Positions 1 to 56,537 of a DNA stretch of 56,537 bases are shown one piece after another (within the stretch, counting starts at the first letter, position 1; every line of letters begins with the position of its first letter). Location of the stretch: NCBI GenBank assembly GCA_964550035.1, contig CAZJVU010000007.1, forward strand, positions 1 through 56,537, in the 5' to 3' direction. This stretch comes from an uncultured Candidatus Saccharibacteria bacterium (lineage in GTDB: Bacteria; Patescibacteriota; Saccharimonadia; Saccharimonadales; EFPC-124). Made by a program: the position numbers and the translations under genes. A model generated the notes under the pieces. The model searched no databases. It saw nothing but the letters and a program-made list of their open reading frames with translations, and had not been told where the DNA came from.

Positions 1-33
1 TCGTCGTGGGGGCTGCCAAAAGTCTTTTGTTTC

Positions 34-85
34 TTTTTTTTTTTTTTTTTGGTTTTTAATTTTTTTTTGGCTGGGCGGGGGGGGG
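34..85. repeat. Homopolymer-rich tract: T17 (34-50), T5, T9 (60-68), then G9 (77-85)
   Basis: Read directly. It lies at the window edge, just beyond the hairpin that follows minus-strand ORF 123-485, and reads as A-runs on that strand. Confidence 0.9.
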
Positions 86-118
86 CGACGGGCGACCACA
101 GAGGGCCGCCCGTCGCCC
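83..118 (-). terminator. GC-rich hairpin 4 nt 3' of the stop of ORF 123-485
   Basis: Perfect 12-bp stem GGGCGACGGGCG / CGCCCGTCGCCC with a 12-nt loop. No U-tail on the gene strand. Confidence 0.6.
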
Positions 119-122
119 ACGC

Positions 123-485
123 TCAGGCGGAGAGCCTTGACAGCGTCGACTCGTCGAAGCTGAGGATGGCGTCGACCACCAGCTCGACCGCGAACTCCAT
201 GTCCACTGGCTTGCCGCCGTGTTCCCACGGATCGTGGACTGCACGGTGAGTCGGCACCCTCGACAACCAGTCGGCGAGCCGTTCGACTGCGTGGCTCGTA
301 GACCCGACGCCCACCAGGATGAGCCTCAGGGTCTTGCGGCGTCGACCGGTGGCGTTGATGAAGGGTTTCTGGATCAGCTCTTCTCGCACGAGCGTTCGGA
401 GCAGTTCGCGACGGAACTGGTAGTTCCGCGGAACCGTGATCGTGATCGAACGCGTACTGGGGTTGTAGCGAAATGATCTGTTCAA
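123..485 (-). CDS. GC-rich hypothetical protein (120 aa, TTG start)
   Basis: The long minus ORF is trimmed to a TTG 7 nt after GGAGG. It is GC3-rich with no domain recognised. The stretch ILVGVGSTSHAV..DWLS weakly resembles the core of the 150-aa paralogue family. Confidence 0.45.
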   Translation of the reverse strand: MNRSFRYNPSTRSITITVPRNYQFRRELLRTLVREELIQKPFINATGRRRKTLRLILVGVGSTSHAVERLADWLSRVPTHRAVHDPWEHGGKPVDMEFAVELVVDAILSFDESTLSRLSA

Positions 486-528
486 GACTGATCCTCCTCG
501 AGGAAATGGCGCGGTTGAGGCAGTGGTA

Positions 529-557
529 AATTTATCATCTTTTCTGTATACTGTCAA
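529..557 (-). promoter_or_regulatory. Putative promoter TTGACA-17-TAAATT for ORF 123-485
   Basis: Hexamers read on the minus strand. It lies in the AT-richer flank next to the tlyA start. Confidence 0.4.
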
Positions 558-561
558 TGAA

Positions 562-1290
562 ATGACCAAGTTCCGACTCGACCAACTATTGGTGCAAAAA
601 CGCCTTGTGGATACACGCTCTCAGGCAGAGAGCTGGATTAAACTTGGTAAGGTTTTGGTCAATGGCAAGGTAAACCTCAAGCCTGGGTACTTTCTGTCTG
701 CAGACGCGAATGTTGAGCTAAAGGCAGAAGAGAAGTATGTATCGCGCGCCGGTCTCAAACTTGCTTCGGTTGCACGGCTGCTCCAGCTCGACTTTGCGGA
801 CGCGGTTGTGCTGGACGTCGGCTCGAGTACTGGCGGTTTTACGGACTATGCGCTGCAACACGGCGCGCGAAAGGTGATCGCTGTCGATGTTGGCACTGAC
901 CAGCTACATCAGTCGCTCCATGGCAACCCAAAGATCGAACTACACGAGCAGACCGACATCCGTGACATGGATGAGTTGAGCGATGCACCAGATATCGTCG
1001 TGATCGACGTGAGCTTTATAAGTCTGCGTGAGATTTTGCCGCACGTCGCAAAGCTCTGCACGCCACACACGCAGATCGCCGCCATGCTGAAGCCGCAGTT
1101 CGAAGCGGGGAACAGCGCCAAGCACAAAGGTGTGATCAAAAACGATTCGATGCGTCGCGATATCTTGCACGAGTTTGAATCGTGGGCTAAGAATTTGTTC
1201 GTTGTGGCCGACAAGCGCGATAGCGATGTGGCCGGAAGCAAGGGGAATCGTGAGCGGTTCTATCTATTGCGACCCTTGCTAAAGAAGTAG
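562..1290 (+). CDS. tlyA: TlyA-family rRNA 2'-O-methyltransferase (S4 domain + FtsJ-like MTase)
   Basis: S4-like N-terminus RLDQLLVQKRLVDTRSQAESWIKLGKVLVNG and SAM motif VLDVGSSTGGFTD. ATG 562 preferred over the in-frame upstream ATG 523. Confidence 0.9.
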   Translation: MTKFRLDQLLVQKRLVDTRSQAESWIKLGKVLVNGKVNLKPGYFLSADANVELKAEEKYVSRAGLKLASVARLLQLDFADAVVLDVGSSTGGFTDYALQHGARKVIAVDVGTDQLHQSLHGNPKIELHEQTDIRDMDELSDAPDIVVIDVSFISLREILPHVAKLCTPHTQIAAMLKPQFEAGNSAKHKGVIKNDSMRRDILHEFESWAKNLFVVADKRDSDVAGSKGNRERFYLLRPLLKK

Positions 1291-1305
1291 AATTTATGGT
1301 ATAAC
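1276..1305 (+). promoter_or_regulatory. Module promoter A: TTGCTA-18 nt-(TGG)TATAAC
   Basis: Same architecture as 2019-2048 and 3089-3118. The -35 element sits in the last tlyA codons. Confidence 0.5.
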
Positions 1306-1345
1306 CATCTTTGTTCCCCCCAAAAACCTCGAAGGGTGAAACTTA

Positions 1346-1810
1346 ATGGTATTCAAAAGAGGGCGTCGGTTGCCGGCGGTGCCGCCTGTCCCCGAAGCCA
1401 TCCAGGCTCGGCAAGATCAACAAGTACTCCAGGACGCGCAGAATCTTCTGGCGACGATCCACAGGGAGGTACTCCCTCGAATCAACCGACTGCTTGGGTC
1501 CGAGGGCTCCAACTCATACGACATCGGGTCGCTCAACATCATGGGATCCTCGTCGATGGGCGTGCGCATCTACAACACCACAGGCGCGCTAGGCTGGCTG
1601 TCTCCGCTGCTGGCTGCACTCCGTGGCCCGGCATACCGCGGCTACACCGTCACTGCCGCGGTGGAGTGGCGCGAGGGTGGTGGACGAGCGCCGAGATGGA
1701 GGTCGCTCCCGCTGAACGAGAGCGACCCATCCGTGTCGATCGTTGAAGCGAAGAAGCGGAACAATCAGCGATCGGTACGCGTGGCGGTGCGCATCAAGGT
1801 GCCTCGATAG
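1346..1810 (+). CDS. GC-rich paralogue A (154 aa), unknown family
   Basis: Aligns with ORFs 2085-2537 and 3155-3592: a basic N-terminus (KRGRR), IGSLNIMGSSSMGVRIY, GWLSPLLAALR, LNESDP, and VRVAVRIKV at the C-terminus. GC3-rich frame. Confidence 0.6.
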   Translation: MVFKRGRRLPAVPPVPEAIQARQDQQVLQDAQNLLATIHREVLPRINRLLGSEGSNSYDIGSLNIMGSSSMGVRIYNTTGALGWLSPLLAALRGPAYRGYTVTAAVEWREGGGRAPRWRSLPLNESDPSVSIVEAKKRNNQRSVRVAVRIKVPR

Positions 1811-1833
1811 CCCTCACAATCCCTCGCCGCGGC

Positions 1834-1905
1834 TTGGAAAGAGACAGAGAGCATGGACGGCGTGTCGACCTCGTCTGCGTACATGTGCGAGGCCACATTC
1901 GCTGA
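1834..1905 (+). pseudogene. Relic 3' end of a fourth family member (..LERDREHGRRVDLVCVHVRGHIR*)
   Basis: It is in a third frame, after the stop of paralogue A. The translation matches the family C-terminus (B: NVYACVRVRMRGHTL*). Its TGA sits 2 nt before the conserved hairpin, comparable to B (3 nt) and C (10 nt). Confidence 0.55.
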
Positions 1906-1907
1906 CG

Positions 1908-1968
1908 CCGGCTGGGGCGCCCGGGCTTTGCGGCCCAGGGCGCCCCACCGGCGAGAATTGAACTTATG
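1908..1968 (+). repeat. Conserved 3' module copy 1: bulged GC hairpin (1908-1951) + 8 nt + GAACTTATG
   Basis: CCGG-C-TGGGGCGCCCGGGC / GCCC-A-GGGCGCCCCA-CCGG. By hand count, 53 of 61 nt are identical to copy 2. Confidence 0.85.
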
Positions 1969-2018
1969 CAGTTAGGGCCAGAGTTGTACATCTCGAGAAG
2001 TTTGTCTTCGAGCGATTC

Positions 2019-2048
2019 TTGCGTCTATAGCACTAATTATGGTATAAC
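2019..2048 (+). promoter_or_regulatory. Module promoter B: TTGCGT-18 nt-(TGG)TATAAC
   Basis: Extended -10. The block 2013-2088 is identical to 3082-3157 at 58 of 76 ungapped positions (hand count). Confidence 0.55.
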
Positions 2049-2084
2049 AACTAAGTCCAAGGGAGACTCACGAAAGGTCTTTTG

Positions 2085-2537
2085 ATGTTGGGTCGAAAAA
2101 AGCGGGCAGCCAGTTCCGGTACTCGCGGACGAGCTTCACTGCTTCAGGCTCCGCTAGGGGAGGAAGACGCGAGAAACGCCAAGATCCTCAAGTGTGTCAA
2201 CAAGGCTCTCACTTCTGGGCAACCCCAGTCGTTCAGCGTGGGATCGATTTTGATCGAGGGGAGCTTCGGCGGGGCTCATGTCCGTGAACCTTCGGGCACG
2301 TACTACTGGGTTCCTTCGCTGATCCTGGCGCTTCGAGCCAAGCACTCCGACTGCGAGGTCCGGGGGTTTGCGCTGTGGGGCGACCCCAGAGTGAATCGAT
2401 TCGATCCCCAAAAGCGGCGCAGGTTGTACGTGGATCACTCGCTCGGTGACATCTTCGCGGATGCACGGAAGTCGGCAGGCCCTGGAGCGAACGTCTACGC
2501 CTGTGTGCGTGTGCGGATGAGAGGGCACACCCTCTGA
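2085..2537 (+). CDS. GC-rich paralogue B (150 aa), unknown family
   Basis: Basic N-terminus GRKKR, VGSILIEGSFGGAHV, WVPSLILALRA, and C-terminal VYACVRVRMRG. ATG 2085 preferred over TTG 2082. ACGAAAGGT leader. Confidence 0.55.
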   Translation: MLGRKKRAASSGTRGRASLLQAPLGEEDARNAKILKCVNKALTSGQPQSFSVGSILIEGSFGGAHVREPSGTYYWVPSLILALRAKHSDCEVRGFALWGDPRVNRFDPQKRRRLYVDHSLGDIFADARKSAGPGANVYACVRVRMRGHTL

Positions 2538-2540
2538 TAT

Positions 2541-2600
2541 CGGCTGGGGCGCTCGGGCTTGTCGGCCCAGGGCGCCCCACCGGCAAAAAATGAATTTATG
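2541..2600 (+). repeat. Conserved 3' module copy 2: bulged GC hairpin (2541-2583) + 8 nt + GAATTTATG
   Basis: Nearly identical to copy 1. The stop codon of the convergent NUDIX gene lies inside the GAATTTATG motif. Confidence 0.85.
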
Positions 2601-3051
2601 TAATGATCTGACTGTATTCGTAGATGCGGCATTCGGCATTGATTGTCGAATTTTTGAATTGTCCGGGATCCATAAAGGCAATTTCGTCGCCATCTTCACC
2701 AGCACTAAATTCCATACGCGTGGGGCGTACGGCAAAGATGAGTCGCAGCTGCCAAAAGTTGTGCGCCTCGAGAAGCTTCGGCTCGTCAACGGCTATCACT
2801 TTGTATGTGAAGTCACCCTCGAGGTTGACTTCTTCTTTCATCTCACGGGCAATTGCTCGATGCAAGTTTTCGCCATGGTCCATGCCGCCACCTGGCAGGT
2901 CCCACCAGTCACGGCCTGTTTCTTTGACGACTAGCACATTTCCGGCTTTGTCTGTAATGAGGCATTTGAGCGAAACGCGGAACAGATAGTCGGTCCTTCT
3001 GAGCGATGGGGCATCGTGCGAGACGACACCGTGAGGGTTTTGTGCTTGCAT
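2596..3051 (-). CDS. NUDIX hydrolase
   Basis: Nudix box GGGMDHGENLHRAIAREMKEEVNL. Backbone-like GC. A TATAAT (3059-3064, minus) ends 7 nt before the ATG, which suggests a leaderless mRNA. Confidence 0.85.
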   Translation of the reverse strand: MQAQNPHGVVSHDAPSLRRTDYLFRVSLKCLITDKAGNVLVVKETGRDWWDLPGGGMDHGENLHRAIAREMKEEVNLEGDFTYKVIAVDEPKLLEAHNFWQLRLIFAVRPTRMEFSAGEDGDEIAFMDPGQFKNSTINAECRIYEYSQIIT

Positions 3052-3088
3052 AGAAGCTATTATACCCGATTACATCAGGGTGCGATCC

Positions 3089-3118
3089 TTGCATCTACAG
3101 CAGCAATCATGATATAAC
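3089..3118 (+). promoter_or_regulatory. Module promoter C: TTGCAT-18 nt-(TGA)TATAAC
   Basis: Same spacing and extended -10 as modules A and B. Confidence 0.55.
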
Positions 3119-3154
3119 AGCTGAGTCTCATCGACACTTACGAAAGGTAGCTTG

Positions 3155-3592
3155 ATGTCCGGTAAGAGAAGGCGATGCACGGGTCCTGCGGCCATGCAGC
3201 GCCAGCGGGATGCGCTCCAACGCAATCGACGGGAGCGGAACGAGCAGATCCTGAGGCGCATCCGCACAGTCTTGAACTCCGCGGGCTTTCGAGTATTCCG
3301 CGTGGGTGCGGTCTCGATTGTCGGCGGCAGCCATGGCGCTCAGATCTACGAAGTCATGGGTTCGGTCGACTGGGTAAGCCCGCTGCTGACGTCGCTCCGA
3401 GAAGAGTATCGCGACCGCAAGGTTACAGCGTGCGTGCAGTGGCGGGCTCGTCATGTCGGCAGTCTGGAGGCTCCGCAGCAGCGACCACTCGACGAGAGCG
3501 ATCCCCTGAAGTCCCTCATGGCGGTACGGGAAGAAGTAGGAACGAACGGCAACGTGGCCATCTACATCTGCGTACGCGTGAGCAAGAAATGA
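3155..3592 (+). CDS. GC-rich paralogue C (145 aa), unknown family
   Basis: Basic N-terminus GKRRR, VGAVSIVGGSHGAQIY, DWVSPLLTSLR, LDESDP, and C-terminal IYICVRVSKK. ATG 3155 preferred over TTG 3152. Confidence 0.6.
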   Translation: MSGKRRRCTGPAAMQRQRDALQRNRRERNEQILRRIRTVLNSAGFRVFRVGAVSIVGGSHGAQIYEVMGSVDWVSPLLTSLREEYRDRKVTACVQWRARHVGSLEAPQQRPLDESDPLKSLMAVREEVGTNGNVAIYICVRVSKK

Positions 3593-3602
3593 CTTCGTAA
3601 CG

Positions 3603-3659
3603 CCGGTGGGCGCCCGGGCCGACGAGCCCGAGGTGCCCACCGGTTACATTAGAACTTAT
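3603..3659 (+). repeat. Conserved 3' module copy 3: bulged GC hairpin (3603-3643) + 8 nt + GAACTTAT
   Basis: CCGGTGGGCGCCCGGGC / GCCCG-A-GGTGCCCACCGG. Each arm is one nt shorter than in copies 1 and 2 (a compensatory change), and the unpaired A is kept. Confidence 0.8.
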
Positions 3660-3675
3660 TTTTGCTTGAATTTCT

Positions 3676-4569
3676 CTAGAATAAGCTAACTTGGTGCGGC
3701 CCGGCGTCATTTTTCTCGACGCTGTAGTTGAGCGTACACGTGTATCCGGTAAGTTTGCTGAGGGGTAGGGCGTACTGCAGGCCGTCTTGCTCGTTGATCA
3801 TAACCGAGCCGACCATGCCGAGGCAACTTCCCGAGATGGTATTGTTCTTACCAATATCCACAAGGTCCTGTGGATGAAGTGGATTGTCGCCAAGGAAGTA
3901 CGAGTCGAGGTGCAGTGGTTCGGCGTCGTCTGGGGCGATGCCCACTTCTTTGATGAGTCGTTCGCGAGTTGCACGAAGTTCATCAGCGCCGACCTTAGGA
4001 TCGTATGGTCGCTTGAGGTACTGATACTTGTGGCGGAGCTGCAACGTCTCGGCAATACCGGGGAGTTTCGCAGTCTTGGCTTCGTATTGGCGAGCAATAT
4101 CGGCATTGGGGTAGGTCTTGATGATAACTGCACTACGTGCGCCTTGGTCGAGCAGGCGCCGAATGCCACGTCCGGCCCAACTTATCCCCACTTTAACCAC
4201 ACCCGGTGCAAAATGGGCGAGATAGAGGATGTGCGGTTGGGCGTTGAAGGCCTGTTGCTGCTCGGAAACTGAGGCGGCGTTGTAGAACGCTGGGTTGAAT
4301 CCGGTTTTTTGTTGGCAGTGACGGCATTGGTCGTATTGGTCGGGGAGTGTTGCCGCATCAGGACAGGGGAAGCTCTCTGCGGTTGCAAGATCGTGCCAGC
4401 CGCCACAGTAGCGTGTGGTCGTATCAAAGCTAAGCGTGAATGCTTGATTGCGCGGTTCGAAGTGGGTGAACGCTTCGCCATCTTTCGGTAGCAAACTCAA
4501 CTGTGGCTGATGGTCGGGCCCATAGCCGTAGTGAACAAATAGATAGTTTCCCTCGGGCAGCTTTGTCAC
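3676..4569 (-). CDS. Conserved hypothetical Cys-rich protein (possibly DUF2797-like)
   Basis: 297-aa ORF with a Cys cluster (YCGGWHD..FPCPD..CRHCQ). The family name is from memory only. Confidence 0.55.
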   Translation of the reverse strand: MTKLPEGNYLFVHYGYGPDHQPQLSLLPKDGEAFTHFEPRNQAFTLSFDTTTRYCGGWHDLATAESFPCPDAATLPDQYDQCRHCQQKTGFNPAFYNAASVSEQQQAFNAQPHILYLAHFAPGVVKVGISWAGRGIRRLLDQGARSAVIIKTYPNADIARQYEAKTAKLPGIAETLQLRHKYQYLKRPYDPKVGADELRATRERLIKEVGIAPDDAEPLHLDSYFLGDNPLHPQDLVDIGKNNTISGSCLGMVGSVMINEQDGLQYALPLSKLTGYTCTLNYSVEKNDAGPHQVSLF

Positions 4570-4577
4570 AAAAAGTA

Positions 4578-5651
4578 TTATACGTTAAACCGGAACTCGA
4601 CAACATCGTCAGGCTGCATAATGTAGTCTTTGCCTTCAGTGCGCATCTTGCCTGCCGCTTTCGCTGCAGCTTCTGAGCCAGCAGCGATGAGGTCGGAGTA
4701 GCTGACAATCTGCGCGGCAATGAATCCGCGCTCGAAATCACCGTGGATAACGCCGGCGGCCTGCGGAGCGGTTGCACCTTTCTTGATTGTCCAGGCGCGA
4801 ACCTCTTGTACCCCTGCTGTGAGGTAGCTTTGCAACCCCAAGATGTCGTATGCAGCGTGAATCAGCTGCTGGAGACCGGACTCACTCTGACCATATGTCT
4901 CGAGAAGCTCCTTGGCCTCGGCGGGGTCAAGTGACTGCAGTTCATGCTCGAGCTGGGCATTCACGAAAAGCGCCTGCGACGGCGCAACGAGGTCGGCCAG
5001 CTCTTTCTTCCGCACGTCATTGCTCAGATCGGCTTCGTCGACGTTGAACACGTATATAAATGGTTTGGCGGTGAGGAGGTGGAGATCTTTGAGGTGCTCG
5101 GTATTAACGTCAGTGGCGCTGATGAGTTTACCTTCGTTGAGGTAGGTGAGTGCTTTCTCGAGCTCTGCTACGACCGGGCGTAGCTTGGCGTCGGCTTTGG
5201 CTTGTTTCTGGACAGCGCCGATACGCTTCTCGAGGGTTTGAATATCAGCCAGGATTAGCTCGGTATTGATGATCTCGATGTCGTCCTTCGGTTCAACGCG
5301 ATTGGCGACATGCAGAATGTCGTCGTTGTGGAACGCACGGACCACCTGTGCAATAGCATTGCACTCGCGGATGTTCGCGAGGAACTGGTTGCCGAGCCCT
5401 TCACCTTTGCTAGCGCCAGCTACCAGGCCAGCGATGTCGACGAAGGTTACCGTCGCGGGAACAACTTTTTTGCTCGAATATAGCTCGGCCAATCTTTGAA
5501 GCCGCGCATCGGGTACAGGAACGATGCCAGTGTTCGGCTCAATAGTAGCGAACGGGTAATTGGCTGCAAGAATATCGCTGTTGGTTAACGCGTTGAATAG
5601 GGTAGATTTGCCGACGTTGGGGAGGCCGACGATGCCAATAGATAAACTCAT
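4578..5651 (-). CDS. ychF: Ribosome-binding ATPase YchF
   Basis: G1 motif GIVGLPNVGKSTLFNAL and YchF C-terminal domain RAWTIKKGATAPQAAGVIHGDFERGFI. ATG 5651 chosen (MSLSIGIVG); the 67-codon upstream extension is rejected. Confidence 0.93.
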   Translation of the reverse strand: MSLSIGIVGLPNVGKSTLFNALTNSDILAANYPFATIEPNTGIVPVPDARLQRLAELYSSKKVVPATVTFVDIAGLVAGASKGEGLGNQFLANIRECNAIAQVVRAFHNDDILHVANRVEPKDDIEIINTELILADIQTLEKRIGAVQKQAKADAKLRPVVAELEKALTYLNEGKLISATDVNTEHLKDLHLLTAKPFIYVFNVDEADLSNDVRKKELADLVAPSQALFVNAQLEHELQSLDPAEAKELLETYGQSESGLQQLIHAAYDILGLQSYLTAGVQEVRAWTIKKGATAPQAAGVIHGDFERGFIAAQIVSYSDLIAAGSEAAAKAAGKMRTEGKDYIMQPDDVVEFRFNV

Positions 5652-5687
5652 AAAGTAACTATAACAATAACAGGGGTAAATGAGAAG

Positions 5688-5710
5688 CGCCCCACTCGGT
5701 GAGCGGGGCG
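5688..5710 (-). terminator. GC hairpin after the 208-aa gene, apex CTCGGTGAG
   Basis: CGCCCC..GGGGCG stem with an inner CTC/GAG pairing. It sits between the 208-aa stop (5723) and the ychF start. Confidence 0.55.
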
Positions 5711-5722
5711 GTGGATCGCCTC

Positions 5723-6349
5723 TCAGCTGACTTTCGTCACGGCTTCCATCATCACGGTGGTGATGTCGATGCCGGCGTCGTCGCACAGCTTGATGATCTT
5801 TTCCATGCTGCAAGGGCAAGGCCTTGTGAAGCGCTCGCAGTTGCCATCGCATTGGGGCAGCTCGTTGCGCTCGCGTCGCGAGAGGGTGGCGAGTGCGCTG
5901 AGGAGCTGTTCGTAGTGAGTGTGCAGCTTCTGCTTGAGCCGCGCTTCTTCTACGCGCTTTCTCTCGTTATGCGCTGCCAGCTCACGTGCTTCCTGGATTT
6001 CGGCCGGTGTTGCCACCTCCAGCTCTTTGACAGTGAAGGCGCTGTCGCGCTCCTTTTTGATGCAGAAGATTCGAAGCCCAGGAACGAGCTCCTCCAGCGT
6101 TTCCGCCAGCGTGATCTCGGTTGAGCCGGCGGGCATGACGCCGACGTAGTAGATGTCTGGGCACCCAACGGCATACTTCGTGAGCATGGTTGAAACGGAG
6201 CGAGCCATCAACTGGTACGCGGGCGGTATCATGCCGTCGATGTCACGGACGGTAGGGGCTGTGCCGTTGAAGCGCAGCTCCAAATCCTCCCAAGTATCCA
6301 GGTTGGCTATCGTTTTCACGATAGTTTTTGCGTGTCGGCCAACGGACAT
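5723..6349 (-). CDS. GC-rich hypothetical protein (208 aa)
   Basis: Long GC3-rich ORF with RBS GGAG in AAAGGAGACTCA-ATG. It has a coiled-coil-like middle and a C-terminal Cys cluster (CDGNCERFTRPCPC). No domain recognised. Confidence 0.55.
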   Translation of the reverse strand: MSVGRHAKTIVKTIANLDTWEDLELRFNGTAPTVRDIDGMIPPAYQLMARSVSTMLTKYAVGCPDIYYVGVMPAGSTEITLAETLEELVPGLRIFCIKKERDSAFTVKELEVATPAEIQEARELAAHNERKRVEEARLKQKLHTHYEQLLSALATLSRRERNELPQCDGNCERFTRPCPCSMEKIIKLCDDAGIDITTVMMEAVTKVS

Positions 6350-6390
6350 TGAGTCTCCTTTGGTGGTGACGACGAGGTAATCCGCTTTAT

Positions 6391-6419
6391 ATTATATAAT
6401 GATATTATTAAGTACGCAA
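6391..6419 (-). promoter_or_regulatory. Putative promoter TTGCGT-17-TATAAT for the 208-aa gene
   Basis: Read on the minus strand. It shares the TTGCGT -35 element and the leader 13-mer CAARGGAGACTCA with module B. Confidence 0.5.
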
Positions 6420-6468
6420 TATAATTCTGCGCGTTTACAGATTGGGCAGAGCATTTTGGCTCGAAGGG

Positions 6469-6474
6469 TATAAT
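6469..6474 (+). promoter_or_regulatory. TATAAT box 6 nt upstream of ATG 6481 (candidate leaderless transcript)
   Basis: GGGTATAATAGAGATATG read directly. Confidence 0.35.
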
Positions 6475-6480
6475 AGAGAT

Positions 6481-6990
6481 ATGACAGCATTGCAGTACGA
6501 CGATCCAGCTGATTCTTTGGAAAGAGAGCCGACTTTTGTAGAGAGGCACGAGGCACCACGCCCGGAAGGAGCAGATGTGGCTCGCGAGACCGTCGAGAAA
6601 GCCGAAGAGGCAGCGCAGTTTATGAACAACCTGAGTGAAAAAGAAGCAAGAAAGCTTGCAGCCCCCGAGCGTGAAAGTAGTCCTCAGCTAGACTGGCCAG
6701 AGGCAGAAGGCGGTCCTGGGGGCGAGATGAGCGAACGTACGTATTTGCTTCGACTAAATTACAGGTTGACGATGGTTGGATTCGCGCTCGATGCAGCGCG
6801 GGGACATCTGGAGTCAGAAGTTGATACCGCCACATGGCTGAAGTTCAAGCAAAGCGTCTTGGCGGCAAAAGGCGATCACGACGCGGCCTCAAAGGTTGGT
6901 AAGGTTATAGATCTTGAGAGTAGAGTAAGGGACTTTGCTTTGAGCCTCGGCACAACAGAAGCAGATTACGACGCTGCACGTACTGATTAG
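6481..6990 (+). CDS. Acidic hypothetical protein (169 aa)
   Basis: ORF with ATG 6481. Glu/Asp/Ala-rich and helical-looking. No motif recognised. Confidence 0.5.
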   Translation: MTALQYDDPADSLEREPTFVERHEAPRPEGADVARETVEKAEEAAQFMNNLSEKEARKLAAPERESSPQLDWPEAEGGPGGEMSERTYLLRLNYRLTMVGFALDAARGHLESEVDTATWLKFKQSVLAAKGDHDAASKVGKVIDLESRVRDFALSLGTTEADYDAARTD

Positions 6991-7085
6991 CGCCTGAGTA
7001 GCTCGACCAACCTACGTGTTTGTGTGCTTGCGAATGACCTCATAGTTGGTTATGCTTAAGGCTAAGAAACATAAGCTTTGAGAGC

Positions 7086-7673
7086 ATGCCTAAACCATCC
7101 AAGAAGAAGTTTTCGCTGAAGGGGAAGAAGAAACAGATCATCACGGTCGTGGTGGTCGTCGTACTTCTAATACTCGCTGGCGGGGCCGGCGTGCTGATGC
7201 AGTGGCTCCAACACAAAGGGAGCAACGGGAATGGTAGCAATAATGCGAACAACAACAGCGGCCTAAATATCGGCGAGAATGGCCTGCCAGTGGACTCATC
7301 TCCGAAGAGCGTCATCGACGCCCAGAACTCTGCAATTAAAGGCAACTACGATCAGTCGAACAAAGAGATTGCCACGAGCATTGCAAATACAGATAATAAT
7401 GACGAAAAGTATGCGTTGTACTTCCAGCAAGGTGTAAACGCCGAGAACCAGCAGAAATGGAACGACGCGCTTAACTCGTACAAGCAAGCCGAGTCTATTA
7501 AGAAAACATGGCAGATCTACTCGGCTATGGGCCGTGTATCAGAGGCGAAGGGCGACAAAACAGCAGCTCGCGATTACTACAAGCAAGCATTGCCGCTTGT
7601 CCCGGCTGATTTACCGCTCCATGATTATAATGTTAATTTCCTTAAAGCAAAGATAACAGAGCTTGGTGGGTAA
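7086..7673 (+). CDS. Membrane-anchored TPR-like protein
   Basis: Basic N-terminus plus a TM segment (IITVVVVVVLLILAGGAGVLM), an Asn/Gly-rich linker, and TPR-like repeats (WNDALNSYKQAESI.., AARDYYKQAL). Confidence 0.6.
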   Translation: MPKPSKKKFSLKGKKKQIITVVVVVVLLILAGGAGVLMQWLQHKGSNGNGSNNANNNSGLNIGENGLPVDSSPKSVIDAQNSAIKGNYDQSNKEIATSIANTDNNDEKYALYFQQGVNAENQQKWNDALNSYKQAESIKKTWQIYSAMGRVSEAKGDKTAARDYYKQALPLVPADLPLHDYNVNFLKAKITELGG

Positions 7674-7680
7674 GTGGGAT

Positions 7681-9885
7681 ATGAAGCACCTCAATAAATT
7701 TCATCTTGCTATCCTGTTGGTGGGCATGGTTGCCTCTTTTCTTGTGGGCTACGCTAAGACCGCCGACGCCTTTCCGGTATATGGACGCGATCAGTACTAT
7801 GGGTACTTCAAGAATGTTCGTGATACTTGGGGTGACAACGTCTGGCACGTCAATGGTCCAGCTGAGCTCGCCATTCCGCTATGGGTTAACAATGCCGATA
7901 CATTTGTAAGCTTCGTGAAGGCCAAGCTTGCCGCCGGTCCAGGGACTCAAGACGGCGTAGGCGCTGCGTTTATTATTCAGACCATGATTGGCTCTGCGCG
8001 TAATCTGCCACCGACGGGCGCACAGGTTACTGACTGGGAATCGCGCGTACGGTATGCGGCGGCCCAGGGGTGGATTAGCTGGAACCAGACAGTGACGTTC
8101 ACGTTGAACAGTTACTATCAGGGTCCTTGTTCTGGGTATGGTTGTGATCAGAGAGCTGGCGACGCCAACCCTAACGACGATGCTTTTTACGATGATAGCC
8201 TCAGCAGCTCCTCGGCTATCGTGTTCCGCAACTCCAGCGGTAACGTCGCCTACATGCTGCGTCACCAGTGTGCAAACCCGATCGGCACGCTTGGGCCTCT
8301 CACGGTAGCGCCACAATATACTATCAACGGTACGTCTACGGTATCTGATGCGACGGTTATTCCAGGGCAAACGATCACCTTCACGCACAAGTTGAGTAAC
8401 TCTGGCCCTGATAATGCGCCGAACGTTAACTACACTGTGTATCAAGATGGCGTAGCCAAAGCGTCGGGTGGGCCGTTCACGCTGGGTGTCACCACTAACA
8501 CGGTGAACACAAACACATTCAAGATTCCGAACAACACGCTGCCGAATACCAAATTCTGCCAGTGGGTTCACTACACGCCAAAGAACCAATTAGGAGGGTC
8601 GGGCGATAGCGCCCAGGTCTGCGCAACGGTCATTGCTGACTTCGAGCTCACGCCGACGGTCACAGCGAGCACAACAGCGGCCCAGCAGAACGATAGCATT
8701 TCGTTCACCTATCAAGTGTTCAATCCTGGACCGACGCCGTCTACCACCACGACATGTAAGATCGTGGGCAATACGCACGGTCCTGGCTATACGCCATTGC
8801 CACAGCAGGACACAGACCGCTCATCGGACGCGGGCTATACGCCGCCATCCACGAGTTGTCCGACAAACTTCCTCGTGCCTGGACCGACAACTGTCGCAAC
8901 CGAGACGGTTGACGTGGGGAACGCTTCGCCAGGCTCGCGTATCTGTCGCTCGCTCGTCGTTGACCCTAAGAACGAAACAGGTGGTCCGCGTGCGAGTGCG
9001 GAAGCCTGTGTCGTCATAGCCAAGACGCCATATGTCCATTTCCAGGGGAATGATGTCTGGGCCGGCGGCGGTTTCGCCGACGTTGCCCCGGCTTGTAATG
9101 CGAGCTCCAAGATCACAACAAGCGCCCATGCGCTAAAAGATGGCTCTGTTGCCGGGTCGGGCGTCGAATACGCCGCCTTTGCACTCGGTAAGATCACGAA
9201 CTTCGGTAGCGCGGGCAGAGCTATTGTGAACCCCGCTGCAGCAGTAGGGAAGATGCTGACATTTAGTAACGTCAACAATAGCAACCTGGGCTTCTATGGC
9301 GCACCTCAGCACTGCATCAATAGCTACGTTGCTACCTACAGTGGTACGCCAATCACAACGCAACCCGGAACGATCGACGTTAACCAAGGGAGCGGTACAT
9401 ATCAAACCAATGGTGCGCACACATTCCATGGCAATGTGCCAAACAAGTCACAGCAGATCTGGCTGGTGAATGGCGATGTCACTATCGATGGCGATATCAA
9501 GTACTCTGACAGCTATGGCGGCCTCGACGACATTCCGTCGCTCGTGATCATCTCAACAGGCAATATATATGTGCAGCATGGCGTGAAGCAGATGGATGGC
9601 TTATTTGTTGCGAAGAGCACATTCAATACATGTAGCGATGCGCCTGCTGGCAACCTGAGCGTCAATGACTGTAAAGATCAGCTGACTATCAACGGCTCGG
9701 TTATAGCCGGCACGCTGACCCTGCTCCGCACGTATGGTGCTGATGGTGGCGACGATGGTGCGCGAAAGAATCCGGCCGAAGTATTCAACTTCAACGCCGA
9801 GATGTATCTGAAGAGCGCGCTGAACGGCTCGAATAGTTCCACGCTCCGAACAGTGGACGAAAAGGATTTGCCGCCGCGGTATTAG
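7681..9885 (+). CDS. Large secreted/surface protein with CARDB/DUF11-like repeats
   Basis: Signal peptide MKHLNKFHLAILLVGMVASFLVGYAKTADA. Repeated Ig-like segments (PGQTITFTHKLSNSGPDNAPNVNYTVY; ISFTYQVFNPGPTPS). Located directly upstream of the pilus operon. Confidence 0.7.
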   Translation: MKHLNKFHLAILLVGMVASFLVGYAKTADAFPVYGRDQYYGYFKNVRDTWGDNVWHVNGPAELAIPLWVNNADTFVSFVKAKLAAGPGTQDGVGAAFIIQTMIGSARNLPPTGAQVTDWESRVRYAAAQGWISWNQTVTFTLNSYYQGPCSGYGCDQRAGDANPNDDAFYDDSLSSSSAIVFRNSSGNVAYMLRHQCANPIGTLGPLTVAPQYTINGTSTVSDATVIPGQTITFTHKLSNSGPDNAPNVNYTVYQDGVAKASGGPFTLGVTTNTVNTNTFKIPNNTLPNTKFCQWVHYTPKNQLGGSGDSAQVCATVIADFELTPTVTASTTAAQQNDSISFTYQVFNPGPTPSTTTTCKIVGNTHGPGYTPLPQQDTDRSSDAGYTPPSTSCPTNFLVPGPTTVATETVDVGNASPGSRICRSLVVDPKNETGGPRASAEACVVIAKTPYVHFQGNDVWAGGGFADVAPACNASSKITTSAHALKDGSVAGSGVEYAAFALGKITNFGSAGRAIVNPAAAVGKMLTFSNVNNSNLGFYGAPQHCINSYVATYSGTPITTQPGTIDVNQGSGTYQTNGAHTFHGNVPNKSQQIWLVNGDVTIDGDIKYSDSYGGLDDIPSLVIISTGNIYVQHGVKQMDGLFVAKSTFNTCSDAPAGNLSVNDCKDQLTINGSVIAGTLTLLRTYGADGGDDGARKNPAEVFNFNAEMYLKSALNGSNSSTLRTVDEKDLPPRY

Positions 9886-9893
9886 GCAGATAG

Positions 9894-10019
9894 CTGAGAG
9901 CGTAGCTTCCTTCTGCTTAGAACGTCCTCGCGTCAGGTTTTCTCTGGTTCGCTATCGCTCACGTCATGAGAAAACGCTGGCTGCGGATTGTTCTGCACAG
10001 AAGGAAGCTACACTCTCAG
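9894..10019. repeat. 126-nt long imperfect palindrome between the surface-protein gene and pilM
   Basis: Outer arms CTGAGAGCGTAGCTTCCTTCTGC / GCACAGAAGGAAGCTACACTCTCAG, inner arms GTTTTCTC / GAGAAAAC, and a 23-nt loop. Confidence 0.8.
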
Positions 10020-10068
10020 CGAAAGCCCTATACACGCAAGCTGCTTATGCTATATAATCGGAGGCAGT

Positions 10069-11109
10069 ATGAAGCTTTTTAGTTCGGTGGGCGAATTCTT
10101 CGCGTTAGACATAGGCACGACGGCAATCCGGGTTGTTCAGCTCAAGCAGAGCGGCGACGCCTGGAACCTCGTGAAGTACGGATCAGCACCTGTAGACATC
10201 AAGGTAGCCAGTAGCGACGCGCCAGAGGACCAGAAACGCCTCGGTGACGTTATTACCAACCTCATCTCTCAGACAGGCATCACTGAGCGCAACGTTGTGG
10301 TCGGAGTTCCGTCCAGCAAGATGTTCGCGACAGTTGTCGATCTGCCAAACCTTCCGCAGCAAGAACTCGCCAGCACTATCAAATACCAGGCAGAACAGTT
10401 TATTCCTATGAGCATCGACGAAGCCAAGATTGACTGGGCTGTGCTCGGGAAATCTCTTCGCGATCCTCAGAAGAACGAAGTGCTCCTCGCAAGCGTTGCC
10501 AACAAGTTCAGCGAAGCGCGCCTCGACCTCGTCGAGAGCGTGGGGTTGAATGTTGTGGCTCTAGAGCCAGACTCACTCGCGCTTGTTCGGGCGCTTGTAC
10601 CGCCAACAAACCAAGATGCGATGATGATCATCGACTTCGGCGACTTCAGTACCGACATCGTAGCGGTACTAGGCGGTTCGCCGCGCTTGATTCGTTCGAT
10701 TCCGGTCGGCCTCCAGACGCTCATTAAGGCCGCGACCCAGAATCTCAATATCGACGTTAACCAAGCCAACCAGTTCATCATGAAATTCGGCCTGCACCCT
10801 GACCGTCTAGAAGGGCAGATTCTCAAATCGCTCGATGCGACGCTCGATCAGTTCGTCGTTGAGATAAACAAGTCGGTGAAATTCTTCCAGTCACGCTATC
10901 CAAATGTATCGCTTCGTTACCTCATGCTTTCAGGCTACACGCTCAGTATCCCTGCCTTTGGTGAGTACATTGCCGGCAAGACGGGCATTCAGACTGTAGC
11001 TGGTAACTCGTGGGGGAATGTACGATACAGCCCGAACCTACGGGATAACCTCATGCAGGTCGCGCCGCAATTTGGTGTTGCCGTTGGCCTGGCGGAGAGG
11101 ACGCTCTAG
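10069..11109 (+). CDS. pilM: Type IV pilus assembly ATPase-like protein PilM
   Basis: Actin-like fold start FFALDIGTTAIRVVQL. RBS GGAGG. ATG 10069 chosen over the upstream extension. Confidence 0.85.
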   Translation: MKLFSSVGEFFALDIGTTAIRVVQLKQSGDAWNLVKYGSAPVDIKVASSDAPEDQKRLGDVITNLISQTGITERNVVVGVPSSKMFATVVDLPNLPQQELASTIKYQAEQFIPMSIDEAKIDWAVLGKSLRDPQKNEVLLASVANKFSEARLDLVESVGLNVVALEPDSLALVRALVPPTNQDAMMIIDFGDFSTDIVAVLGGSPRLIRSIPVGLQTLIKAATQNLNIDVNQANQFIMKFGLHPDRLEGQILKSLDATLDQFVVEINKSVKFFQSRYPNVSLRYLMLSGYTLSIPAFGEYIAGKTGIQTVAGNSWGNVRYSPNLRDNLMQVAPQFGVAVGLAERTL

Positions 11110-11805
11110 ATGATTCAGCTAAACCTTCTCCCAGACATCAAGAAAGAATACATCAACGCGCAGAAGACCAGGGCGCTGGTAATGAGCACGTCTATCGTTG
11201 TGACGCTTGTAGCGGTTGGCTTGAGTGTTCTGCTGTTCGTCTACGTGACGTTCCTGCAGCAGCTGCAGATCACGCTCGCCACCAACGACATCAAGAGCAA
11301 GGAGCAGCAGCTCAACGGTGTTCAGGACCTGAGCAAGTACCTCACGATTCAGAACCAGTTGGCCGCACTGCCTGACCTGCATGCAAATAAGGGCGTCTAC
11401 TCACGACTCCTGAGCTTCTTGCCGGTGCTGAATCCGAACTCACCAAACAATGTCGCGCTCTCGCGCCTCCAGCTTGCCTCGAATGACAAGTCGGTCGTGT
11501 TTACTGGTACGACGGCGTCATTCGAAAGCCTTAACGTCTTTGTGGACACCCTGCGCAACGCTCAAGTCACCTACAAGGATTCGAGCGGCCAGCAAGAAAC
11601 CTCTAAGATGTTCGAAACAGTATTTGTGCAGAATAGCGCTATCGACAAGAGCAATGGCAAGTCCAACGTCAGCTTCACCGTGCAGGTGACATATGTCGAT
11701 GCCGTGTTTGACGCGCATAACACCGAACCGGCTGCTTCTGTGCCAAACATCAAGACATCACAGTCAGTTACCGAGAGCCCTAAGCTATTCGGAGGGAGTC
11801 AGTAA
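11110..11805 (+). CDS. pilN: PilN-like pilus assembly protein
   Basis: MIQLNLLPD start, a single TM and a coiled coil. The start abuts the pilM stop. Confidence 0.7.
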   Translation: MIQLNLLPDIKKEYINAQKTRALVMSTSIVVTLVAVGLSVLLFVYVTFLQQLQITLATNDIKSKEQQLNGVQDLSKYLTIQNQLAALPDLHANKGVYSRLLSFLPVLNPNSPNNVALSRLQLASNDKSVVFTGTTASFESLNVFVDTLRNAQVTYKDSSGQQETSKMFETVFVQNSAIDKSNGKSNVSFTVQVTYVDAVFDAHNTEPAASVPNIKTSQSVTESPKLFGGSQ

Positions 11806-12545
11806 TGGCAGAGAAAAAAGTACAAGCAAAGAATCCAAGTGGCGGCCTCAAGAAACGCCAGCAGATTGAGAACGCAGGTCGCTCGATGTTTATCTGGGTG
11901 GCGATCGCTTCGGTGGCTGTATCGATTTGTATCGTGACGGCACAGTTCCTCTTCCAGAAGTGGACATACAACAACCGAGTGCTCGACGCAAAGTATAAAG
12001 CCGCCGAACAGCTCAAGAAGAACATTACCAACGCCAAGCAGCTCCAAGACGCTGTGAATGCACTGGTCAGCAACGACGATCTGGCGTCGGTAAAGACCAA
12101 CACCGACGACCCGAATACCCAGAGCGTGCTCGACGCATTACCAAGCAGGTTTGATTCAACAGCGCTGGCGACATCATTCCAGCAGGTCATCCTGAAGCAT
12201 TCGGGCGTCACCGTCGAAGGCATCAGCGTGCCGAGTGATCAAGACCCCTCAGCATCAGCAAATGCTGGAGCAACCGGAGGCGCGCCTACAACGGCAAATC
12301 CAACCTCAACCAAGACCCCTGGCACCGCCACGACACCACAAGAGATGAGATTTACGCTGACGGTAAGTGGCAGCTACGACAAGATCCGCAACATGTTCTT
12401 GGACCTCGAGCGTACCATTCGCCCGATGAAGCTGACTGCTGTCGACCTCAGCGGTGATGACGCCAACATGACGGCAACTATTGGCGGCGTAACGTACTAC
12501 CAGCCGAGCAAGTCTGCAAATATCAAGCAGGAGGTGGTGAAGTAA
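11805..12545 (+). CDS. pilO: PilO-like pilus assembly protein
   Basis: Single TM and coiled coil, at the PilO position. TAATG overlap with pilN. Confidence 0.55.
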   Translation: MAEKKVQAKNPSGGLKKRQQIENAGRSMFIWVAIASVAVSICIVTAQFLFQKWTYNNRVLDAKYKAAEQLKKNITNAKQLQDAVNALVSNDDLASVKTNTDDPNTQSVLDALPSRFDSTALATSFQQVILKHSGVTVEGISVPSDQDPSASANAGATGGAPTTANPTSTKTPGTATTPQEMRFTLTVSGSYDKIRNMFLDLERTIRPMKLTAVDLSGDDANMTATIGGVTYYQPSKSANIKQEVVK

Positions 12546-12787
12546 TGAAAAAGAATGACATCGCATTGATCGTTCTGATCGTCTCGGTGAGCCTTGTGGT
12601 GACGTACTTTGTGGTCAAGGCTATCGTTGGTGACCCCAAGAAGCAAGAGGTGACCGCCGAGGTCGTTGAGCCCATCACGCCCAACCTCACCCAACCATCG
12701 AACAAGATCTTTAACCGTGATGCGATCAACCCAACTGTGGTTATCCAGATCGGTAATCCATCGAACCAACAACCATTTGGACAATAA
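12545..12787 (+). CDS. Small single-pass membrane protein in the pilus operon
   Basis: 80 aa. TM segment IALIVLIVSVSLVVTYFVV. TAATG overlap with the upstream gene. Confidence 0.5.
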   Translation: MKKNDIALIVLIVSVSLVVTYFVVKAIVGDPKKQEVTAEVVEPITPNLTQPSNKIFNRDAINPTVVIQIGNPSNQQPFGQ

Positions 12788-12799
12788 GGAGGCTCGGTC

Positions 12800-14581
12800 G
12801 TGAGCATCCTCACCGACGAAAATCAGAAAAAGCTCGAAGCCCTTCTCGTAAAAGAAGGACTGGTTAAGAAGGCGCAGCTCGCAAAGTACCACGATCAAGC
12901 GGTGCAGAGCGGGCAGCCGCTTTTTGGTATGCTCGTCGATGAGAAGGTTATCAGCAACGAAGAGCTAACCAAGGCGATTGCGACGGTATCGGGCGTGCCT
13001 TATGTCAATTTGAGCGCTGCACAGGTAGACGTGCGTGTGCTCGATCTGCTGCCACGCGATGTTGCCGAGCGTTTTATGGCGGTGCCGCTCGGGGAAGTGC
13101 AGAACCGGCTCGCCGTCGCGATGCTGGATGCCAACAATGTCCAGGCCGTCGACTATCTGTCGAACAAGATTAACCGCCCGCTGAAAGTCTACATGGCATC
13201 AGAAGAAGGTGTCCGCCACATTCTGGAGCAATATCACACCAACCTCGTGGAAGGCGTAAACGCAGCGGTCACGGCAGTACAAACAGAGGAAGCCGCCGAG
13301 CGCCAAGCTAAAGGCGGAGCTGCTGACATCAAAACCATCGTCCAGGACTCGCCAATCAGCCGAGCACTGAGCACGATCATGGAATACGCCGCCCGCGCTC
13401 GTGCATCTGACATCCACATCGAACCACTCGAGACGAGCCTGCGCATTCGCTGTCGTATCGATGGCGTACTCCGCGAGATTATGAAACTGCCGAAGTCTAT
13501 AGAGCCAGCGCTCATCTCGCGTATCAAGATCTTGAGCAACCTCAAGATCGACGAACACCGCATTCCGCAGGACGGCCAGTTCGCCATCCACGTAGCAGGC
13601 AAGGATATTGACCTTCGTATCGCCATTAGCCCGGTTGTGTGGGGTGAGCAGGTGATTATTCGTTTGCTCGACAAAACAGGTACGAACTTTCACCTCGAGG
13701 ACATGGGGTATGCTGGCCGTGCGCTCCGCACTATCCGTGCGGGTATTAAGAAGCCAAACGGCATGGTACTCACCAGCGGCCCAACCGGTTCTGGTAAGTC
13801 GACCTCGCTGTACGCGCTCGTGCAAGAGATCAAAAGCGACGCGATCAATATCGTCACGCTCGAAGACCCAGTCGAATACAAGATGGAAGGCGTCAATCAG
13901 ATCCAGGTGAACCCTGACGTTGGCCTGACATTTGCCACTGGCCTCCGGTCTATCTTGCGTCAAGACCCGAACGTTGTGCTCGTGGGTGAGATTCGCGACG
14001 CCGAAACCGCAAACTTAGCGGTGCAGGCTGCACTGACCGGACACCTGGTGTTCAGCACGCTCCATACCAACTCGGCAGCCGGTGTGTTGCCGCGATTGCT
14101 CGATATGGGTATCGAACCGTTCTTGATCGCCAGTACAGTTAATACGGTTATTGGTCAGCGCCTGGTGCGCCGTGTTTCTGAAGAAAAAGAAACCTACCAG
14201 AGTAATGACCTGGAAACAAAAAGTATTCAGGACACACTAGGCCACTTGCTCCCGCGCGACAAAGCGAGTGTGGCGCAAGTCTCGGCCGACCTTGGCTACA
14301 AAGACTTGCCCCTGGCCGGTCAAAAAGCTTATACTTTGGTCAAGGGAACAGACACAGCAGCCACGCCAGGAGGCTACAAGGGCCGTGTCGGACTCTACGA
14401 GGTCATGGACGTCAGTGAAGAAATCCAAGGCCTCATCGTCAAGCACGCGACCAGCGCTGAGATTCAAAATATGGCAATGCAGCAGGGGATGGTAACGATG
14501 CGACAAGATGGTTACCTCAAGGCCTTGCAGGGTCTGACTACACTAGAAGAAGTAAATCGCGTCGCCGCGAACATGGCATAA
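12800..14581 (+). CDS. pilB: Type IV pilus extension ATPase PilB (GspE family)
   Basis: Walker A SGPTGSGKST and Walker B VVLVGEIRD, plus GspE N-terminal domains. GTG start 7 nt after AGGAGG. Confidence 0.92.
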   Translation: MSILTDENQKKLEALLVKEGLVKKAQLAKYHDQAVQSGQPLFGMLVDEKVISNEELTKAIATVSGVPYVNLSAAQVDVRVLDLLPRDVAERFMAVPLGEVQNRLAVAMLDANNVQAVDYLSNKINRPLKVYMASEEGVRHILEQYHTNLVEGVNAAVTAVQTEEAAERQAKGGAADIKTIVQDSPISRALSTIMEYAARARASDIHIEPLETSLRIRCRIDGVLREIMKLPKSIEPALISRIKILSNLKIDEHRIPQDGQFAIHVAGKDIDLRIAISPVVWGEQVIIRLLDKTGTNFHLEDMGYAGRALRTIRAGIKKPNGMVLTSGPTGSGKSTSLYALVQEIKSDAINIVTLEDPVEYKMEGVNQIQVNPDVGLTFATGLRSILRQDPNVVLVGEIRDAETANLAVQAALTGHLVFSTLHTNSAAGVLPRLLDMGIEPFLIASTVNTVIGQRLVRRVSEEKETYQSNDLETKSIQDTLGHLLPRDKASVAQVSADLGYKDLPLAGQKAYTLVKGTDTAATPGGYKGRVGLYEVMDVSEEIQGLIVKHATSAEIQNMAMQQGMVTMRQDGYLKALQGLTTLEEVNRVAANMA

Positions 14582-14602
14582 TACAGAAGTAAGGGTGAGC
14601 AC

Positions 14603-15682
14603 ATGGCAACAACAGGATCGCAAGAACTACGAATCGAAATCCTCCTCGAAGAGGTTATTAGAAAGCGCGCCAGTGACCTCCACTTGCAGGTCAGCCTGCC
14701 GCCAATGCTCCGTATCGATGGCAAGCTGGCGCCGATCGCCGGCTACGGTCCGCTCAACGAAGAGCACGTGGAGACACTCATCTTCGCTATCCTGGACGAA
14801 GAACAGAAGCAGATTCTGCTGAAAGACAAAGAGTTCGACTTTAGCTTCGCCTTTGGTGACCTGGGGCGATTCCGTGTGAACGCCTTCCACGAGCGCGGTA
14901 ACCTTGCTGCAGCTCTTCGATTGATTCCGAACGAGATCAAGACGATTGCCGAGCTTGGTCTGCCGCCGATAGTGAACACATTTGCGAACTACCCACGCGG
15001 TTTGGTTCTGGTAACCGGGCCGACTGGTTCAGGCAAATCAACCACGCTTTCGGCGCTGATCGATCAGATCAATAACGAGAAAGCACACCACATTATCACC
15101 ATCGAAGACCCAATCGAATTCACGCACAAATCCAAGCAGTCGGTGATCGTCCAACGCGAAGTACACTACGACACGTATAGCTTCTCGGCGGCACTCCGCT
15201 CATCACTGCGTGAAGACCCCGATGTCGTGCTCATCGGTGAGATGCGCGACCTCGAGACTATCTCTGCGGCCATTACCATTGCCGAGACCGGACACTTGGT
15301 CTTTGCGACGCTTCACACCAACAGTGCAGCGCAATCCATCGACCGTATGATCGATGTCTTTCCGCCACACCAACAGCCGCAGATTCGCTCGCAGCTGGCA
15401 AATATCCTGATGGCCATCTGTTCGCAACGACTTGTACCCGCGATCGGCGGCGGACGCATTGCTGCGGCTGAGATCCTTATCGCAAACCCTGCTGTTCGTA
15501 ATATTGTTCGCGAGGGCAAGGCTCATCAGCTCGACGCTGTTATCCAGACGGGTGGCGACCAAGGCATGCAGTCGATGGACAAGACACTCGTCAACCTCGT
15601 ACAGGCCGGAACGATTACCTACGACGAAGCTCGCAACTATGCTGTCGATATGAGTGAATTTGAACGGATGATGAGGGGTTAG
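14603..15682 (+). CDS. pilT: Twitching-motility retraction ATPase PilT
   Basis: GPTGSGKSTT, VVLIGEMRD, and a PilT-type length (359 aa). Confidence 0.92.
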   Translation: MATTGSQELRIEILLEEVIRKRASDLHLQVSLPPMLRIDGKLAPIAGYGPLNEEHVETLIFAILDEEQKQILLKDKEFDFSFAFGDLGRFRVNAFHERGNLAAALRLIPNEIKTIAELGLPPIVNTFANYPRGLVLVTGPTGSGKSTTLSALIDQINNEKAHHIITIEDPIEFTHKSKQSVIVQREVHYDTYSFSAALRSSLREDPDVVLIGEMRDLETISAAITIAETGHLVFATLHTNSAAQSIDRMIDVFPPHQQPQIRSQLANILMAICSQRLVPAIGGGRIAAAEILIANPAVRNIVREGKAHQLDAVIQTGGDQGMQSMDKTLVNLVQAGTITYDEARNYAVDMSEFERMMRG

Positions 15683-15688
15683 CGCCAC

Positions 15689-16900
15689 ATGCTGACATTT
15701 GTATACACCGCTCGCGACACGAGCACCAACAAGGTTATTCATTCGACCGTTCAGGCCGAGAGTGAGCGTGCTGCCGCCAAGCTTCTGATGGGTCAGGGGA
15801 TTATTCCTCTCGAGATTGTCGAAGAAGGCAAGAAGGGAAACTTCCTGAACAAGCTCACAAATCGTGTACGAGCCAAAGACCGGATTATTTTTACCCGTCA
15901 GCTTGCGACGCTCATCAACGCGGGGCTGCCGCTCGCACAGAGTCTTCGAACGCTGTCGGCGCAGACCGAGAATAAAGCTATGATTGGTGTCATCACCGAC
16001 ATCATTACGTCCATCGAAGGTGGTAGCAGCTTGTCTCAGGCTTTTGGTAAGCACCCTGAAGTGTTCGACGAAGTGTATCTGGCGTTGATTGCTGCCGGTG
16101 AAGCATCAGGTACGCTCGACCAAGCGCTCGAGCGCATTGCCAACCAGCAAGAGAAGGATGCCGAGCTGATCGGTAAAGTCCGTGGCGCCATGGTGTATCC
16201 AGGCATTGTGTTGACGGTAATCCTGGGTGTAATTGGTTTCATGCTCTTTACGGTCATGCCGCAGATCCAGCGCCTGTACCATGACCTCAAGAAGACGCTT
16301 CCGTGGACCACGCAGATTATGGTGGATACCGCAAACTTTGTGGCCGCATTTTGGCCCCTCGTCATTTTCTTCATAGCAGTAGGTATTTACTTCCTGCGCC
16401 GCTACGTGAAGACAGATAACGGTAGGGAAGTGCTCGACACGTTCAAGATCCGTTTGCCATTGTTTGGCTCGATGTTCATGAAGCTCTACATGGCGCGCTT
16501 TGCACGCACAGGGCAGACACTGCTGAGCACGGGCGTGCCAATGCTCGAGATGATGCGTATTAGCTCACGTGCGGTGAACAACCGTGTCATCAGCCACTCG
16601 CTCGATAAAGCCGCCGACAAAGTGAAGGGCGGTAAAGCCCTCAGTGTCGCCCTGAAAGACGACGATAACATTTTGCCGCTCGTACCACAGATGATCGGCA
16701 TCGGTGAGCAGTCTGGCGGCATCGACAAGATGATGGGCAAGGCAGCGAGCTACTATGAAGACGAGCTCGACAACACCATTCGCTCAATCAGTACGGCCAT
16801 CGAGCCGATCCTTATGGTCTGCTTGGCGGTTGTGGCTGGATTTATGGTTGCGGCGATTCTGCTTCCGGTCTACAGCCTGGTCGACACCTCGGCTTTGTAG
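15689..16900 (+). CDS. pilC: Pilus platform protein PilC (GspF family)
   Basis: Two GspF repeats (FTRQLATLINAGLPL.., FARTGQTLLSTGVPM..) and three TM segments. Confidence 0.9.
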   Translation: MLTFVYTARDTSTNKVIHSTVQAESERAAAKLLMGQGIIPLEIVEEGKKGNFLNKLTNRVRAKDRIIFTRQLATLINAGLPLAQSLRTLSAQTENKAMIGVITDIITSIEGGSSLSQAFGKHPEVFDEVYLALIAAGEASGTLDQALERIANQQEKDAELIGKVRGAMVYPGIVLTVILGVIGFMLFTVMPQIQRLYHDLKKTLPWTTQIMVDTANFVAAFWPLVIFFIAVGIYFLRRYVKTDNGREVLDTFKIRLPLFGSMFMKLYMARFARTGQTLLSTGVPMLEMMRISSRAVNNRVISHSLDKAADKVKGGKALSVALKDDDNILPLVPQMIGIGEQSGGIDKMMGKAASYYEDELDNTIRSISTAIEPILMVCLAVVAGFMVAAILLPVYSLVDTSAL

Positions 16901-16965
16901 GAACCAGCCACCTCGTGATAGGTTGAAGGAGGCAGTTGTTTACTTCTTGAGACAGGAGGCTCTTT

Positions 16966-17214
16966 ATGGGCCGTCATGACAGTTCAGGCGGTAGATGGTA
17001 CCAGGGCAACTCGTCGGGTGCTCACAAGTCGCGACACGGCAGTGGTCGCGGCCAGCAGCGTGCTCGGGCGGACGAGTCCTCACAGTCGGGTCAATTTCCG
17101 ATCATCCGGGCGCAGTTCCGGCGCCAGGGCGCTCCGGAGGACAGCCAGCCAGCCGCTCAGCCCAGAACCCGCCGCGTGCGCAAGCGAGAGCGTCGCACGG
17201 GCGGTCAGAAGTAG
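16966..17214 (+). CDS. GC-rich, very basic, low-complexity 82-aa ORF
   Basis: ATG 7 nt after GGAGG. The sequence is Arg/Gly/Gln/Ser-rich. Two other frames are also open, so coding status is uncertain. Confidence 0.35.
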   Translation: MGRHDSSGGRWYQGNSSGAHKSRHGSGRGQQRARADESSQSGQFPIIRAQFRRQGAPEDSQPAAQPRTRRVRKRERRTGGQK

Positions 17215-17223
17215 CCGCTCACT

Positions 17224-17271
17224 CAGGTCTCCCACGCCACCAAGTCCATCGTGATTGGTGTGGGAGACCTG
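17224..17271 (+). terminator. Hairpin after the basic ORF
   Basis: CAGGTCTCCCAC..GTGGGAGACCTG outer stem with CCACCAA/TTGGTG inner pairing. Confidence 0.6.
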
Positions 17272-17310
17272 AAAGAATCACCAATAATCTCTTGCGTAGT
17301 GAGAAAATAC

Positions 17311-17338
17311 TTGCCAATAGCGCCACCATGACTATAAT
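17311..17338 (+). promoter_or_regulatory. Putative major-pilin promoter TTGCCA-16-TATAAT
   Basis: Hexamers read directly, about 50 nt upstream of the pilin ATG. Confidence 0.5.
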
Positions 17339-17386
17339 CATAAGCAGTATATCAGTAATCAACTCTGGTAAAAGAAAGGGTGAGGA

Positions 17387-17866
17387 ATGAATATTAGTAA
17401 CAAACCTAAAACACAGGGTTTCACGATCATCGAAGTCGTACTTGTGCTGGCCATCGCAGGTTTGATCTTCTTGATCGTGTTCTTGGCTTTGCCTGCATTG
17501 CAGCGATCACAGCGTGACACTCAACGAAAGCAAGACCTGTCTCGCTTCATGTCACAGTTGACGCAGTACCAAAGTAATCACCAGGGTCAAATCCCAAGTG
17601 ACGCAGTAGGTTCAACGACCAACTGGTCAGCATTTGTGAGCGCATACCTGACAAATGGTGGCGCAACCTTCGCTGACCCACAGCAGGGTAGCTACTCGCT
17701 TTCACGAGTCGCTAACGGTACGGCACCGAGCACAACTATTGGTACGCTTACCATCTATCAATCTGCCACATGTAACAGCGGTACACCTGCTGCATCAAGC
17801 AATTCAAGGGACGTAGCAGTCGCTATGGCGCTTGAGCAAGGTGGCTATCTCTGCCAGAACAACTAG
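17387..17866 (+). CDS. Major type IV pilin
   Basis: Class III signal MNISNKPKTQG|FTIIEVV with Glu at +5, and a C-terminal Cys pair. Confidence 0.85.
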   Translation: MNISNKPKTQGFTIIEVVLVLAIAGLIFLIVFLALPALQRSQRDTQRKQDLSRFMSQLTQYQSNHQGQIPSDAVGSTTNWSAFVSAYLTNGGATFADPQQGSYSLSRVANGTAPSTTIGTLTIYQSATCNSGTPAASSNSRDVAVAMALEQGGYLCQNN

Positions 17867-17946
17867 TTCACGGGTAGGGACGAGAAGCCGAGTGGCCTCC
17901 AATGCGGGGGCCACTTTTCTTTGTGCGATGTGATAGGATAAGGGTT

Positions 17947-18753
17947 ATGGTACTTATTCCGGTTTTTTTGGGGCTGATAGGCTCAGCCTTTGGCAGTTTT
18001 GTAGGAGCGCTGGTATGGCGGCTCCATGAACACAAAGATTTTGTGAGCGACCGTTCTGAGTGTGAGCATTGTCACCACAAGTTGGGCGTGTGGGATCTCA
18101 TACCGGTCTTCAGCTGGCTGGCACTCCGCGGCAAGTGTCGCTACTGCAAGAAGCCAATCGGCTGGACTGCACCAGCGCTTGAGCTGGGCGTTGCCGCATT
18201 GTTCGTGGGCTCATATTATGCATGGCCACTTGGTTTTGATACATGGCAGACGAGCTTGTCATTTGGGCTGTGGCTTGTTTATGTTGTTGGCCTTGTGGCG
18301 CTTTTGGTATATGACCTCAAGTGGATGCTGTTGCCGAATGTTTTGATTTTCCCACTCATCGGTGTGGCAATTGTGGAATCGGTCATCCGATATATGGCGG
18401 TCGGCGGAGGAAGCCCGTGGGATTACCTCAATACAACTATCTTCGGGATTATTGTGCTCGCCGGATTGTATTGGGCGCTCCATACCTTTAGCAAAGGCAA
18501 GTGGGTAGGGTATGGCGATGTGAAGTTGGGTCTGTTCATGGGGATCGCGCTCGGCTTCCAGCGGTCACTCCTTGCGCTGTTCCTGGCAAATGTTATTGGC
18601 TTCCTGGTTGTGTTGCCGGGTGTGCTGGCTGGCAAACTCAAGCGGACGAGTCGCGTGCCATTTGGGCCATTCCTTATCGTGGCATTCATGATTGCGTTTT
18701 TGTTTGGCCAGAAGATTATCGAGTGGTATTTGCACTTTATTTACCTGAACTAA
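17947..18753 (+). CDS. pilD: Prepilin peptidase (A24 family) PilD
   Basis: N-terminal CEHC..CRYC zinc motif, GYGDVKLG, and multiple TM segments. ATG 17947 chosen. Confidence 0.88.
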   Translation: MVLIPVFLGLIGSAFGSFVGALVWRLHEHKDFVSDRSECEHCHHKLGVWDLIPVFSWLALRGKCRYCKKPIGWTAPALELGVAALFVGSYYAWPLGFDTWQTSLSFGLWLVYVVGLVALLVYDLKWMLLPNVLIFPLIGVAIVESVIRYMAVGGGSPWDYLNTTIFGIIVLAGLYWALHTFSKGKWVGYGDVKLGLFMGIALGFQRSLLALFLANVIGFLVVLPGVLAGKLKRTSRVPFGPFLIVAFMIAFLFGQKIIEWYLHFIYLN

Positions 18754-18793
18754 GCCACCCTTTGGCATGACGCTTATGCTATAATGCTGACAA

Positions 18794-19555
18794 ATGGGTT
18801 ATAAGCGCAGCGAGGGTTACACCATCATTGAAGTCAGCCTGTTTTTGGGCATTAGTGCCCTTATGCTGGTAATGGCGCTTGTCGGGACGGGGCTGAGTAT
18901 TCGCACGACCCGTTTTACTGATAGCACTCGTTCGCTGCACAACTATATCCAGCAGCAATATGACGACCTACTCAATGGCGTCAATTCGCGGCTCGGCCAA
19001 GAAGCCTGCACGTCTGGCGCTATCGACACCAGCACGCCCCAGACACCCGGTACGAGTAATTGTCTCTTTATGGGTAAGCTCATCGTGTTTCAGCAGAACT
19101 CAAGCGACATCGTCACGTACAACATTGTCGGCACAGAACCCGCCAGCCCAGACTACAGCAAGTCTGACGAAGCACTTATCTACGACTTTACGCCCACCAT
19201 CGTACGCAGTGTCGGCGTCCAAACGTACAACATTCCGTGGCTCGCCACTATTTCTGGGAGCAAGCGGCCAATCGACAGCAAAGCGGTCGATGCATTTGCG
19301 CTTATCCGCAGCCCGCGTTCGACTCGCATCGTGAGTTATGTCTACAAAGAGCCTGGTGCGAGCTATGCATTAGCACCGCTCATCGATCCATCCGTACCAG
19401 CCAATGCCAACAACATCAGCAAACCAGCCAACTTCTGCCTCAGTAGCGCCGATGGTTTAAGCCGTCCGTCCAAGATAACAATATCGAGTGGGCAAGGGCA
19501 GGATGCGATTGGCGTTTCGTTTGATACGGTGACGGGGGATTGTAATGGCTCGTAG
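18794..19555 (+). CDS. Minor pilin / pseudopilin
   Basis: Prepilin-type N-terminus MGYKRSEG|YTIIEV. Confidence 0.7.
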   Translation: MGYKRSEGYTIIEVSLFLGISALMLVMALVGTGLSIRTTRFTDSTRSLHNYIQQQYDDLLNGVNSRLGQEACTSGAIDTSTPQTPGTSNCLFMGKLIVFQQNSSDIVTYNIVGTEPASPDYSKSDEALIYDFTPTIVRSVGVQTYNIPWLATISGSKRPIDSKAVDAFALIRSPRSTRIVSYVYKEPGASYALAPLIDPSVPANANNISKPANFCLSSADGLSRPSKITISSGQGQDAIGVSFDTVTGDCNGS

Positions 19556-20102
19556 TAATCAGCGCGGGGACACCCTCGTCGAGGTACTGATGGCTATCGT
19601 CGTGTTGAGCATGGTGATTGTAGGCGCGATCACGCTCATGTCGCGTGGCCTCAAGGCGTCTCAGCTTGCCGTCGAACGCACGCAGGTCCGGCTGCAGGTG
19701 AACGCACAGGAAGAAATGCTCCGCTACATACGTGATAGTTACATCAGCGACCCCAATAGCACCGCTGGACAGACATGGGCAAATCTCTTCACTGGTTCAC
19801 CCCTGTACGCCTCTACAACAGCAAGCAACTATGACGATGTCGCGTGTGGCGTTAGCTCTGGAAAGCCCGGCTTCTATCTGACACAAACCGGCGGCGTCGT
19901 GAGCGCTAACCAGTTTGATCCAAGCAACAAGCCCGTTACATACGCACTCCCTGGGCAGGGTCTCTGGATAGAAATGACTCGTTCGGTTGGTATCGCGCCG
20001 GCCTATGTAGATGTAATGTTCCGCGCTTGCTGGTCAGGTATTGGCGATACGGCCGATCAGCAATCCGTAACGGTAATTCGACTCTATGATCCAGCTCACT
20101 AA
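19545..20102 (+). CDS. Minor pilin / pseudopilin
   Basis: Prepilin-type N-terminus MARSNQRG|DTLVEV. Overlaps the upstream gene. Confidence 0.65.
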   Translation: MARSNQRGDTLVEVLMAIVVLSMVIVGAITLMSRGLKASQLAVERTQVRLQVNAQEEMLRYIRDSYISDPNSTAGQTWANLFTGSPLYASTTASNYDDVACGVSSGKPGFYLTQTGGVVSANQFDPSNKPVTYALPGQGLWIEMTRSVGIAPAYVDVMFRACWSGIGDTADQQSVTVIRLYDPAH

Positions 20103-20724
20103 CCCACACCACAACCAGGAGGAGTCAGGCTTTACACTTGTAGAGCTAACCTTGTCGACGGCGTTTATAGCCTTCATCTTGATCTTTATGCTAGCAACCA
20201 TCATACAGGTCATGAGCAACTACAATAAAGGTCTCGCCGTTAAGCAAATTAACCAGTCTGCTCGTACTGCTGTAGAAGAAATGAGCCGCTTGATCGCAGG
20301 AACGGACGCCAGCGTTATCAATACTGCATACCTTGCGAACGGACGCGTCTGCTTCGGCGGCGTCAGCTATGTCTGGAACGTTCAGGGCGCTTCAGCTAAC
20401 AAGTACACCAGCGGCTCGACATTCACAATGGTGCGCGTCAACGACACCGGTGGAGCATTATGCGCAGCTGGCCTACCGGCCGTCAATGCGGCGAATGCAA
20501 CTGAACTCCTCAGCACAAATATCTGGGTGCAACAAGTCGGCGTCGCGGTTAGTAGCAACCAAAAGCTCGTTGATATCACCATGAGTCTATCGACGGCATC
20601 GCCGAACCAACCAACAGGCACCGATGCTACACTTGGAACGATCTGTGACGGCAGTAAGGACAGTCAATACTGTGCGATTGCAACATTTAAGACGACTGTC
20701 GCGACAAAGAACGGGGGAGGGTAA
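20086..20724 (+). CDS. Minor pilin / pseudopilin
   Basis: Prepilin-type N-terminus ..EESG|FTLVEL. Confidence 0.7.
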   Translation: MIQLTNPHHNQEESGFTLVELTLSTAFIAFILIFMLATIIQVMSNYNKGLAVKQINQSARTAVEEMSRLIAGTDASVINTAYLANGRVCFGGVSYVWNVQGASANKYTSGSTFTMVRVNDTGGALCAAGLPAVNAANATELLSTNIWVQQVGVAVSSNQKLVDITMSLSTASPNQPTGTDATLGTICDGSKDSQYCAIATFKTTVATKNGGG

Positions 20725-20728
20725 ACCG

Positions 20729-21904
20729 ATGAGTCAATTTAAGTCAGACGAGCGCGGATTTGTATCGCTATTTACAGTGGTCTTCTTTATGCTGCTGATA
20801 ACTATTATTACGGTAGGATTCCTCCGTATCATGGCGGCGGAGCAGCGTCAGGCGCTGGATAACGACCTGACGGCGAGTGCAGAGGCCGCGGCCAAGTCGG
20901 GCATCGAGGATGCCAAACGAGCGATACTCAAGTACAACTCGCTCAGTAGCAGCGACCCCCTCAAGGCTCAGCTCCGCGCAGCATTGACCTCTTCGAACTG
21001 TGATGCGCTCTTTAGCAACGCCTCTATTCGTTCAGCGCTCAACCTGAACAATACGGGGAGCATTAACAGCCAGCCAGGACTAAATGAGTACTACACCTGC
21101 CTGAGTGTCAACCTGAATACGCCTGACTATATCGGCAAGGCGAGCGCTGGTCAGAGCGAATTTGTCCCGCTGATCCCTGAAGGTGGCAACAAATACGAAC
21201 AAATTATGGTTTCATGGCACCTCGCCAGCCAGACAGTTGGCAACGATGGCGATGGCCAGCCTTCTAACTATGCACCTGGCGTGCTGCTGCCACCTGTTAC
21301 GGGCGCAAGTAGCTGGAGCAGCCAAGGTTACCCGGCGTATCTGCGTGTCGAGCTCTATGGGTACCCGAATGGTAGCTTTGGCCGGGGCAGTATGGAGAAC
21401 TTGAGTAGAAGTGTATTCTTGGTTCCAAATTCATCGAGTAACGCTGCCGCCGTTGGTTCGGCAACGCCGATTACTATGCCGACTGTCGATCCGCGCGGCT
21501 TTGAACAGAGCAAGATCAACCTCGTAGGCGTGAAGTGCACAGGGACGCCGCCGACGCTAGCTACGGGTACATATGCTTGCTCGGCCCGCTTGGAGCTCGA
21601 CGGCGCTCAGCCCAGCACAAGCAATAACTACTATCTTCGTATAACGCCGCTGTACGGCTCAACGCATTTCAGGCTCCAGATGCTGAGCTCAAGCCCTCCA
21701 GATTCTGTCGTGAACTTTAGCGGTGTTGAGCCGGTCGTCGACTCGACGGGCCGCGCGAGCGATGTCTTCCGCCGCATTCAGAGTCGCATCCGCTTAGATA
21801 ATTTCTCGAACCTACCTGAGTACTCAGCTGAATCTGCCAACACGATCTGCAAGACGATGCAGGTGAGCGATGGTAGCTATTACCAAGGAAACGTCTGTCC
21901 GTAA
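20729..21904 (+). CDS. PilX-like minor pilin / tip-associated protein
   Basis: N-terminus ..DERG|FVSLFTVVFFMLL (no Glu at +5) and a large C-terminal domain. ATG 20729 follows GGGGGAGGG. Confidence 0.6.
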   Translation: MSQFKSDERGFVSLFTVVFFMLLITIITVGFLRIMAAEQRQALDNDLTASAEAAAKSGIEDAKRAILKYNSLSSSDPLKAQLRAALTSSNCDALFSNASIRSALNLNNTGSINSQPGLNEYYTCLSVNLNTPDYIGKASAGQSEFVPLIPEGGNKYEQIMVSWHLASQTVGNDGDGQPSNYAPGVLLPPVTGASSWSSQGYPAYLRVELYGYPNGSFGRGSMENLSRSVFLVPNSSSNAAAVGSATPITMPTVDPRGFEQSKINLVGVKCTGTPPTLATGTYACSARLELDGAQPSTSNNYYLRITPLYGSTHFRLQMLSSSPPDSVVNFSGVEPVVDSTGRASDVFRRIQSRIRLDNFSNLPEYSAESANTICKTMQVSDGSYYQGNVCP

Positions 21905-21961
21905 AACCGAACAGGTTCCTCAGGATGCTCGGCTATTGTTAGTTCAAGGCACCTCGGAGGC

Positions 21962-21988
21962 GCGATTTGTGTTATCCAAACACAAATC
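21962..21988. terminator. Perfect 10-bp hairpin between the convergent pilX-like and xer genes
   Basis: CGATTTGTGT-tatccaa-ACACAAATCG. Confidence 0.6.
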
Positions 21989-22041
21989 GTGACCCGTACG
22001 TGCCGAGAACAACAAAGCCGAAAAGTCCGTCCGCGAAAATG

Positions 22042-22971
22042 CTACGCAGCGTCTTCCGCAGACAGCTCTTTATGAAACCGCTCGTGCACTTCCTTGAGGT
22101 GAGGGTCAGTCACGTGCGTGTAGATCTGAGTTGTCGAAATATTACTGTGACCAAGCATGGTCTGAACGCTCCTGAGGTCCGCGCCGTTCATTAGTAGCCC
22201 CGTAGCGAACGAATGGCGCAGTGTGTGCGGCGAAACTTTCTTAGTAATGCCCGCCAGCGCCGCATAGTGGGCCACGATGCGTTGGATGCTGCGTGGCGTC
22301 AGACGACCGTAGTCGCCACTATTATCTATCTGTTCGGCCCCACCGTACCGGATAAAAAGCGGCCTGAGGCTATCGCTGCGCACAAGCAAGTACTCGGCGA
22401 TCAAGGCAGCAGCGTCCTCGCTAATAAACACCGGACGATCCTTCTGGCCCTTACCGCGGACCATAAACTCACGGCGCTTGAGGTTGACCGTATCACGGTT
22501 GAGCGCGACTAGCTCTGATACACGCAATCCGCTCGAGTAGAGGAGGCCGACAATGGCGCGATCGCGCAGGCCAATCTTGTTGTCCGAAGGGATAGTAGAG
22601 AAGAGCCGGCGGAGCTCGTCTTCGTTCAAGAAGCTTACCTGCTTGCGCGTCACGTGTGGCAGCTCGACCTTCTCAGGGGTGAGCGCTTCGATGCCTCGCT
22701 TCGAGCAGAACTTTAGAAAACTGCGTAGCGCAATAAGGTGGTAGGCTTGGGTAATCTTGGAGAGCCCTTCGCCGTTCTCATTCTGATATCGCGCTAGCCA
22801 GAGGCGCCATTTACGGATAAGCTCATTATTGACCTTTATGATGTCGATATCGCCGGCAAAATCAACCAAACGATTCAAATACAAATGATAGTTCTCGGAA
22901 GTTTTCTGCGAACGATTCTGTTCTACCTCGAGGTATTCCAGGAAATCGATAATGAGTTCCGAAATATACAT
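22042..22971 (-). CDS. Tyrosine recombinase XerC/XerD family
   Basis: SAM-like N-terminal domain. C-terminal RHSFATGLLMNGADLRSVQTMLGHSNISTTQIYTHV (R..HxxR..Y). Confidence 0.88.
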   Translation of the reverse strand: MYISELIIDFLEYLEVEQNRSQKTSENYHLYLNRLVDFAGDIDIIKVNNELIRKWRLWLARYQNENGEGLSKITQAYHLIALRSFLKFCSKRGIEALTPEKVELPHVTRKQVSFLNEDELRRLFSTIPSDNKIGLRDRAIVGLLYSSGLRVSELVALNRDTVNLKRREFMVRGKGQKDRPVFISEDAAALIAEYLLVRSDSLRPLFIRYGGAEQIDNSGDYGRLTPRSIQRIVAHYAALAGITKKVSPHTLRHSFATGLLMNGADLRSVQTMLGHSNISTTQIYTHVTDPHLKEVHERFHKELSAEDAA

Positions 22972-23040
22972 AGTGCTTATAGTATACCACCCAACGTCGC
23001 CCATAGCCCTCAAGGGGCGAATGGCTTACAATAAAATGTA

Positions 23041-23835
23041 ATGAACATTGTGGAATCTGTAGCTCTCGGTATTATCCAGGGCCTCACCGAATTTATACCT
23101 GTATCGAGTTCGGGGCACGAAGTGCTGGCGGAATATTTCTTTGGTGCGGGACATGATCATCTGTTTCTGGAGTTTATCAACATCGGTACCGTGCTGGCGC
23201 TGCTCATTTATTTCCGGGCAAAAATTGGTGACCTGCTAGAGGAAGTCATATTCCGGCACAACTGGCGACTGGCGCGGAACATTGTCATTTCGGCGGTCCC
23301 GGCGGGTCTTGTCGGGCTGACATTTGCTGATGTCATAGAGAAGAATAGCTTTTTCTCCAATCCATGGGTCGTGGCAATTATGATGTTTCTCGTGGGTGCG
23401 CTCATGATAGGCCTCGAGAAAATTCCACGCCTGGGCGATACGAAGGACGGTGAAGCATTGAGCAAGCGGCGCGCATTGGCTGTTGGCCTGGCGCAAACAG
23501 TCGCGCTCATTCCGGGCACATCGCGTTCGGGTTCGACAATTATCGCCGGTCGGCTCGTCGGCCTGAGTCCCGCGGCGGCTGCAGAATACAGTTTCTTGCT
23601 GTCGATACCGATCATGCTTGGCGTGATTGCGAAGCTCTTCCTCAAGAGCTCAGATCGCGCTTATTTCATGGCCAACATTCCGGCTATCGCCATTAGCAAC
23701 TTTTTTGCATTCGTAAGCGGCATGATCGCCATAGGATTTCTGATGCGATACCTCAGCAAGCACAACCTTTCTGTGTTCGGTTGGTACCGTGTCGTTGTCT
23801 CTGTAGTCGTGATAGCTGTACTTCTGTTACAATAG
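23041..23835 (+). CDS. uppP: Undecaprenyl-diphosphate phosphatase
   Basis: GLTEFIPVSSSGH and PGTSRSGSTI motifs. Polytopic membrane protein. Confidence 0.9.
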   Translation: MNIVESVALGIIQGLTEFIPVSSSGHEVLAEYFFGAGHDHLFLEFINIGTVLALLIYFRAKIGDLLEEVIFRHNWRLARNIVISAVPAGLVGLTFADVIEKNSFFSNPWVVAIMMFLVGALMIGLEKIPRLGDTKDGEALSKRRALAVGLAQTVALIPGTSRSGSTIIAGRLVGLSPAAAAEYSFLLSIPIMLGVIAKLFLKSSDRAYFMANIPAIAISNFFAFVSGMIAIGFLMRYLSKHNLSVFGWYRVVVSVVVIAVLLLQ

Positions 23836-23879
23836 GGTGAAAATTAGTGTAAGTAATTCAAGGAGATTGATAGTAGTTT

Positions 23880-24395
23880 ATGGAGCGAACGCTAGTTGTA
23901 CTGAAACCTGACACAATCCAGCGCGGTATTGTCGGTGAGATTGTTACTCGTTTTGAGCGCGCCGGCCTCAAGATTGTAGCCATGAAGATGGTAGCACCAG
24001 ATGAAGAACACTTTCACAAGCACTACGAAGGCATCAGTAAGCTAATCAGCCGATGGGGTGAAGAAATCTACCGCATCACATTGAGCCAGATGACCGAAGG
24101 CCCCGTCGTGGCCCTAGTGCTAGAGGGCGTTGAAGCAGTCGAGCATGTTCGCAAGATGGTTGGCAAGACTGACCCTAAAGAGTCTGCTCCAGGTACCATC
24201 CGCGGCGATTACACGCACATTACCCGCGCATACACTAATCCGCGTGGCGCAACGCTGCCAAACATCCTCCATGCATCTGGCGATGCCAGCGAAGCAGAGC
24301 AAGAAATCGCACTGTGGTTTGACTCAAACGAAGTGTACGAGTACGACGCCGCTCATCAGAAGGTCGTCATCGGCCGTGTCCCTGGCCAAGAATAG
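23880..24395 (+). CDS. ndk: Nucleoside-diphosphate kinase
   Basis: ERTLVVLKPD, TIRGDY, and NILHASD-like active-site His (NILHASGD). Confidence 0.88.
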   Translation: MERTLVVLKPDTIQRGIVGEIVTRFERAGLKIVAMKMVAPDEEHFHKHYEGISKLISRWGEEIYRITLSQMTEGPVVALVLEGVEAVEHVRKMVGKTDPKESAPGTIRGDYTHITRAYTNPRGATLPNILHASGDASEAEQEIALWFDSNEVYEYDAAHQKVVIGRVPGQE

Positions 24396-24428
24396 CTCTC
24401 ATGGCCGGCTCCTGTAGCCGGCCTTTAT

Positions 24429-24504
24429 GCCCCGGTAGCTCAACGGATAGAGCAAGCCCGTCCTAAGGGAGAGGTTGTAGGTTCGATTCCTACCCGGGGT
24501 ACCA
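24429..24504 (+). tRNA. tRNA-Arg (anticodon CCU)
   Basis: Cloverleaf by hand: acceptor GCCCCGG/CCGGGGU, D arm GCUC/GAGC, T arm GUAGG-UUCGAUU-CCUAC, loop GUCCUAA, CCA encoded. The anticodon stem has two purine-purine mismatches. Confidence 0.75.
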
Positions 24505-24601
24505 AATCTTGATAACAGATATGATTTAGTTCGAACTTTTAGACCGTTTTGCCGATCTATCCGTTAGATGGTTCTAACTTTTGCTTGTTAAGATAAAACA
24601 T

Positions 24602-25129
24602 ATGGCTTTAATATATATCACTGGCATGCCGAGTTCAGGTAAATCAACTATTCGCGAAAAGCTTCTGCAAAAAGGCTTTACTGCATATGGCGGAGCAGAA
24701 GATAAGCTAGCAGCGTTCTACAATAATCAAACTGACGATAGGGTTGAGTGGGTCAAAGCAGAAGATCGCACCCCCGAATGGAATCGACAGCATACTTGGA
24801 AAATCCCGAGAAAAACAATTGAAGAATTAAAGCACTTGAACAAGGATGACGTAGCTTTTTTATGTGCAGTTACAAGAAACGATAAAACCGAACTCTGGGA
24901 TCTATTCGATAGAGTAATAGCATTAACGATTGACGAAGAGACTCTTAAATATCGCTTGGCAACACGTGCTAATAACGATGTCGGTAAATCTGAACACGAG
25001 TTGAGGATTCTCATCGAACGACAAAAGACAGCCGAAGATGAATATCGGCAACTTGGAGCACATCTCATCGATGCGACGCAGCCGGTTGATAAAGTACTGC
25101 AAGATATTTTAGATATCGTACAAGACTAG
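24602..25129 (+). CDS. P-loop nucleotide/nucleoside kinase-like protein
   Basis: Walker A ITGMPSSGKSTI. About 175 aa. Low GC (37% in a hand-counted 60-nt sample). Confidence 0.6.
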   Translation: MALIYITGMPSSGKSTIREKLLQKGFTAYGGAEDKLAAFYNNQTDDRVEWVKAEDRTPEWNRQHTWKIPRKTIEELKHLNKDDVAFLCAVTRNDKTELWDLFDRVIALTIDEETLKYRLATRANNDVGKSEHELRILIERQKTAEDEYRQLGAHLIDATQPVDKVLQDILDIVQD

Positions 25130-25133
25130 CCCG

Positions 25134-25167
25134 GTTCTAATTTCATACATTACGCTGTACCATTTCT
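25134..25167 (+). repeat. 34-nt direct repeat, copy X
   Basis: GTTCTAATTTCATACATTACGCTGTACCATTTCT. 28 of 34 nt are identical to 25645-25678. Confidence 0.85.
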
Positions 25168-25214
25168 ATAATTATTTTTGAGCTACCTAAGCAAGATGAT
25201 TAAGTTATCGAGGC

Positions 25215-25547
25215 TTAGGCAACATTCCAGCCAAAATAAACTTCTGTCCGCGACACTTGATCGCCGTCAAAAGTTAGTACTTCAGTGTTCCTTCCCTTTT
25301 TGCCGTTTTGCGCAGACTCATAGGTAACGATAATCTCATTACCGGATTCGACCAGTCTTACAAACTCAAAGCTCTGTCCTTTTCCCGCCCCGGGCCAGCA
25401 GCGTTCAAAGAAGCCTTCTTTGTCCAAATGCGGATCAGGAGGCGACGAAAACGTAAAGTCCTTTGCTAAAATTTTCTCAACAAAATCACGGTCTCCAGAT
25501 GCGAATGCTTTGTAAAAGTTCTTTACTGATTGAATTCGGTCGCTCAC
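25215..25547 (-). CDS. NTF2/SnoaL-like small protein
   Basis: The fold is typical of SnoaL/DUF4440-like proteins (KNFYKAFASGDRDFVEKILAKDFTFSSP). GTG start 6 nt after GGAGG preferred over the upstream ATG. Confidence 0.6.
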   Translation of the reverse strand: MSDRIQSVKNFYKAFASGDRDFVEKILAKDFTFSSPPDPHLDKEGFFERCWPGAGKGQSFEFVRLVESGNEIIVTYESAQNGKKGRNTEVLTFDGDQVSRTEVYFGWNVA

Positions 25548-25644
25548 TCTATGCCTCCTATACCTTACTTCTTGCAGTAGTGGCATTTTGACAGAGTCTT
25601 CGCTTCGCTTGCAAGTATAAAAATCCTACCTAGTTCACTGACCA

Positions 25645-25678
25645 GTTCTAATCCTGTACAACACGCTGTACCATTTCT
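25645..25678 (+). repeat. 34-nt direct repeat, copy Y
   Basis: GTTCTAATCCTGTACAACACGCTGTACCATTTCT. Confidence 0.85.
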
Positions 25679-25822
25679 GCGTACACAATGATTTGACCTT
25701 TTGTTGAGTGGTTAGGTATTATTGGTCTACAATTTGGTTTGTTATGGATGGATGGTTGGGTTCTCGGAAAATGTACGAGTTTAATAAACTTGTGCATTTT
25801 TATTTGGAAGGAGAAAATACAC

Positions 25823-26122
25823 ATGAGCATTACCGATTTACAGCAGTGGGTAGCCGAAGACTGGCGCCGCCGCTCAAAACACCAACCAGCAGTGGAGCTG
25901 CAGCTTCTCTATATCCTCGAGGAGCTCGGCGAGGTAGCGGAGGCGATACGCAAACGGGGCGGCAAGAAAGATCGCAAACTCACAGAGGTCGACCTCGGTT
26001 CGGAGATCGCGGATTTGGTGGTATCCATAACAACACTTGCCAATCATTTTGATATAAATATTGAGCAAGAGGTTGTAAAGTTTCAGGAGCGCATTATAAA
26101 ACGACATCAAGAAGGCTTCTAG
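25823..26122 (+). CDS. MazG-like nucleotide pyrophosphohydrolase
   Basis: LYILEELGEVAEAIRK and EIADLVVSITTLANHFDINIE (EExxE/D metal motifs). RBS GGAAGGAG. Confidence 0.75.
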   Translation: MSITDLQQWVAEDWRRRSKHQPAVELQLLYILEELGEVAEAIRKRGGKKDRKLTEVDLGSEIADLVVSITTLANHFDINIEQEVVKFQERIIKRHQEGF

Positions 26123-26140
26123 CCTTTAGCAAAGGGAATT

Positions 26141-26560
26141 ATGAAGATTTGTATTACAACGAGATTTAAAGGCGCTGAGAATAAGGAAGATATAGTAAAG
26201 CTCTGTGCTGCCGTGCGTGCGGCTGGTATGGAAGAGTTTAGCTTTATCAGAGACGTCGAAAACTATCAGAAGACTTTCGATGACCCCAAGAAGTTGTGGC
26301 AGAGAACAAAAGAAGAGATTAAAAAGTGTGATGCACTCCTGATCGACGTATCCGACCACCCAAGTGGGGGAAGGGTTATCGAGGCGGGAATCGCATTTGC
26401 ACTCGACATGCCGGTCGTCGTGCTAGCAAAAGAAGGCCTAGACTACAAAGATATCTACGATGGCATTGGCGCGCGTATCATTCGGTACAACACGTACGAA
26501 GATATTACGAAAGGTCTTGTCAACTTCCTAGAAGAAGGATATACGGCGCAGTCCGAGTAA
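26141..26560 (+). CDS. Nucleoside 2-deoxyribosyltransferase-like protein
   Basis: Rossmann-like, 139 aa. CDALLIDVSDHPSGGRVIEAGIAFALDMPVVVL resembles NDT/DNPH1-type proteins. Confidence 0.6.
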   Translation: MKICITTRFKGAENKEDIVKLCAAVRAAGMEEFSFIRDVENYQKTFDDPKKLWQRTKEEIKKCDALLIDVSDHPSGGRVIEAGIAFALDMPVVVLAKEGLDYKDIYDGIGARIIRYNTYEDITKGLVNFLEEGYTAQSE

Positions 26561-26592
26561 AACTTGATTGTTTTTGCTACAATACATATATC

Positions 26593-27114
26593 ATGACGCA
26601 ACAGTTCGAGGGCCAGCACGATGACGAGGAGGTCAAGTTTATCTTTCGTCGGCACCCTGTAGCCATACGCAAGGCGTTCTACCTGTTGTTTATTCCATTC
26701 TTAATCTCGTCGCTACCAATACTGTTCTGGCCGGACAATATTAATTTGCTGTGGTTGGCGTTCGGCGGATTAGGCGTTGGCATCGTGTTGTTTTTTTATC
26801 ATTGGATTGGGTGGTACTTTAGTGTCTTTATTGTGACTAACTTTCGCCTCAGGCAGGTAACGCAGAAGGGGTTCTTTAATAAGAGTGTGATAGATGTGGG
26901 CATATCGAAGATACAGAATATCAGCTATAATGTACCTGGTTTTAGTGCGGCAGTGCTCGGCTACGGTACACTGGTGGTACAGACGTATGTCGGTGATCTA
27001 GTGCTCGATCGCATTCAACATCCGGGTAAGATTTACAACGAATTGCAAAAGGTTGTCCACGGCTCAGCCGGCGACGAAGGGTTAATGCCAGACTATGAAG
27101 AAGATACTCCATAA
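26593..27114 (+). CDS. Membrane-flanked PH-domain protein (YdbS/YdbT-like)
   Basis: FIFRRHP start, two TM helices, then a bacterial PH-like domain. Confidence 0.6.
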   Translation: MTQQFEGQHDDEEVKFIFRRHPVAIRKAFYLLFIPFLISSLPILFWPDNINLLWLAFGGLGVGIVLFFYHWIGWYFSVFIVTNFRLRQVTQKGFFNKSVIDVGISKIQNISYNVPGFSAAVLGYGTLVVQTYVGDLVLDRIQHPGKIYNELQKVVHGSAGDEGLMPDYEEDTP

Positions 27115-28162
27115 AATGCGCAAACGAAACAAGAAAGCACCGATGGTTGCCGAGCAGCCTTCCTCGATGCGTATAACGAATGAGACGGTTGCTGAACATC
27201 GTGAACGAATCCTGGCAGGGGGTCGAAAGTTCAAGTACCCGCTGCAGACGCCGAAGCACCGCATCGTCTTAGTGACTGTTCTGTTGGTTGTGTTTGCGGT
27301 CGTCGCATTCTTTGGCATTTTTACCTGGAGCCTCTACGCCGCTCAGAACACGAGCCAGTTTACGCAGCGCCTCACGCAGGTCTTGCCATATCCGGTTGCC
27401 CAAGTCGACGGCAAGCAAGTACGTTTTAGTAATTATCTCCTCGAGCTCCGAAGCGCCCTTCATTATCTATCGACGAAGGAGAATGTTAACTTCAACTCCG
27501 AAGATGGCAAGCGACAGCTCGAATACCAAAAACGCCTGGCACTCAATAAGGCAATCGAAAACGCCTACATCGAAAAGATCGCCGCTGAACGAAAGATTTC
27601 GGTCAGCGACAAAGAAGTTGATGCTTTTGTAAAGCAAGAGATCAACAACAACCAGCTCGGTGTGAGTGAGCCCGTATTTCGACAGGTCATACGCGACTAC
27701 TATGACTGGTCATTTGATGAGTATAGGAGTTCTGTTAAGAGCCAGCTCCTCCGCAAAAAGGTCGTAGCTCAGCTTGATACGGCCGGCCGTCAGCGCGTGG
27801 AAGCCGCGCTGCGCGAGGTGTTAGGGGGGAAGGACTTTGCCGAAGAAGTGAAGGCTGTCTCGGATGATCCTCTGAAGGCTAACGGAGGCGATGTTGGGAC
27901 AATTTCCAAAAACTCTGACGACCCCAATGGTCTCATTGCAACCGCAAAAACTATGCAGCCCGGGGCTGTCTCTGGTGTGATTGAGGGAGCAGATGGCTTT
28001 TACCTGGTGAAGCTGATTGAGTCCAAGGATAATACTATTCACTTCCTGAAGCTCTTCGTCGCGTACACAGCATTTGACAAGCAATTCGCTCAGCTCAAGA
28101 ACGACCACAAGATCCAAGAGTACATCAAGGTGGCAGAAGCAGCGAATCCGAGTAATCAGTAG
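27095..28162 (+). CDS. PpiC/parvulin-type peptidyl-prolyl isomerase (PrsA/SurA-like), membrane anchored
   Basis: N-terminal TM, chaperone-like region, and parvulin domain (GGDVGTISKNS..GFYLVKLIESKD). Confidence 0.75.
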   Translation: MKKILHKMRKRNKKAPMVAEQPSSMRITNETVAEHRERILAGGRKFKYPLQTPKHRIVLVTVLLVVFAVVAFFGIFTWSLYAAQNTSQFTQRLTQVLPYPVAQVDGKQVRFSNYLLELRSALHYLSTKENVNFNSEDGKRQLEYQKRLALNKAIENAYIEKIAAERKISVSDKEVDAFVKQEINNNQLGVSEPVFRQVIRDYYDWSFDEYRSSVKSQLLRKKVVAQLDTAGRQRVEAALREVLGGKDFAEEVKAVSDDPLKANGGDVGTISKNSDDPNGLIATAKTMQPGAVSGVIEGADGFYLVKLIESKDNTIHFLKLFVAYTAFDKQFAQLKNDHKIQEYIKVAEAANPSNQ

Positions 28163-28184
28163 GGCACGAGCTTAGTTGTGTCGC

Positions 28185-28219
28185 CGCGGGCGCGGCCTCG
28201 GTGAGAGGTCGCGCCCGCG
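28185..28219. terminator. GC hairpin between the convergent ppiC-like and macro genes, apex CTCGGTGAG
   Basis: CGCGGGCGCG / CGCGCCCGCG, a 10-bp stem. Confidence 0.6.
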
Positions 28220-28234
28220 AGCGGTTGAGCGTGC

Positions 28235-28759
28235 TCAGCCCCGAGTCTCCTCGAGTCGTCGCCTTAGAAGGCCGGCCATCTGAGAGCCGGGGCGAATGAC
28301 GAACCGAACCGAGACGACCGAGCGAGGATGGCCCGTCTCGAACTCCTTTACCGCTTGGCAGAGATGTTGGACGGCCACCTGGGCGTTTGCCTCCACCCTT
28401 CCGATCGCCATGCCCGTGCGGATTGCTGGCAGAGTGACCCGGCGAAGGCCAGCGGCATCGGCAGCGCGCAGTGCGATCAGCACCAGCTTTCGGAGGGGAA
28501 GTTCCAGGTCGTCCACGACGAACAGTACGTTCCTGAATTGGCCGTTGTGCTGGCCGGCTGCGCTCGTGGCCAGCACGGTTTGCCCGTCTTTGAGCGGTGC
28601 GGCTTGTGCCGCCTGTTGGTGGAACAAGGGGCCAGCCACTCGAGCGATCGCACCATCGATTCCGCCCAGCCAATTGCCGCCCGAGTTGATGGCGGTGATC
28701 AGCGCGTCGGCGGGTTCCTGCGTGATGTCGCCCTCGATAACCACGACAGAGAATCCCAT
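28235..28759 (-). CDS. Stand-alone macro-domain protein (ADP-ribose binding/hydrolase), GC-rich
   Basis: VVIEGDITQEPADALITAINSGGNWLGGIDGAIARVAG matches the macro-domain N-terminal signature. Two shadow ORFs overlap it. Confidence 0.8.
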   Translation of the reverse strand: MGFSVVVIEGDITQEPADALITAINSGGNWLGGIDGAIARVAGPLFHQQAAQAAPLKDGQTVLATSAAGQHNGQFRNVLFVVDDLELPLRKLVLIALRAADAAGLRRVTLPAIRTGMAIGRVEANAQVAVQHLCQAVKEFETGHPRSVVSVRFVIRPGSQMAGLLRRRLEETRG

Positions 28760-28842
28760 GGTTCAACACCTCTTTCGTCCGTTCGTAAGCTCGGTTTGCT
28801 TACGAGCACGATCGTATTATACGGATTCCTTGAGCATTGATG

Positions 28843-29214
28843 CTACTTACGCTTGGCTTTTCTTTGGACTCTCTTTTTCTTCTTTTCGAGATTCTGATCG
28901 CTGTCGTCCTCGGCCTCTACGAGATTACTCTCTGTGATATCCAGCTTCTTCATAATGGTATCGAGTTTGATATTGAAGGCCATATTATCCCGGTTTTGCG
29001 TATTCTGAATGATGAACACCATCAAGAAGGTTATGATCGTCGTCGTAGTATTCACAATAAGCTGCCACGTATCCGAGAACCCCAGAAGCAGCCCGCACAC
29101 TGCCCATACAATCAAAAGTGTCAGAGCTGCCACGAATATCCATGCGTGACCGAGGATAGTTGAGATCTTGCTAGTAAATTTATTGAAGATATCGAGTTTA
29201 CTTTTCTTGCTCAT
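28843..29214 (-). CDS. Low-affinity iron permease family protein
   Basis: FSDTWQLIVNTTTTIITFLMVFIIQNTQNRD is characteristic of this family. ATG 29214 chosen. Confidence 0.7.
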   Translation of the reverse strand: MSKKSKLDIFNKFTSKISTILGHAWIFVAALTLLIVWAVCGLLLGFSDTWQLIVNTTTTIITFLMVFIIQNTQNRDNMAFNIKLDTIMKKLDITESNLVEAEDDSDQNLEKKKKRVQRKAKRK

Positions 29215-29234
29215 AGTCACACTCCTCGAAATGT

Positions 29235-29945
29235 TTAACGGTATTCTGGATTCTCGAAGTCGAATCGTGTACCAGCGTCCCACTTTGTACGCTGATTACC
29301 GTACGCCGGAAAGCCACCCGCCTGGCGGAGCATATGCGCGAGATGCATGAGGTTCCATGTCATGAAGGTAACGTTGCGATTGGTGAAGTCATTGTCGAGT
29401 CCTGCGCCATCTTCACCGTAGCTTGGGCCAGGTCCAGCTTCGCCTACCCAGTAAGTGTCTGCCTGGGGCGGAATAGTGTAGCCGAGGTGCTGAAGGCTGT
29501 AGAGGATATTCATAGCGCAATGCTTGCCACCGTCTTCATTACCGGTGATCAGGCAGCCGCCAGCCTTTCCGTAATATGCGTATTGCCCTTTATCGTTGAG
29601 TAGGGAAGAGCAGGCATAGAGCCGCTCGATGATTTTCTTGGTCTCAGAGCTGTTGTCACCAAGCCAGATAGGGCCTGCGATAACAAGAATGTCCGCGTCT
29701 TGCACCTTCTTGTAGATTTCTGGCCACTCGTCGGTTTTCCAGCCCTTTTCTCGCATATCGGGATAGACGCCTGTTGCGATGTCATGGTCGACCTGGCGGA
29801 TAACCTCGGTCTTTACGCCATGCTTCTCCATGATGTCGGTGCTGAGCTTGATAAGTCGTTCGGTATGGCTCGGCGAGGGTGACTTAGTAAGCGTGCCGTT
29901 AAAGATAAGTGCCTTAAGCCCTGAGAAATCGTAGTGTGTGTCCAT
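29235..29945 (-). CDS. Flavodoxin-like NAD(P)H-dependent FMN reductase
   Basis: ALIFNGTLTKSPSPSHT and ADILVIAGPIWLGDNSS. ATG 29945 chosen. Confidence 0.78.
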   Translation of the reverse strand: MDTHYDFSGLKALIFNGTLTKSPSPSHTERLIKLSTDIMEKHGVKTEVIRQVDHDIATGVYPDMREKGWKTDEWPEIYKKVQDADILVIAGPIWLGDNSSETKKIIERLYACSSLLNDKGQYAYYGKAGGCLITGNEDGGKHCAMNILYSLQHLGYTIPPQADTYWVGEAGPGPSYGEDGAGLDNDFTNRNVTFMTWNLMHLAHMLRQAGGFPAYGNQRTKWDAGTRFDFENPEYR

Positions 29946-29976
29946 ATTACCTCCGTTACTCTCAGTGTAGCATAGC

Positions 29977-30993
29977 CTAGATGGGGGCGCCCGCTCGCAG
30001 CTGCTCCTCATGTTTAATGAGGCTGCGGACTCCAATATAGAACAACAGCGTTACAACAAAGCCTGGCAGTGCAGAGAATTGGTCATGATAAAAACTAAAG
30101 AATTGCGTCACAAAAATGTTCATGAGAAGTGCTATAGAGAAGAGACGGTAGCGCTTCAACCGATTTCTACGCCATACAATACTCGCGAACACGACAAGTG
30201 CTGGCGGAATGGCGGCACTAGCAAGCTCGATATACGATTCAATATTGATACGCTCATAGACTAGTTCCTGGATAAATAGCAGAACGATAATGCCGAAGAA
30301 TAGAATCGAATGGATAAAGAACGCCCAGTTAAACCACTTCGCCCCTCGAGGGTGGGCGATAATACGCTCATATATCTCTTGGGTAAGAGATGCAAGGCGG
30401 TGCGTCTGAGAGCTAGTGCGAATGAGAGGACTCGTCTGCCGCAGAACACCGGTGAGGGCAGGAACAAGCGGATGAGATTGATCTGCCTCGGCAAGATAGT
30501 GGAGGGCCTGCTGACGCTCCGACTCATCAAGGTTATGAATAGTTGCCTCTTGAGTGAGCGACAGCGCGTTGAGGAGGTACTCTTGCTGTGACAGGCGCCG
30601 CTTCTGCGACAATAGCCGTATCACGATGAACAAGATGACAAACGTGAGGTAGATGAGACCGATTGCGGGGCGGTAGAAGTAATTATTGTCTCGAGTAATA
30701 AACTTGCCCAGCTCATCAATAAAGAGCCCAAAACCAATACCGCCGAGCACACTGGCGAGGCGGCGTGCCTTGGAGCCCAAGAAGGTAAGAAACACCACTA
30801 TGGCGATCAGCATAAAGAACCCGCCCCACAGCACGTGCGCAATATGCAGGTGCAGCCCACCAATAGTGGGGAAGCCAGTAAGATGCAACCACGCTCGCGT
30901 CAGCAAAACGCCAGAAATCGCCGCCACAAAAAATAGTTCGAGTAGCTCACCGGCTCGCGCATTTCGGTAAAAGTGGGGGAATTGTACGGTCAT
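29977..30993 (-). CDS. Polytopic membrane protein, unknown function
   Basis: 338-aa ORF with about 8 hydrophobic segments. Confidence 0.6.
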   Translation of the reverse strand: MTVQFPHFYRNARAGELLELFFVAAISGVLLTRAWLHLTGFPTIGGLHLHIAHVLWGGFFMLIAIVVFLTFLGSKARRLASVLGGIGFGLFIDELGKFITRDNNYFYRPAIGLIYLTFVILFIVIRLLSQKRRLSQQEYLLNALSLTQEATIHNLDESERQQALHYLAEADQSHPLVPALTGVLRQTSPLIRTSSQTHRLASLTQEIYERIIAHPRGAKWFNWAFFIHSILFFGIIVLLFIQELVYERINIESYIELASAAIPPALVVFASIVWRRNRLKRYRLFSIALLMNIFVTQFFSFYHDQFSALPGFVVTLLFYIGVRSLIKHEEQLRAGAPI

Positions 30994-31086
30994 CTTTGCT
31001 CTATATAGTAGCAGAACTAGACAGTCTACTCACCAGTTGGCTGCCACGAAAAATGCGCCACCGCTAAAAGGGTGACGCACTTTTCG

Positions 31087-31164
31087 TGGCGGGCCCGACC
31101 GGATTCGAACCGGCGATCTCCTCCGTGACAGGGAGGCGTGATAGGCCAACTTCACTACGAGCCC
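31087..31164 (-). tRNA. tRNA-Asp (anticodon GUC)
   Basis: Reverse complement folds as GGGCUCG..CUGUCAC..GCCGG-UUCGAAU-CCGGU..CGGGCCC-G-CCA. Confidence 0.9.
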
Positions 31165-31272
31165 ACGTTTATTGACTTGAGTAAGTGTAACAATTTTTGT
31201 GTTATCTGACAAGTGTTTATAAGGGGTGGTATTGTCCATGCGGTCTTTGCTATAATGACCTCTGTCGTATGT

Positions 31273-31349
31273 GCCATCTTAGCTCAGCTGGCTAGAGCAC
31301 CGCTTTCGTAAAGCGGGGGTCCGGGGTTCGAGTCCCCGAGATGGCTCCA
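31273..31349 (+). tRNA. tRNA-Thr (anticodon CGU)
   Basis: GCCAUCU..UUCGUAA..CGGGG-UUCGAGU-CCCCG-AGAUGGC-U-CCA. A TGCTATAAT promoter lies upstream. Confidence 0.9.
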
Positions 31350-31363
31350 TATAGAGACAGTTT

Positions 31364-31437
31364 GCGAGATTAGTATAGTGGTAGTACGCTTGCTTCCCAA
31401 GCAAGAAGTGCGAGTTCGATTCTCGCATCTCGCACCA
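31364..31437 (+). tRNA. tRNA-Gly (anticodon CCC)
   Basis: GCGAGAU..UUCCCAA..GCGAG-UUCGAUU-CUCGC-AUCUCGC-A-CCA. Confidence 0.9.
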
Positions 31438-31501
31438 AGGGTGCGCGTGCATCGCTTGTCGATTTCCGCTATACTTCTAGTGACAGGCATTCAAGAAATC
31501 T

Positions 31502-31873
31502 ATGTTCAAAAAAAGAGAACTGATCCAATTTTCTCGTGACCGTATGGCCGTATCGCTACTGGCAGGTTTTTTGCTGAGTATGCTTATTCTCTTGGTTATG
31601 GCTATTCTGAACATCCACGTGAGCGATGTGCAGTTGCCAGTTCGTTTTTCGGGATATGGTTCCACGAGTATTTACCGTGACCGCTGGTATTCACTCCTGT
31701 CGTTTGGCCTGTTTGCGCTTCTGATGGGTGGTACGAATGCCTATCTGATTGTGAAGCTGCACAGTCTTCGCCGAGGCTTGTCGCTTGGGCTTGCGCTCGT
31801 GAGCCTGACTATTGGCATTGTGGCCTTGGTTGTCGCTGCTGCTGTATTCCGACTGGCGGAACTTTCTCTATGA
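31502..31873 (+). CDS. Small membrane protein
   Basis: 123 aa with three to four TM segments. Overlaps the start of the GT2 gene. Confidence 0.55.
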   Translation: MFKKRELIQFSRDRMAVSLLAGFLLSMLILLVMAILNIHVSDVQLPVRFSGYGSTSIYRDRWYSLLSFGLFALLMGGTNAYLIVKLHSLRRGLSLGLALVSLTIGIVALVVAAAVFRLAELSL

Positions 31874-33504
31874 GAGCGACTGAACTAGAGATCCCACTCG
31901 GCAAGCGTACTCGAAAATATCGGTTTTTCGAGATGCTGCCGGCGATCTTGAGCTATGGGCTGCTGCTCGTTCCCATTGCATTGAGCTTGATTGATCCGTT
32001 TATCGCGACAGTTTTTATCATCGGCTATATCATCATCTGGTTCGTAAAGGCAATTGGTATCGCATATCGCACTATTCAGGGCTATAGCCTTTTGCAGAAG
32101 GCGCAGCGTGTTGATTGGCTCACGCGCCTCAACGACCTCGGTAACACTGAGACTGCTATGCATGCCTACAACGAGGCGTCACACAAGGGTGAATGGCGCC
32201 ATCGGATTCACTACCAGAACATGCAGCTCGTCGCAGCTAACCCGAATGGCTATTTTCGTCCGTCTGAAGTTATCAACGCTGTCATCGTGCCATTTGTGAA
32301 GGAAGGCTGGGACGTCCTCGAGCCGACCATCGAATCGATCTTGCGTAGCCACTACGACTGCAAAAACAATATGATCATGGTATTCGCCTACGAAGGCCGT
32401 GCCGGTAAGTCCGCCGCCGATCTAGCCGAGAAGTTGGTTAAGAAGTACGGTGATAAGTTCTTCCATACCATCGTAACCGAGCACCCCGCTGGTCTACCAA
32501 ACGAGCTCATCGGTAAGGGTGGCAACATTAACTTTGCCGGTCGCGAACTCCTCAGATACCTCGAGGAGAAGAAGATCGACCCCGATAGAGTTGTCGTTAC
32601 GACGCTTGACGCCGACAATCGCCCGGACCCCTCGTACTTCGCCTATGTGGCCTACGAATACATTATGGCTGGCGAGCACCGCCGTCACTTGGCTTTTCAG
32701 CCGGTTGCTCTGTATATGAACAATATATGGGACGTGCCAGCGGCACAGCGTGTATTGGCGGTCGGCAACTCGTTCTGGACGATCATTAACTCACAGCGTC
32801 CTCACATGTTGCGCAACTTTTCATCTCACGCACAAGGGATGGGATCGCTTCTTGATACGAACTTCTGGAGTGCTCGTACGATCGTGGAAGATGGTCACCA
32901 GTACTGGCGAAGTTATTTTGCATATGATGGCGACTACGATGTCGTGCCAATTCATGTGCCAATCTACCAGGATGCTGTGCTATCGGATAGTTATTGGAAG
33001 ACAACTAAAGCACAGTTTACGCAGCTCCGTCGCTGGGCGTATGGTGCCTCAGATATCGCCTATGTCGCACACGTCGGACTCCGCAAGGATAGCAAAGTAC
33101 CATTTTGGGGCTTTATGGCGCGTTTCTGGCGACTCATCGATAGCCACGTAAGCTGGGCAACAGCTTCTATTATCATTGGTTTTGGGGCCTGGGCACCTCT
33201 GTTTTTGAGCAGAGAATCAAATCGTAGTATTATGGCGCACGAGCTGCCGCTTATCGCAAGTCAGCTTCAGCAGATCGCGCTTATTGGTCTATTTATTACG
33301 GTCTTCCTGACATTCAAGATGTTGCCGCCGCGTCCGGCGCGCTATAAGGCACATCGCAATCTCTTTATGCTCCTCCAGTGGGTGATCATGCCGATAACAA
33401 GTGTTTGTTATGGTTCGGCCGCTGCGTTTAACTCGCAGACTCGACTGCTCCTGGGCAAATATCTCGACAAGTTTGATGTTACCGAGAAGGCTGTCAAAAA
33501 ATAG
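31870..33504 (+). CDS. Membrane glycosyltransferase, family 2-like (processive type)
   Basis: VVTTLDADNRP, TIVEDGH, and QLRRWAYG (QxxRW), flanked by TM segments. Confidence 0.7.
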   Translation: MRATELEIPLGKRTRKYRFFEMLPAILSYGLLLVPIALSLIDPFIATVFIIGYIIIWFVKAIGIAYRTIQGYSLLQKAQRVDWLTRLNDLGNTETAMHAYNEASHKGEWRHRIHYQNMQLVAANPNGYFRPSEVINAVIVPFVKEGWDVLEPTIESILRSHYDCKNNMIMVFAYEGRAGKSAADLAEKLVKKYGDKFFHTIVTEHPAGLPNELIGKGGNINFAGRELLRYLEEKKIDPDRVVVTTLDADNRPDPSYFAYVAYEYIMAGEHRRHLAFQPVALYMNNIWDVPAAQRVLAVGNSFWTIINSQRPHMLRNFSSHAQGMGSLLDTNFWSARTIVEDGHQYWRSYFAYDGDYDVVPIHVPIYQDAVLSDSYWKTTKAQFTQLRRWAYGASDIAYVAHVGLRKDSKVPFWGFMARFWRLIDSHVSWATASIIIGFGAWAPLFLSRESNRSIMAHELPLIASQLQQIALIGLFITVFLTFKMLPPRPARYKAHRNLFMLLQWVIMPITSVCYGSAAAFNSQTRLLLGKYLDKFDVTEKAVKK

Positions 33505-33525
33505 TTCGACCCTCTAGGCTATTCG

Positions 33526-33972
33526 TCACTTAAGATACTTTTTGAGTGTTCGTGCGTCAAGCTCTGGTGAATAGCGAGTAAGGTATTTCACGAAGGCCGC
33601 CGTGTCGAAATGTTTGAGTGTTTCGAGCACAACGTGAATGATCTGTTTCTTTGTAACTGAGTTGTTCTCGCCGCTAGCTGTGCGGTATAATTTTTGTTCG
33701 ATAGAGTCAGCAAGCCAATACGCTGCCTCGCCGTGATCGGCGCGATGGTCACAAACGCTGAGGATGCTGAGCGTTAGCTTGGCGCGAGTGTATGGAGTAG
33801 TACGAGTGGCGATTCCGACGCGCAGAATGCTTTCTGGATCGGCATTTTCGCGCGTTGTGAATGATCGCCCGCATGCCTCACAGCGCCTTCGGCGCCAGGT
33901 GGCGTTTACTTTTGTGGTTTGACGGCTATTGTAAACCGCAGTTTTCTTGTGAAGACAAAATGGACATACCAT
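33526..33972 (-). CDS. nrdR: Transcriptional repressor NrdR
   Basis: Zn ribbon CPFC..CEAC followed by an ATP-cone. Confidence 0.88.
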   Translation of the reverse strand: MVCPFCLHKKTAVYNSRQTTKVNATWRRRRCEACGRSFTTRENADPESILRVGIATRTTPYTRAKLTLSILSVCDHRADHGEAAYWLADSIEQKLYRTASGENNSVTKKQIIHVVLETLKHFDTAAFVKYLTRYSPELDARTLKKYLK

Positions 33973-33987
33973 GACTATATATTGTCA
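33972..33987. promoter_or_regulatory. NrdR-box-like palindrome abutting the nrdR start codon
   Basis: TGACTATATATTGTCA. The core CTATATATTG fits the published NrdR-box core CwAtATaTwG. Confidence 0.5.
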
Positions 33988-34101
33988 TTTCGCTATAGAA
34001 AAATCTAGTGGAAAAGCATGAGGATAATGGGGAAAAACTAAAGGACCCCTGTTGATGGGGTCCTGGATAGTCTCCTTTATAGGGGAGTAGGGCTCGAAGC
34101 G

Positions 34102-34263
34102 TTACCGCTTGGTAGCCACATTCCGGGTGGGCCGTTTGACCGGCTTGGCCTGAGAGTTTACGACGACGCGGCTGTCGTCTGTGTGCTCGAAAAAGAGTTT
34201 AAATTTTTCGAGTGCTGATTTGTCTACCGATATGTTTTGATTGGGTGTTTGTGTCTTATCCAT
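34102..34263 (-). CDS. Possible small ORF (53 aa)
   Basis: MDKTQTPNQNISVDKSALEKFKLFFEHTDDSRVVVNSQAKPVKRPTRNVATKR. It is followed by the hairpin GGACCCC-tgttga-TGGGGTCC (34043-34066) and has no clear RBS. Confidence 0.25.
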   Translation of the reverse strand: MDKTQTPNQNISVDKSALEKFKLFFEHTDDSRVVVNSQAKPVKRPTRNVATKR

Positions 34264-34515
34264 GACACAGTCATAATAGCATAAGCATTACAAAAAAGCA
34301 AGAGCAGGGTATGTATTGACGAAATATCAGAGTATTGTTTAGATAACTAACTCGTTCTGCATGCTATGATGTCGAGTTTCGGGGGATGTATTAGTAGGTA
34401 TACCATATGCGATATGAATTCATGTGAGGGCCAACAAAAAACACGTGGAAAACTAGTGGAATCTGTGGGTAAACAAATAGCTCCAGAAAGGAGCTCTTTG
34501 CCGAAAATAAGTTCA

Positions 34516-34592
34516 TGGTGGGCTCTAGAGGACTCGAACCTCTGACCTCTTCCACGTCAAGGAAGCGCTCTAGCCAACTGAGCTAAGAGCCC
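34516..34592 (-). tRNA. tRNA-Val (anticodon GAC)
   Basis: Reverse complement folds as GGGCUCU..UUGACGU..AGAGG-UUCGAGU-CCUCU-AGAGCCC-A-CCA. Confidence 0.9.
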
Positions 34593-34790
34593 GAAAGGAC
34601 CCTTCAAATATAAAACAAATCAACAGATTGCACAAGAGAGGATTGCGGCCAACCACCGGAGGCGCTAGAATAAAGGTCAAGATGTGTCAATTATGGAAGG
34701 CTACCACTCTAACCACGACAACCCCTTAGGGGGTACTTTTACATTGCACTAGATCTCTTTATATATAAAGTAAGCCAAAGGAAAACTTCC

Positions 34791-36620
34791 ATGAAATCTA
34801 ATGAAAACGACCTGCACGCCATGCGTCACTCACTTGCGCACATTACTGCCGCTGCAGTGAAGCGACTATGGCCAAGCGCAAAGTTCGGTGTCGGCCCCGT
34901 CGTCGAGAACGGATACTACTATGATATCGACCTGGGTAACGGCAATACCATCTCTGAAGCTGACTTCCCAAAGATTGAAAAAGAAATGAAAAAAATTGCG
35001 GCCGAAGATCAGCCGTTCGAACGGTTTACTATGCCCGTCGATGAAGCGATTGCTTGGGCAAAAGAGAATAATCAGCCCTACAAAGAAGAACTTTTGAACG
35101 ATCTCAAACGCGCAGGCACCACCGTCGCCAAGGAGCTTGATAGTGATGAGCTAGGGCTCGCGGCGAGTGAAGAGAGTAAAGTCAATGAGGTCTCATTCTA
35201 TAAGAATGGTGACTTTACCGACCTCTGTCGTGGCCCTCACGTCGAGAGTACTGGCAGGGTTGGTGCGTTTAAACTACAGAAGGTAGCGGGGGCATACTGG
35301 CGAGGCAAGGAAGGTAACCCTCAGATGCAACGTCTCTATGGTGTGGCGTTCCCGTCTCGACAGGAACTCGACGAATACCTCAAGGCTGTCAAAGAAGCGA
35401 AGCTACGCGACCACCGGTTACTCGGCAAGCAACTTGACCTCTTTACATTCTCTGAGCTTGTTGGTCCTGGGCTGCCACTCTTTACTCCACGCGGCACCAC
35501 CATTCGTAACCTCCTGAAGAGTACGCTCATCCAGGTGGGTAAGAAGTATGGGGGCGAGGAAGTAGGCATACCACATATCGCCAAGCGAGAACTCTACGAA
35601 ATTTCCGGCCATGCGCAGAAGTTCAGCGAGGAGCTCTTTGAGGTGAAGAGCCATTACGACATCGATTTTGTAATGAAGCCGGTAAATTGTCCGCACCACA
35701 CGCAGATTTTTGCTTCGCGGCCACGCAGTTACCGTGAGCTGCCAATCAGCTATATGGAATCTACTATGCAGTACCGCGACGAAAAGCCTGGACAGATTGG
35801 CGGATTAACTCGCGTACGTGCTATCACCGTCGACGACGGCCATATCTTCTGTACACCTAACCAGATTAAAGAAGTTGCGACTGACCTCTGCAAGTTTATT
35901 GAAGAGTTTCACTCCAGCCTCGGTATGTATGGCGACCACTGGGTTTCACTGTCAGTTCGGGACTACAGCAAGCCTGAGGGCTACGTAGGCGACCCTGCAG
36001 ATTGGGACAAAGCAGAACAAATGTTAGCCGATCTATCAGAAGAGCTTGGCCTCAACGCAAAGCGCATGGAAGGCGAAGCCGCGCTGTACGGCCCGAAGCT
36101 CGACTTTATGTATCGCGACGTGCTTGGCAACGAACGGCAGCTTTCGACGGTTCAGCTGGACTTCGCTACTCCTAAGCGATTCGGCTTAACCTATGTGAAC
36201 GAACAAGGAGAAGATGTCGCGCCGGTGATGATTCACCGCGCCATTCTCGGTTCGTACGAGCGCTTTATGGCGATCCTGCTCGAGAAGACCGCCGGCTGGT
36301 TGCCGCTTTGGCTTGCTCCAGAGCAGGTTCGAATCTTGACTATCAATGATGCTGTGGCGGAGTATGCCGACAAAGTTCGCGCGATCCTTGACGACACAGT
36401 TCTCATGCAGCCGCTCAAATACAATGAGATTCGCTATGGTATCGACCAGCGCAATGAATCGCTTGGGCGCAAAATTCGTGATGCCGTTGAGTTAAAGATA
36501 CCGGTACTCATCATCGTTGGCCCCCGTGACGTTGCCGAGAACAAGGTGAGTGTACGCGTTAAAGGCCAAGAGCAGACTGTTGCATTGACTGAGCTCGAGT
36601 CATTCCTAAAGTCGCTATGA
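34791..36620 (+). CDS. thrS: Threonine--tRNA ligase (no N-terminal TGS domain)
   Basis: Starts at the editing-domain motif RHSLAHI. Also DLCRGPHV, class II motifs (GLTRVRAITVDDGHIF; HRAILGSYERF) and the anticodon-binding domain. Confidence 0.93.
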   Translation: MKSNENDLHAMRHSLAHITAAAVKRLWPSAKFGVGPVVENGYYYDIDLGNGNTISEADFPKIEKEMKKIAAEDQPFERFTMPVDEAIAWAKENNQPYKEELLNDLKRAGTTVAKELDSDELGLAASEESKVNEVSFYKNGDFTDLCRGPHVESTGRVGAFKLQKVAGAYWRGKEGNPQMQRLYGVAFPSRQELDEYLKAVKEAKLRDHRLLGKQLDLFTFSELVGPGLPLFTPRGTTIRNLLKSTLIQVGKKYGGEEVGIPHIAKRELYEISGHAQKFSEELFEVKSHYDIDFVMKPVNCPHHTQIFASRPRSYRELPISYMESTMQYRDEKPGQIGGLTRVRAITVDDGHIFCTPNQIKEVATDLCKFIEEFHSSLGMYGDHWVSLSVRDYSKPEGYVGDPADWDKAEQMLADLSEELGLNAKRMEGEAALYGPKLDFMYRDVLGNERQLSTVQLDFATPKRFGLTYVNEQGEDVAPVMIHRAILGSYERFMAILLEKTAGWLPLWLAPEQVRILTINDAVAEYADKVRAILDDTVLMQPLKYNEIRYGIDQRNESLGRKIRDAVELKIPVLIIVGPRDVAENKVSVRVKGQEQTVALTELESFLKSL

Positions 36621-36940
36621 CGAAGATAGACGAGCAGTTTAAAGAACGAGTGTATGCACTGGTGGCGCAGATCCCACAGGGTCATTTCATGACCTATGGA
36701 CAGCTCGCAGCTCTCTGTGGCGAGCCGCGAGCTGCCTGGGAGGTCGGTCAGATCGCGCATAGTGGTCCTACGGACTTACCCTGGCAGCGCGTTGTCAATA
36801 AGCAGGGTGGGCTGGCAGTCGGGTGGCCGAATGGCGGCCAGGAGGCACATCGTGCCGTGCTTGAGGCGGAAGGCGTGGAAGTGGGTGATGATTATAAGGT
36901 AGACATCGCCCGCCTCCAGTGGTGGCCTGATGCGCGGTAA
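36617..36940 (+). CDS. Alkyltransferase-like (ATL) protein, MGMT DNA-binding domain without the active-site Cys
   Basis: TYGQLAALCG helix, and LPWQRVVN where MGMT has PCHRV. ATGA overlap with the thrS stop. Confidence 0.78.
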   Translation: MTKIDEQFKERVYALVAQIPQGHFMTYGQLAALCGEPRAAWEVGQIAHSGPTDLPWQRVVNKQGGLAVGWPNGGQEAHRAVLEAEGVEVGDDYKVDIARLQWWPDAR

Positions 36941-37802
36941 GAGAGCGCCGCTTGTGGTCATCGTCGGCCCTACGGCGAGTGGCAAAAGCGCTTTGGCGAT
37001 GAAAATCGCCAATAAATATAACGGAGAGATTATTGCGGCAGATTCACGTACGGTGTACCGAGGTATGGACATAGGCACTGCGAAACCTACGACAGAGGAC
37101 CGGCGTCGCGTACGACACCATCTCCTGGACGTGCGTAATCCAGATGAGTCATTTAGCGCCGCTGAATTCAAAGCCATGGCAAATGCTGCGGTACACGATA
37201 TAGAGGCCAGAGGGAAGCTCCCGATCTTGGTGGGTGGAACCGGGCTCTATATAGATGCAGTAATCTATAACTATCAGTTTGGGCCAGCGGCTGACGAGAC
37301 AAAGCGCGCTGCGTTAAACAAGCTTTCTATCGAAGAGCTCCAAGTCTTATGTAGAGAAAATAACATCGATTTGCCAATCAATAGCCAGAATAAACGTCAT
37401 CTGATACGTGCAGTTGAGTTGGGCGGTCTAGTGAAGCACAAAAAGAGGCTTCGAGAAGATATTTTTGTTGTAGGTATATCTACAGAAAGAGAAGTTTTGC
37501 GAAAAAGAATTGAAAAGAGAGCTCACGAAATGATCGCAGCTGGCGTCCTTGAGGAAGTCAGGTCTATTGGTGAGGGCTACCGGTGGAGCGGAGAAGCGCT
37601 GAAGGGGAATATCTATCGTATCTTTCGACCAGTAGTGGAGGGGACAGAATCAGTAGAAGCGGCAATAGAGGAGTTTGTGCGTAGTGATATGGCTCTCGCA
37701 AAACGTCAAATGACGTGGTTCAAGCGTAATCCGGCAATACACTGGTCAGACGACCCTGCGGACCTTCTGAATCAAGTGGGTACATTTCTTGGTCAGACTT
37801 AA
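36930..37802 (+). CDS. miaA: tRNA dimethylallyltransferase
   Basis: GPTASGKSALA and ADSRTVYRGMDIGTAKPT. Confidence 0.9.
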   Translation: MRGKRAPLVVIVGPTASGKSALAMKIANKYNGEIIAADSRTVYRGMDIGTAKPTTEDRRRVRHHLLDVRNPDESFSAAEFKAMANAAVHDIEARGKLPILVGGTGLYIDAVIYNYQFGPAADETKRAALNKLSIEELQVLCRENNIDLPINSQNKRHLIRAVELGGLVKHKKRLREDIFVVGISTEREVLRKRIEKRAHEMIAAGVLEEVRSIGEGYRWSGEALKGNIYRIFRPVVEGTESVEAAIEEFVRSDMALAKRQMTWFKRNPAIHWSDDPADLLNQVGTFLGQT

Positions 37803-37873
37803 AGGGCGTGTGACATTTTTTTAATCTTTGTTACAATCTTTAAGAGGAGAATGACCGAGAGGCAGACATAAAC

Positions 37874-38467
37874 ATGATTGACGCATTATTTGGCTCAAAG
37901 ACGAGGGTAAAATTACTGCACTTGTTCCTGAACAATCCAAACAGGGCCTTTTATGTACGCGAAATTACTCGTAAAATCGACGAACAGATTAATTCAGTCC
38001 GCCGCGAGTTGGCGAATATGCTAAGCGTAGGGATTATCAAGAGCGATAGCTCAAATAATCGACTCTACTACGAAATCAACCAAGATTATCAGCATTATGA
38101 ACCGCTGCGAGCTATCTTCGCAGACAGCCATCTGCAGTCTGAAGTGGCTGCCAGCGGAGAAGTAACAGACTGGTCGAAGCGGCTGAAGCCACTTGGTGAC
38201 GTGCGCGTGGCGCTTTTCAGCGGTAGTATGGTCCGAGGAAGCGGTAGCGAACTCGATGTTCTCTTGGCTGGCGACATAAATAAAACGCAAGCCAAGAAAT
38301 TCATGAAGTCGCTTGAAGAGGAAGAAGGTCGTAGTCTTAATTACACTATCATGAGCTACGAGGACTTCTACTACCGCCTCAGCATTAAAGACAGGTTTAT
38401 TACAGCGATCACAAGTGGTAAATTTACCGTTTTGCACGATACCGAAGGTATACTATCTAAGCAGTAA
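37874..38467 (+). CDS. Winged-helix (ArsR-like) regulator with C-terminal nucleotidyltransferase-like domain
   Basis: FGSKTRVKLLHLFLNNPNRAFYVREITRKIDEQINSVRRELANM. Confidence 0.55.
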   Translation: MIDALFGSKTRVKLLHLFLNNPNRAFYVREITRKIDEQINSVRRELANMLSVGIIKSDSSNNRLYYEINQDYQHYEPLRAIFADSHLQSEVAASGEVTDWSKRLKPLGDVRVALFSGSMVRGSGSELDVLLAGDINKTQAKKFMKSLEEEEGRSLNYTIMSYEDFYYRLSIKDRFITAITSGKFTVLHDTEGILSKQ

Positions 38468-38484
38468 GAGACAGGAGATAACTG

Positions 38485-39117
38485 ATGGACATTGAATATA
38501 AAGGTGGCAACTGCGTTGTTCTGACCGTAAAGAAGAACACAGTTGTTGTCGATCCTAAGCTTTCTGAGCTGAAGCTCAAGGACCAAGGCGCAAACGCAGC
38601 GGTGCAGCTTCTCACTCAACCTCAATTTGAAGCTCCGCACGGCGAAGATACAGTCGTTATCAGTGGACCGGGTGAGTATGAAGTAGCAAACATGTCTATA
38701 AGGGGTGTGGCCGCACAGGCGCACATAGATACTCCTGAGGACGGCAAGAGGGCTACGATATATTCTGTAGTTACTGAAGATATTTCTGTCGCTATAGTCG
38801 GGCATGTTCTGTCGAACCTTAGCGAGGACCAACTCGAGTCGCTGGGTGTTATCGACGTACTCGTCGTTCCGGTCGGTGGTGCAGGCTACACGCTTGATGC
38901 GACCGGGGCTGTTGAGCTTGTCCGCAAGATTGATCCAAAGATTGTGATCCCAACCCATTACGCTGACGCAGCGACTGCGTATCCGGTACCTCAGTCAGAG
39001 CTTGATGTGTTCGTGAAAGAGCTCGGTGCGACTGTCGAATCTTCGAACAAACTGAAGCTTAAGACTGGCACGATCGGAGAGACTCTCGTCGTCCAGCAGC
39101 TTAATCGCGTATCATAG
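38485..39117 (+). CDS. MBL-fold metal-dependent hydrolase (UPF0173-like)
   Basis: VLVVPVGGAGYTLDATGAVELVRKIDPKIVIPTHY. Confidence 0.65.
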   Translation: MDIEYKGGNCVVLTVKKNTVVVDPKLSELKLKDQGANAAVQLLTQPQFEAPHGEDTVVISGPGEYEVANMSIRGVAAQAHIDTPEDGKRATIYSVVTEDISVAIVGHVLSNLSEDQLESLGVIDVLVVPVGGAGYTLDATGAVELVRKIDPKIVIPTHYADAATAYPVPQSELDVFVKELGATVESSNKLKLKTGTIGETLVVQQLNRVS

Positions 39118-39133
39118 CGCCCAGTTCAAAACT

Positions 39134-39165
39134 AAAAACACCGCCTCATGTGGGGCGGTGTTTTT
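39134..39165. terminator. Bidirectional intrinsic terminator
   Basis: AAAAACACCGCC-tcatgtg-GGGCGGTGTTTTT, between convergent genes. Confidence 0.8.
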
Positions 39166-39185
39166 AGTAAGAGGGATAGGGTGTT

Positions 39186-39377
39186 TTAAAGAATCCCTTT
39201 TTTCTTCAGGGTTCGAATAGCTCGCGTGCTCAGGTTCATGGTGATCTTTTCGCCGTCAACGACGAAGGTCTTCTTCTGAATATTAGCTCGCAAAACACGG
39301 TGTGTACGGTGCCTCGAGTGACTAACGTGGTTACCGAAACCGTTGCCTTTACCAGTGAGTTCGCATGTTGTTGCCAT
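39186..39377 (-). CDS. rpmB: 50S ribosomal protein L28
   Basis: MATTCELTGKGNGFGNHVSHSRHRTHR. Confidence 0.9.
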   Translation of the reverse strand: MATTCELTGKGNGFGNHVSHSRHRTHRVLRANIQKKTFVVDGEKITMNLSTRAIRTLKKKGIL

Positions 39378-39472
39378 AGTTGTCTCTTTGTTACAAGTAT
39401 ACATACTACTGTTTTTTTAGCTGCAAGTCAATACTCTGATAGGTGTTAAATGCTGTTATACTAGAAAGGCTT

Positions 39473-40111
39473 ATGGAGAATATCAACATACTTTACCTAG
39501 CCGTCGTATTTGGCTCTATTTTGGTGTCTATGACGCTTCATGAGGCTATGCACGCCTTTACGAGTCATTGGCTTGGAGATGACACTGCAAAGCTTGAGGG
39601 ACGATTAACACTAAACCCGTTATCTCACATCGATCCGTTCACTACTGTCTTGCTTCCCCTGATGTTAGCAGCGCTCGGCGCACCACCATTTGGTGCGGCC
39701 AAGCCGGTGCCTTTTAATCCGAACCGGGTGAAATACGGCGAGTGGGGTGCGGCGCTCGTAGGGATCGCAGGACCACTTACGAATTTGGTTCTGGCTGTAG
39801 TGGCAGGCCTTATCATACGTGGTTTGGCTCCTGATGCAGGCGGCATTTTCTTTAATGTTTTACTGACTTTTCTGGTGGTAAATATTAGCTTCTTCGTATT
39901 CAATATGATACCGTTCCCACCACTTGATGGTTCTCGTGTACTTTATGCTATTGCTCCTGATAGCGTGCGAAATGTCATGGAGCGTATTGAGGGTATGGGG
40001 TTTATGGCCATTGCACTGTTCATGGTACTCTTCTATACGCTACTCAGCGATCCGTTCTTGCGATTGATTACATTCCTCGTGTCGCTTCTTTCGGGTTACA
40101 GTGTTTTATAA
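39473..40111 (+). CDS. Site-2 protease family (M50) membrane metalloprotease
   Basis: HEAMHAF and NMIPFPPLDG. Confidence 0.8.
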   Translation: MENINILYLAVVFGSILVSMTLHEAMHAFTSHWLGDDTAKLEGRLTLNPLSHIDPFTTVLLPLMLAALGAPPFGAAKPVPFNPNRVKYGEWGAALVGIAGPLTNLVLAVVAGLIIRGLAPDAGGIFFNVLLTFLVVNISFFVFNMIPFPPLDGSRVLYAIAPDSVRNVMERIEGMGFMAIALFMVLFYTLLSDPFLRLITFLVSLLSGYSVL

Positions 40112-40206
40112 GCCGATAGTGATATAATAGAGTTGTCCTACGGAATGGTGGGCATGGGCACGAGATTATAGATTTTCCTCTATACTTTTGTTGATAGGGA
40201 GCTTTA

Positions 40207-40305
40207 TATGGCCAAGGACCCGTGGGTTCTGGCTGCGAGCACCCACCTGCATGTAATGCGGGGAAATCGACACTCACTGCCTAGCCCGCCGCCGGAGGAC
40301 TTTTA
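40207..40305 (+). other. GC-rich 32-codon ORF / leader immediately upstream of tRNA-Pro
   Basis: GGGAG-N7-ATG, translating to MAKDPWVLAASTHLHVMRGNRHSLPSPPPEDF*. The stop is 6 nt before the tRNA. A TATAAT lies at 40123-40128. Coding versus structured leader is unresolved. Confidence 0.25.
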
Positions 40306-40311
40306 GGTTGC

Positions 40312-40388
40312 CGGGATGTGGCGCAGTCTGGTAGCGCGCACGGCTGGGGGCCGTGAGGTCGCAGGTTCAAGTCCTGTCATCCCGACCA
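40312..40388 (+). tRNA. tRNA-Pro (anticodon GGG)
   Basis: CGGGAUG..CUGGGGG..GCAGG-UUCAAGU-CCUGU-CAUCCCG-A-CCA. Confidence 0.88.
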
Positions 40389-40438
40389 TTTGCTGAGATA
40401 GTGAATTTATTTTACAATTTGGGTATAAGGGTAGACAC

Positions 40439-41314
40439 ATGAAACAAAAAATTTCAGTTAGAGCGCTGATAAAAAATAACGAGAAGATACTATTGGTGAG
40501 ACGTGCGAGCGGCAGTCCTCAATATATTGGGCAATTCGAACTGCCGGGCGGCAAGCTCGAATTTGGCGAGGATCCTGAAGCTGCAGTTCGGCGGGAGGTC
40601 GCAGAAGAGCTTGGTATAGATGCTGGGGTAACACAGCTTTATAGAGTTATCTCTTGGCTCGATACGGTAGAGAGAGATACGCAGCATGTGATAGTCGTAT
40701 ACCTTGTGGCGCTCGCGAGCGATACAGTCAAGATTAGTCTTAGCACAGAACATGACAAATTTGTGTGGAAGGAGTTGTCAGATATACAACTTAACGGGTT
40801 AAATTCTCTAACTAAAATTGTACTCGAAGATGAGCTAAAAGAAGTAGCAACAGATACGGATGAGGCATCTAGCGTAGACACTGATACAACATATACTAAT
40901 GCTCGAGAAGTTATTGTCTACACTGATGGCGGCTCGCGTGGTAACCCTGGGCCTTCGGCGTCGGGCTTCGTTATTTATGCAGCCGACGGAGAGCTCCTCT
41001 TTGAAGGCGGGAAATACCTAGGTGTAACCACGAATAATCAAGCTGAGTACCAGGCGGTTCGCTTGGGGCTTGAGAAGGCGCTCGAGCTAAATGCTCAGGC
41101 TGTAAGTTTTCGACTCGATAGTCAGCTCGTGGCTAATCAGCTAACTGGAGTGTACCAGATAAAAAACAGAGATCTATGGCCAATCCATACAAGTATCAAA
41201 GAGCTTATAGGGAAGTTTAGAAAGGTAACGTTTACTCACGTTCGCCGCGAGTTCAATAAAGAGGCCGACGCCATGGTTAATAAAATCCTGGATCAGCATA
41301 CGCAGAGTACATAA
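40439..41314 (+). CDS. NUDIX hydrolase - RNase HI fusion protein
   Basis: N-terminal Nudix box GGKLEFGEDPEAAVRREVAEELGI. C-terminal RNase H with DEDD residues (VYTDGGS, NNQAEYQAV, LDSQLV, NKEADAMV). Confidence 0.85.
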   Translation: MKQKISVRALIKNNEKILLVRRASGSPQYIGQFELPGGKLEFGEDPEAAVRREVAEELGIDAGVTQLYRVISWLDTVERDTQHVIVVYLVALASDTVKISLSTEHDKFVWKELSDIQLNGLNSLTKIVLEDELKEVATDTDEASSVDTDTTYTNAREVIVYTDGGSRGNPGPSASGFVIYAADGELLFEGGKYLGVTTNNQAEYQAVRLGLEKALELNAQAVSFRLDSQLVANQLTGVYQIKNRDLWPIHTSIKELIGKFRKVTFTHVRREFNKEADAMVNKILDQHTQST

Positions 41315-41352
41315 CCTTTTTACATTTCGGATAGATTTCAGTATAATAACAG

Positions 41353-41708
41353 ATGTCAGACTGCTGAATGGTCGCTTGATTTTCGAATCAAGAGGAAAGT
41401 CCGGGCAGCTTAGGACGAGGCAGTTGCTAACCGCAACCGGGGGCGACCCTAGGGAAAGTGCCACAGAAACGATACCGCCAGGCTTCCCGCGTGGTAAGGG
41501 TGAAAGGAGTGGGGTAAGAGCCCACAGTCAGCCTAGGCGACTAGGCTGAGAGGTAAACCCTGCCTGCTGCAAGGAGGTACGTCTTCCGCCCTCACAGGCG
41601 GTGGTGGTTCCGCCAGACGTGCCGTCTAACCGCTTGATTGTGTAAGCAATTATGCAACTAGATAGATGATCATTCTCGACAGAACCCGGCTTATAGGTAG
41701 CCTGATAT
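41353..41708 (+). ncRNA. rnpB: RNase P RNA (bacterial type A-like)
   Basis: GAGGAAAGTCCGGGC and ACAGAACCCGGCTTA signatures. P1 pairing of the ends. TATAAT at 41342-41347. Confidence 0.9.
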
Positions 41709-41709
41709 G

Positions 41710-41738
41710 AAAATACCGCCCATCAAGGGCGGTATTTT
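41710..41738. terminator. Bidirectional intrinsic terminator
   Basis: AAAATACCGCCC-atcaa-GGGCGGTATTTT, between rnpB and rplT. Confidence 0.8.
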
Positions 41739-41758
41739 CGTTTGTAAGGTTTGCGCAA

Positions 41759-42103
41759 CTATTTAGCTGCGGCCTTAACGATCTCGGTGAAGGCTTTGGG
41801 CTCAGACACGGCCAGCTCAGCCAGGACCTTACGGTTGACGCCGATGCTGTTCTTCTTCATGCCAGCAACAAGCTTTGCGTAGGTAGTGTCGTTTTCGCGT
41901 GCTGCTGCGTTTATGCGTGTGATCCAGAGGGCGCGGAGATCGCGCTTCTTGTTGCGTCGGTCACGATATGCGTATTGCAGGGCACGGATGACCGCTTGCT
42001 TGGCAAGGCGGAACGAGCTCGTACGTGCGTGCTGCATGCCTTTGGCTTGTTTCAGGATCTTTTTGTGCTTTGCGCGGGCGGTAACGCCTCGTTTAACTCT
42101 CAT
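41759..42103 (-). CDS. rplT: 50S ribosomal protein L20
   Basis: [22 protein letters not shown]. Confidence 0.92.
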
Positions 42104-42106
42104 CGA

Positions 42107-42298
42107 CTATACTCCTAGTGCGCGCTTAAGATTTTTACGGTTGGCGCCTTTTACTTCGGCACCTGTGCTAATAACTCGCTTGCGCGAGCCGCTCTTTTTT
42201 TGTTGGAAATGAGTGCCGAAGGCACGCTCACGAAACAAACCCTTCTTGGTGAGTTTAATTCGCTTCGCTGTTCCCTTGTGGGTTTTTAGCTTTGGCAT
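42107..42298 (-). CDS. rpmI: 50S ribosomal protein L35
   Basis: MPKLKTHKGTAKRIKLTKKG. Confidence 0.9.
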   Translation of the reverse strand: MPKLKTHKGTAKRIKLTKKGLFRERAFGTHFQQKKSGSRKRVISTGAEVKGANRKNLKRALGV

Positions 42299-42809
42299 TA
42301 CTGTTATTACTCCTTACTACTATGCTCAGATTCTTACCGGCGAGCTGTGGTGTTTGGTCAACAACCGCGACTTCTGACAGAGACTCGGCGATTCGTCCGA
42401 TGAGCTGGTATCCAAGTTCTTGGTGTGCCATCTCGCGTCCACGGAAGAAGACCATAATTTTTACCTTGTGGCCTTGCTCCAGGAAGCTACGGATTTTACG
42501 GAGCTTGATCTCGAGATCATTTGTGCCGATTTTGAGACCCAGCCGCATTTGCTTGACCTCTGAGGCCTTTGCATGTTTACGGTTTCGCTGCAATTCCTTT
42601 GTTCGCTGGTAGTTGAATTTACCCCAGTCGACGATACGGGCTACAGGTGGGTTGGCATTTGGTGAAATCTCAACAAGATCAAGATCGTGTCGTTCCGCCT
42701 CTGAAAGTGCTTCTGCGCGAGTCAGAATACCTATTTGGTCGCCGTCTGGACCAATTACTCGAAGTTCATTTGCCCTGATTGCTTCGTTGATCCGAACTGG
42801 TTTACTAAT
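42255..42809 (-). CDS. infC: Translation initiation factor IF-3, ATT start codon
   Basis: The N-domain is readable upstream of the tracked ORF (ISKPVRINEAIRANELRVIGPDGDQIGIL..). An in-frame ATT lies 7 nt after AAGGAG (42807-42809), with no ATG/GTG/TTG available. The C-domain is in ORF 42255-42593. Confidence 0.85.
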   Translation of the reverse strand: MSKPVRINEAIRANELRVIGPDGDQIGILTRAEALSEAERHDLDLVEISPNANPPVARIVDWGKFNYQRTKELQRNRKHAKASEVKQMRLGLKIGTNDLEIKLRKIRSFLEQGHKVKIMVFFRGREMAHQELGYQLIGRIAESLSEVAVVDQTPQLAGKNLSIVVRSNNSNAKAKNPQGNSEAN

Positions 42810-42866
42810 AGAAATACTCCTTAGCGCAGGTTATTGGTTTCGCATAACATTTTATCAGATGTACGG

Positions 42867-44384
42867 CTACATTTCAACAGTAGTGTTACGGCGTGGTCGA
42901 TATTGCAGCGCTTCAGAGACGTGATGAGGCTCGATGGATGCGCTTTTTTCAAGGTCGGCTATGGTCTGGGCTACCTTAATAGCCTTGAAGTAAGCCCGCG
43001 CCGACAGGTTAAGCGACTTGCTTGCCTTATCTAGGAGTAACTTGCTCGGCCTACTCAAGTAAACGAGCTGGCTGATGTCGGCGTTTGAGAGCGAAGCGTT
43101 AGTCCTGCCCATTCCTAGGCGCGTTTCTTGGGTGGTCCGAGACGCAAGAATAGCCTCTTGTGCGGTCTTATGCTCTGAGGTACTCGAGCTAGTCCGAAGA
43201 AGTTTGTCGTGGTCAACGGGAGCAACAGAGACAATTAAGTCGATTCGATCAAGGAGGGGCCCTGAAATCTTCCGCTGATACTGTGTTATCTGATGTGCGG
43301 AACAGACGCATTCCTTGACGGGGTCGTTGGCAAAACCGCAAGGACAGGGATTCTGTGTGGCGACGAGCATGAAATCTGCTGGGTATGAGCTGCGATGATT
43401 CGCACGAGCTATGTGGATCACCTTGTCCTCTAGCGGCTGTCGAAGGCTTTCGAGCACAGCTCTCTGGTACTCGGGTAGTTCGTCTAGGAACAAGACTCCT
43501 CTATGTGCCAAACTAATCTCGCCAGGCTTACTGCGCTGGCCGCCGCCGATCATTGCGACGGCGCTTGCTCCGTGGTGTGGCGAACGGAACGGACGAGTAT
43601 GGATAACATCAAGTGGTGCTTCATCTGCAAGGCTGTGCAACTTGGTAACTTCGATGACCTCGTTCTCTTTTAATGGCGGCAGGAGTGACGTGAGCGTCCG
43701 GGCAAGCATTGTTTTGCCTGATCCGGGTGGTCCGTCGAAGAGCACATTGTGGCCGCCGGCTGCAGCGATGATGAGAGCGCGCTTAGCTTGTGCTTGGCCA
43801 TGGACGCTGTCGAGAGACGCATTACCTAGTGGCTTAGTGGCGGGGCAGTGGTACTGGGTAGGATTAATGCGTTGCTCGTCTCGGGCATGGAGATAAACAC
43901 CACGTAAGTGTTTCGCTCCTAGCACGTTGATGCCGGAAATAAGAGCCGCTTGTGCGGCGTTTTCAGCGGGCACGATGATGTTTTTGAGCCCAAGCTGCTT
44001 GGCGATCTCCGTGTGACTGATTATTCCTTTGACGGGCTTTAGAGTGCCGTCTAGACTAAGCTCACCAACGAGCAATGCGTCCAACAGGCTATCTTCAGGC
44101 AGCTGGCCGCTAACTTTGAGTATAGAGATGGCGATAGGAAGGTCGAGATGAGATCCGTCTTTAGGGAGATCAGCTGGCGCCAGGTTAATGGTAATACGTT
44201 TCCTGGGGAAATCGAGCCCAGCATTCTTTATCGCGCTGCGAACACGCTCCTTTGCTTCATCAACGGCTTTATTGCCAAGGCCAACAATAATAAGTGTGGG
44301 AAGCCCGTTGCTCGAATCGCTCTCGACATCGACGAGCTTACCCTCATAGCCCAGGCTAGTAGCTGAAAATACATGTGCTGTCAT
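42867..44384 (-). CDS. comM: YifB/ComM family Mg-chelatase-like AAA+ ATPase
   Basis: Lon-protease-like N-domain, Walker A GPPGSGKTML, and VLFLDELPEY. Confidence 0.9.
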   Translation of the reverse strand: MTAHVFSATSLGYEGKLVDVESDSSNGLPTLIIVGLGNKAVDEAKERVRSAIKNAGLDFPRKRITINLAPADLPKDGSHLDLPIAISILKVSGQLPEDSLLDALLVGELSLDGTLKPVKGIISHTEIAKQLGLKNIIVPAENAAQAALISGINVLGAKHLRGVYLHARDEQRINPTQYHCPATKPLGNASLDSVHGQAQAKRALIIAAAGGHNVLFDGPPGSGKTMLARTLTSLLPPLKENEVIEVTKLHSLADEAPLDVIHTRPFRSPHHGASAVAMIGGGQRSKPGEISLAHRGVLFLDELPEYQRAVLESLRQPLEDKVIHIARANHRSSYPADFMLVATQNPCPCGFANDPVKECVCSAHQITQYQRKISGPLLDRIDLIVSVAPVDHDKLLRTSSSTSEHKTAQEAILASRTTQETRLGMGRTNASLSNADISQLVYLSRPSKLLLDKASKSLNLSARAYFKAIKVAQTIADLEKSASIEPHHVSEALQYRPRRNTTVEM

Positions 44385-44450
44385 AGATGCCGCGAGTAAA
44401 GCATAAGTAGCCTAAGGAGCACAAGTATGTTATAATACTTATGGTAACGA

Positions 44451-44842
44451 GGGGCTGATCTTAGCTTCGACGTTTGGAATTTTACATCTGTCACTACGCA
44501 AGCCGTTTGAACGGGCGTTAACGTTCACACAAATAACTGCAAAGTCATTTGTACAGCGAGTAGCTGACGCTTTCCGCGCTCCAGCTTTCGCACCAGTTGC
44601 TGCCTAGTAGGCTTTTAGCAACCGTCATTCGTCCTGATGCCAAATAAGGACGGTGATGTCATACTCATTTGGCTCGGATATGCCGTAGCTGCGGAGCGGT
44701 ATGTCGACTTTTATTCGTAGGTCTCGGTTAGCTTTGTTGGGCATTGTTTAGGCCGGCCAGACTATCATTCAAATGTCCTAAGCTTGTAGACCGGTGATGG
44801 GTGACCAGACGGACCGGGGTGCGATTCCCCGCAGCTCCACCA
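44451..44842 (+). ncRNA. ssrA: tmRNA
   Basis: 5' GGGGCTGATCTTAGCTTCGACG and 3' GGACCGGGGTGCGATTCCCCGCAGCTCCACCA. Tag ORF 44539-44607 = AKSFVQRVADAFRAPAFAPVAA with a double stop. TATAAT at 44431-44436. Confidence 0.92.
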
Positions 44843-44873
44843 AAAATGACTCAGCGTTAGCTGAGTCATTTTT
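44843..44873 (+). terminator. tmRNA terminator
   Basis: AAAAATGACTCAGC-gtta-GCTGAGTCATTTTT. Confidence 0.85.
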
Positions 44874-45680
44874 GATAGCAACGTACTGAGGTCGTCTAGA
44901 TAAAAAACAACGGCCTGCGAGAAGCCGTTGTTAGAGTTTTCGTTTTTTGTTTTTGAGCACTTTTTTTATTCAAGTGCTACCCCTATATTAGTAGTCACGC
45001 TTATGGCTGTCAACAAGTTTTTTCGGTGATTGATGAATCTGTGGAAAACTAAATAATCCCACACGAGAGGCTATCTGGCCGACCAGCATAGCCCAGGTGA
45101 AAGCCATAAACGCTGCGCATTCTTTTACTTGTATCCACCTGCTCAATTTTAGAAACTAGTGCTTACCGATTACGTGCCTTGCGAAATGCGCTTATGTGTT
45201 TGGAGTGTCGCTAGTAGACCCATGAGCGGTAGGGCGGTGGGGCTAGTTCAGCGTAGATAAGTGGCGGCCTAACGCGACACACACCCGATCATACGGTCGG
45301 CCCTGCGCCATGTCACATAGAGCGTGGAGGGGAGCCTGAACGTGGTGGGCAAGCTGGCTTACTCACATACCACCGCGCAATTATTGCAAAGGGCGGTTGC
45401 GAGTAACCGTGGGGGTTAGTATGCCCGTCGCAGCAAATAGGCGGGGTGCCGTTGAGCCGCATCATAGTCCGAGACAGGAGGTGCATATAAAACGTATTTT
45501 ATACAACGTTAACGATATATCGGGTACCTGAACAGATATAAAATGTAGATTGTACTACACATGCTATGGTTGTAATTATTGACATTATCGTTTTGCCGTG
45601 CTACATTGTACTTAAGCTTTTAGTAATAAAACAAAAACATTACAAAAAACAAAAGCTCGCACATTTCTTAAGTTGTAAGT

Positions 45681-45739
45681 CCACTTAGTGATAGTACTGG
45701 GCGCTCGCATCGCTGGCGGTCGGTACTATCACTAAGTGG
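45681..45739. repeat. Perfect 17-bp inverted repeat with a 25-nt GC-rich loop
   Basis: CCACTTAGTGATAGTAC ... GTACTATCACTAAGTGG. Confidence 0.9.
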
Positions 45740-45924
45740 CGAACTTGGAGGGAGGGGCCTGTCGGGACGATCGGCCATCCTGTCCACAATTCATTCGTCG
45801 CTCTCTTTATGGAGAGCGGTCAGTCAGCCTCGAGCGGGAAGCGCTAAATAGTTAATATATTAGGAGCGGTTTTCCCGCTCAGGCACTTTTAATTGCCTGA
45901 GCGCTAGGCATAATAGGAGGTGTT

Positions 45925-46308
45925 ATGCAGAATCTAGCAGTGCAATTAAAGAAGTATCTTCCTTATATTTTACCAATCGTGAGCTTTGTGGGGCTTGTCG
46001 TTCTCTTAAACAGAACGAATCCTTTGGACGTCGGTCCGGCTGGCATTTTACTCGTATTCGGGCTTGCGTATGTATTTATCTCGAGCGCTCTTTATCTAGT
46101 GCTCACACTTGTTTTGATGTTACTTGCTTACTTTGTCGCCATTCGGACGGCGTCGCGCCGGAAGCTATATTACTTATCAAGCATTATCGCACTTGCTCCA
46201 GTGTTTTTGCTCGCACTTAATTCAATAGGTCAGCTCGAGGTGAAAGATTTTGTTCTTGTACTCGCGCTTGTGGGGTTTGCCTGCTTCTATGTCGTAAAGC
46301 GTAGGTAA
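45925..46308 (+). CDS. Small four-TM membrane protein
   Basis: 127 aa. RBS AGGAGG 5 nt upstream. No CrcB-type motifs. Confidence 0.6.
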   Translation: MQNLAVQLKKYLPYILPIVSFVGLVVLLNRTNPLDVGPAGILLVFGLAYVFISSALYLVLTLVLMLLAYFVAIRTASRRKLYYLSSIIALAPVFLLALNSIGQLEVKDFVLVLALVGFACFYVVKRR

Positions 46309-46352
46309 TGATCAGATACATGCTTATGATTTGTGTTACAATTTAACTAGTT

Positions 46353-46787
46353 ATGGAGCCAAATTCATCTATGCCACGCCCGTCTCCCGAGATGGGCGGC
46401 TACCAGAGGCAAGAGTTGCCACCGGTTGCTCCCGAGCGAGCGCCGCAGTCTCAGGGTGTTGAGGCGCAGCCCAACTCTACTGAGCGCAAGGAGGTCCAAC
46501 AGCAGGGCCCATCTGAGCCGCCTGCCGTTATACCTGCAGTGCCAGCGCAGCCTTTTTTGCCGACTCCAGCCCAGTCGGCTGCGGCTCCAATCGCGCAGGC
46601 GAGTACAGGCAATCCACTCGTAGCGGCTGACGACGACCTCATAGAAAAAGAATGGGTAGACAAGGCTAAGAAGATCGTTCAGCAGACACGGAGCGACCCA
46701 TACACACAAGAGAAAGAAGTAAGCAAGCTACAGGCCGACTACATGAAGAAGCGGTATGGCAAGGACGTCAAAATAGCAAGCGACTAA
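46353..46787 (+). CDS. Pro/Gln-rich protein with a helical C-terminal domain
   Basis: 144-aa ORF. Disordered N-terminal half, then C-terminus LIEKEWVDKAKKIVQQTRSDPYTQEKEVSKLQADYMKKRYG. Confidence 0.5.
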   Translation: MEPNSSMPRPSPEMGGYQRQELPPVAPERAPQSQGVEAQPNSTERKEVQQQGPSEPPAVIPAVPAQPFLPTPAQSAAAPIAQASTGNPLVAADDDLIEKEWVDKAKKIVQQTRSDPYTQEKEVSKLQADYMKKRYGKDVKIASD

Positions 46788-46799
46788 TCGAGGCTTAAT

Positions 46800-49796
46800 A
46801 TGGCAGGGGTACTGATTGCATTTTTTATCGGGGGTGTTCTGTTACTTCTATTTTTGTATGTGGCATATTGGCAGTACCGACGTATTACTCGTGAAGCGAA
46901 AAATTATGAGCGCGGCCTCAAGACGGTTCCGTTGCTCATTCACTTACCTCCATCGAGCGATGATATTGAGGTAGGCTCCCGCGATGTGCGTGATGTGACC
47001 GATGAGGCTATTTCTCAGGCGCAAATTATGTATAACATCGTCGCAAGTACAGCGACTAAGGGCTTTAAGACGAGGGTCTACGGCCAACGTCACATTACTT
47101 TTGAAGTTGTTGCCACCAAGGGGCTTATTCATTATTACGTGGTAGTACCCCTTGTACTGGTCGATGTCGTAAAGCAAGCTGTCGTTGCGGCATATCCTAC
47201 CGCTACACTTGAGGAAGCTGAAGAACACAATATCTTTAGCCAGGTAGGAAAGATTAGCGGTACGATCGGTGGCGAATTGACGCTTAAGCGTGAGTTTAGC
47301 TATCCAATTGCAACCTATCAGGACACGAAGCGCGATGCCATGCAGGCCATACTGAGTGCGCTTGCTGTCGTGTCACAGGAAGATGGTGCGGCAATCCAAA
47401 TTTTGCTTCGGCCAGCAGGGGACAAATGGACCAAGAAGTCGCTTGAGCTGGCGGCAAAGATTCGCAAGGACAAAGGCAAGTCTTCTGGCCCAGCAGTTAA
47501 GAGCCTGGCCAACGCGCTTTGGAAACCGCCTGAGGCCCAGGACGTTAAGCCAGAGGATAAGCAGCTCTCGGCGCTAGAGCAGGCGACTGTCGATGCGCTA
47601 GAAGAGAAGACGCGTCATCCAGGATATGAGGTGCTCGTACGCGTTATTGCGTCATCTAATACATCTTCGCGTTCCCAGGCAATTCTGAAGAATCTTGTGG
47701 CGGCATTTTCGCTTTTCGATGCACCAGGCAAGAACGGGTTCAAGTTTACCCCAGCCAAGAGTATAGAGAGTTTCGTCACGGCATTTATATTCCGATTTTT
47801 TCCTCAAGAATTTCGCTCGAACATTCTAAATAGCGTGGAGCTGGCTACGATCTTCCATTTTCCAGACCAGCGAAATACCCCGACGTCACAATTACAACGA
47901 CAAGCATCGAAGCAGGTCGATGGTCCTAGCCAAATGCTTAATGAAGGTTTGCTCCTGGGCTATAACGTCTACAGGGGTACCAAGAAAGAAATTCGCCTGA
48001 GTGAGACTGACCGTCGTCGTCACGTTTACATCATTGGTCAGACTGGTACCGGTAAATCTGGCTTGCTTGAGAACCTGGCATTACAGGATATGCTTGATGG
48101 CCGAGGATTTGCCTTCGTCGATCCTCACGGTGACTCCGCTGAAAAGCTACTTGGCATGGTGCCGAAAGAGCGGGTAGAGGATGTTATCTATTTCTCGCCA
48201 GGAGACATGAACAGCCCAATCGGCCTGAACCTCTTCGAGTTTGAGAATGATGAACAAAAGGACTTCTTAGTCCAAGAGGCAATTGCCATGCTGTATCGCC
48301 TGTACGACCCAGGTCATACAGGTATCATTGGCCCGCGTTATGAACACTGGTTCCGTAATGCTGCGCTTACGATCATGGCAGACCCAAACGGTTCGTCTTT
48401 TATCGACATACCACAGGTGTTTAACGACAACGATTTCGCAAAAGAGAAACTGAAGTATGTAACCGACCAAACAGTTCTCGACTTTTGGAACAAAGAAATG
48501 GCACAGACGAGCGACTATCATAAGAGTGAGGTGCTCGGCTGGTTTGTAAGCAAATTTGGCGCCTTCTTGAGCAATGAGATGATGCGTAATATCATCGGCC
48601 AAACAAAGAGCGGCTTCAATCTGCGTGAGATTATGGATAAAAAGAAGATTTTGCTCGTTAACTTGAGCAAGGGTAAGACAGGTGAATTGAACTCGCAGTT
48701 GCTGGGTATGATATTTGTCATGAAGTTCCAGGCAGCTGCTATGGGCCGCGCAGATACACCAGAGGAGCAGCGCCAAGACTTCAGTCTGTATGTAGACGAG
48801 TTCCAGAACTTTGCAACAGATTCCTTTGAAGGAATACTTTCTGAAGCGCGAAAGTATCGTCTGAATCTTATTTTAGCCAACCAGTTTATGACCCAGCTAA
48901 ACGATAAAATTCGCGAAGCAATTATCGGTAACGTCGGCACAATTATCTCGGGGCGTATTGGTACTACTGATGCTGAACTGATGGTAAAGAAGTTTGCCCC
49001 TGTATTTGATGCAGAAGATTTGACCAAGCTGCCGAACTTTGAAGCAGTTGCTTCGGTCATGATCAATAATGTTCCTTCTGCACCATTTAGCATGTCGCTT
49101 ATTCCTCCGCTTGGTAAGTCAAACCCACAGCTTACCGATGCCCTCAAGCGGCTTTCTGCGGCTAAGTTTGGCCGGCCTCGTGCAACAGTTGAGCGAGAAA
49201 TCTTCAAACGTCTGCGCGCTGGTGAAGCGGCCCGAGGGGGTGCTCAGATTGACGGTGGTGGCTCGCAGCCCCCTGCGCAAAGCAAGAGCAAGTCTCAGGC
49301 GGGCACAGGATCCTCATTCTTAGACGAGTGGCTTGCAAAGCGTAAGAAGCAGGCACCCGCCCCGGCTCCGACACAGGCGCAGCAACCACAGCCGGCCCCT
49401 GCCGCTGTACAGCAAAAGCCCCAGCCGTCCGCAGCGCCTGTTATCGCGCAGCAGCCAGTAGCACCTGTGCAACCTAAAGCTCAGCCGATTGCGCCGCCAC
49501 AAAAACCAGCTCCTGTGGTTTCCGTTGCACCTCCGCCTCCACCTCCAGCGCCACCTGCTGTCGTTTCCGAACCCAAGCCACAGCCTATCCCTACCCCAGC
49601 ACCAAAGCCTGTTCAACAAGAGACGACGCTGAAGATAAATCGCGACTTGCCTGTTGCTGGGGAGGAGAGTACTGCTGCCCAGCAACAGAGTACGGAACCT
49701 CAGGTGGACGAGATATTTATAGATGTACGTGGTAATTTGCACCACACGAAAGATGAAGCTGACGACGCAGCTAAAAAAACAACATCTGCAGTCTAG
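46800..49796 (+). CDS. TraD/VirD4/TrwB-like (type IV coupling protein-like) membrane P-loop ATPase with Pro-rich tail
   Basis: N-terminal TM, Walker A IIGQTGTGKSG, FAFVDPHGD, Walker B LYVDEFQNF, and LILANQFMTQL. The C-terminal ~170 aa are Pro/Ala/Gln low complexity. Confidence 0.7.
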   Translation: MAGVLIAFFIGGVLLLLFLYVAYWQYRRITREAKNYERGLKTVPLLIHLPPSSDDIEVGSRDVRDVTDEAISQAQIMYNIVASTATKGFKTRVYGQRHITFEVVATKGLIHYYVVVPLVLVDVVKQAVVAAYPTATLEEAEEHNIFSQVGKISGTIGGELTLKREFSYPIATYQDTKRDAMQAILSALAVVSQEDGAAIQILLRPAGDKWTKKSLELAAKIRKDKGKSSGPAVKSLANALWKPPEAQDVKPEDKQLSALEQATVDALEEKTRHPGYEVLVRVIASSNTSSRSQAILKNLVAAFSLFDAPGKNGFKFTPAKSIESFVTAFIFRFFPQEFRSNILNSVELATIFHFPDQRNTPTSQLQRQASKQVDGPSQMLNEGLLLGYNVYRGTKKEIRLSETDRRRHVYIIGQTGTGKSGLLENLALQDMLDGRGFAFVDPHGDSAEKLLGMVPKERVEDVIYFSPGDMNSPIGLNLFEFENDEQKDFLVQEAIAMLYRLYDPGHTGIIGPRYEHWFRNAALTIMADPNGSSFIDIPQVFNDNDFAKEKLKYVTDQTVLDFWNKEMAQTSDYHKSEVLGWFVSKFGAFLSNEMMRNIIGQTKSGFNLREIMDKKKILLVNLSKGKTGELNSQLLGMIFVMKFQAAAMGRADTPEEQRQDFSLYVDEFQNFATDSFEGILSEARKYRLNLILANQFMTQLNDKIREAIIGNVGTIISGRIGTTDAELMVKKFAPVFDAEDLTKLPNFEAVASVMINNVPSAPFSMSLIPPLGKSNPQLTDALKRLSAAKFGRPRATVEREIFKRLRAGEAARGGAQIDGGGSQPPAQSKSKSQAGTGSSFLDEWLAKRKKQAPAPAPTQAQQPQPAPAAVQQKPQPSAAPVIAQQPVAPVQPKAQPIAPPQKPAPVVSVAPPPPPPAPPAVVSEPKPQPIPTPAPKPVQQETTLKINRDLPVAGEESTAAQQQSTEPQVDEIFIDVRGNLHHTKDEADDAAKKTTSAV

Positions 49797-49799
49797 TGG

Positions 49800-50336
49800 C
49801 TAGCGTTTGCCGGTAATCATTGTCTTGAAGAAGTCGAAGAGAACCCCTAAGAGCCAACCTATGATAAAGGCTACAATTGTTTCAGACCCTTGTAGCGAAA
49901 ACCCGGCGTACTTCGCATAGAGATAGAGCCCAAGCACCACAACGAAAGCACTTATGCCGCCGGCCAGTAGCGCATCGGGGCGGGCGATCGTATTGCCGAG
50001 CACTTCGCTTAGGCGCTCTATAGTTGGTGTATGAATGAAGCGACTAAAACCACGCGTGGAGCGTGGAAGATCATAGCGTACTTCTTCCATGGTTTGTTCG
50101 AAGCTCGCTTCGCGTTCCGTGCCTTGGAACCTATGCGCATTATGCCGCGCTGCCTGATGCGCTCGCTTCTCCTTGGTTTTGGCGGCTTCGCGTCGCGCTT
50201 GCTCGGCCGTCTGGTGGAGCTCGGTTTGATTATAATGCTCTGGGCTGCGTTTCAGCTCTTCGCCGAGTTCACGCGGGCGCTCATGGCCTTTGTGGGCGTT
50301 TTTTGTTTGGTGTTCAGGTTGATCTGGGTTTGTCAT
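49800..50336 (-). CDS. Membrane protein with charged His/Glu/Lys-rich N-terminal half
   Basis: 178-aa ORF with two C-terminal TM segments. Confidence 0.5.
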   Translation of the reverse strand: MTNPDQPEHQTKNAHKGHERPRELGEELKRSPEHYNQTELHQTAEQARREAAKTKEKRAHQAARHNAHRFQGTEREASFEQTMEEVRYDLPRSTRGFSRFIHTPTIERLSEVLGNTIARPDALLAGGISAFVVVLGLYLYAKYAGFSLQGSETIVAFIIGWLLGVLFDFFKTMITGKR

Positions 50337-50342
50337 AGAGAT

Positions 50343-51200
50343 TTATCCTACATTAAAGTCGCGACGTATTACTTTCATTTCACGATTCATTTGGCGCGAA
50401 CGAGCATAGAAATAGGTGACGACCATAATCGTAAGGATAGAGAAGGCAACATTCATGCCGACGCCCGTCTCGGGGAGCTGCTTCACGGTGCTCTCCACGC
50501 TTTTACCGATTGGGCAGGCGACACCAATAGCAAGCGTGCTGCCGTAAACGCTTGTAAGCGTACAGTCGTAAGACATCGCACTATCGGCTGCTCGAGGTGT
50601 TGCTGGGACCACGTCGTTAAGTTGTATGACAAAACTCCGAATATCTGTGCGTGCCGCATCGAGTGCGATGACACCCCAGCTCACTTTCCTGGCGGCGGCA
50701 TCAAATATACCCCCGCCAGCATCGATGACGGTAGCGTACTCTAGTAAATCGCTCACGCTTTGTTCGATTGCTACGTTTACGCGGTTTGCAGATACGTTAG
50801 TTGTGCTGAGCGTGTATTGAATGCGATCACCAGGTTTTGCGGTAACAGACTGTGCTGACTTGCCGCCCTGGCTTAAGTTGGTTGCGACCATAGAGAGATG
50901 TACGTTCGAGTTGCATCCGCTGTCTTTGATCCAAAGCGAATTGTTGGAGGGGCAAGACTTACAGTCAGGATCGTTTTTGGTAAGTGCAGCATTGTACTGA
51001 CATTCGTTGCTAGGCGATGCAGCATATGTTTGCTCGGGTGGGCTAAAGACTGCAAAGCTTTGCACGACGAGCGCGAGCACAGTAAAGATGAGACCAAGTC
51101 GTCGGGTGGCTTGCTCCTTACTCAACCTCCGTGCGTAGAATCCGAGTTGTCCAACTAATGCCGGGCTAAATGGCAAGCTGGAAACTAACTTGCGGAACAT
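50343..51200 (-). CDS. LPXTG-anchored surface protein
   Basis: N-terminal TM/signal and an Ig/DUF11-like segment (KPGDRIQYTLSTTNVS). C-terminal LPETG, then a hydrophobic stretch and RSRQ. Confidence 0.75.
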   Translation of the reverse strand: MFRKLVSSLPFSPALVGQLGFYARRLSKEQATRRLGLIFTVLALVVQSFAVFSPPEQTYAASPSNECQYNAALTKNDPDCKSCPSNNSLWIKDSGCNSNVHLSMVATNLSQGGKSAQSVTAKPGDRIQYTLSTTNVSANRVNVAIEQSVSDLLEYATVIDAGGGIFDAAARKVSWGVIALDAARTDIRSFVIQLNDVVPATPRAADSAMSYDCTLTSVYGSTLAIGVACPIGKSVESTVKQLPETGVGMNVAFSILTIMVVTYFYARSRQMNREMKVIRRDFNVG

Positions 51201-51284
51201 TTTTGTTTTCTCCTTATGTTTAAATTTAGCATAAAAAATATGTTCAATTCAATAGGTTGAATGCTAACAGATAAAACGGTATAA

Positions 51285-53309
<2,025 letters not shown>

Positions 53310-53311
53310 TC

Positions 53312-55858
53312 ATGGACGACGACAAGAATATCCCAATAGAAGGTGAACTAGTAGAGCAGCCAGTGGCTGAGCAGACCCATTCCAAGACGCTTGAACTCCG
53401 AACGGTTGAGAATGTTATGGAGGATAGTTTCCTTCGATACTCCATGAGCGTGATCATCGACCGTGCGCTTCCTGACGTTCGTGACGGCTTGAAGCCTGTG
53501 CATCGTCGCATTCTTTACTCTATGGAGCGAAATGGGTGGCGACCAGGAACGAAGTTCGTCAAAAGCGCACGTATTACCGGTGATGTGATGGGTAAGTATC
53601 ACCCGCACGGTGACTCAGCGATTTACGACTCTATGGTCCGCCTAGCTCAGGATTGGGCTATGCGCTATATGCTTGTGGATGGTCAGGGTAACTTTGGATC
53701 GATGGACGGAGATCCACCGGCTGCCGCTCGTTATACCGAGGCTCGCATGGCGAAGCCTGGGGCCGAGCTTTTGGCAGATCTCGACAAGAACACTGTCGAC
53801 TTCCGCGACAACTATGATGGTGAAGAGAAGGAACCAGTTGTTCTGCCGGCTAAGTTGCCGAACCTCCTTTTGAACGGACAGATTGGTATCGCCGTTGGTA
53901 TGGCGACGAGCATCCCACCTCACAATCTCGGTGAACTGGTAGATGCCATCATACACATTATTGATAACCCCGAAGATACAACACTTGAGCATCTCCTTAA
54001 GTATGTGAAGGGCCCGGACTTCCCGACCGGAGGCATTGTGTATGGCGGCGATTCGCTCCGTCAGGCATATGCAACTGGTCGTGGCGGTATTGTTGTTCGT
54101 GCTGTCGCTGAGATTGAAGAGACTTCTCGTGGCAAGCATCAGATTGTTGTAACAGAGATGCCATACGCTGTAAATAAGGCAACGCTTATCGAGCGTATCG
54201 CTGACCTTGTCAAAGAGAAGAAAATTATGGGTATCTCTGATCTGCGCGACGAGAGCGCTCGCGGTGCGATTCGGGTTGTTGTGGAGCTCAAGAAGGACGC
54301 ATATCCAAAGAAAGTCTTGAACCAACTCTACAAGATGACACAGCTCCAGACGAGTTTTCATTACAACATGCTTGCGCTTATCGATGGCATTCAGCCTCGT
54401 ATCTTAGGTCTTGAGGAGATTCTCCGTGAGTACCTCAAACACAGACAAGTCGTTGTTCGTCGCCGTACGGAGTTTGAGCTTCAGAAAGCGAAAGATCGCG
54501 CACACATCTTAGAGGGCTTGTCGATTGCTCTTGACCACATCGATGAGGTGATCAAGGTTATTCGTGGCAGCCAGTCAACTGACGAGGCGCAGACCAACCT
54601 GATGAGCAAGTTTGGTCTTAGTGAGATCCAGGCTCGCGCTATCCTGGCGATGCAGCTTCGTGCGCTAACTGGCTTGGAGCGTAAGAAGATCGAAGACGAA
54701 TTGGCAGAACTGCGTAAACTGATTACCGAGCTCGAGTCTATCCTCGCGGATGAGCACCGCATCCTGGCGGTTATTAAGGAAGAACTTCTTGAAATGAAGA
54801 AGCTTTACGCCGATGCGCGTCGAACGAAAATCATTGGTCAAGAGCTTGGTAAGTTCAGCGACGAAGAGCTCATACCAGATGAGCAGGTTGTCGTAACGAT
54901 CACAACGGAAAATTACATCAAGCGGTCACTTGTCAGTGAATATCGCCGCCAGAATAGGGGCGGTAAGGGTAAGCGTGGCATGACCACCAAAGAAGAAGAT
55001 GTCATCGACAAACTCGTCACTGCGAGTACTCATGATTGGCTCCTTCTCTTTACTAATAAGGGTCGCGTCTTCCGCCTAAAGGTACACGAGGTACCGGCAT
55101 CTGGTTTGACTGCAAAGGGGGTAGCAGTGGTCAACCTAATCCAGCTGCAGCCAGAAGAGCATGTCACATCGATGATTAAGCTTGAGAAAGGCCATGACGA
55201 CAAGGGTTATCTGTTCATGACAACCACACATGGTACTGTTAAGAAAACCCCTGTTGGCGACTACAGTAATATTCGTACCTCTGGTTTGATTGCTATCAAG
55301 CTGGATGACGGAGACGAGCTGCGCTGGATTCACCTAAGTAGCGGTAGCGACGAGGTGATCATTTCAACCGCCTTCGGTCAAGCTATCCGCTTCAGCGAAA
55401 AGGACGCGCGCTCTATGGGTCGTTCGGCTCGAGGTGTTCGAGGTATTCGCTTGCGCCCAGGTGACCGTGTCGTGGGTGCTGATCTAGTAGACGATGATCG
55501 TCAGCTGCTTGTCCTCAGCGAGAAGGGCTATGGTAAGCTCACTAAAGTATCTAACTTCCCAGCTCACAAGCGCGGAGGTGTCGGCATCAAGGCGGCTGTT
55601 GTGAACACTAAGACGGGTGATCTCGTATCTGTTCATTCTATTTCGCCTGAAATGCCCGAGATCCTGGTTATCTCTACTAAAGGCCAAGCCATTCGTATCG
55701 GTCTCAAGGATATCCCAGTTCTCGGCCGTACTACTCAGGGTGTGCGCGTAATGCGCCTGAATGGGGATGACAGCGTCGCCTCTGTGGGTCTCGTGAGCGA
55801 GACAGTGGTAGAAGAGATCGCCGAAGAAGCGGAAGCCAGCGAAGCTGCCGAAAAGTAA
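53312..55858 (+). CDS. gyrA: DNA gyrase subunit A
   Basis: [24 protein letters not shown] (catalytic Tyr), and C-terminal beta-pinwheel repeats. Confidence 0.95.
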
Positions 55859-55886
55859 GCTACAATAGAAACAGAAGAACCAGTCT

Positions 55887-56315
55887 ATGCATATAGAGTT
55901 ATCGACTTATATCGTTGCACCGTTGGTGGCCTGGGCACTGGCTCAAGTATGTAAGTACTTGAGCCACGCTTACAAGGCTAGCTCGTTTAAGGATGTATCT
56001 TTTCTATACAAGTCTGGTAATATGCCGAGCTCACACTCTGCGCTCATGCTTTCGCTTCTTACGGTCATTGGGCTTAAGGACGGTACGGCGGATGCATCGT
56101 TTGCGATCGTTCTCATACTGTCTCTTATAGTTATTTACGATGCGGTAAACGTACGTCGTTCAGTTGGTGAGCAAGGTCCAGTTGTCGTAGAATTGGCCAA
56201 AAAAGCCGGATTGAAGCCTTCTATCCACTTGGCAATGGGGCATCGTATATCAGAGGTCACAGTGGGTGGCGCGCTTGGTATTGTGACGGCAATCGTAGTG
56301 TTGCAATTTATGTAA
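55887..56315 (+). CDS. Divergent PAP2 family (DUF212) membrane protein
   Basis: SGNMPSSHSALM and IYDAVNVRR. Confidence 0.75.
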   Translation: MHIELSTYIVAPLVAWALAQVCKYLSHAYKASSFKDVSFLYKSGNMPSSHSALMLSLLTVIGLKDGTADASFAIVLILSLIVIYDAVNVRRSVGEQGPVVVELAKKAGLKPSIHLAMGHRISEVTVGGALGIVTAIVVLQFM

Positions 56316-56346
56316 CATTTTTGGCCAGCTAAAGTGTTGACGCAGA

Positions 56347-56375
56347 GGCGCTATTGGGGTAAGATCAATATCAGT
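56347..56375 (+). promoter_or_regulatory. Putative rRNA promoter TTGACG-17-TAAGAT
   Basis: Hexamers read directly, about 110 nt upstream of the 16S 5' end. Confidence 0.45.
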
Positions 56376-56483
56376 CTGCTTGACACGGTAAAGTGTCTAG
56401 GGAGTTGGACAAGGACATTAACAGTTTAGTAGTGCAAATCAACGTCAGTTTTTTGAGCGAATGTTTTTCTTAAAAACATTCAT

Positions 56484-56537
56484 TTTATGGAGAGTTTGAT
56501 CCTGGCTCAGAATGAACGCTGGCGGCGTGCCTAATAC
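56484..56537 (+). rRNA. rrs: 16S rRNA, 5' end only (truncated by the window)
   Basis: AGAGTTTGATCCTGGCTCAG at 56491-56510, followed by AATGAACGCTGGCGGCGTGCCTAATAC. Confidence 0.93.

Follow-up and report, generated by a model that had tools for sequence, protein, structure and literature searches.

What closes the three neighbouring small-protein genes beside tlyA on a Candidatus Saccharibacteria (TM7) chromosome, and why does the same short box follow each closing hairpin at one fixed distance? The window, a stretch of 56,537 nucleotides with a G+C content of 0.515, carries three such units. A preliminary description compared their ends with structure-specific single-strand recombination sites, giving as the alternative a plain I-shaped terminator and, behind it, the truncated promoter of a unit that formerly lay alongside. 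The element proved genuine and is conserved across related genomes; the analysis demonstrated its anatomy, the selection on its structure, its strand bias, its restriction to one locus, and the gain and loss of whole units.

Organization of the locus

The tlyA-like gene and a DUF2797 gene bracket three paralogous genes for proteins of 145–154 aa, each with its own promoter (Table 1). The former is the left anchor of a variable locus and is syntenic in all related loci; its last codons hold the -35 element of unit 1. Across loci, the convergent neighbours of units are NUDIX, DUF2797 and 2',5'-ligase genes. In the window the NUDIX gene is convergent with unit 2, and its stop codon (TTA at 2596–2598) lies inside the unit 2 box.

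Table 1. Features of the variable locus, with positions in the window
Feature	Position	Strand	Details and evidence
Second-family GC-rich gene orf123 (123–479) with its own GC hairpin (84–118)	84–479	-	Sequence, homologue comparison
tlyA-like rRNA methyltransferase gene	556–1290	+	Pfam FtsJ 3.9e-33, S4 7e-13
Unit 1 promoter	1276–1305	+	-35 TTGCTA (1276–1281), 18-nt spacer ending TTATGG, -10 TATAAC (1300–1305); sequence
Unit 1 ORF, 154 aa	1346–1810	+	G+C 0.63 vs 0.515 in the window
Unit 1 hairpin	1906–1953	+	Bulged C (5' arm) and bulged A (3' arm); folding; covariance model 82.3 bits
Unit 1 spacer and box	1952–1967	+	Spacer CGAGAATT (1952–1959), box GAACTTAT (1960–1967); sequence
Unit 2 promoter	2019–2048	+	-35 TTGCGT, 18-nt spacer, -10 TATAAC, TTATGG upstream; sequence
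Unit 2 ORF, 150 aa	2085–2537	+	ORF calling, protein comparison
Unit 2 hairpin	2540–2583	+	Folding; covariance model 78.6 bits
Unit 2 spacer and box	2584–2599	+	Spacer CAAAAAAT, box GAATTTAT (at 2592); sequence
NUDIX hydrolase gene, between units 2 and 3	2596–3051	-	Pfam NUDIX 1.4e-12
Unit 3 promoter	3089–3118	+	-35 TTGCAT, 18-nt spacer, -10 TATAAC, TCATGA upstream; sequence
Unit 3 ORF, 145 aa	3155–3592	+	ORF calling, protein comparison
Unit 3 hairpin	3602–3644	+	1 bp shorter than in units 1 and 2, bulged A kept; folding; covariance model 56.2 bits
Unit 3 spacer and box	3644–3659	+	Spacer TTACATTA, box GAACTTAT (at 3652); sequence
DUF2797 gene, right anchor of the variable locus	3676–4569	-	Pfam DUF2797 2.8e-14; synteny

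The three promoters have a common layout, TTGCNN-18-TATAAC, and the 5' region of unit 3 is 77% identical to that of unit 2. An echo of the box had been described next to the -10 elements, such that imperfect direct repeats would bracket each unit. The echo is exact at 1290–1297 (GAATTTAT), but the sites at 2035 and 3105 have no more than T(T/C)ATG in common with it. The sequence is a generic TRTG/extended -10 promoter motif that also occurs at unrelated promoters (e.g. at 18777 and at the tmRNA promoter, 44428); TGNTATAA likewise stands upstream of tRNA-Thr and tmRNA. The 5' ends of the units carry no hairpin or box beyond this motif.

Structure of the 3' hairpins

Folding with RNA and with DNA parameters confirmed that all three units close with the same structure, a strong bulged GC stem of 20–22 bp. 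Minimum free energies as RNA are -48.7, -35.7 and -41.7 kcal/mol for hairpins 1, 2 and 3; compared with dinucleotide shuffles, the z-scores are -5.4, -3.2 and -5.3, and with DNA parameters they are -5.3, -4.0 and -5.1. One unpaired A on the 3' arm, the base already described as retained, appears 5 bp below the loop in every fold of the three copies, and copies 1 and 2 have an additional unpaired C on the 5' arm. The paired loss proposed for copy 3 is borne out by sequence comparison: one G is missing from the 5' arm (TGGGCGCC vs TGGGGCGCC) and one C from the 3' arm (GGTGCCCA vs GGCGCCCCA). A single G·U pair in the unit 2 hairpin forms on the sense strand only. Rfam gave no match at gathering score in window positions 1–4000, and at E<=1 the sole match was 18-bit GOLLD noise at 1–118.

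Hairpins 2 and 3 follow directly after the stop codon, while that of copy 1 starts 96 nt past a stop codon ending at 1810. The ends of copies 1 and 2 are 82% similar in DNA over 83 nt (1886–1968 vs 2518–2600), a stretch that takes in the last 20 coding nucleotides of copy 2, whereas identity at the level of the proteins is only 20–23%. Ahead of the copy 1 hairpin, similarity to copy 2 is confined to the last ~20 nt. At 82% identity the pair of ends would be fairly recent. A reading of 1811–1885 as what is left of the C-terminus of a fourth, lost unit was rejected, since its alignment to the coding DNA of copy 2 does no better than shuffles (score 15, shuffle mean 17).

Spacer and downstream box

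In all three copies, the CCGG foot of the stem is followed by exactly 8 nt and then GAAYTTAT, so the fixed distance first described stands. The window contains eight copies of this 8-mer where 2.9 are expected, a number attained by 3 of 100 shuffles, and half of these copies fall inside 1290–3659; outside the locus its count is that of chance. It is found near tRNA-Val (34507, minus strand) and tRNA-Pro (40403) at different spacings, 5 and 15 nt, and the idea that it generally marks structured RNA ends was rejected as unsupported. None of the three spacers has a U run directly 3' of the stem, and a terminator scan of the window left the three hairpin sites uncalled. Upstream of the stems the box has no partner that would correspond to an attC R box; copy 3 alone shows some weak A/U pairing there.

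Conservation in related genomes

Nine further Saccharibacteria genomes carry this gene family at the same locus, with 0–3 units each, so that whole units have been gained or lost. The units flank tlyA in both orientations, and a remnant unit is present at L001 (2782–2940). Hairpins were found independently, via the protein, in 13 family members; GA(A/T)NTTAT follows 11 of them at 8–9 nt, box and spacing thus recurring in further copies, while two hairpins at L025 have no box. Two of the refuting outcomes set out beforehand, on unit gain and loss and on box and spacing in further copies, were checked in this way, and neither materialised. The same box stands behind a different GC hairpin in the unrelated second family, where the orf123 homologues of L029 and L031 show a hairpin, 8–9 nt and GAACTTAT, these modules lying on the opposite strand. 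In 12 of 13 units the hairpin begins 0–12 nt after the stop codon, either between convergent genes or ahead of the next unit's promoter. The bulged A of the 3' arm persists in 11/13 copies and the bulged C of the 5' arm in the majority; at its base the stem reads CGYCGG/CCGRCG, and its core, GGCGCC, is nearly invariant.

Six positions of the box, GA..TTAT, are near-invariant and form its conserved core, and most boxes close in TTATT rather than TTATG. Spacer positions have diverged (0.2–1.2 bits each) while the core is retained in the distant lineages L028 and L034. The spacers fall into a few types (CGAGAATW, CGAAGCACT and CRNGAAAC), which points to few independent lineages. Their 3' end is A/T-rich; in 11 of 14 modules it closes with a pyrimidine, and the invariant G comes next.

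Between these genomes the dS of tlyA is 0.9–1.7, i.e. neutral sites are saturated and unconstrained sites should be randomised. By this comparison, hairpin and box are under selection. For the stem, where selection had been suggested from copy 3, 86.7% of cells are paired compared with 43–49% in slid controls, and eight pairs have changed on both sides, a number that 0 of 500 shuffles reach. The wobble pairs are biased to the sense strand, G·T standing against A·C at 17 vs 5 overall and at 9 vs 2 in the core helix, which points to a structure formed in RNA by the mRNA strand.

Outside the locus, the covariance model found no copy in 146 kb of Saccharibacteria DNA, contrary to what a dispersed element would give. 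An exact 20-mer of the 5' arm had 17 matches in metagenome_contigs, all in unrelated GC-rich DNA and put down to chance because the hairpin is absent, and none in viral_contigs. A pattern of 3' arm plus box gave a single match in viral_contigs, inside a phage ORF and without a hairpin, which was also attributed to chance.

A candidate module for RNA 3' ends

We give about an even chance to the reading that the element is a sense-strand RNA 3'-end module, that is, a candidate U-tract-less terminator or stabiliser with a downstream pause/release box; termination or pausing is the activity we infer for it, as distinct from the features observed. Each unit would be self-contained, with an extended -10 promoter, a Shine-Dalgarno leader, an ORF of ~150 aa and the hairpin-spacer-box module. 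Once the GC stem folds directly past the stop codon, RNA polymerase would stand ~8 nt beyond, on the A/T-rich end of the spacer, with a weak RNA:DNA hybrid, and the box may there provide a pause/release signal or define the 3' end, in place of the U-tract of ordinary terminators. The hairpin could additionally shield the mRNA 3' end and insulate convergent genes. The spacer-end pyrimidine and the following G resemble the consensus pause signal, G-10 Y-1 G+1. Six near-invariant positions are more than known pause signals need, however, and suggest recognition by a protein or nucleic acid.

Like canonical intrinsic terminators, the module has a GC stem-loop shortly past the stop codon, but it differs from them in having no adjoining U run, and this, together with the silent terminator scan and the L025 hairpins that persist without a box, speaks against termination. 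Canonical A-tract/hairpin/T-tract terminators occur elsewhere in the genome (39131–39168, 41707–41741 and 44841–44874), so the host polymerase normally relies on U-tracts. Closer likeness is seen to I-shaped terminators, known mainly from Actinobacteria, which also have a long GC stem directly after the stop codon without a U run, occur on GC-rich genes and often lie between convergent genes. Those differ in belonging to no fixed-distance arrangement of this kind: here an 8-mer is conserved at 8–9 nt, as are the bulges, in a genome of 51.5% G+C that otherwise uses U-tracts, and to our knowledge the description of I-shaped terminators includes no such distal box. Of the alternative first offered, the I-shaped terminator fits and the truncated promoter does not: the core of the box is unlike that of the promoter (TRTGnTATAA), TTATT is the usual box ending, and the box recurs behind hairpins that belong to an unrelated family. 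An antisense promoter reading NATAAG, 8 nt ahead of the stem on the minus strand, is likewise unsupported, since convergent genes end there and no conserved TG or -35 lies upstream.

Whether hairpins without a U-tract terminate transcription is disputed, and a terminator here would bear on that long-running argument over the I-shaped class. If the box belongs to it, the module would be a testable example of a U-tract-less RNA 3' end set by a downstream element at fixed distance, and this in the Saccharibacteria/CPR, where gene-expression signals are almost unstudied.

With the 3'-end module as the preferred reading, changes in unit number would come from ordinary homologous recombination or gene conversion acting on two conserved repeats, the promoter/leader and the 3' module, with strains exchanging alleles. 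Tandem paralogue arrays evolving by unequal recombination and birth-and-death are similar in their variable unit number at a fixed locus, conserved flanks, divergent ORFs, remnants, and alleles incongruent with the species tree. They differ in that the non-coding ends are here far more conserved than the coding parts, and the 3' end is common to a second family.

Possible recognition by a protein

Alternatively, the bulged hairpin and the box may be bound by a sequence-specific factor of post-transcriptional or transcriptional control that sets mRNA stability or expression feedback, which we regard as unlikely. The retention of the box positions and of the GGCGCC core in spite of saturated divergence, the conserved bulges, and the sharing of one module by two neighbouring but unrelated gene families would all suit such a site. 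Candidates for the putative binding partner would be an RNA-binding protein, an RNase (the ~22-bp stem is as long as those cut by RNase III) or the small proteins, which are basic. Their N-terminus is rich in Arg/Lys, and their predicted model (pLDDT 94) shows a long helix, but Pfam, PHROGs, PADLOC and NCBIfam revealed no RNA- or DNA-binding domain in them, and fast-diverging proteins facing a fixed site would be unusual for a cognate pair.

A possible single-strand recombination site

A further reading develops the comparison made at the outset: an HUH-type nuclease or integron-like recombinase would bind the hairpin and cut or exchange the box 8 nt away, moving or deleting whole promoter-bearing units. 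It is improbable. The geometry of a hairpin with extrahelical bases, a fixed ~8 nt and a short motif matches HUH and attC substrates, and the models would be IS200/IS605 right ends, IS91/Helitron 3' ends, relaxase oriT nic sites and REP/RAYT, in which a short conserved sequence follows a hairpin at a fixed ~8–12 nt; the box, at 8–9 nt from the foot, takes the position of a putative cleavage motif. The variation from 0 to 3 units agrees with movement of whole units, as does the homology between units, which breaks off immediately past TTAT in five different contexts, that of the copy 1/copy 2 pair among them. The recurrence of the box in the second family and the incongruence of alleles with the tlyA tree (L001 and L029 are 95% identical in tlyA and 41% in their A units) are also consistent with it.

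Against this, the ~57 largest ORFs of the window, scanned against Pfam, gave no Y1/HUH transposase, relaxase or integron integrase and only an Xer-like recombinase (22045–23013), 18 kb from the locus; a TraG/VirD4-like ORF lies at 46800–49796, 43 kb away. All family members in ten genomes sit at one locus, unlike dispersed REP sequences, and the unit-free sites L005–L007 hold neither box nor core site. HUH substrates would have a left-end hairpin, which is lacking here, and an oriT is present once per element, whereas this locus has three copies.

Integron attC sites are likewise imperfect hairpins with extrahelical bases at the 3' ends of variable genes, in variable number at one locus. They differ in their R''/R' boxes (RYYYAAC/GTTRRRY) at the stem base, the conserved GAWNTTAT lying here outside the stem without an upstream partner; integrons also have attI and an intI gene beside the array, and for the latter nothing was found nearby among the scanned ORFs. 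Integron cassettes are promoterless and of one orientation, in contrast to units that each have a -35/-10 and flank tlyA both ways. attC recombines as the bottom strand, while the wobble bias favours the top, sense strand, and thus RNA; the L025 hairpins without a box also argue against a site of this type. A DNA recombination site would constitute a new kind of cassette system; that some single-strand DNA enzyme, HUH-like or other, recognises and cleaves the hairpin and box so as to insert, excise or swap units at a tlyA hotspot, as an integron-like system diversifying small proteins in CPR/Saccharibacteria, is slightly less probable still.

A box without function, a relic of descent or gene conversion such as an old promoter fragment or duplication junction beside a functional hairpin, would agree with the grouped spacer types (many modules being related by descent), the gene conversion evident in the ends of copies 1 and 2, and the boxless L025 hairpins, but is hardly probable given the saturation of neutral sites, the persistence of GA..TTAT beside diverged spacers in L028, L034 and the second family, and a core unlike that of the promoters.

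The small-protein family

The unit proteins are 20–53% identical between most genomes, and their dN/dS (0.18–0.58) is high relative to that of tlyA (0.03–0.07). Pfam, PHROGs, PADLOC and NCBIfam contain no family for the three proteins or the adjacent GC-rich ORFs. The predicted model is confident yet matches no known fold, searches of PDB and BFVD giving nothing below E = 0.04. A full HMMER scan recovered 20 real clusters of the family and a word-indexed protein search only 4; a match to P0017 (1381 aa, with repeats) was spurious. The family is Saccharibacteria-specific, fast-evolving and confined to one variable locus around tlyA. Whatever the role of the box, this is a hypervariable locus of lineage-specific, rapidly diverging small proteins, and such a profile would be expected of genes for host interaction or conflict in these epibiotic bacteria.

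Locus structure and promoters

The contig that makes up the window is chromosomal and comes from a Candidatus Saccharibacteria (TM7) bacterium; its closest genome matches are Saccharibacteria/Saccharimonadales MAGs, and its gene content includes tRNAs, tmRNA, RNase P RNA, a type IV pilus cluster and gyrase genes. Three small paralogous genes (units 1–3), each followed by a hairpin, lie between tlyA and a DUF2797 gene (see table), and have ORFs of 62–63% G+C against 51.5% for the window. Each unit ORF is a complete transcription unit, preceded by TTGCNN, an 18-nt spacer and TATAAC, with T(T/C)ATG(G/A) abutting the -10 and AAAGG or GAAGG in the leader 8–9 nt 5' of the ATG. The preliminary description took AAT(T/C)ATG next to the -10 for an echo of a box at the 3' end. 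It is instead this organism's generic TRTG/extended -10 promoter motif and not a repeat of the box, because the same motif stands before unrelated genes: TGNTATAA also lies 5' of tRNA-Thr (31248), tmRNA (44428) and other genes, and TTATGnTATAAT is present at 18777.

Directly 3' of the -10, CTRAGTY is conserved in most unit leaders (AACTAAGTCC, AGCTGAGTCT, AACTGAGTCA and others), both in the window (2049–2060, 3119–3130; unit 1 is the exception) and in units of the related loci L001, L029 and L032. The tlyA and NUDIX genes appear to be leaderless (529–558; 3052–3075, minus strand). TGTATACT lies 8 nt 5' of the tlyA ATG and is kept in all relatives. The NUDIX ATG has TATAAT 9 nt before it on the minus strand, in a back-to-back arrangement with the unit 3 promoter.

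Coordinates of features in the window and in related Saccharibacteria loci (L001, L006, L029, L031)
Feature	Location	Strand	Remarks
orf123 (second gene family)	123–479 (84–479 with hairpin)	-	unrelated to units; GC-rich; opposite strand, upstream of tlyA
tlyA-like methyltransferase	556–1290	+
Unit 1 ORF	1346–1810	+
Unit 1 hairpin	1906–1953		RNA fold -48.7 kcal/mol
Unit 2 ORF	2085–2537	+
Unit 2 hairpin	2540–2583		RNA fold -35.7 kcal/mol
NUDIX gene	2596–3051	-	between unit 2 and unit 3 ORFs
Unit 3 ORF	3155–3592	+
Unit 3 hairpin	3602–3644		RNA fold -41.7 kcal/mol
DUF2797 gene	3676–4569	-
Xer-type tyrosine recombinase	22045–23013	-	Phage_integrase 3e-41 plus N-terminal SAM-like domain; not adjacent to locus
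TraG/VirD4-like ORF, 998 aa	46800–49796	+	TraG-D_C 3.7e-5; not adjacent to locus
16S rRNA gene start	56489–56537		first ~50 bases (AGAGTTTGATCCTGGCTCAG); contig end
Position-B unit remnant	L001 2782–2940		promoter ATTATGGCATAAC, leader start, half hairpin and GAACTTAT kept; ~430 nt of ORF deleted
orf123-type homologue	L029 654–1138	-
orf123-type homologue	L031 3590–4089	-
orf123-type homologue	L006 ~7694–8113

A conserved hairpin, spacer and box

Folding bore out the strong hairpin described at the end of all three loci, at RNA energies 3.2–5.4 SD under those of shuffled sequence, and DNA folding parameters agree on both strands. An unpaired A is predicted on the 3' arm of each, and copy 3 does lack one G and one C, its stem being one base pair shorter. 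The CCGG foot is followed in all three copies by exactly 8 nt and then by GAACTTAT (units 1 and 3) or GAATTTAT (unit 2). GAAYTTAT occurs eight times in the window (2.9 expected), four of these within the 2.4-kb unit stretch. A further GAATTTAT at 40403, in a promoter region 15 nt past tRNA-Pro, was judged a chance match; the gene concerned encodes a fused NUDIX and RNase H-like (RVT_3/RNase_H) protein (40439–41314, just 3' of this tRNA).

The preliminary description was accurate overall, except that the echo is exact only at 1290 and that the copy 1 hairpin lies 96 nt past the stop codon, the module usually starting immediately at this codon ([stop]CGTCGG-C-TGGGGCGCC...). Over the 83 nt around this hairpin, identity with the end of copy 2 is 82%, and the match takes in the last 20 coding bases of copy 2; the 3' end of copy 1 was therefore copied between units. 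The 3' untranslated stretch of unit 1 (1811–1905) is unusually long; a match to the coding end of unit 2 is confined to the final ~20 nt, and for the remainder a shuffle test demonstrated no relation to any unit.

In related genomes, where hairpins were located via the protein and not via the motif, the box and its spacing recur: GA(A/T)NTTAT lies 8 nt from the foot, or 9 nt in L031, in 11 of 13 hairpins, as GAACTTAT (seven times) or as GAATTTAT, GAAATTAT, GATCTTAT and GATATTAT (once each). The bulged A is likewise retained in 11 of 13. The two hairpins of L025 each have the GGCGCCCGRGC core in a perfect 15-bp stem but no box. GAWHTTAT matches 46 times in 146 kb of Saccharibacteria DNA; 15 of these matches follow a strong hairpin, every one at the locus described here. 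The orf123-type genes, which have no Pfam match, carry a different GC hairpin (GGGCGACGGGCGG...), followed in L029 and L031 by 8–9 nt (ACGACACT, CCGACACTT), GAACTTAT and, directly afterwards, the promoter -35 of the following gene, which belongs to a third family (~160 aa); in L006, AAACTTAT follows after ~10 nt.

Between these genomes tlyA has diverged by 0.9–1.7 synonymous substitutions per site, and unconstrained sequence should therefore be near random. The stem core is nearly invariant. Spacer positions hold 0.2–1.2 bits. Six positions of the box do not vary in any module, those of the distant L028 and L034 and of the second gene family included, although the pattern search fixes them by construction and the independent statistic is the 11 of 13 protein-located hairpins. 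Stem cells are paired in 86.7% of cases against 43–49% with partners slid, and at eight pairs both sides have changed, a number reached by none of 500 shuffles. G·U is tolerated in RNA on its own strand and becomes an A·C mismatch on the opposite one. In the stem alignment G·T cells outnumber A·C cells by 17 to 5 (9 to 2 in the core helix). This bias therefore indicates a sense-strand structure, in the simplest case one in the mRNA.

Protein family and variation in unit number

The three unit proteins are 23–37% identical to one another and match no family in Pfam, PHROGs, PADLOC or NCBIfam. A word-indexed protein search recovered almost no relatives, whereas HMMER, run in full against 1.84 billion representative proteins, gave 20 real clusters, all of ~150 aa, and the family is restricted to Saccharibacteria. 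Family proteins start with a basic N-terminus and contain a PPDP motif, a long helix and a beta-rich domain. AlphaFold gives a confident model (pLDDT 94, pTM 0.81), which matched nothing in PDB or BFVD below E = 0.04; the family is new in that it has neither family assignment nor structural match in spite of this model. Identity between most genomes is only 20–53%, with dN/dS of 0.18–0.58, about ten times that of tlyA (0.03–0.07).

Every family member that could be looked up (L001, L025, L028, L029/L030, L031, L032/L033, L034) lies at one place, directly 3' of tlyA or between NUDIX and DUF2797. Whole units are gained and lost, which is the test that the preliminary description proposed; their number varies from none (L005–L007; in L006 the tlyA and DUF2797 stop codons overlap) through one (L028, L031, L034) and two (L029, L032) to three in the window. 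L025 has one family unit, 5' of which is an operon of two small unassigned ORFs with its own hairpin, and L001 has one unit and an internally deleted remnant. NUDIX and 2',5'-RNA-ligase genes are also variably present. Unit alleles are incongruent with the tlyA tree; L001 and L029 are 95% identical in tlyA and 41% in their A units. The copy 1 tail (CGAGAATTGAACTTAT) is the same as in position-B units of L029 and L032, and the L001 remnant shares its tail with L031. Modules are thus also exchanged, and changes in unit number would most simply reflect homologous recombination or gene conversion between neighbouring units and strains, via the conserved promoter/leader and 3' modules.

Possible function of the module

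The module most likely serves as an RNA 3'-end signal of the units. With a very stable stem formed directly after the stop codon, the polymerase would stand ~8 nt further on, over the A/T-rich end of the spacer and facing the invariant G of the box. The consensus pause signal is G-10, Y-1, G+1; the last spacer base is a pyrimidine in 11 of 14 modules, and by analogy the spacer end and box G would match this signal. Such an arrangement could stand in for the missing U-tract, the fixed spacing then being set by the length of the RNA:DNA hybrid, and the hairpin may have further roles in mRNA stability and in the insulation of convergent genes.

Against a 3'-end signal, textbook A-tract/hairpin/T-tract terminators occur elsewhere in the same genome, six fixed bases exceed the known requirement for pausing, and the L025 hairpins have no box. 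For these reasons it is possible that a sequence-specific binding factor recognises the module, or that an enzyme acts on it as single-stranded DNA. No Rfam family matches it, and no described class of terminator is known to us that has a conserved box at a fixed distance.

The proposal of a recombination site (attC, IS200/IS605 or REP/RAYT; oriT was also considered) fails on its defining features, the sole shared trait being the geometry of a hairpin, ~8 nt and a short motif. The box lies outside the stem, the units have their own promoters and no 5' hairpin, and no box is found at the unit-free sites of L005–L007. Among the ~57 largest window ORFs, Pfam detected no Y1/HUH transposase, relaxase or integron integrase, and only the Xer-type recombinase and the TraG/VirD4-like ORF listed in the table. 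Searches with a covariance model derived from 13 modules recovered only copies already known, in the window and at related loci, plus weak matches to the L001 remnant and to modules of the second family. In a metagenome collection an exact 20-mer of the 5' arm gave only chance matches without hairpins, and in viral contigs none; the single match to a 3'-arm-plus-box pattern, inside a phage ORF, was also due to chance. The element is real and conserved, in a poorly studied phylum; its function is most probably an ordinary one.

Other features of the window

The window begins with a low-complexity poly-T/poly-G stretch (1–83), ~40 nt past the orf123 hairpin, and an assembly artefact may account for its first ~80 bases. 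L001 (1–30) and L032 (1–36), from independent assemblies, both break inside the homologous hairpin, which suggests a hard-to-assemble or strain-variable stretch. Directly 3' of tRNA-Arg(CCT), a low-GC block (0.41–0.47; 24429–27114) encodes AAA_18 kinase-like, SnoaL-like, MazG-domain and nucleoside 2-deoxyribosyltransferase-like proteins, and may be an acquired nucleotide-metabolism islet. Another GC-rich gene of this genome (GC 0.64; 28235–28759, minus strand) encodes a Macro-domain protein (Pfam Macro 1.8e-6) and likewise has an I-shaped hairpin 3' of it, of 15 bp and 86% GC and without a T-tract (28185–28219, minus strand); the hairpin tail, GCGACACAACTAAGCT, has no clean box and is similar to the orf123-type spacer.
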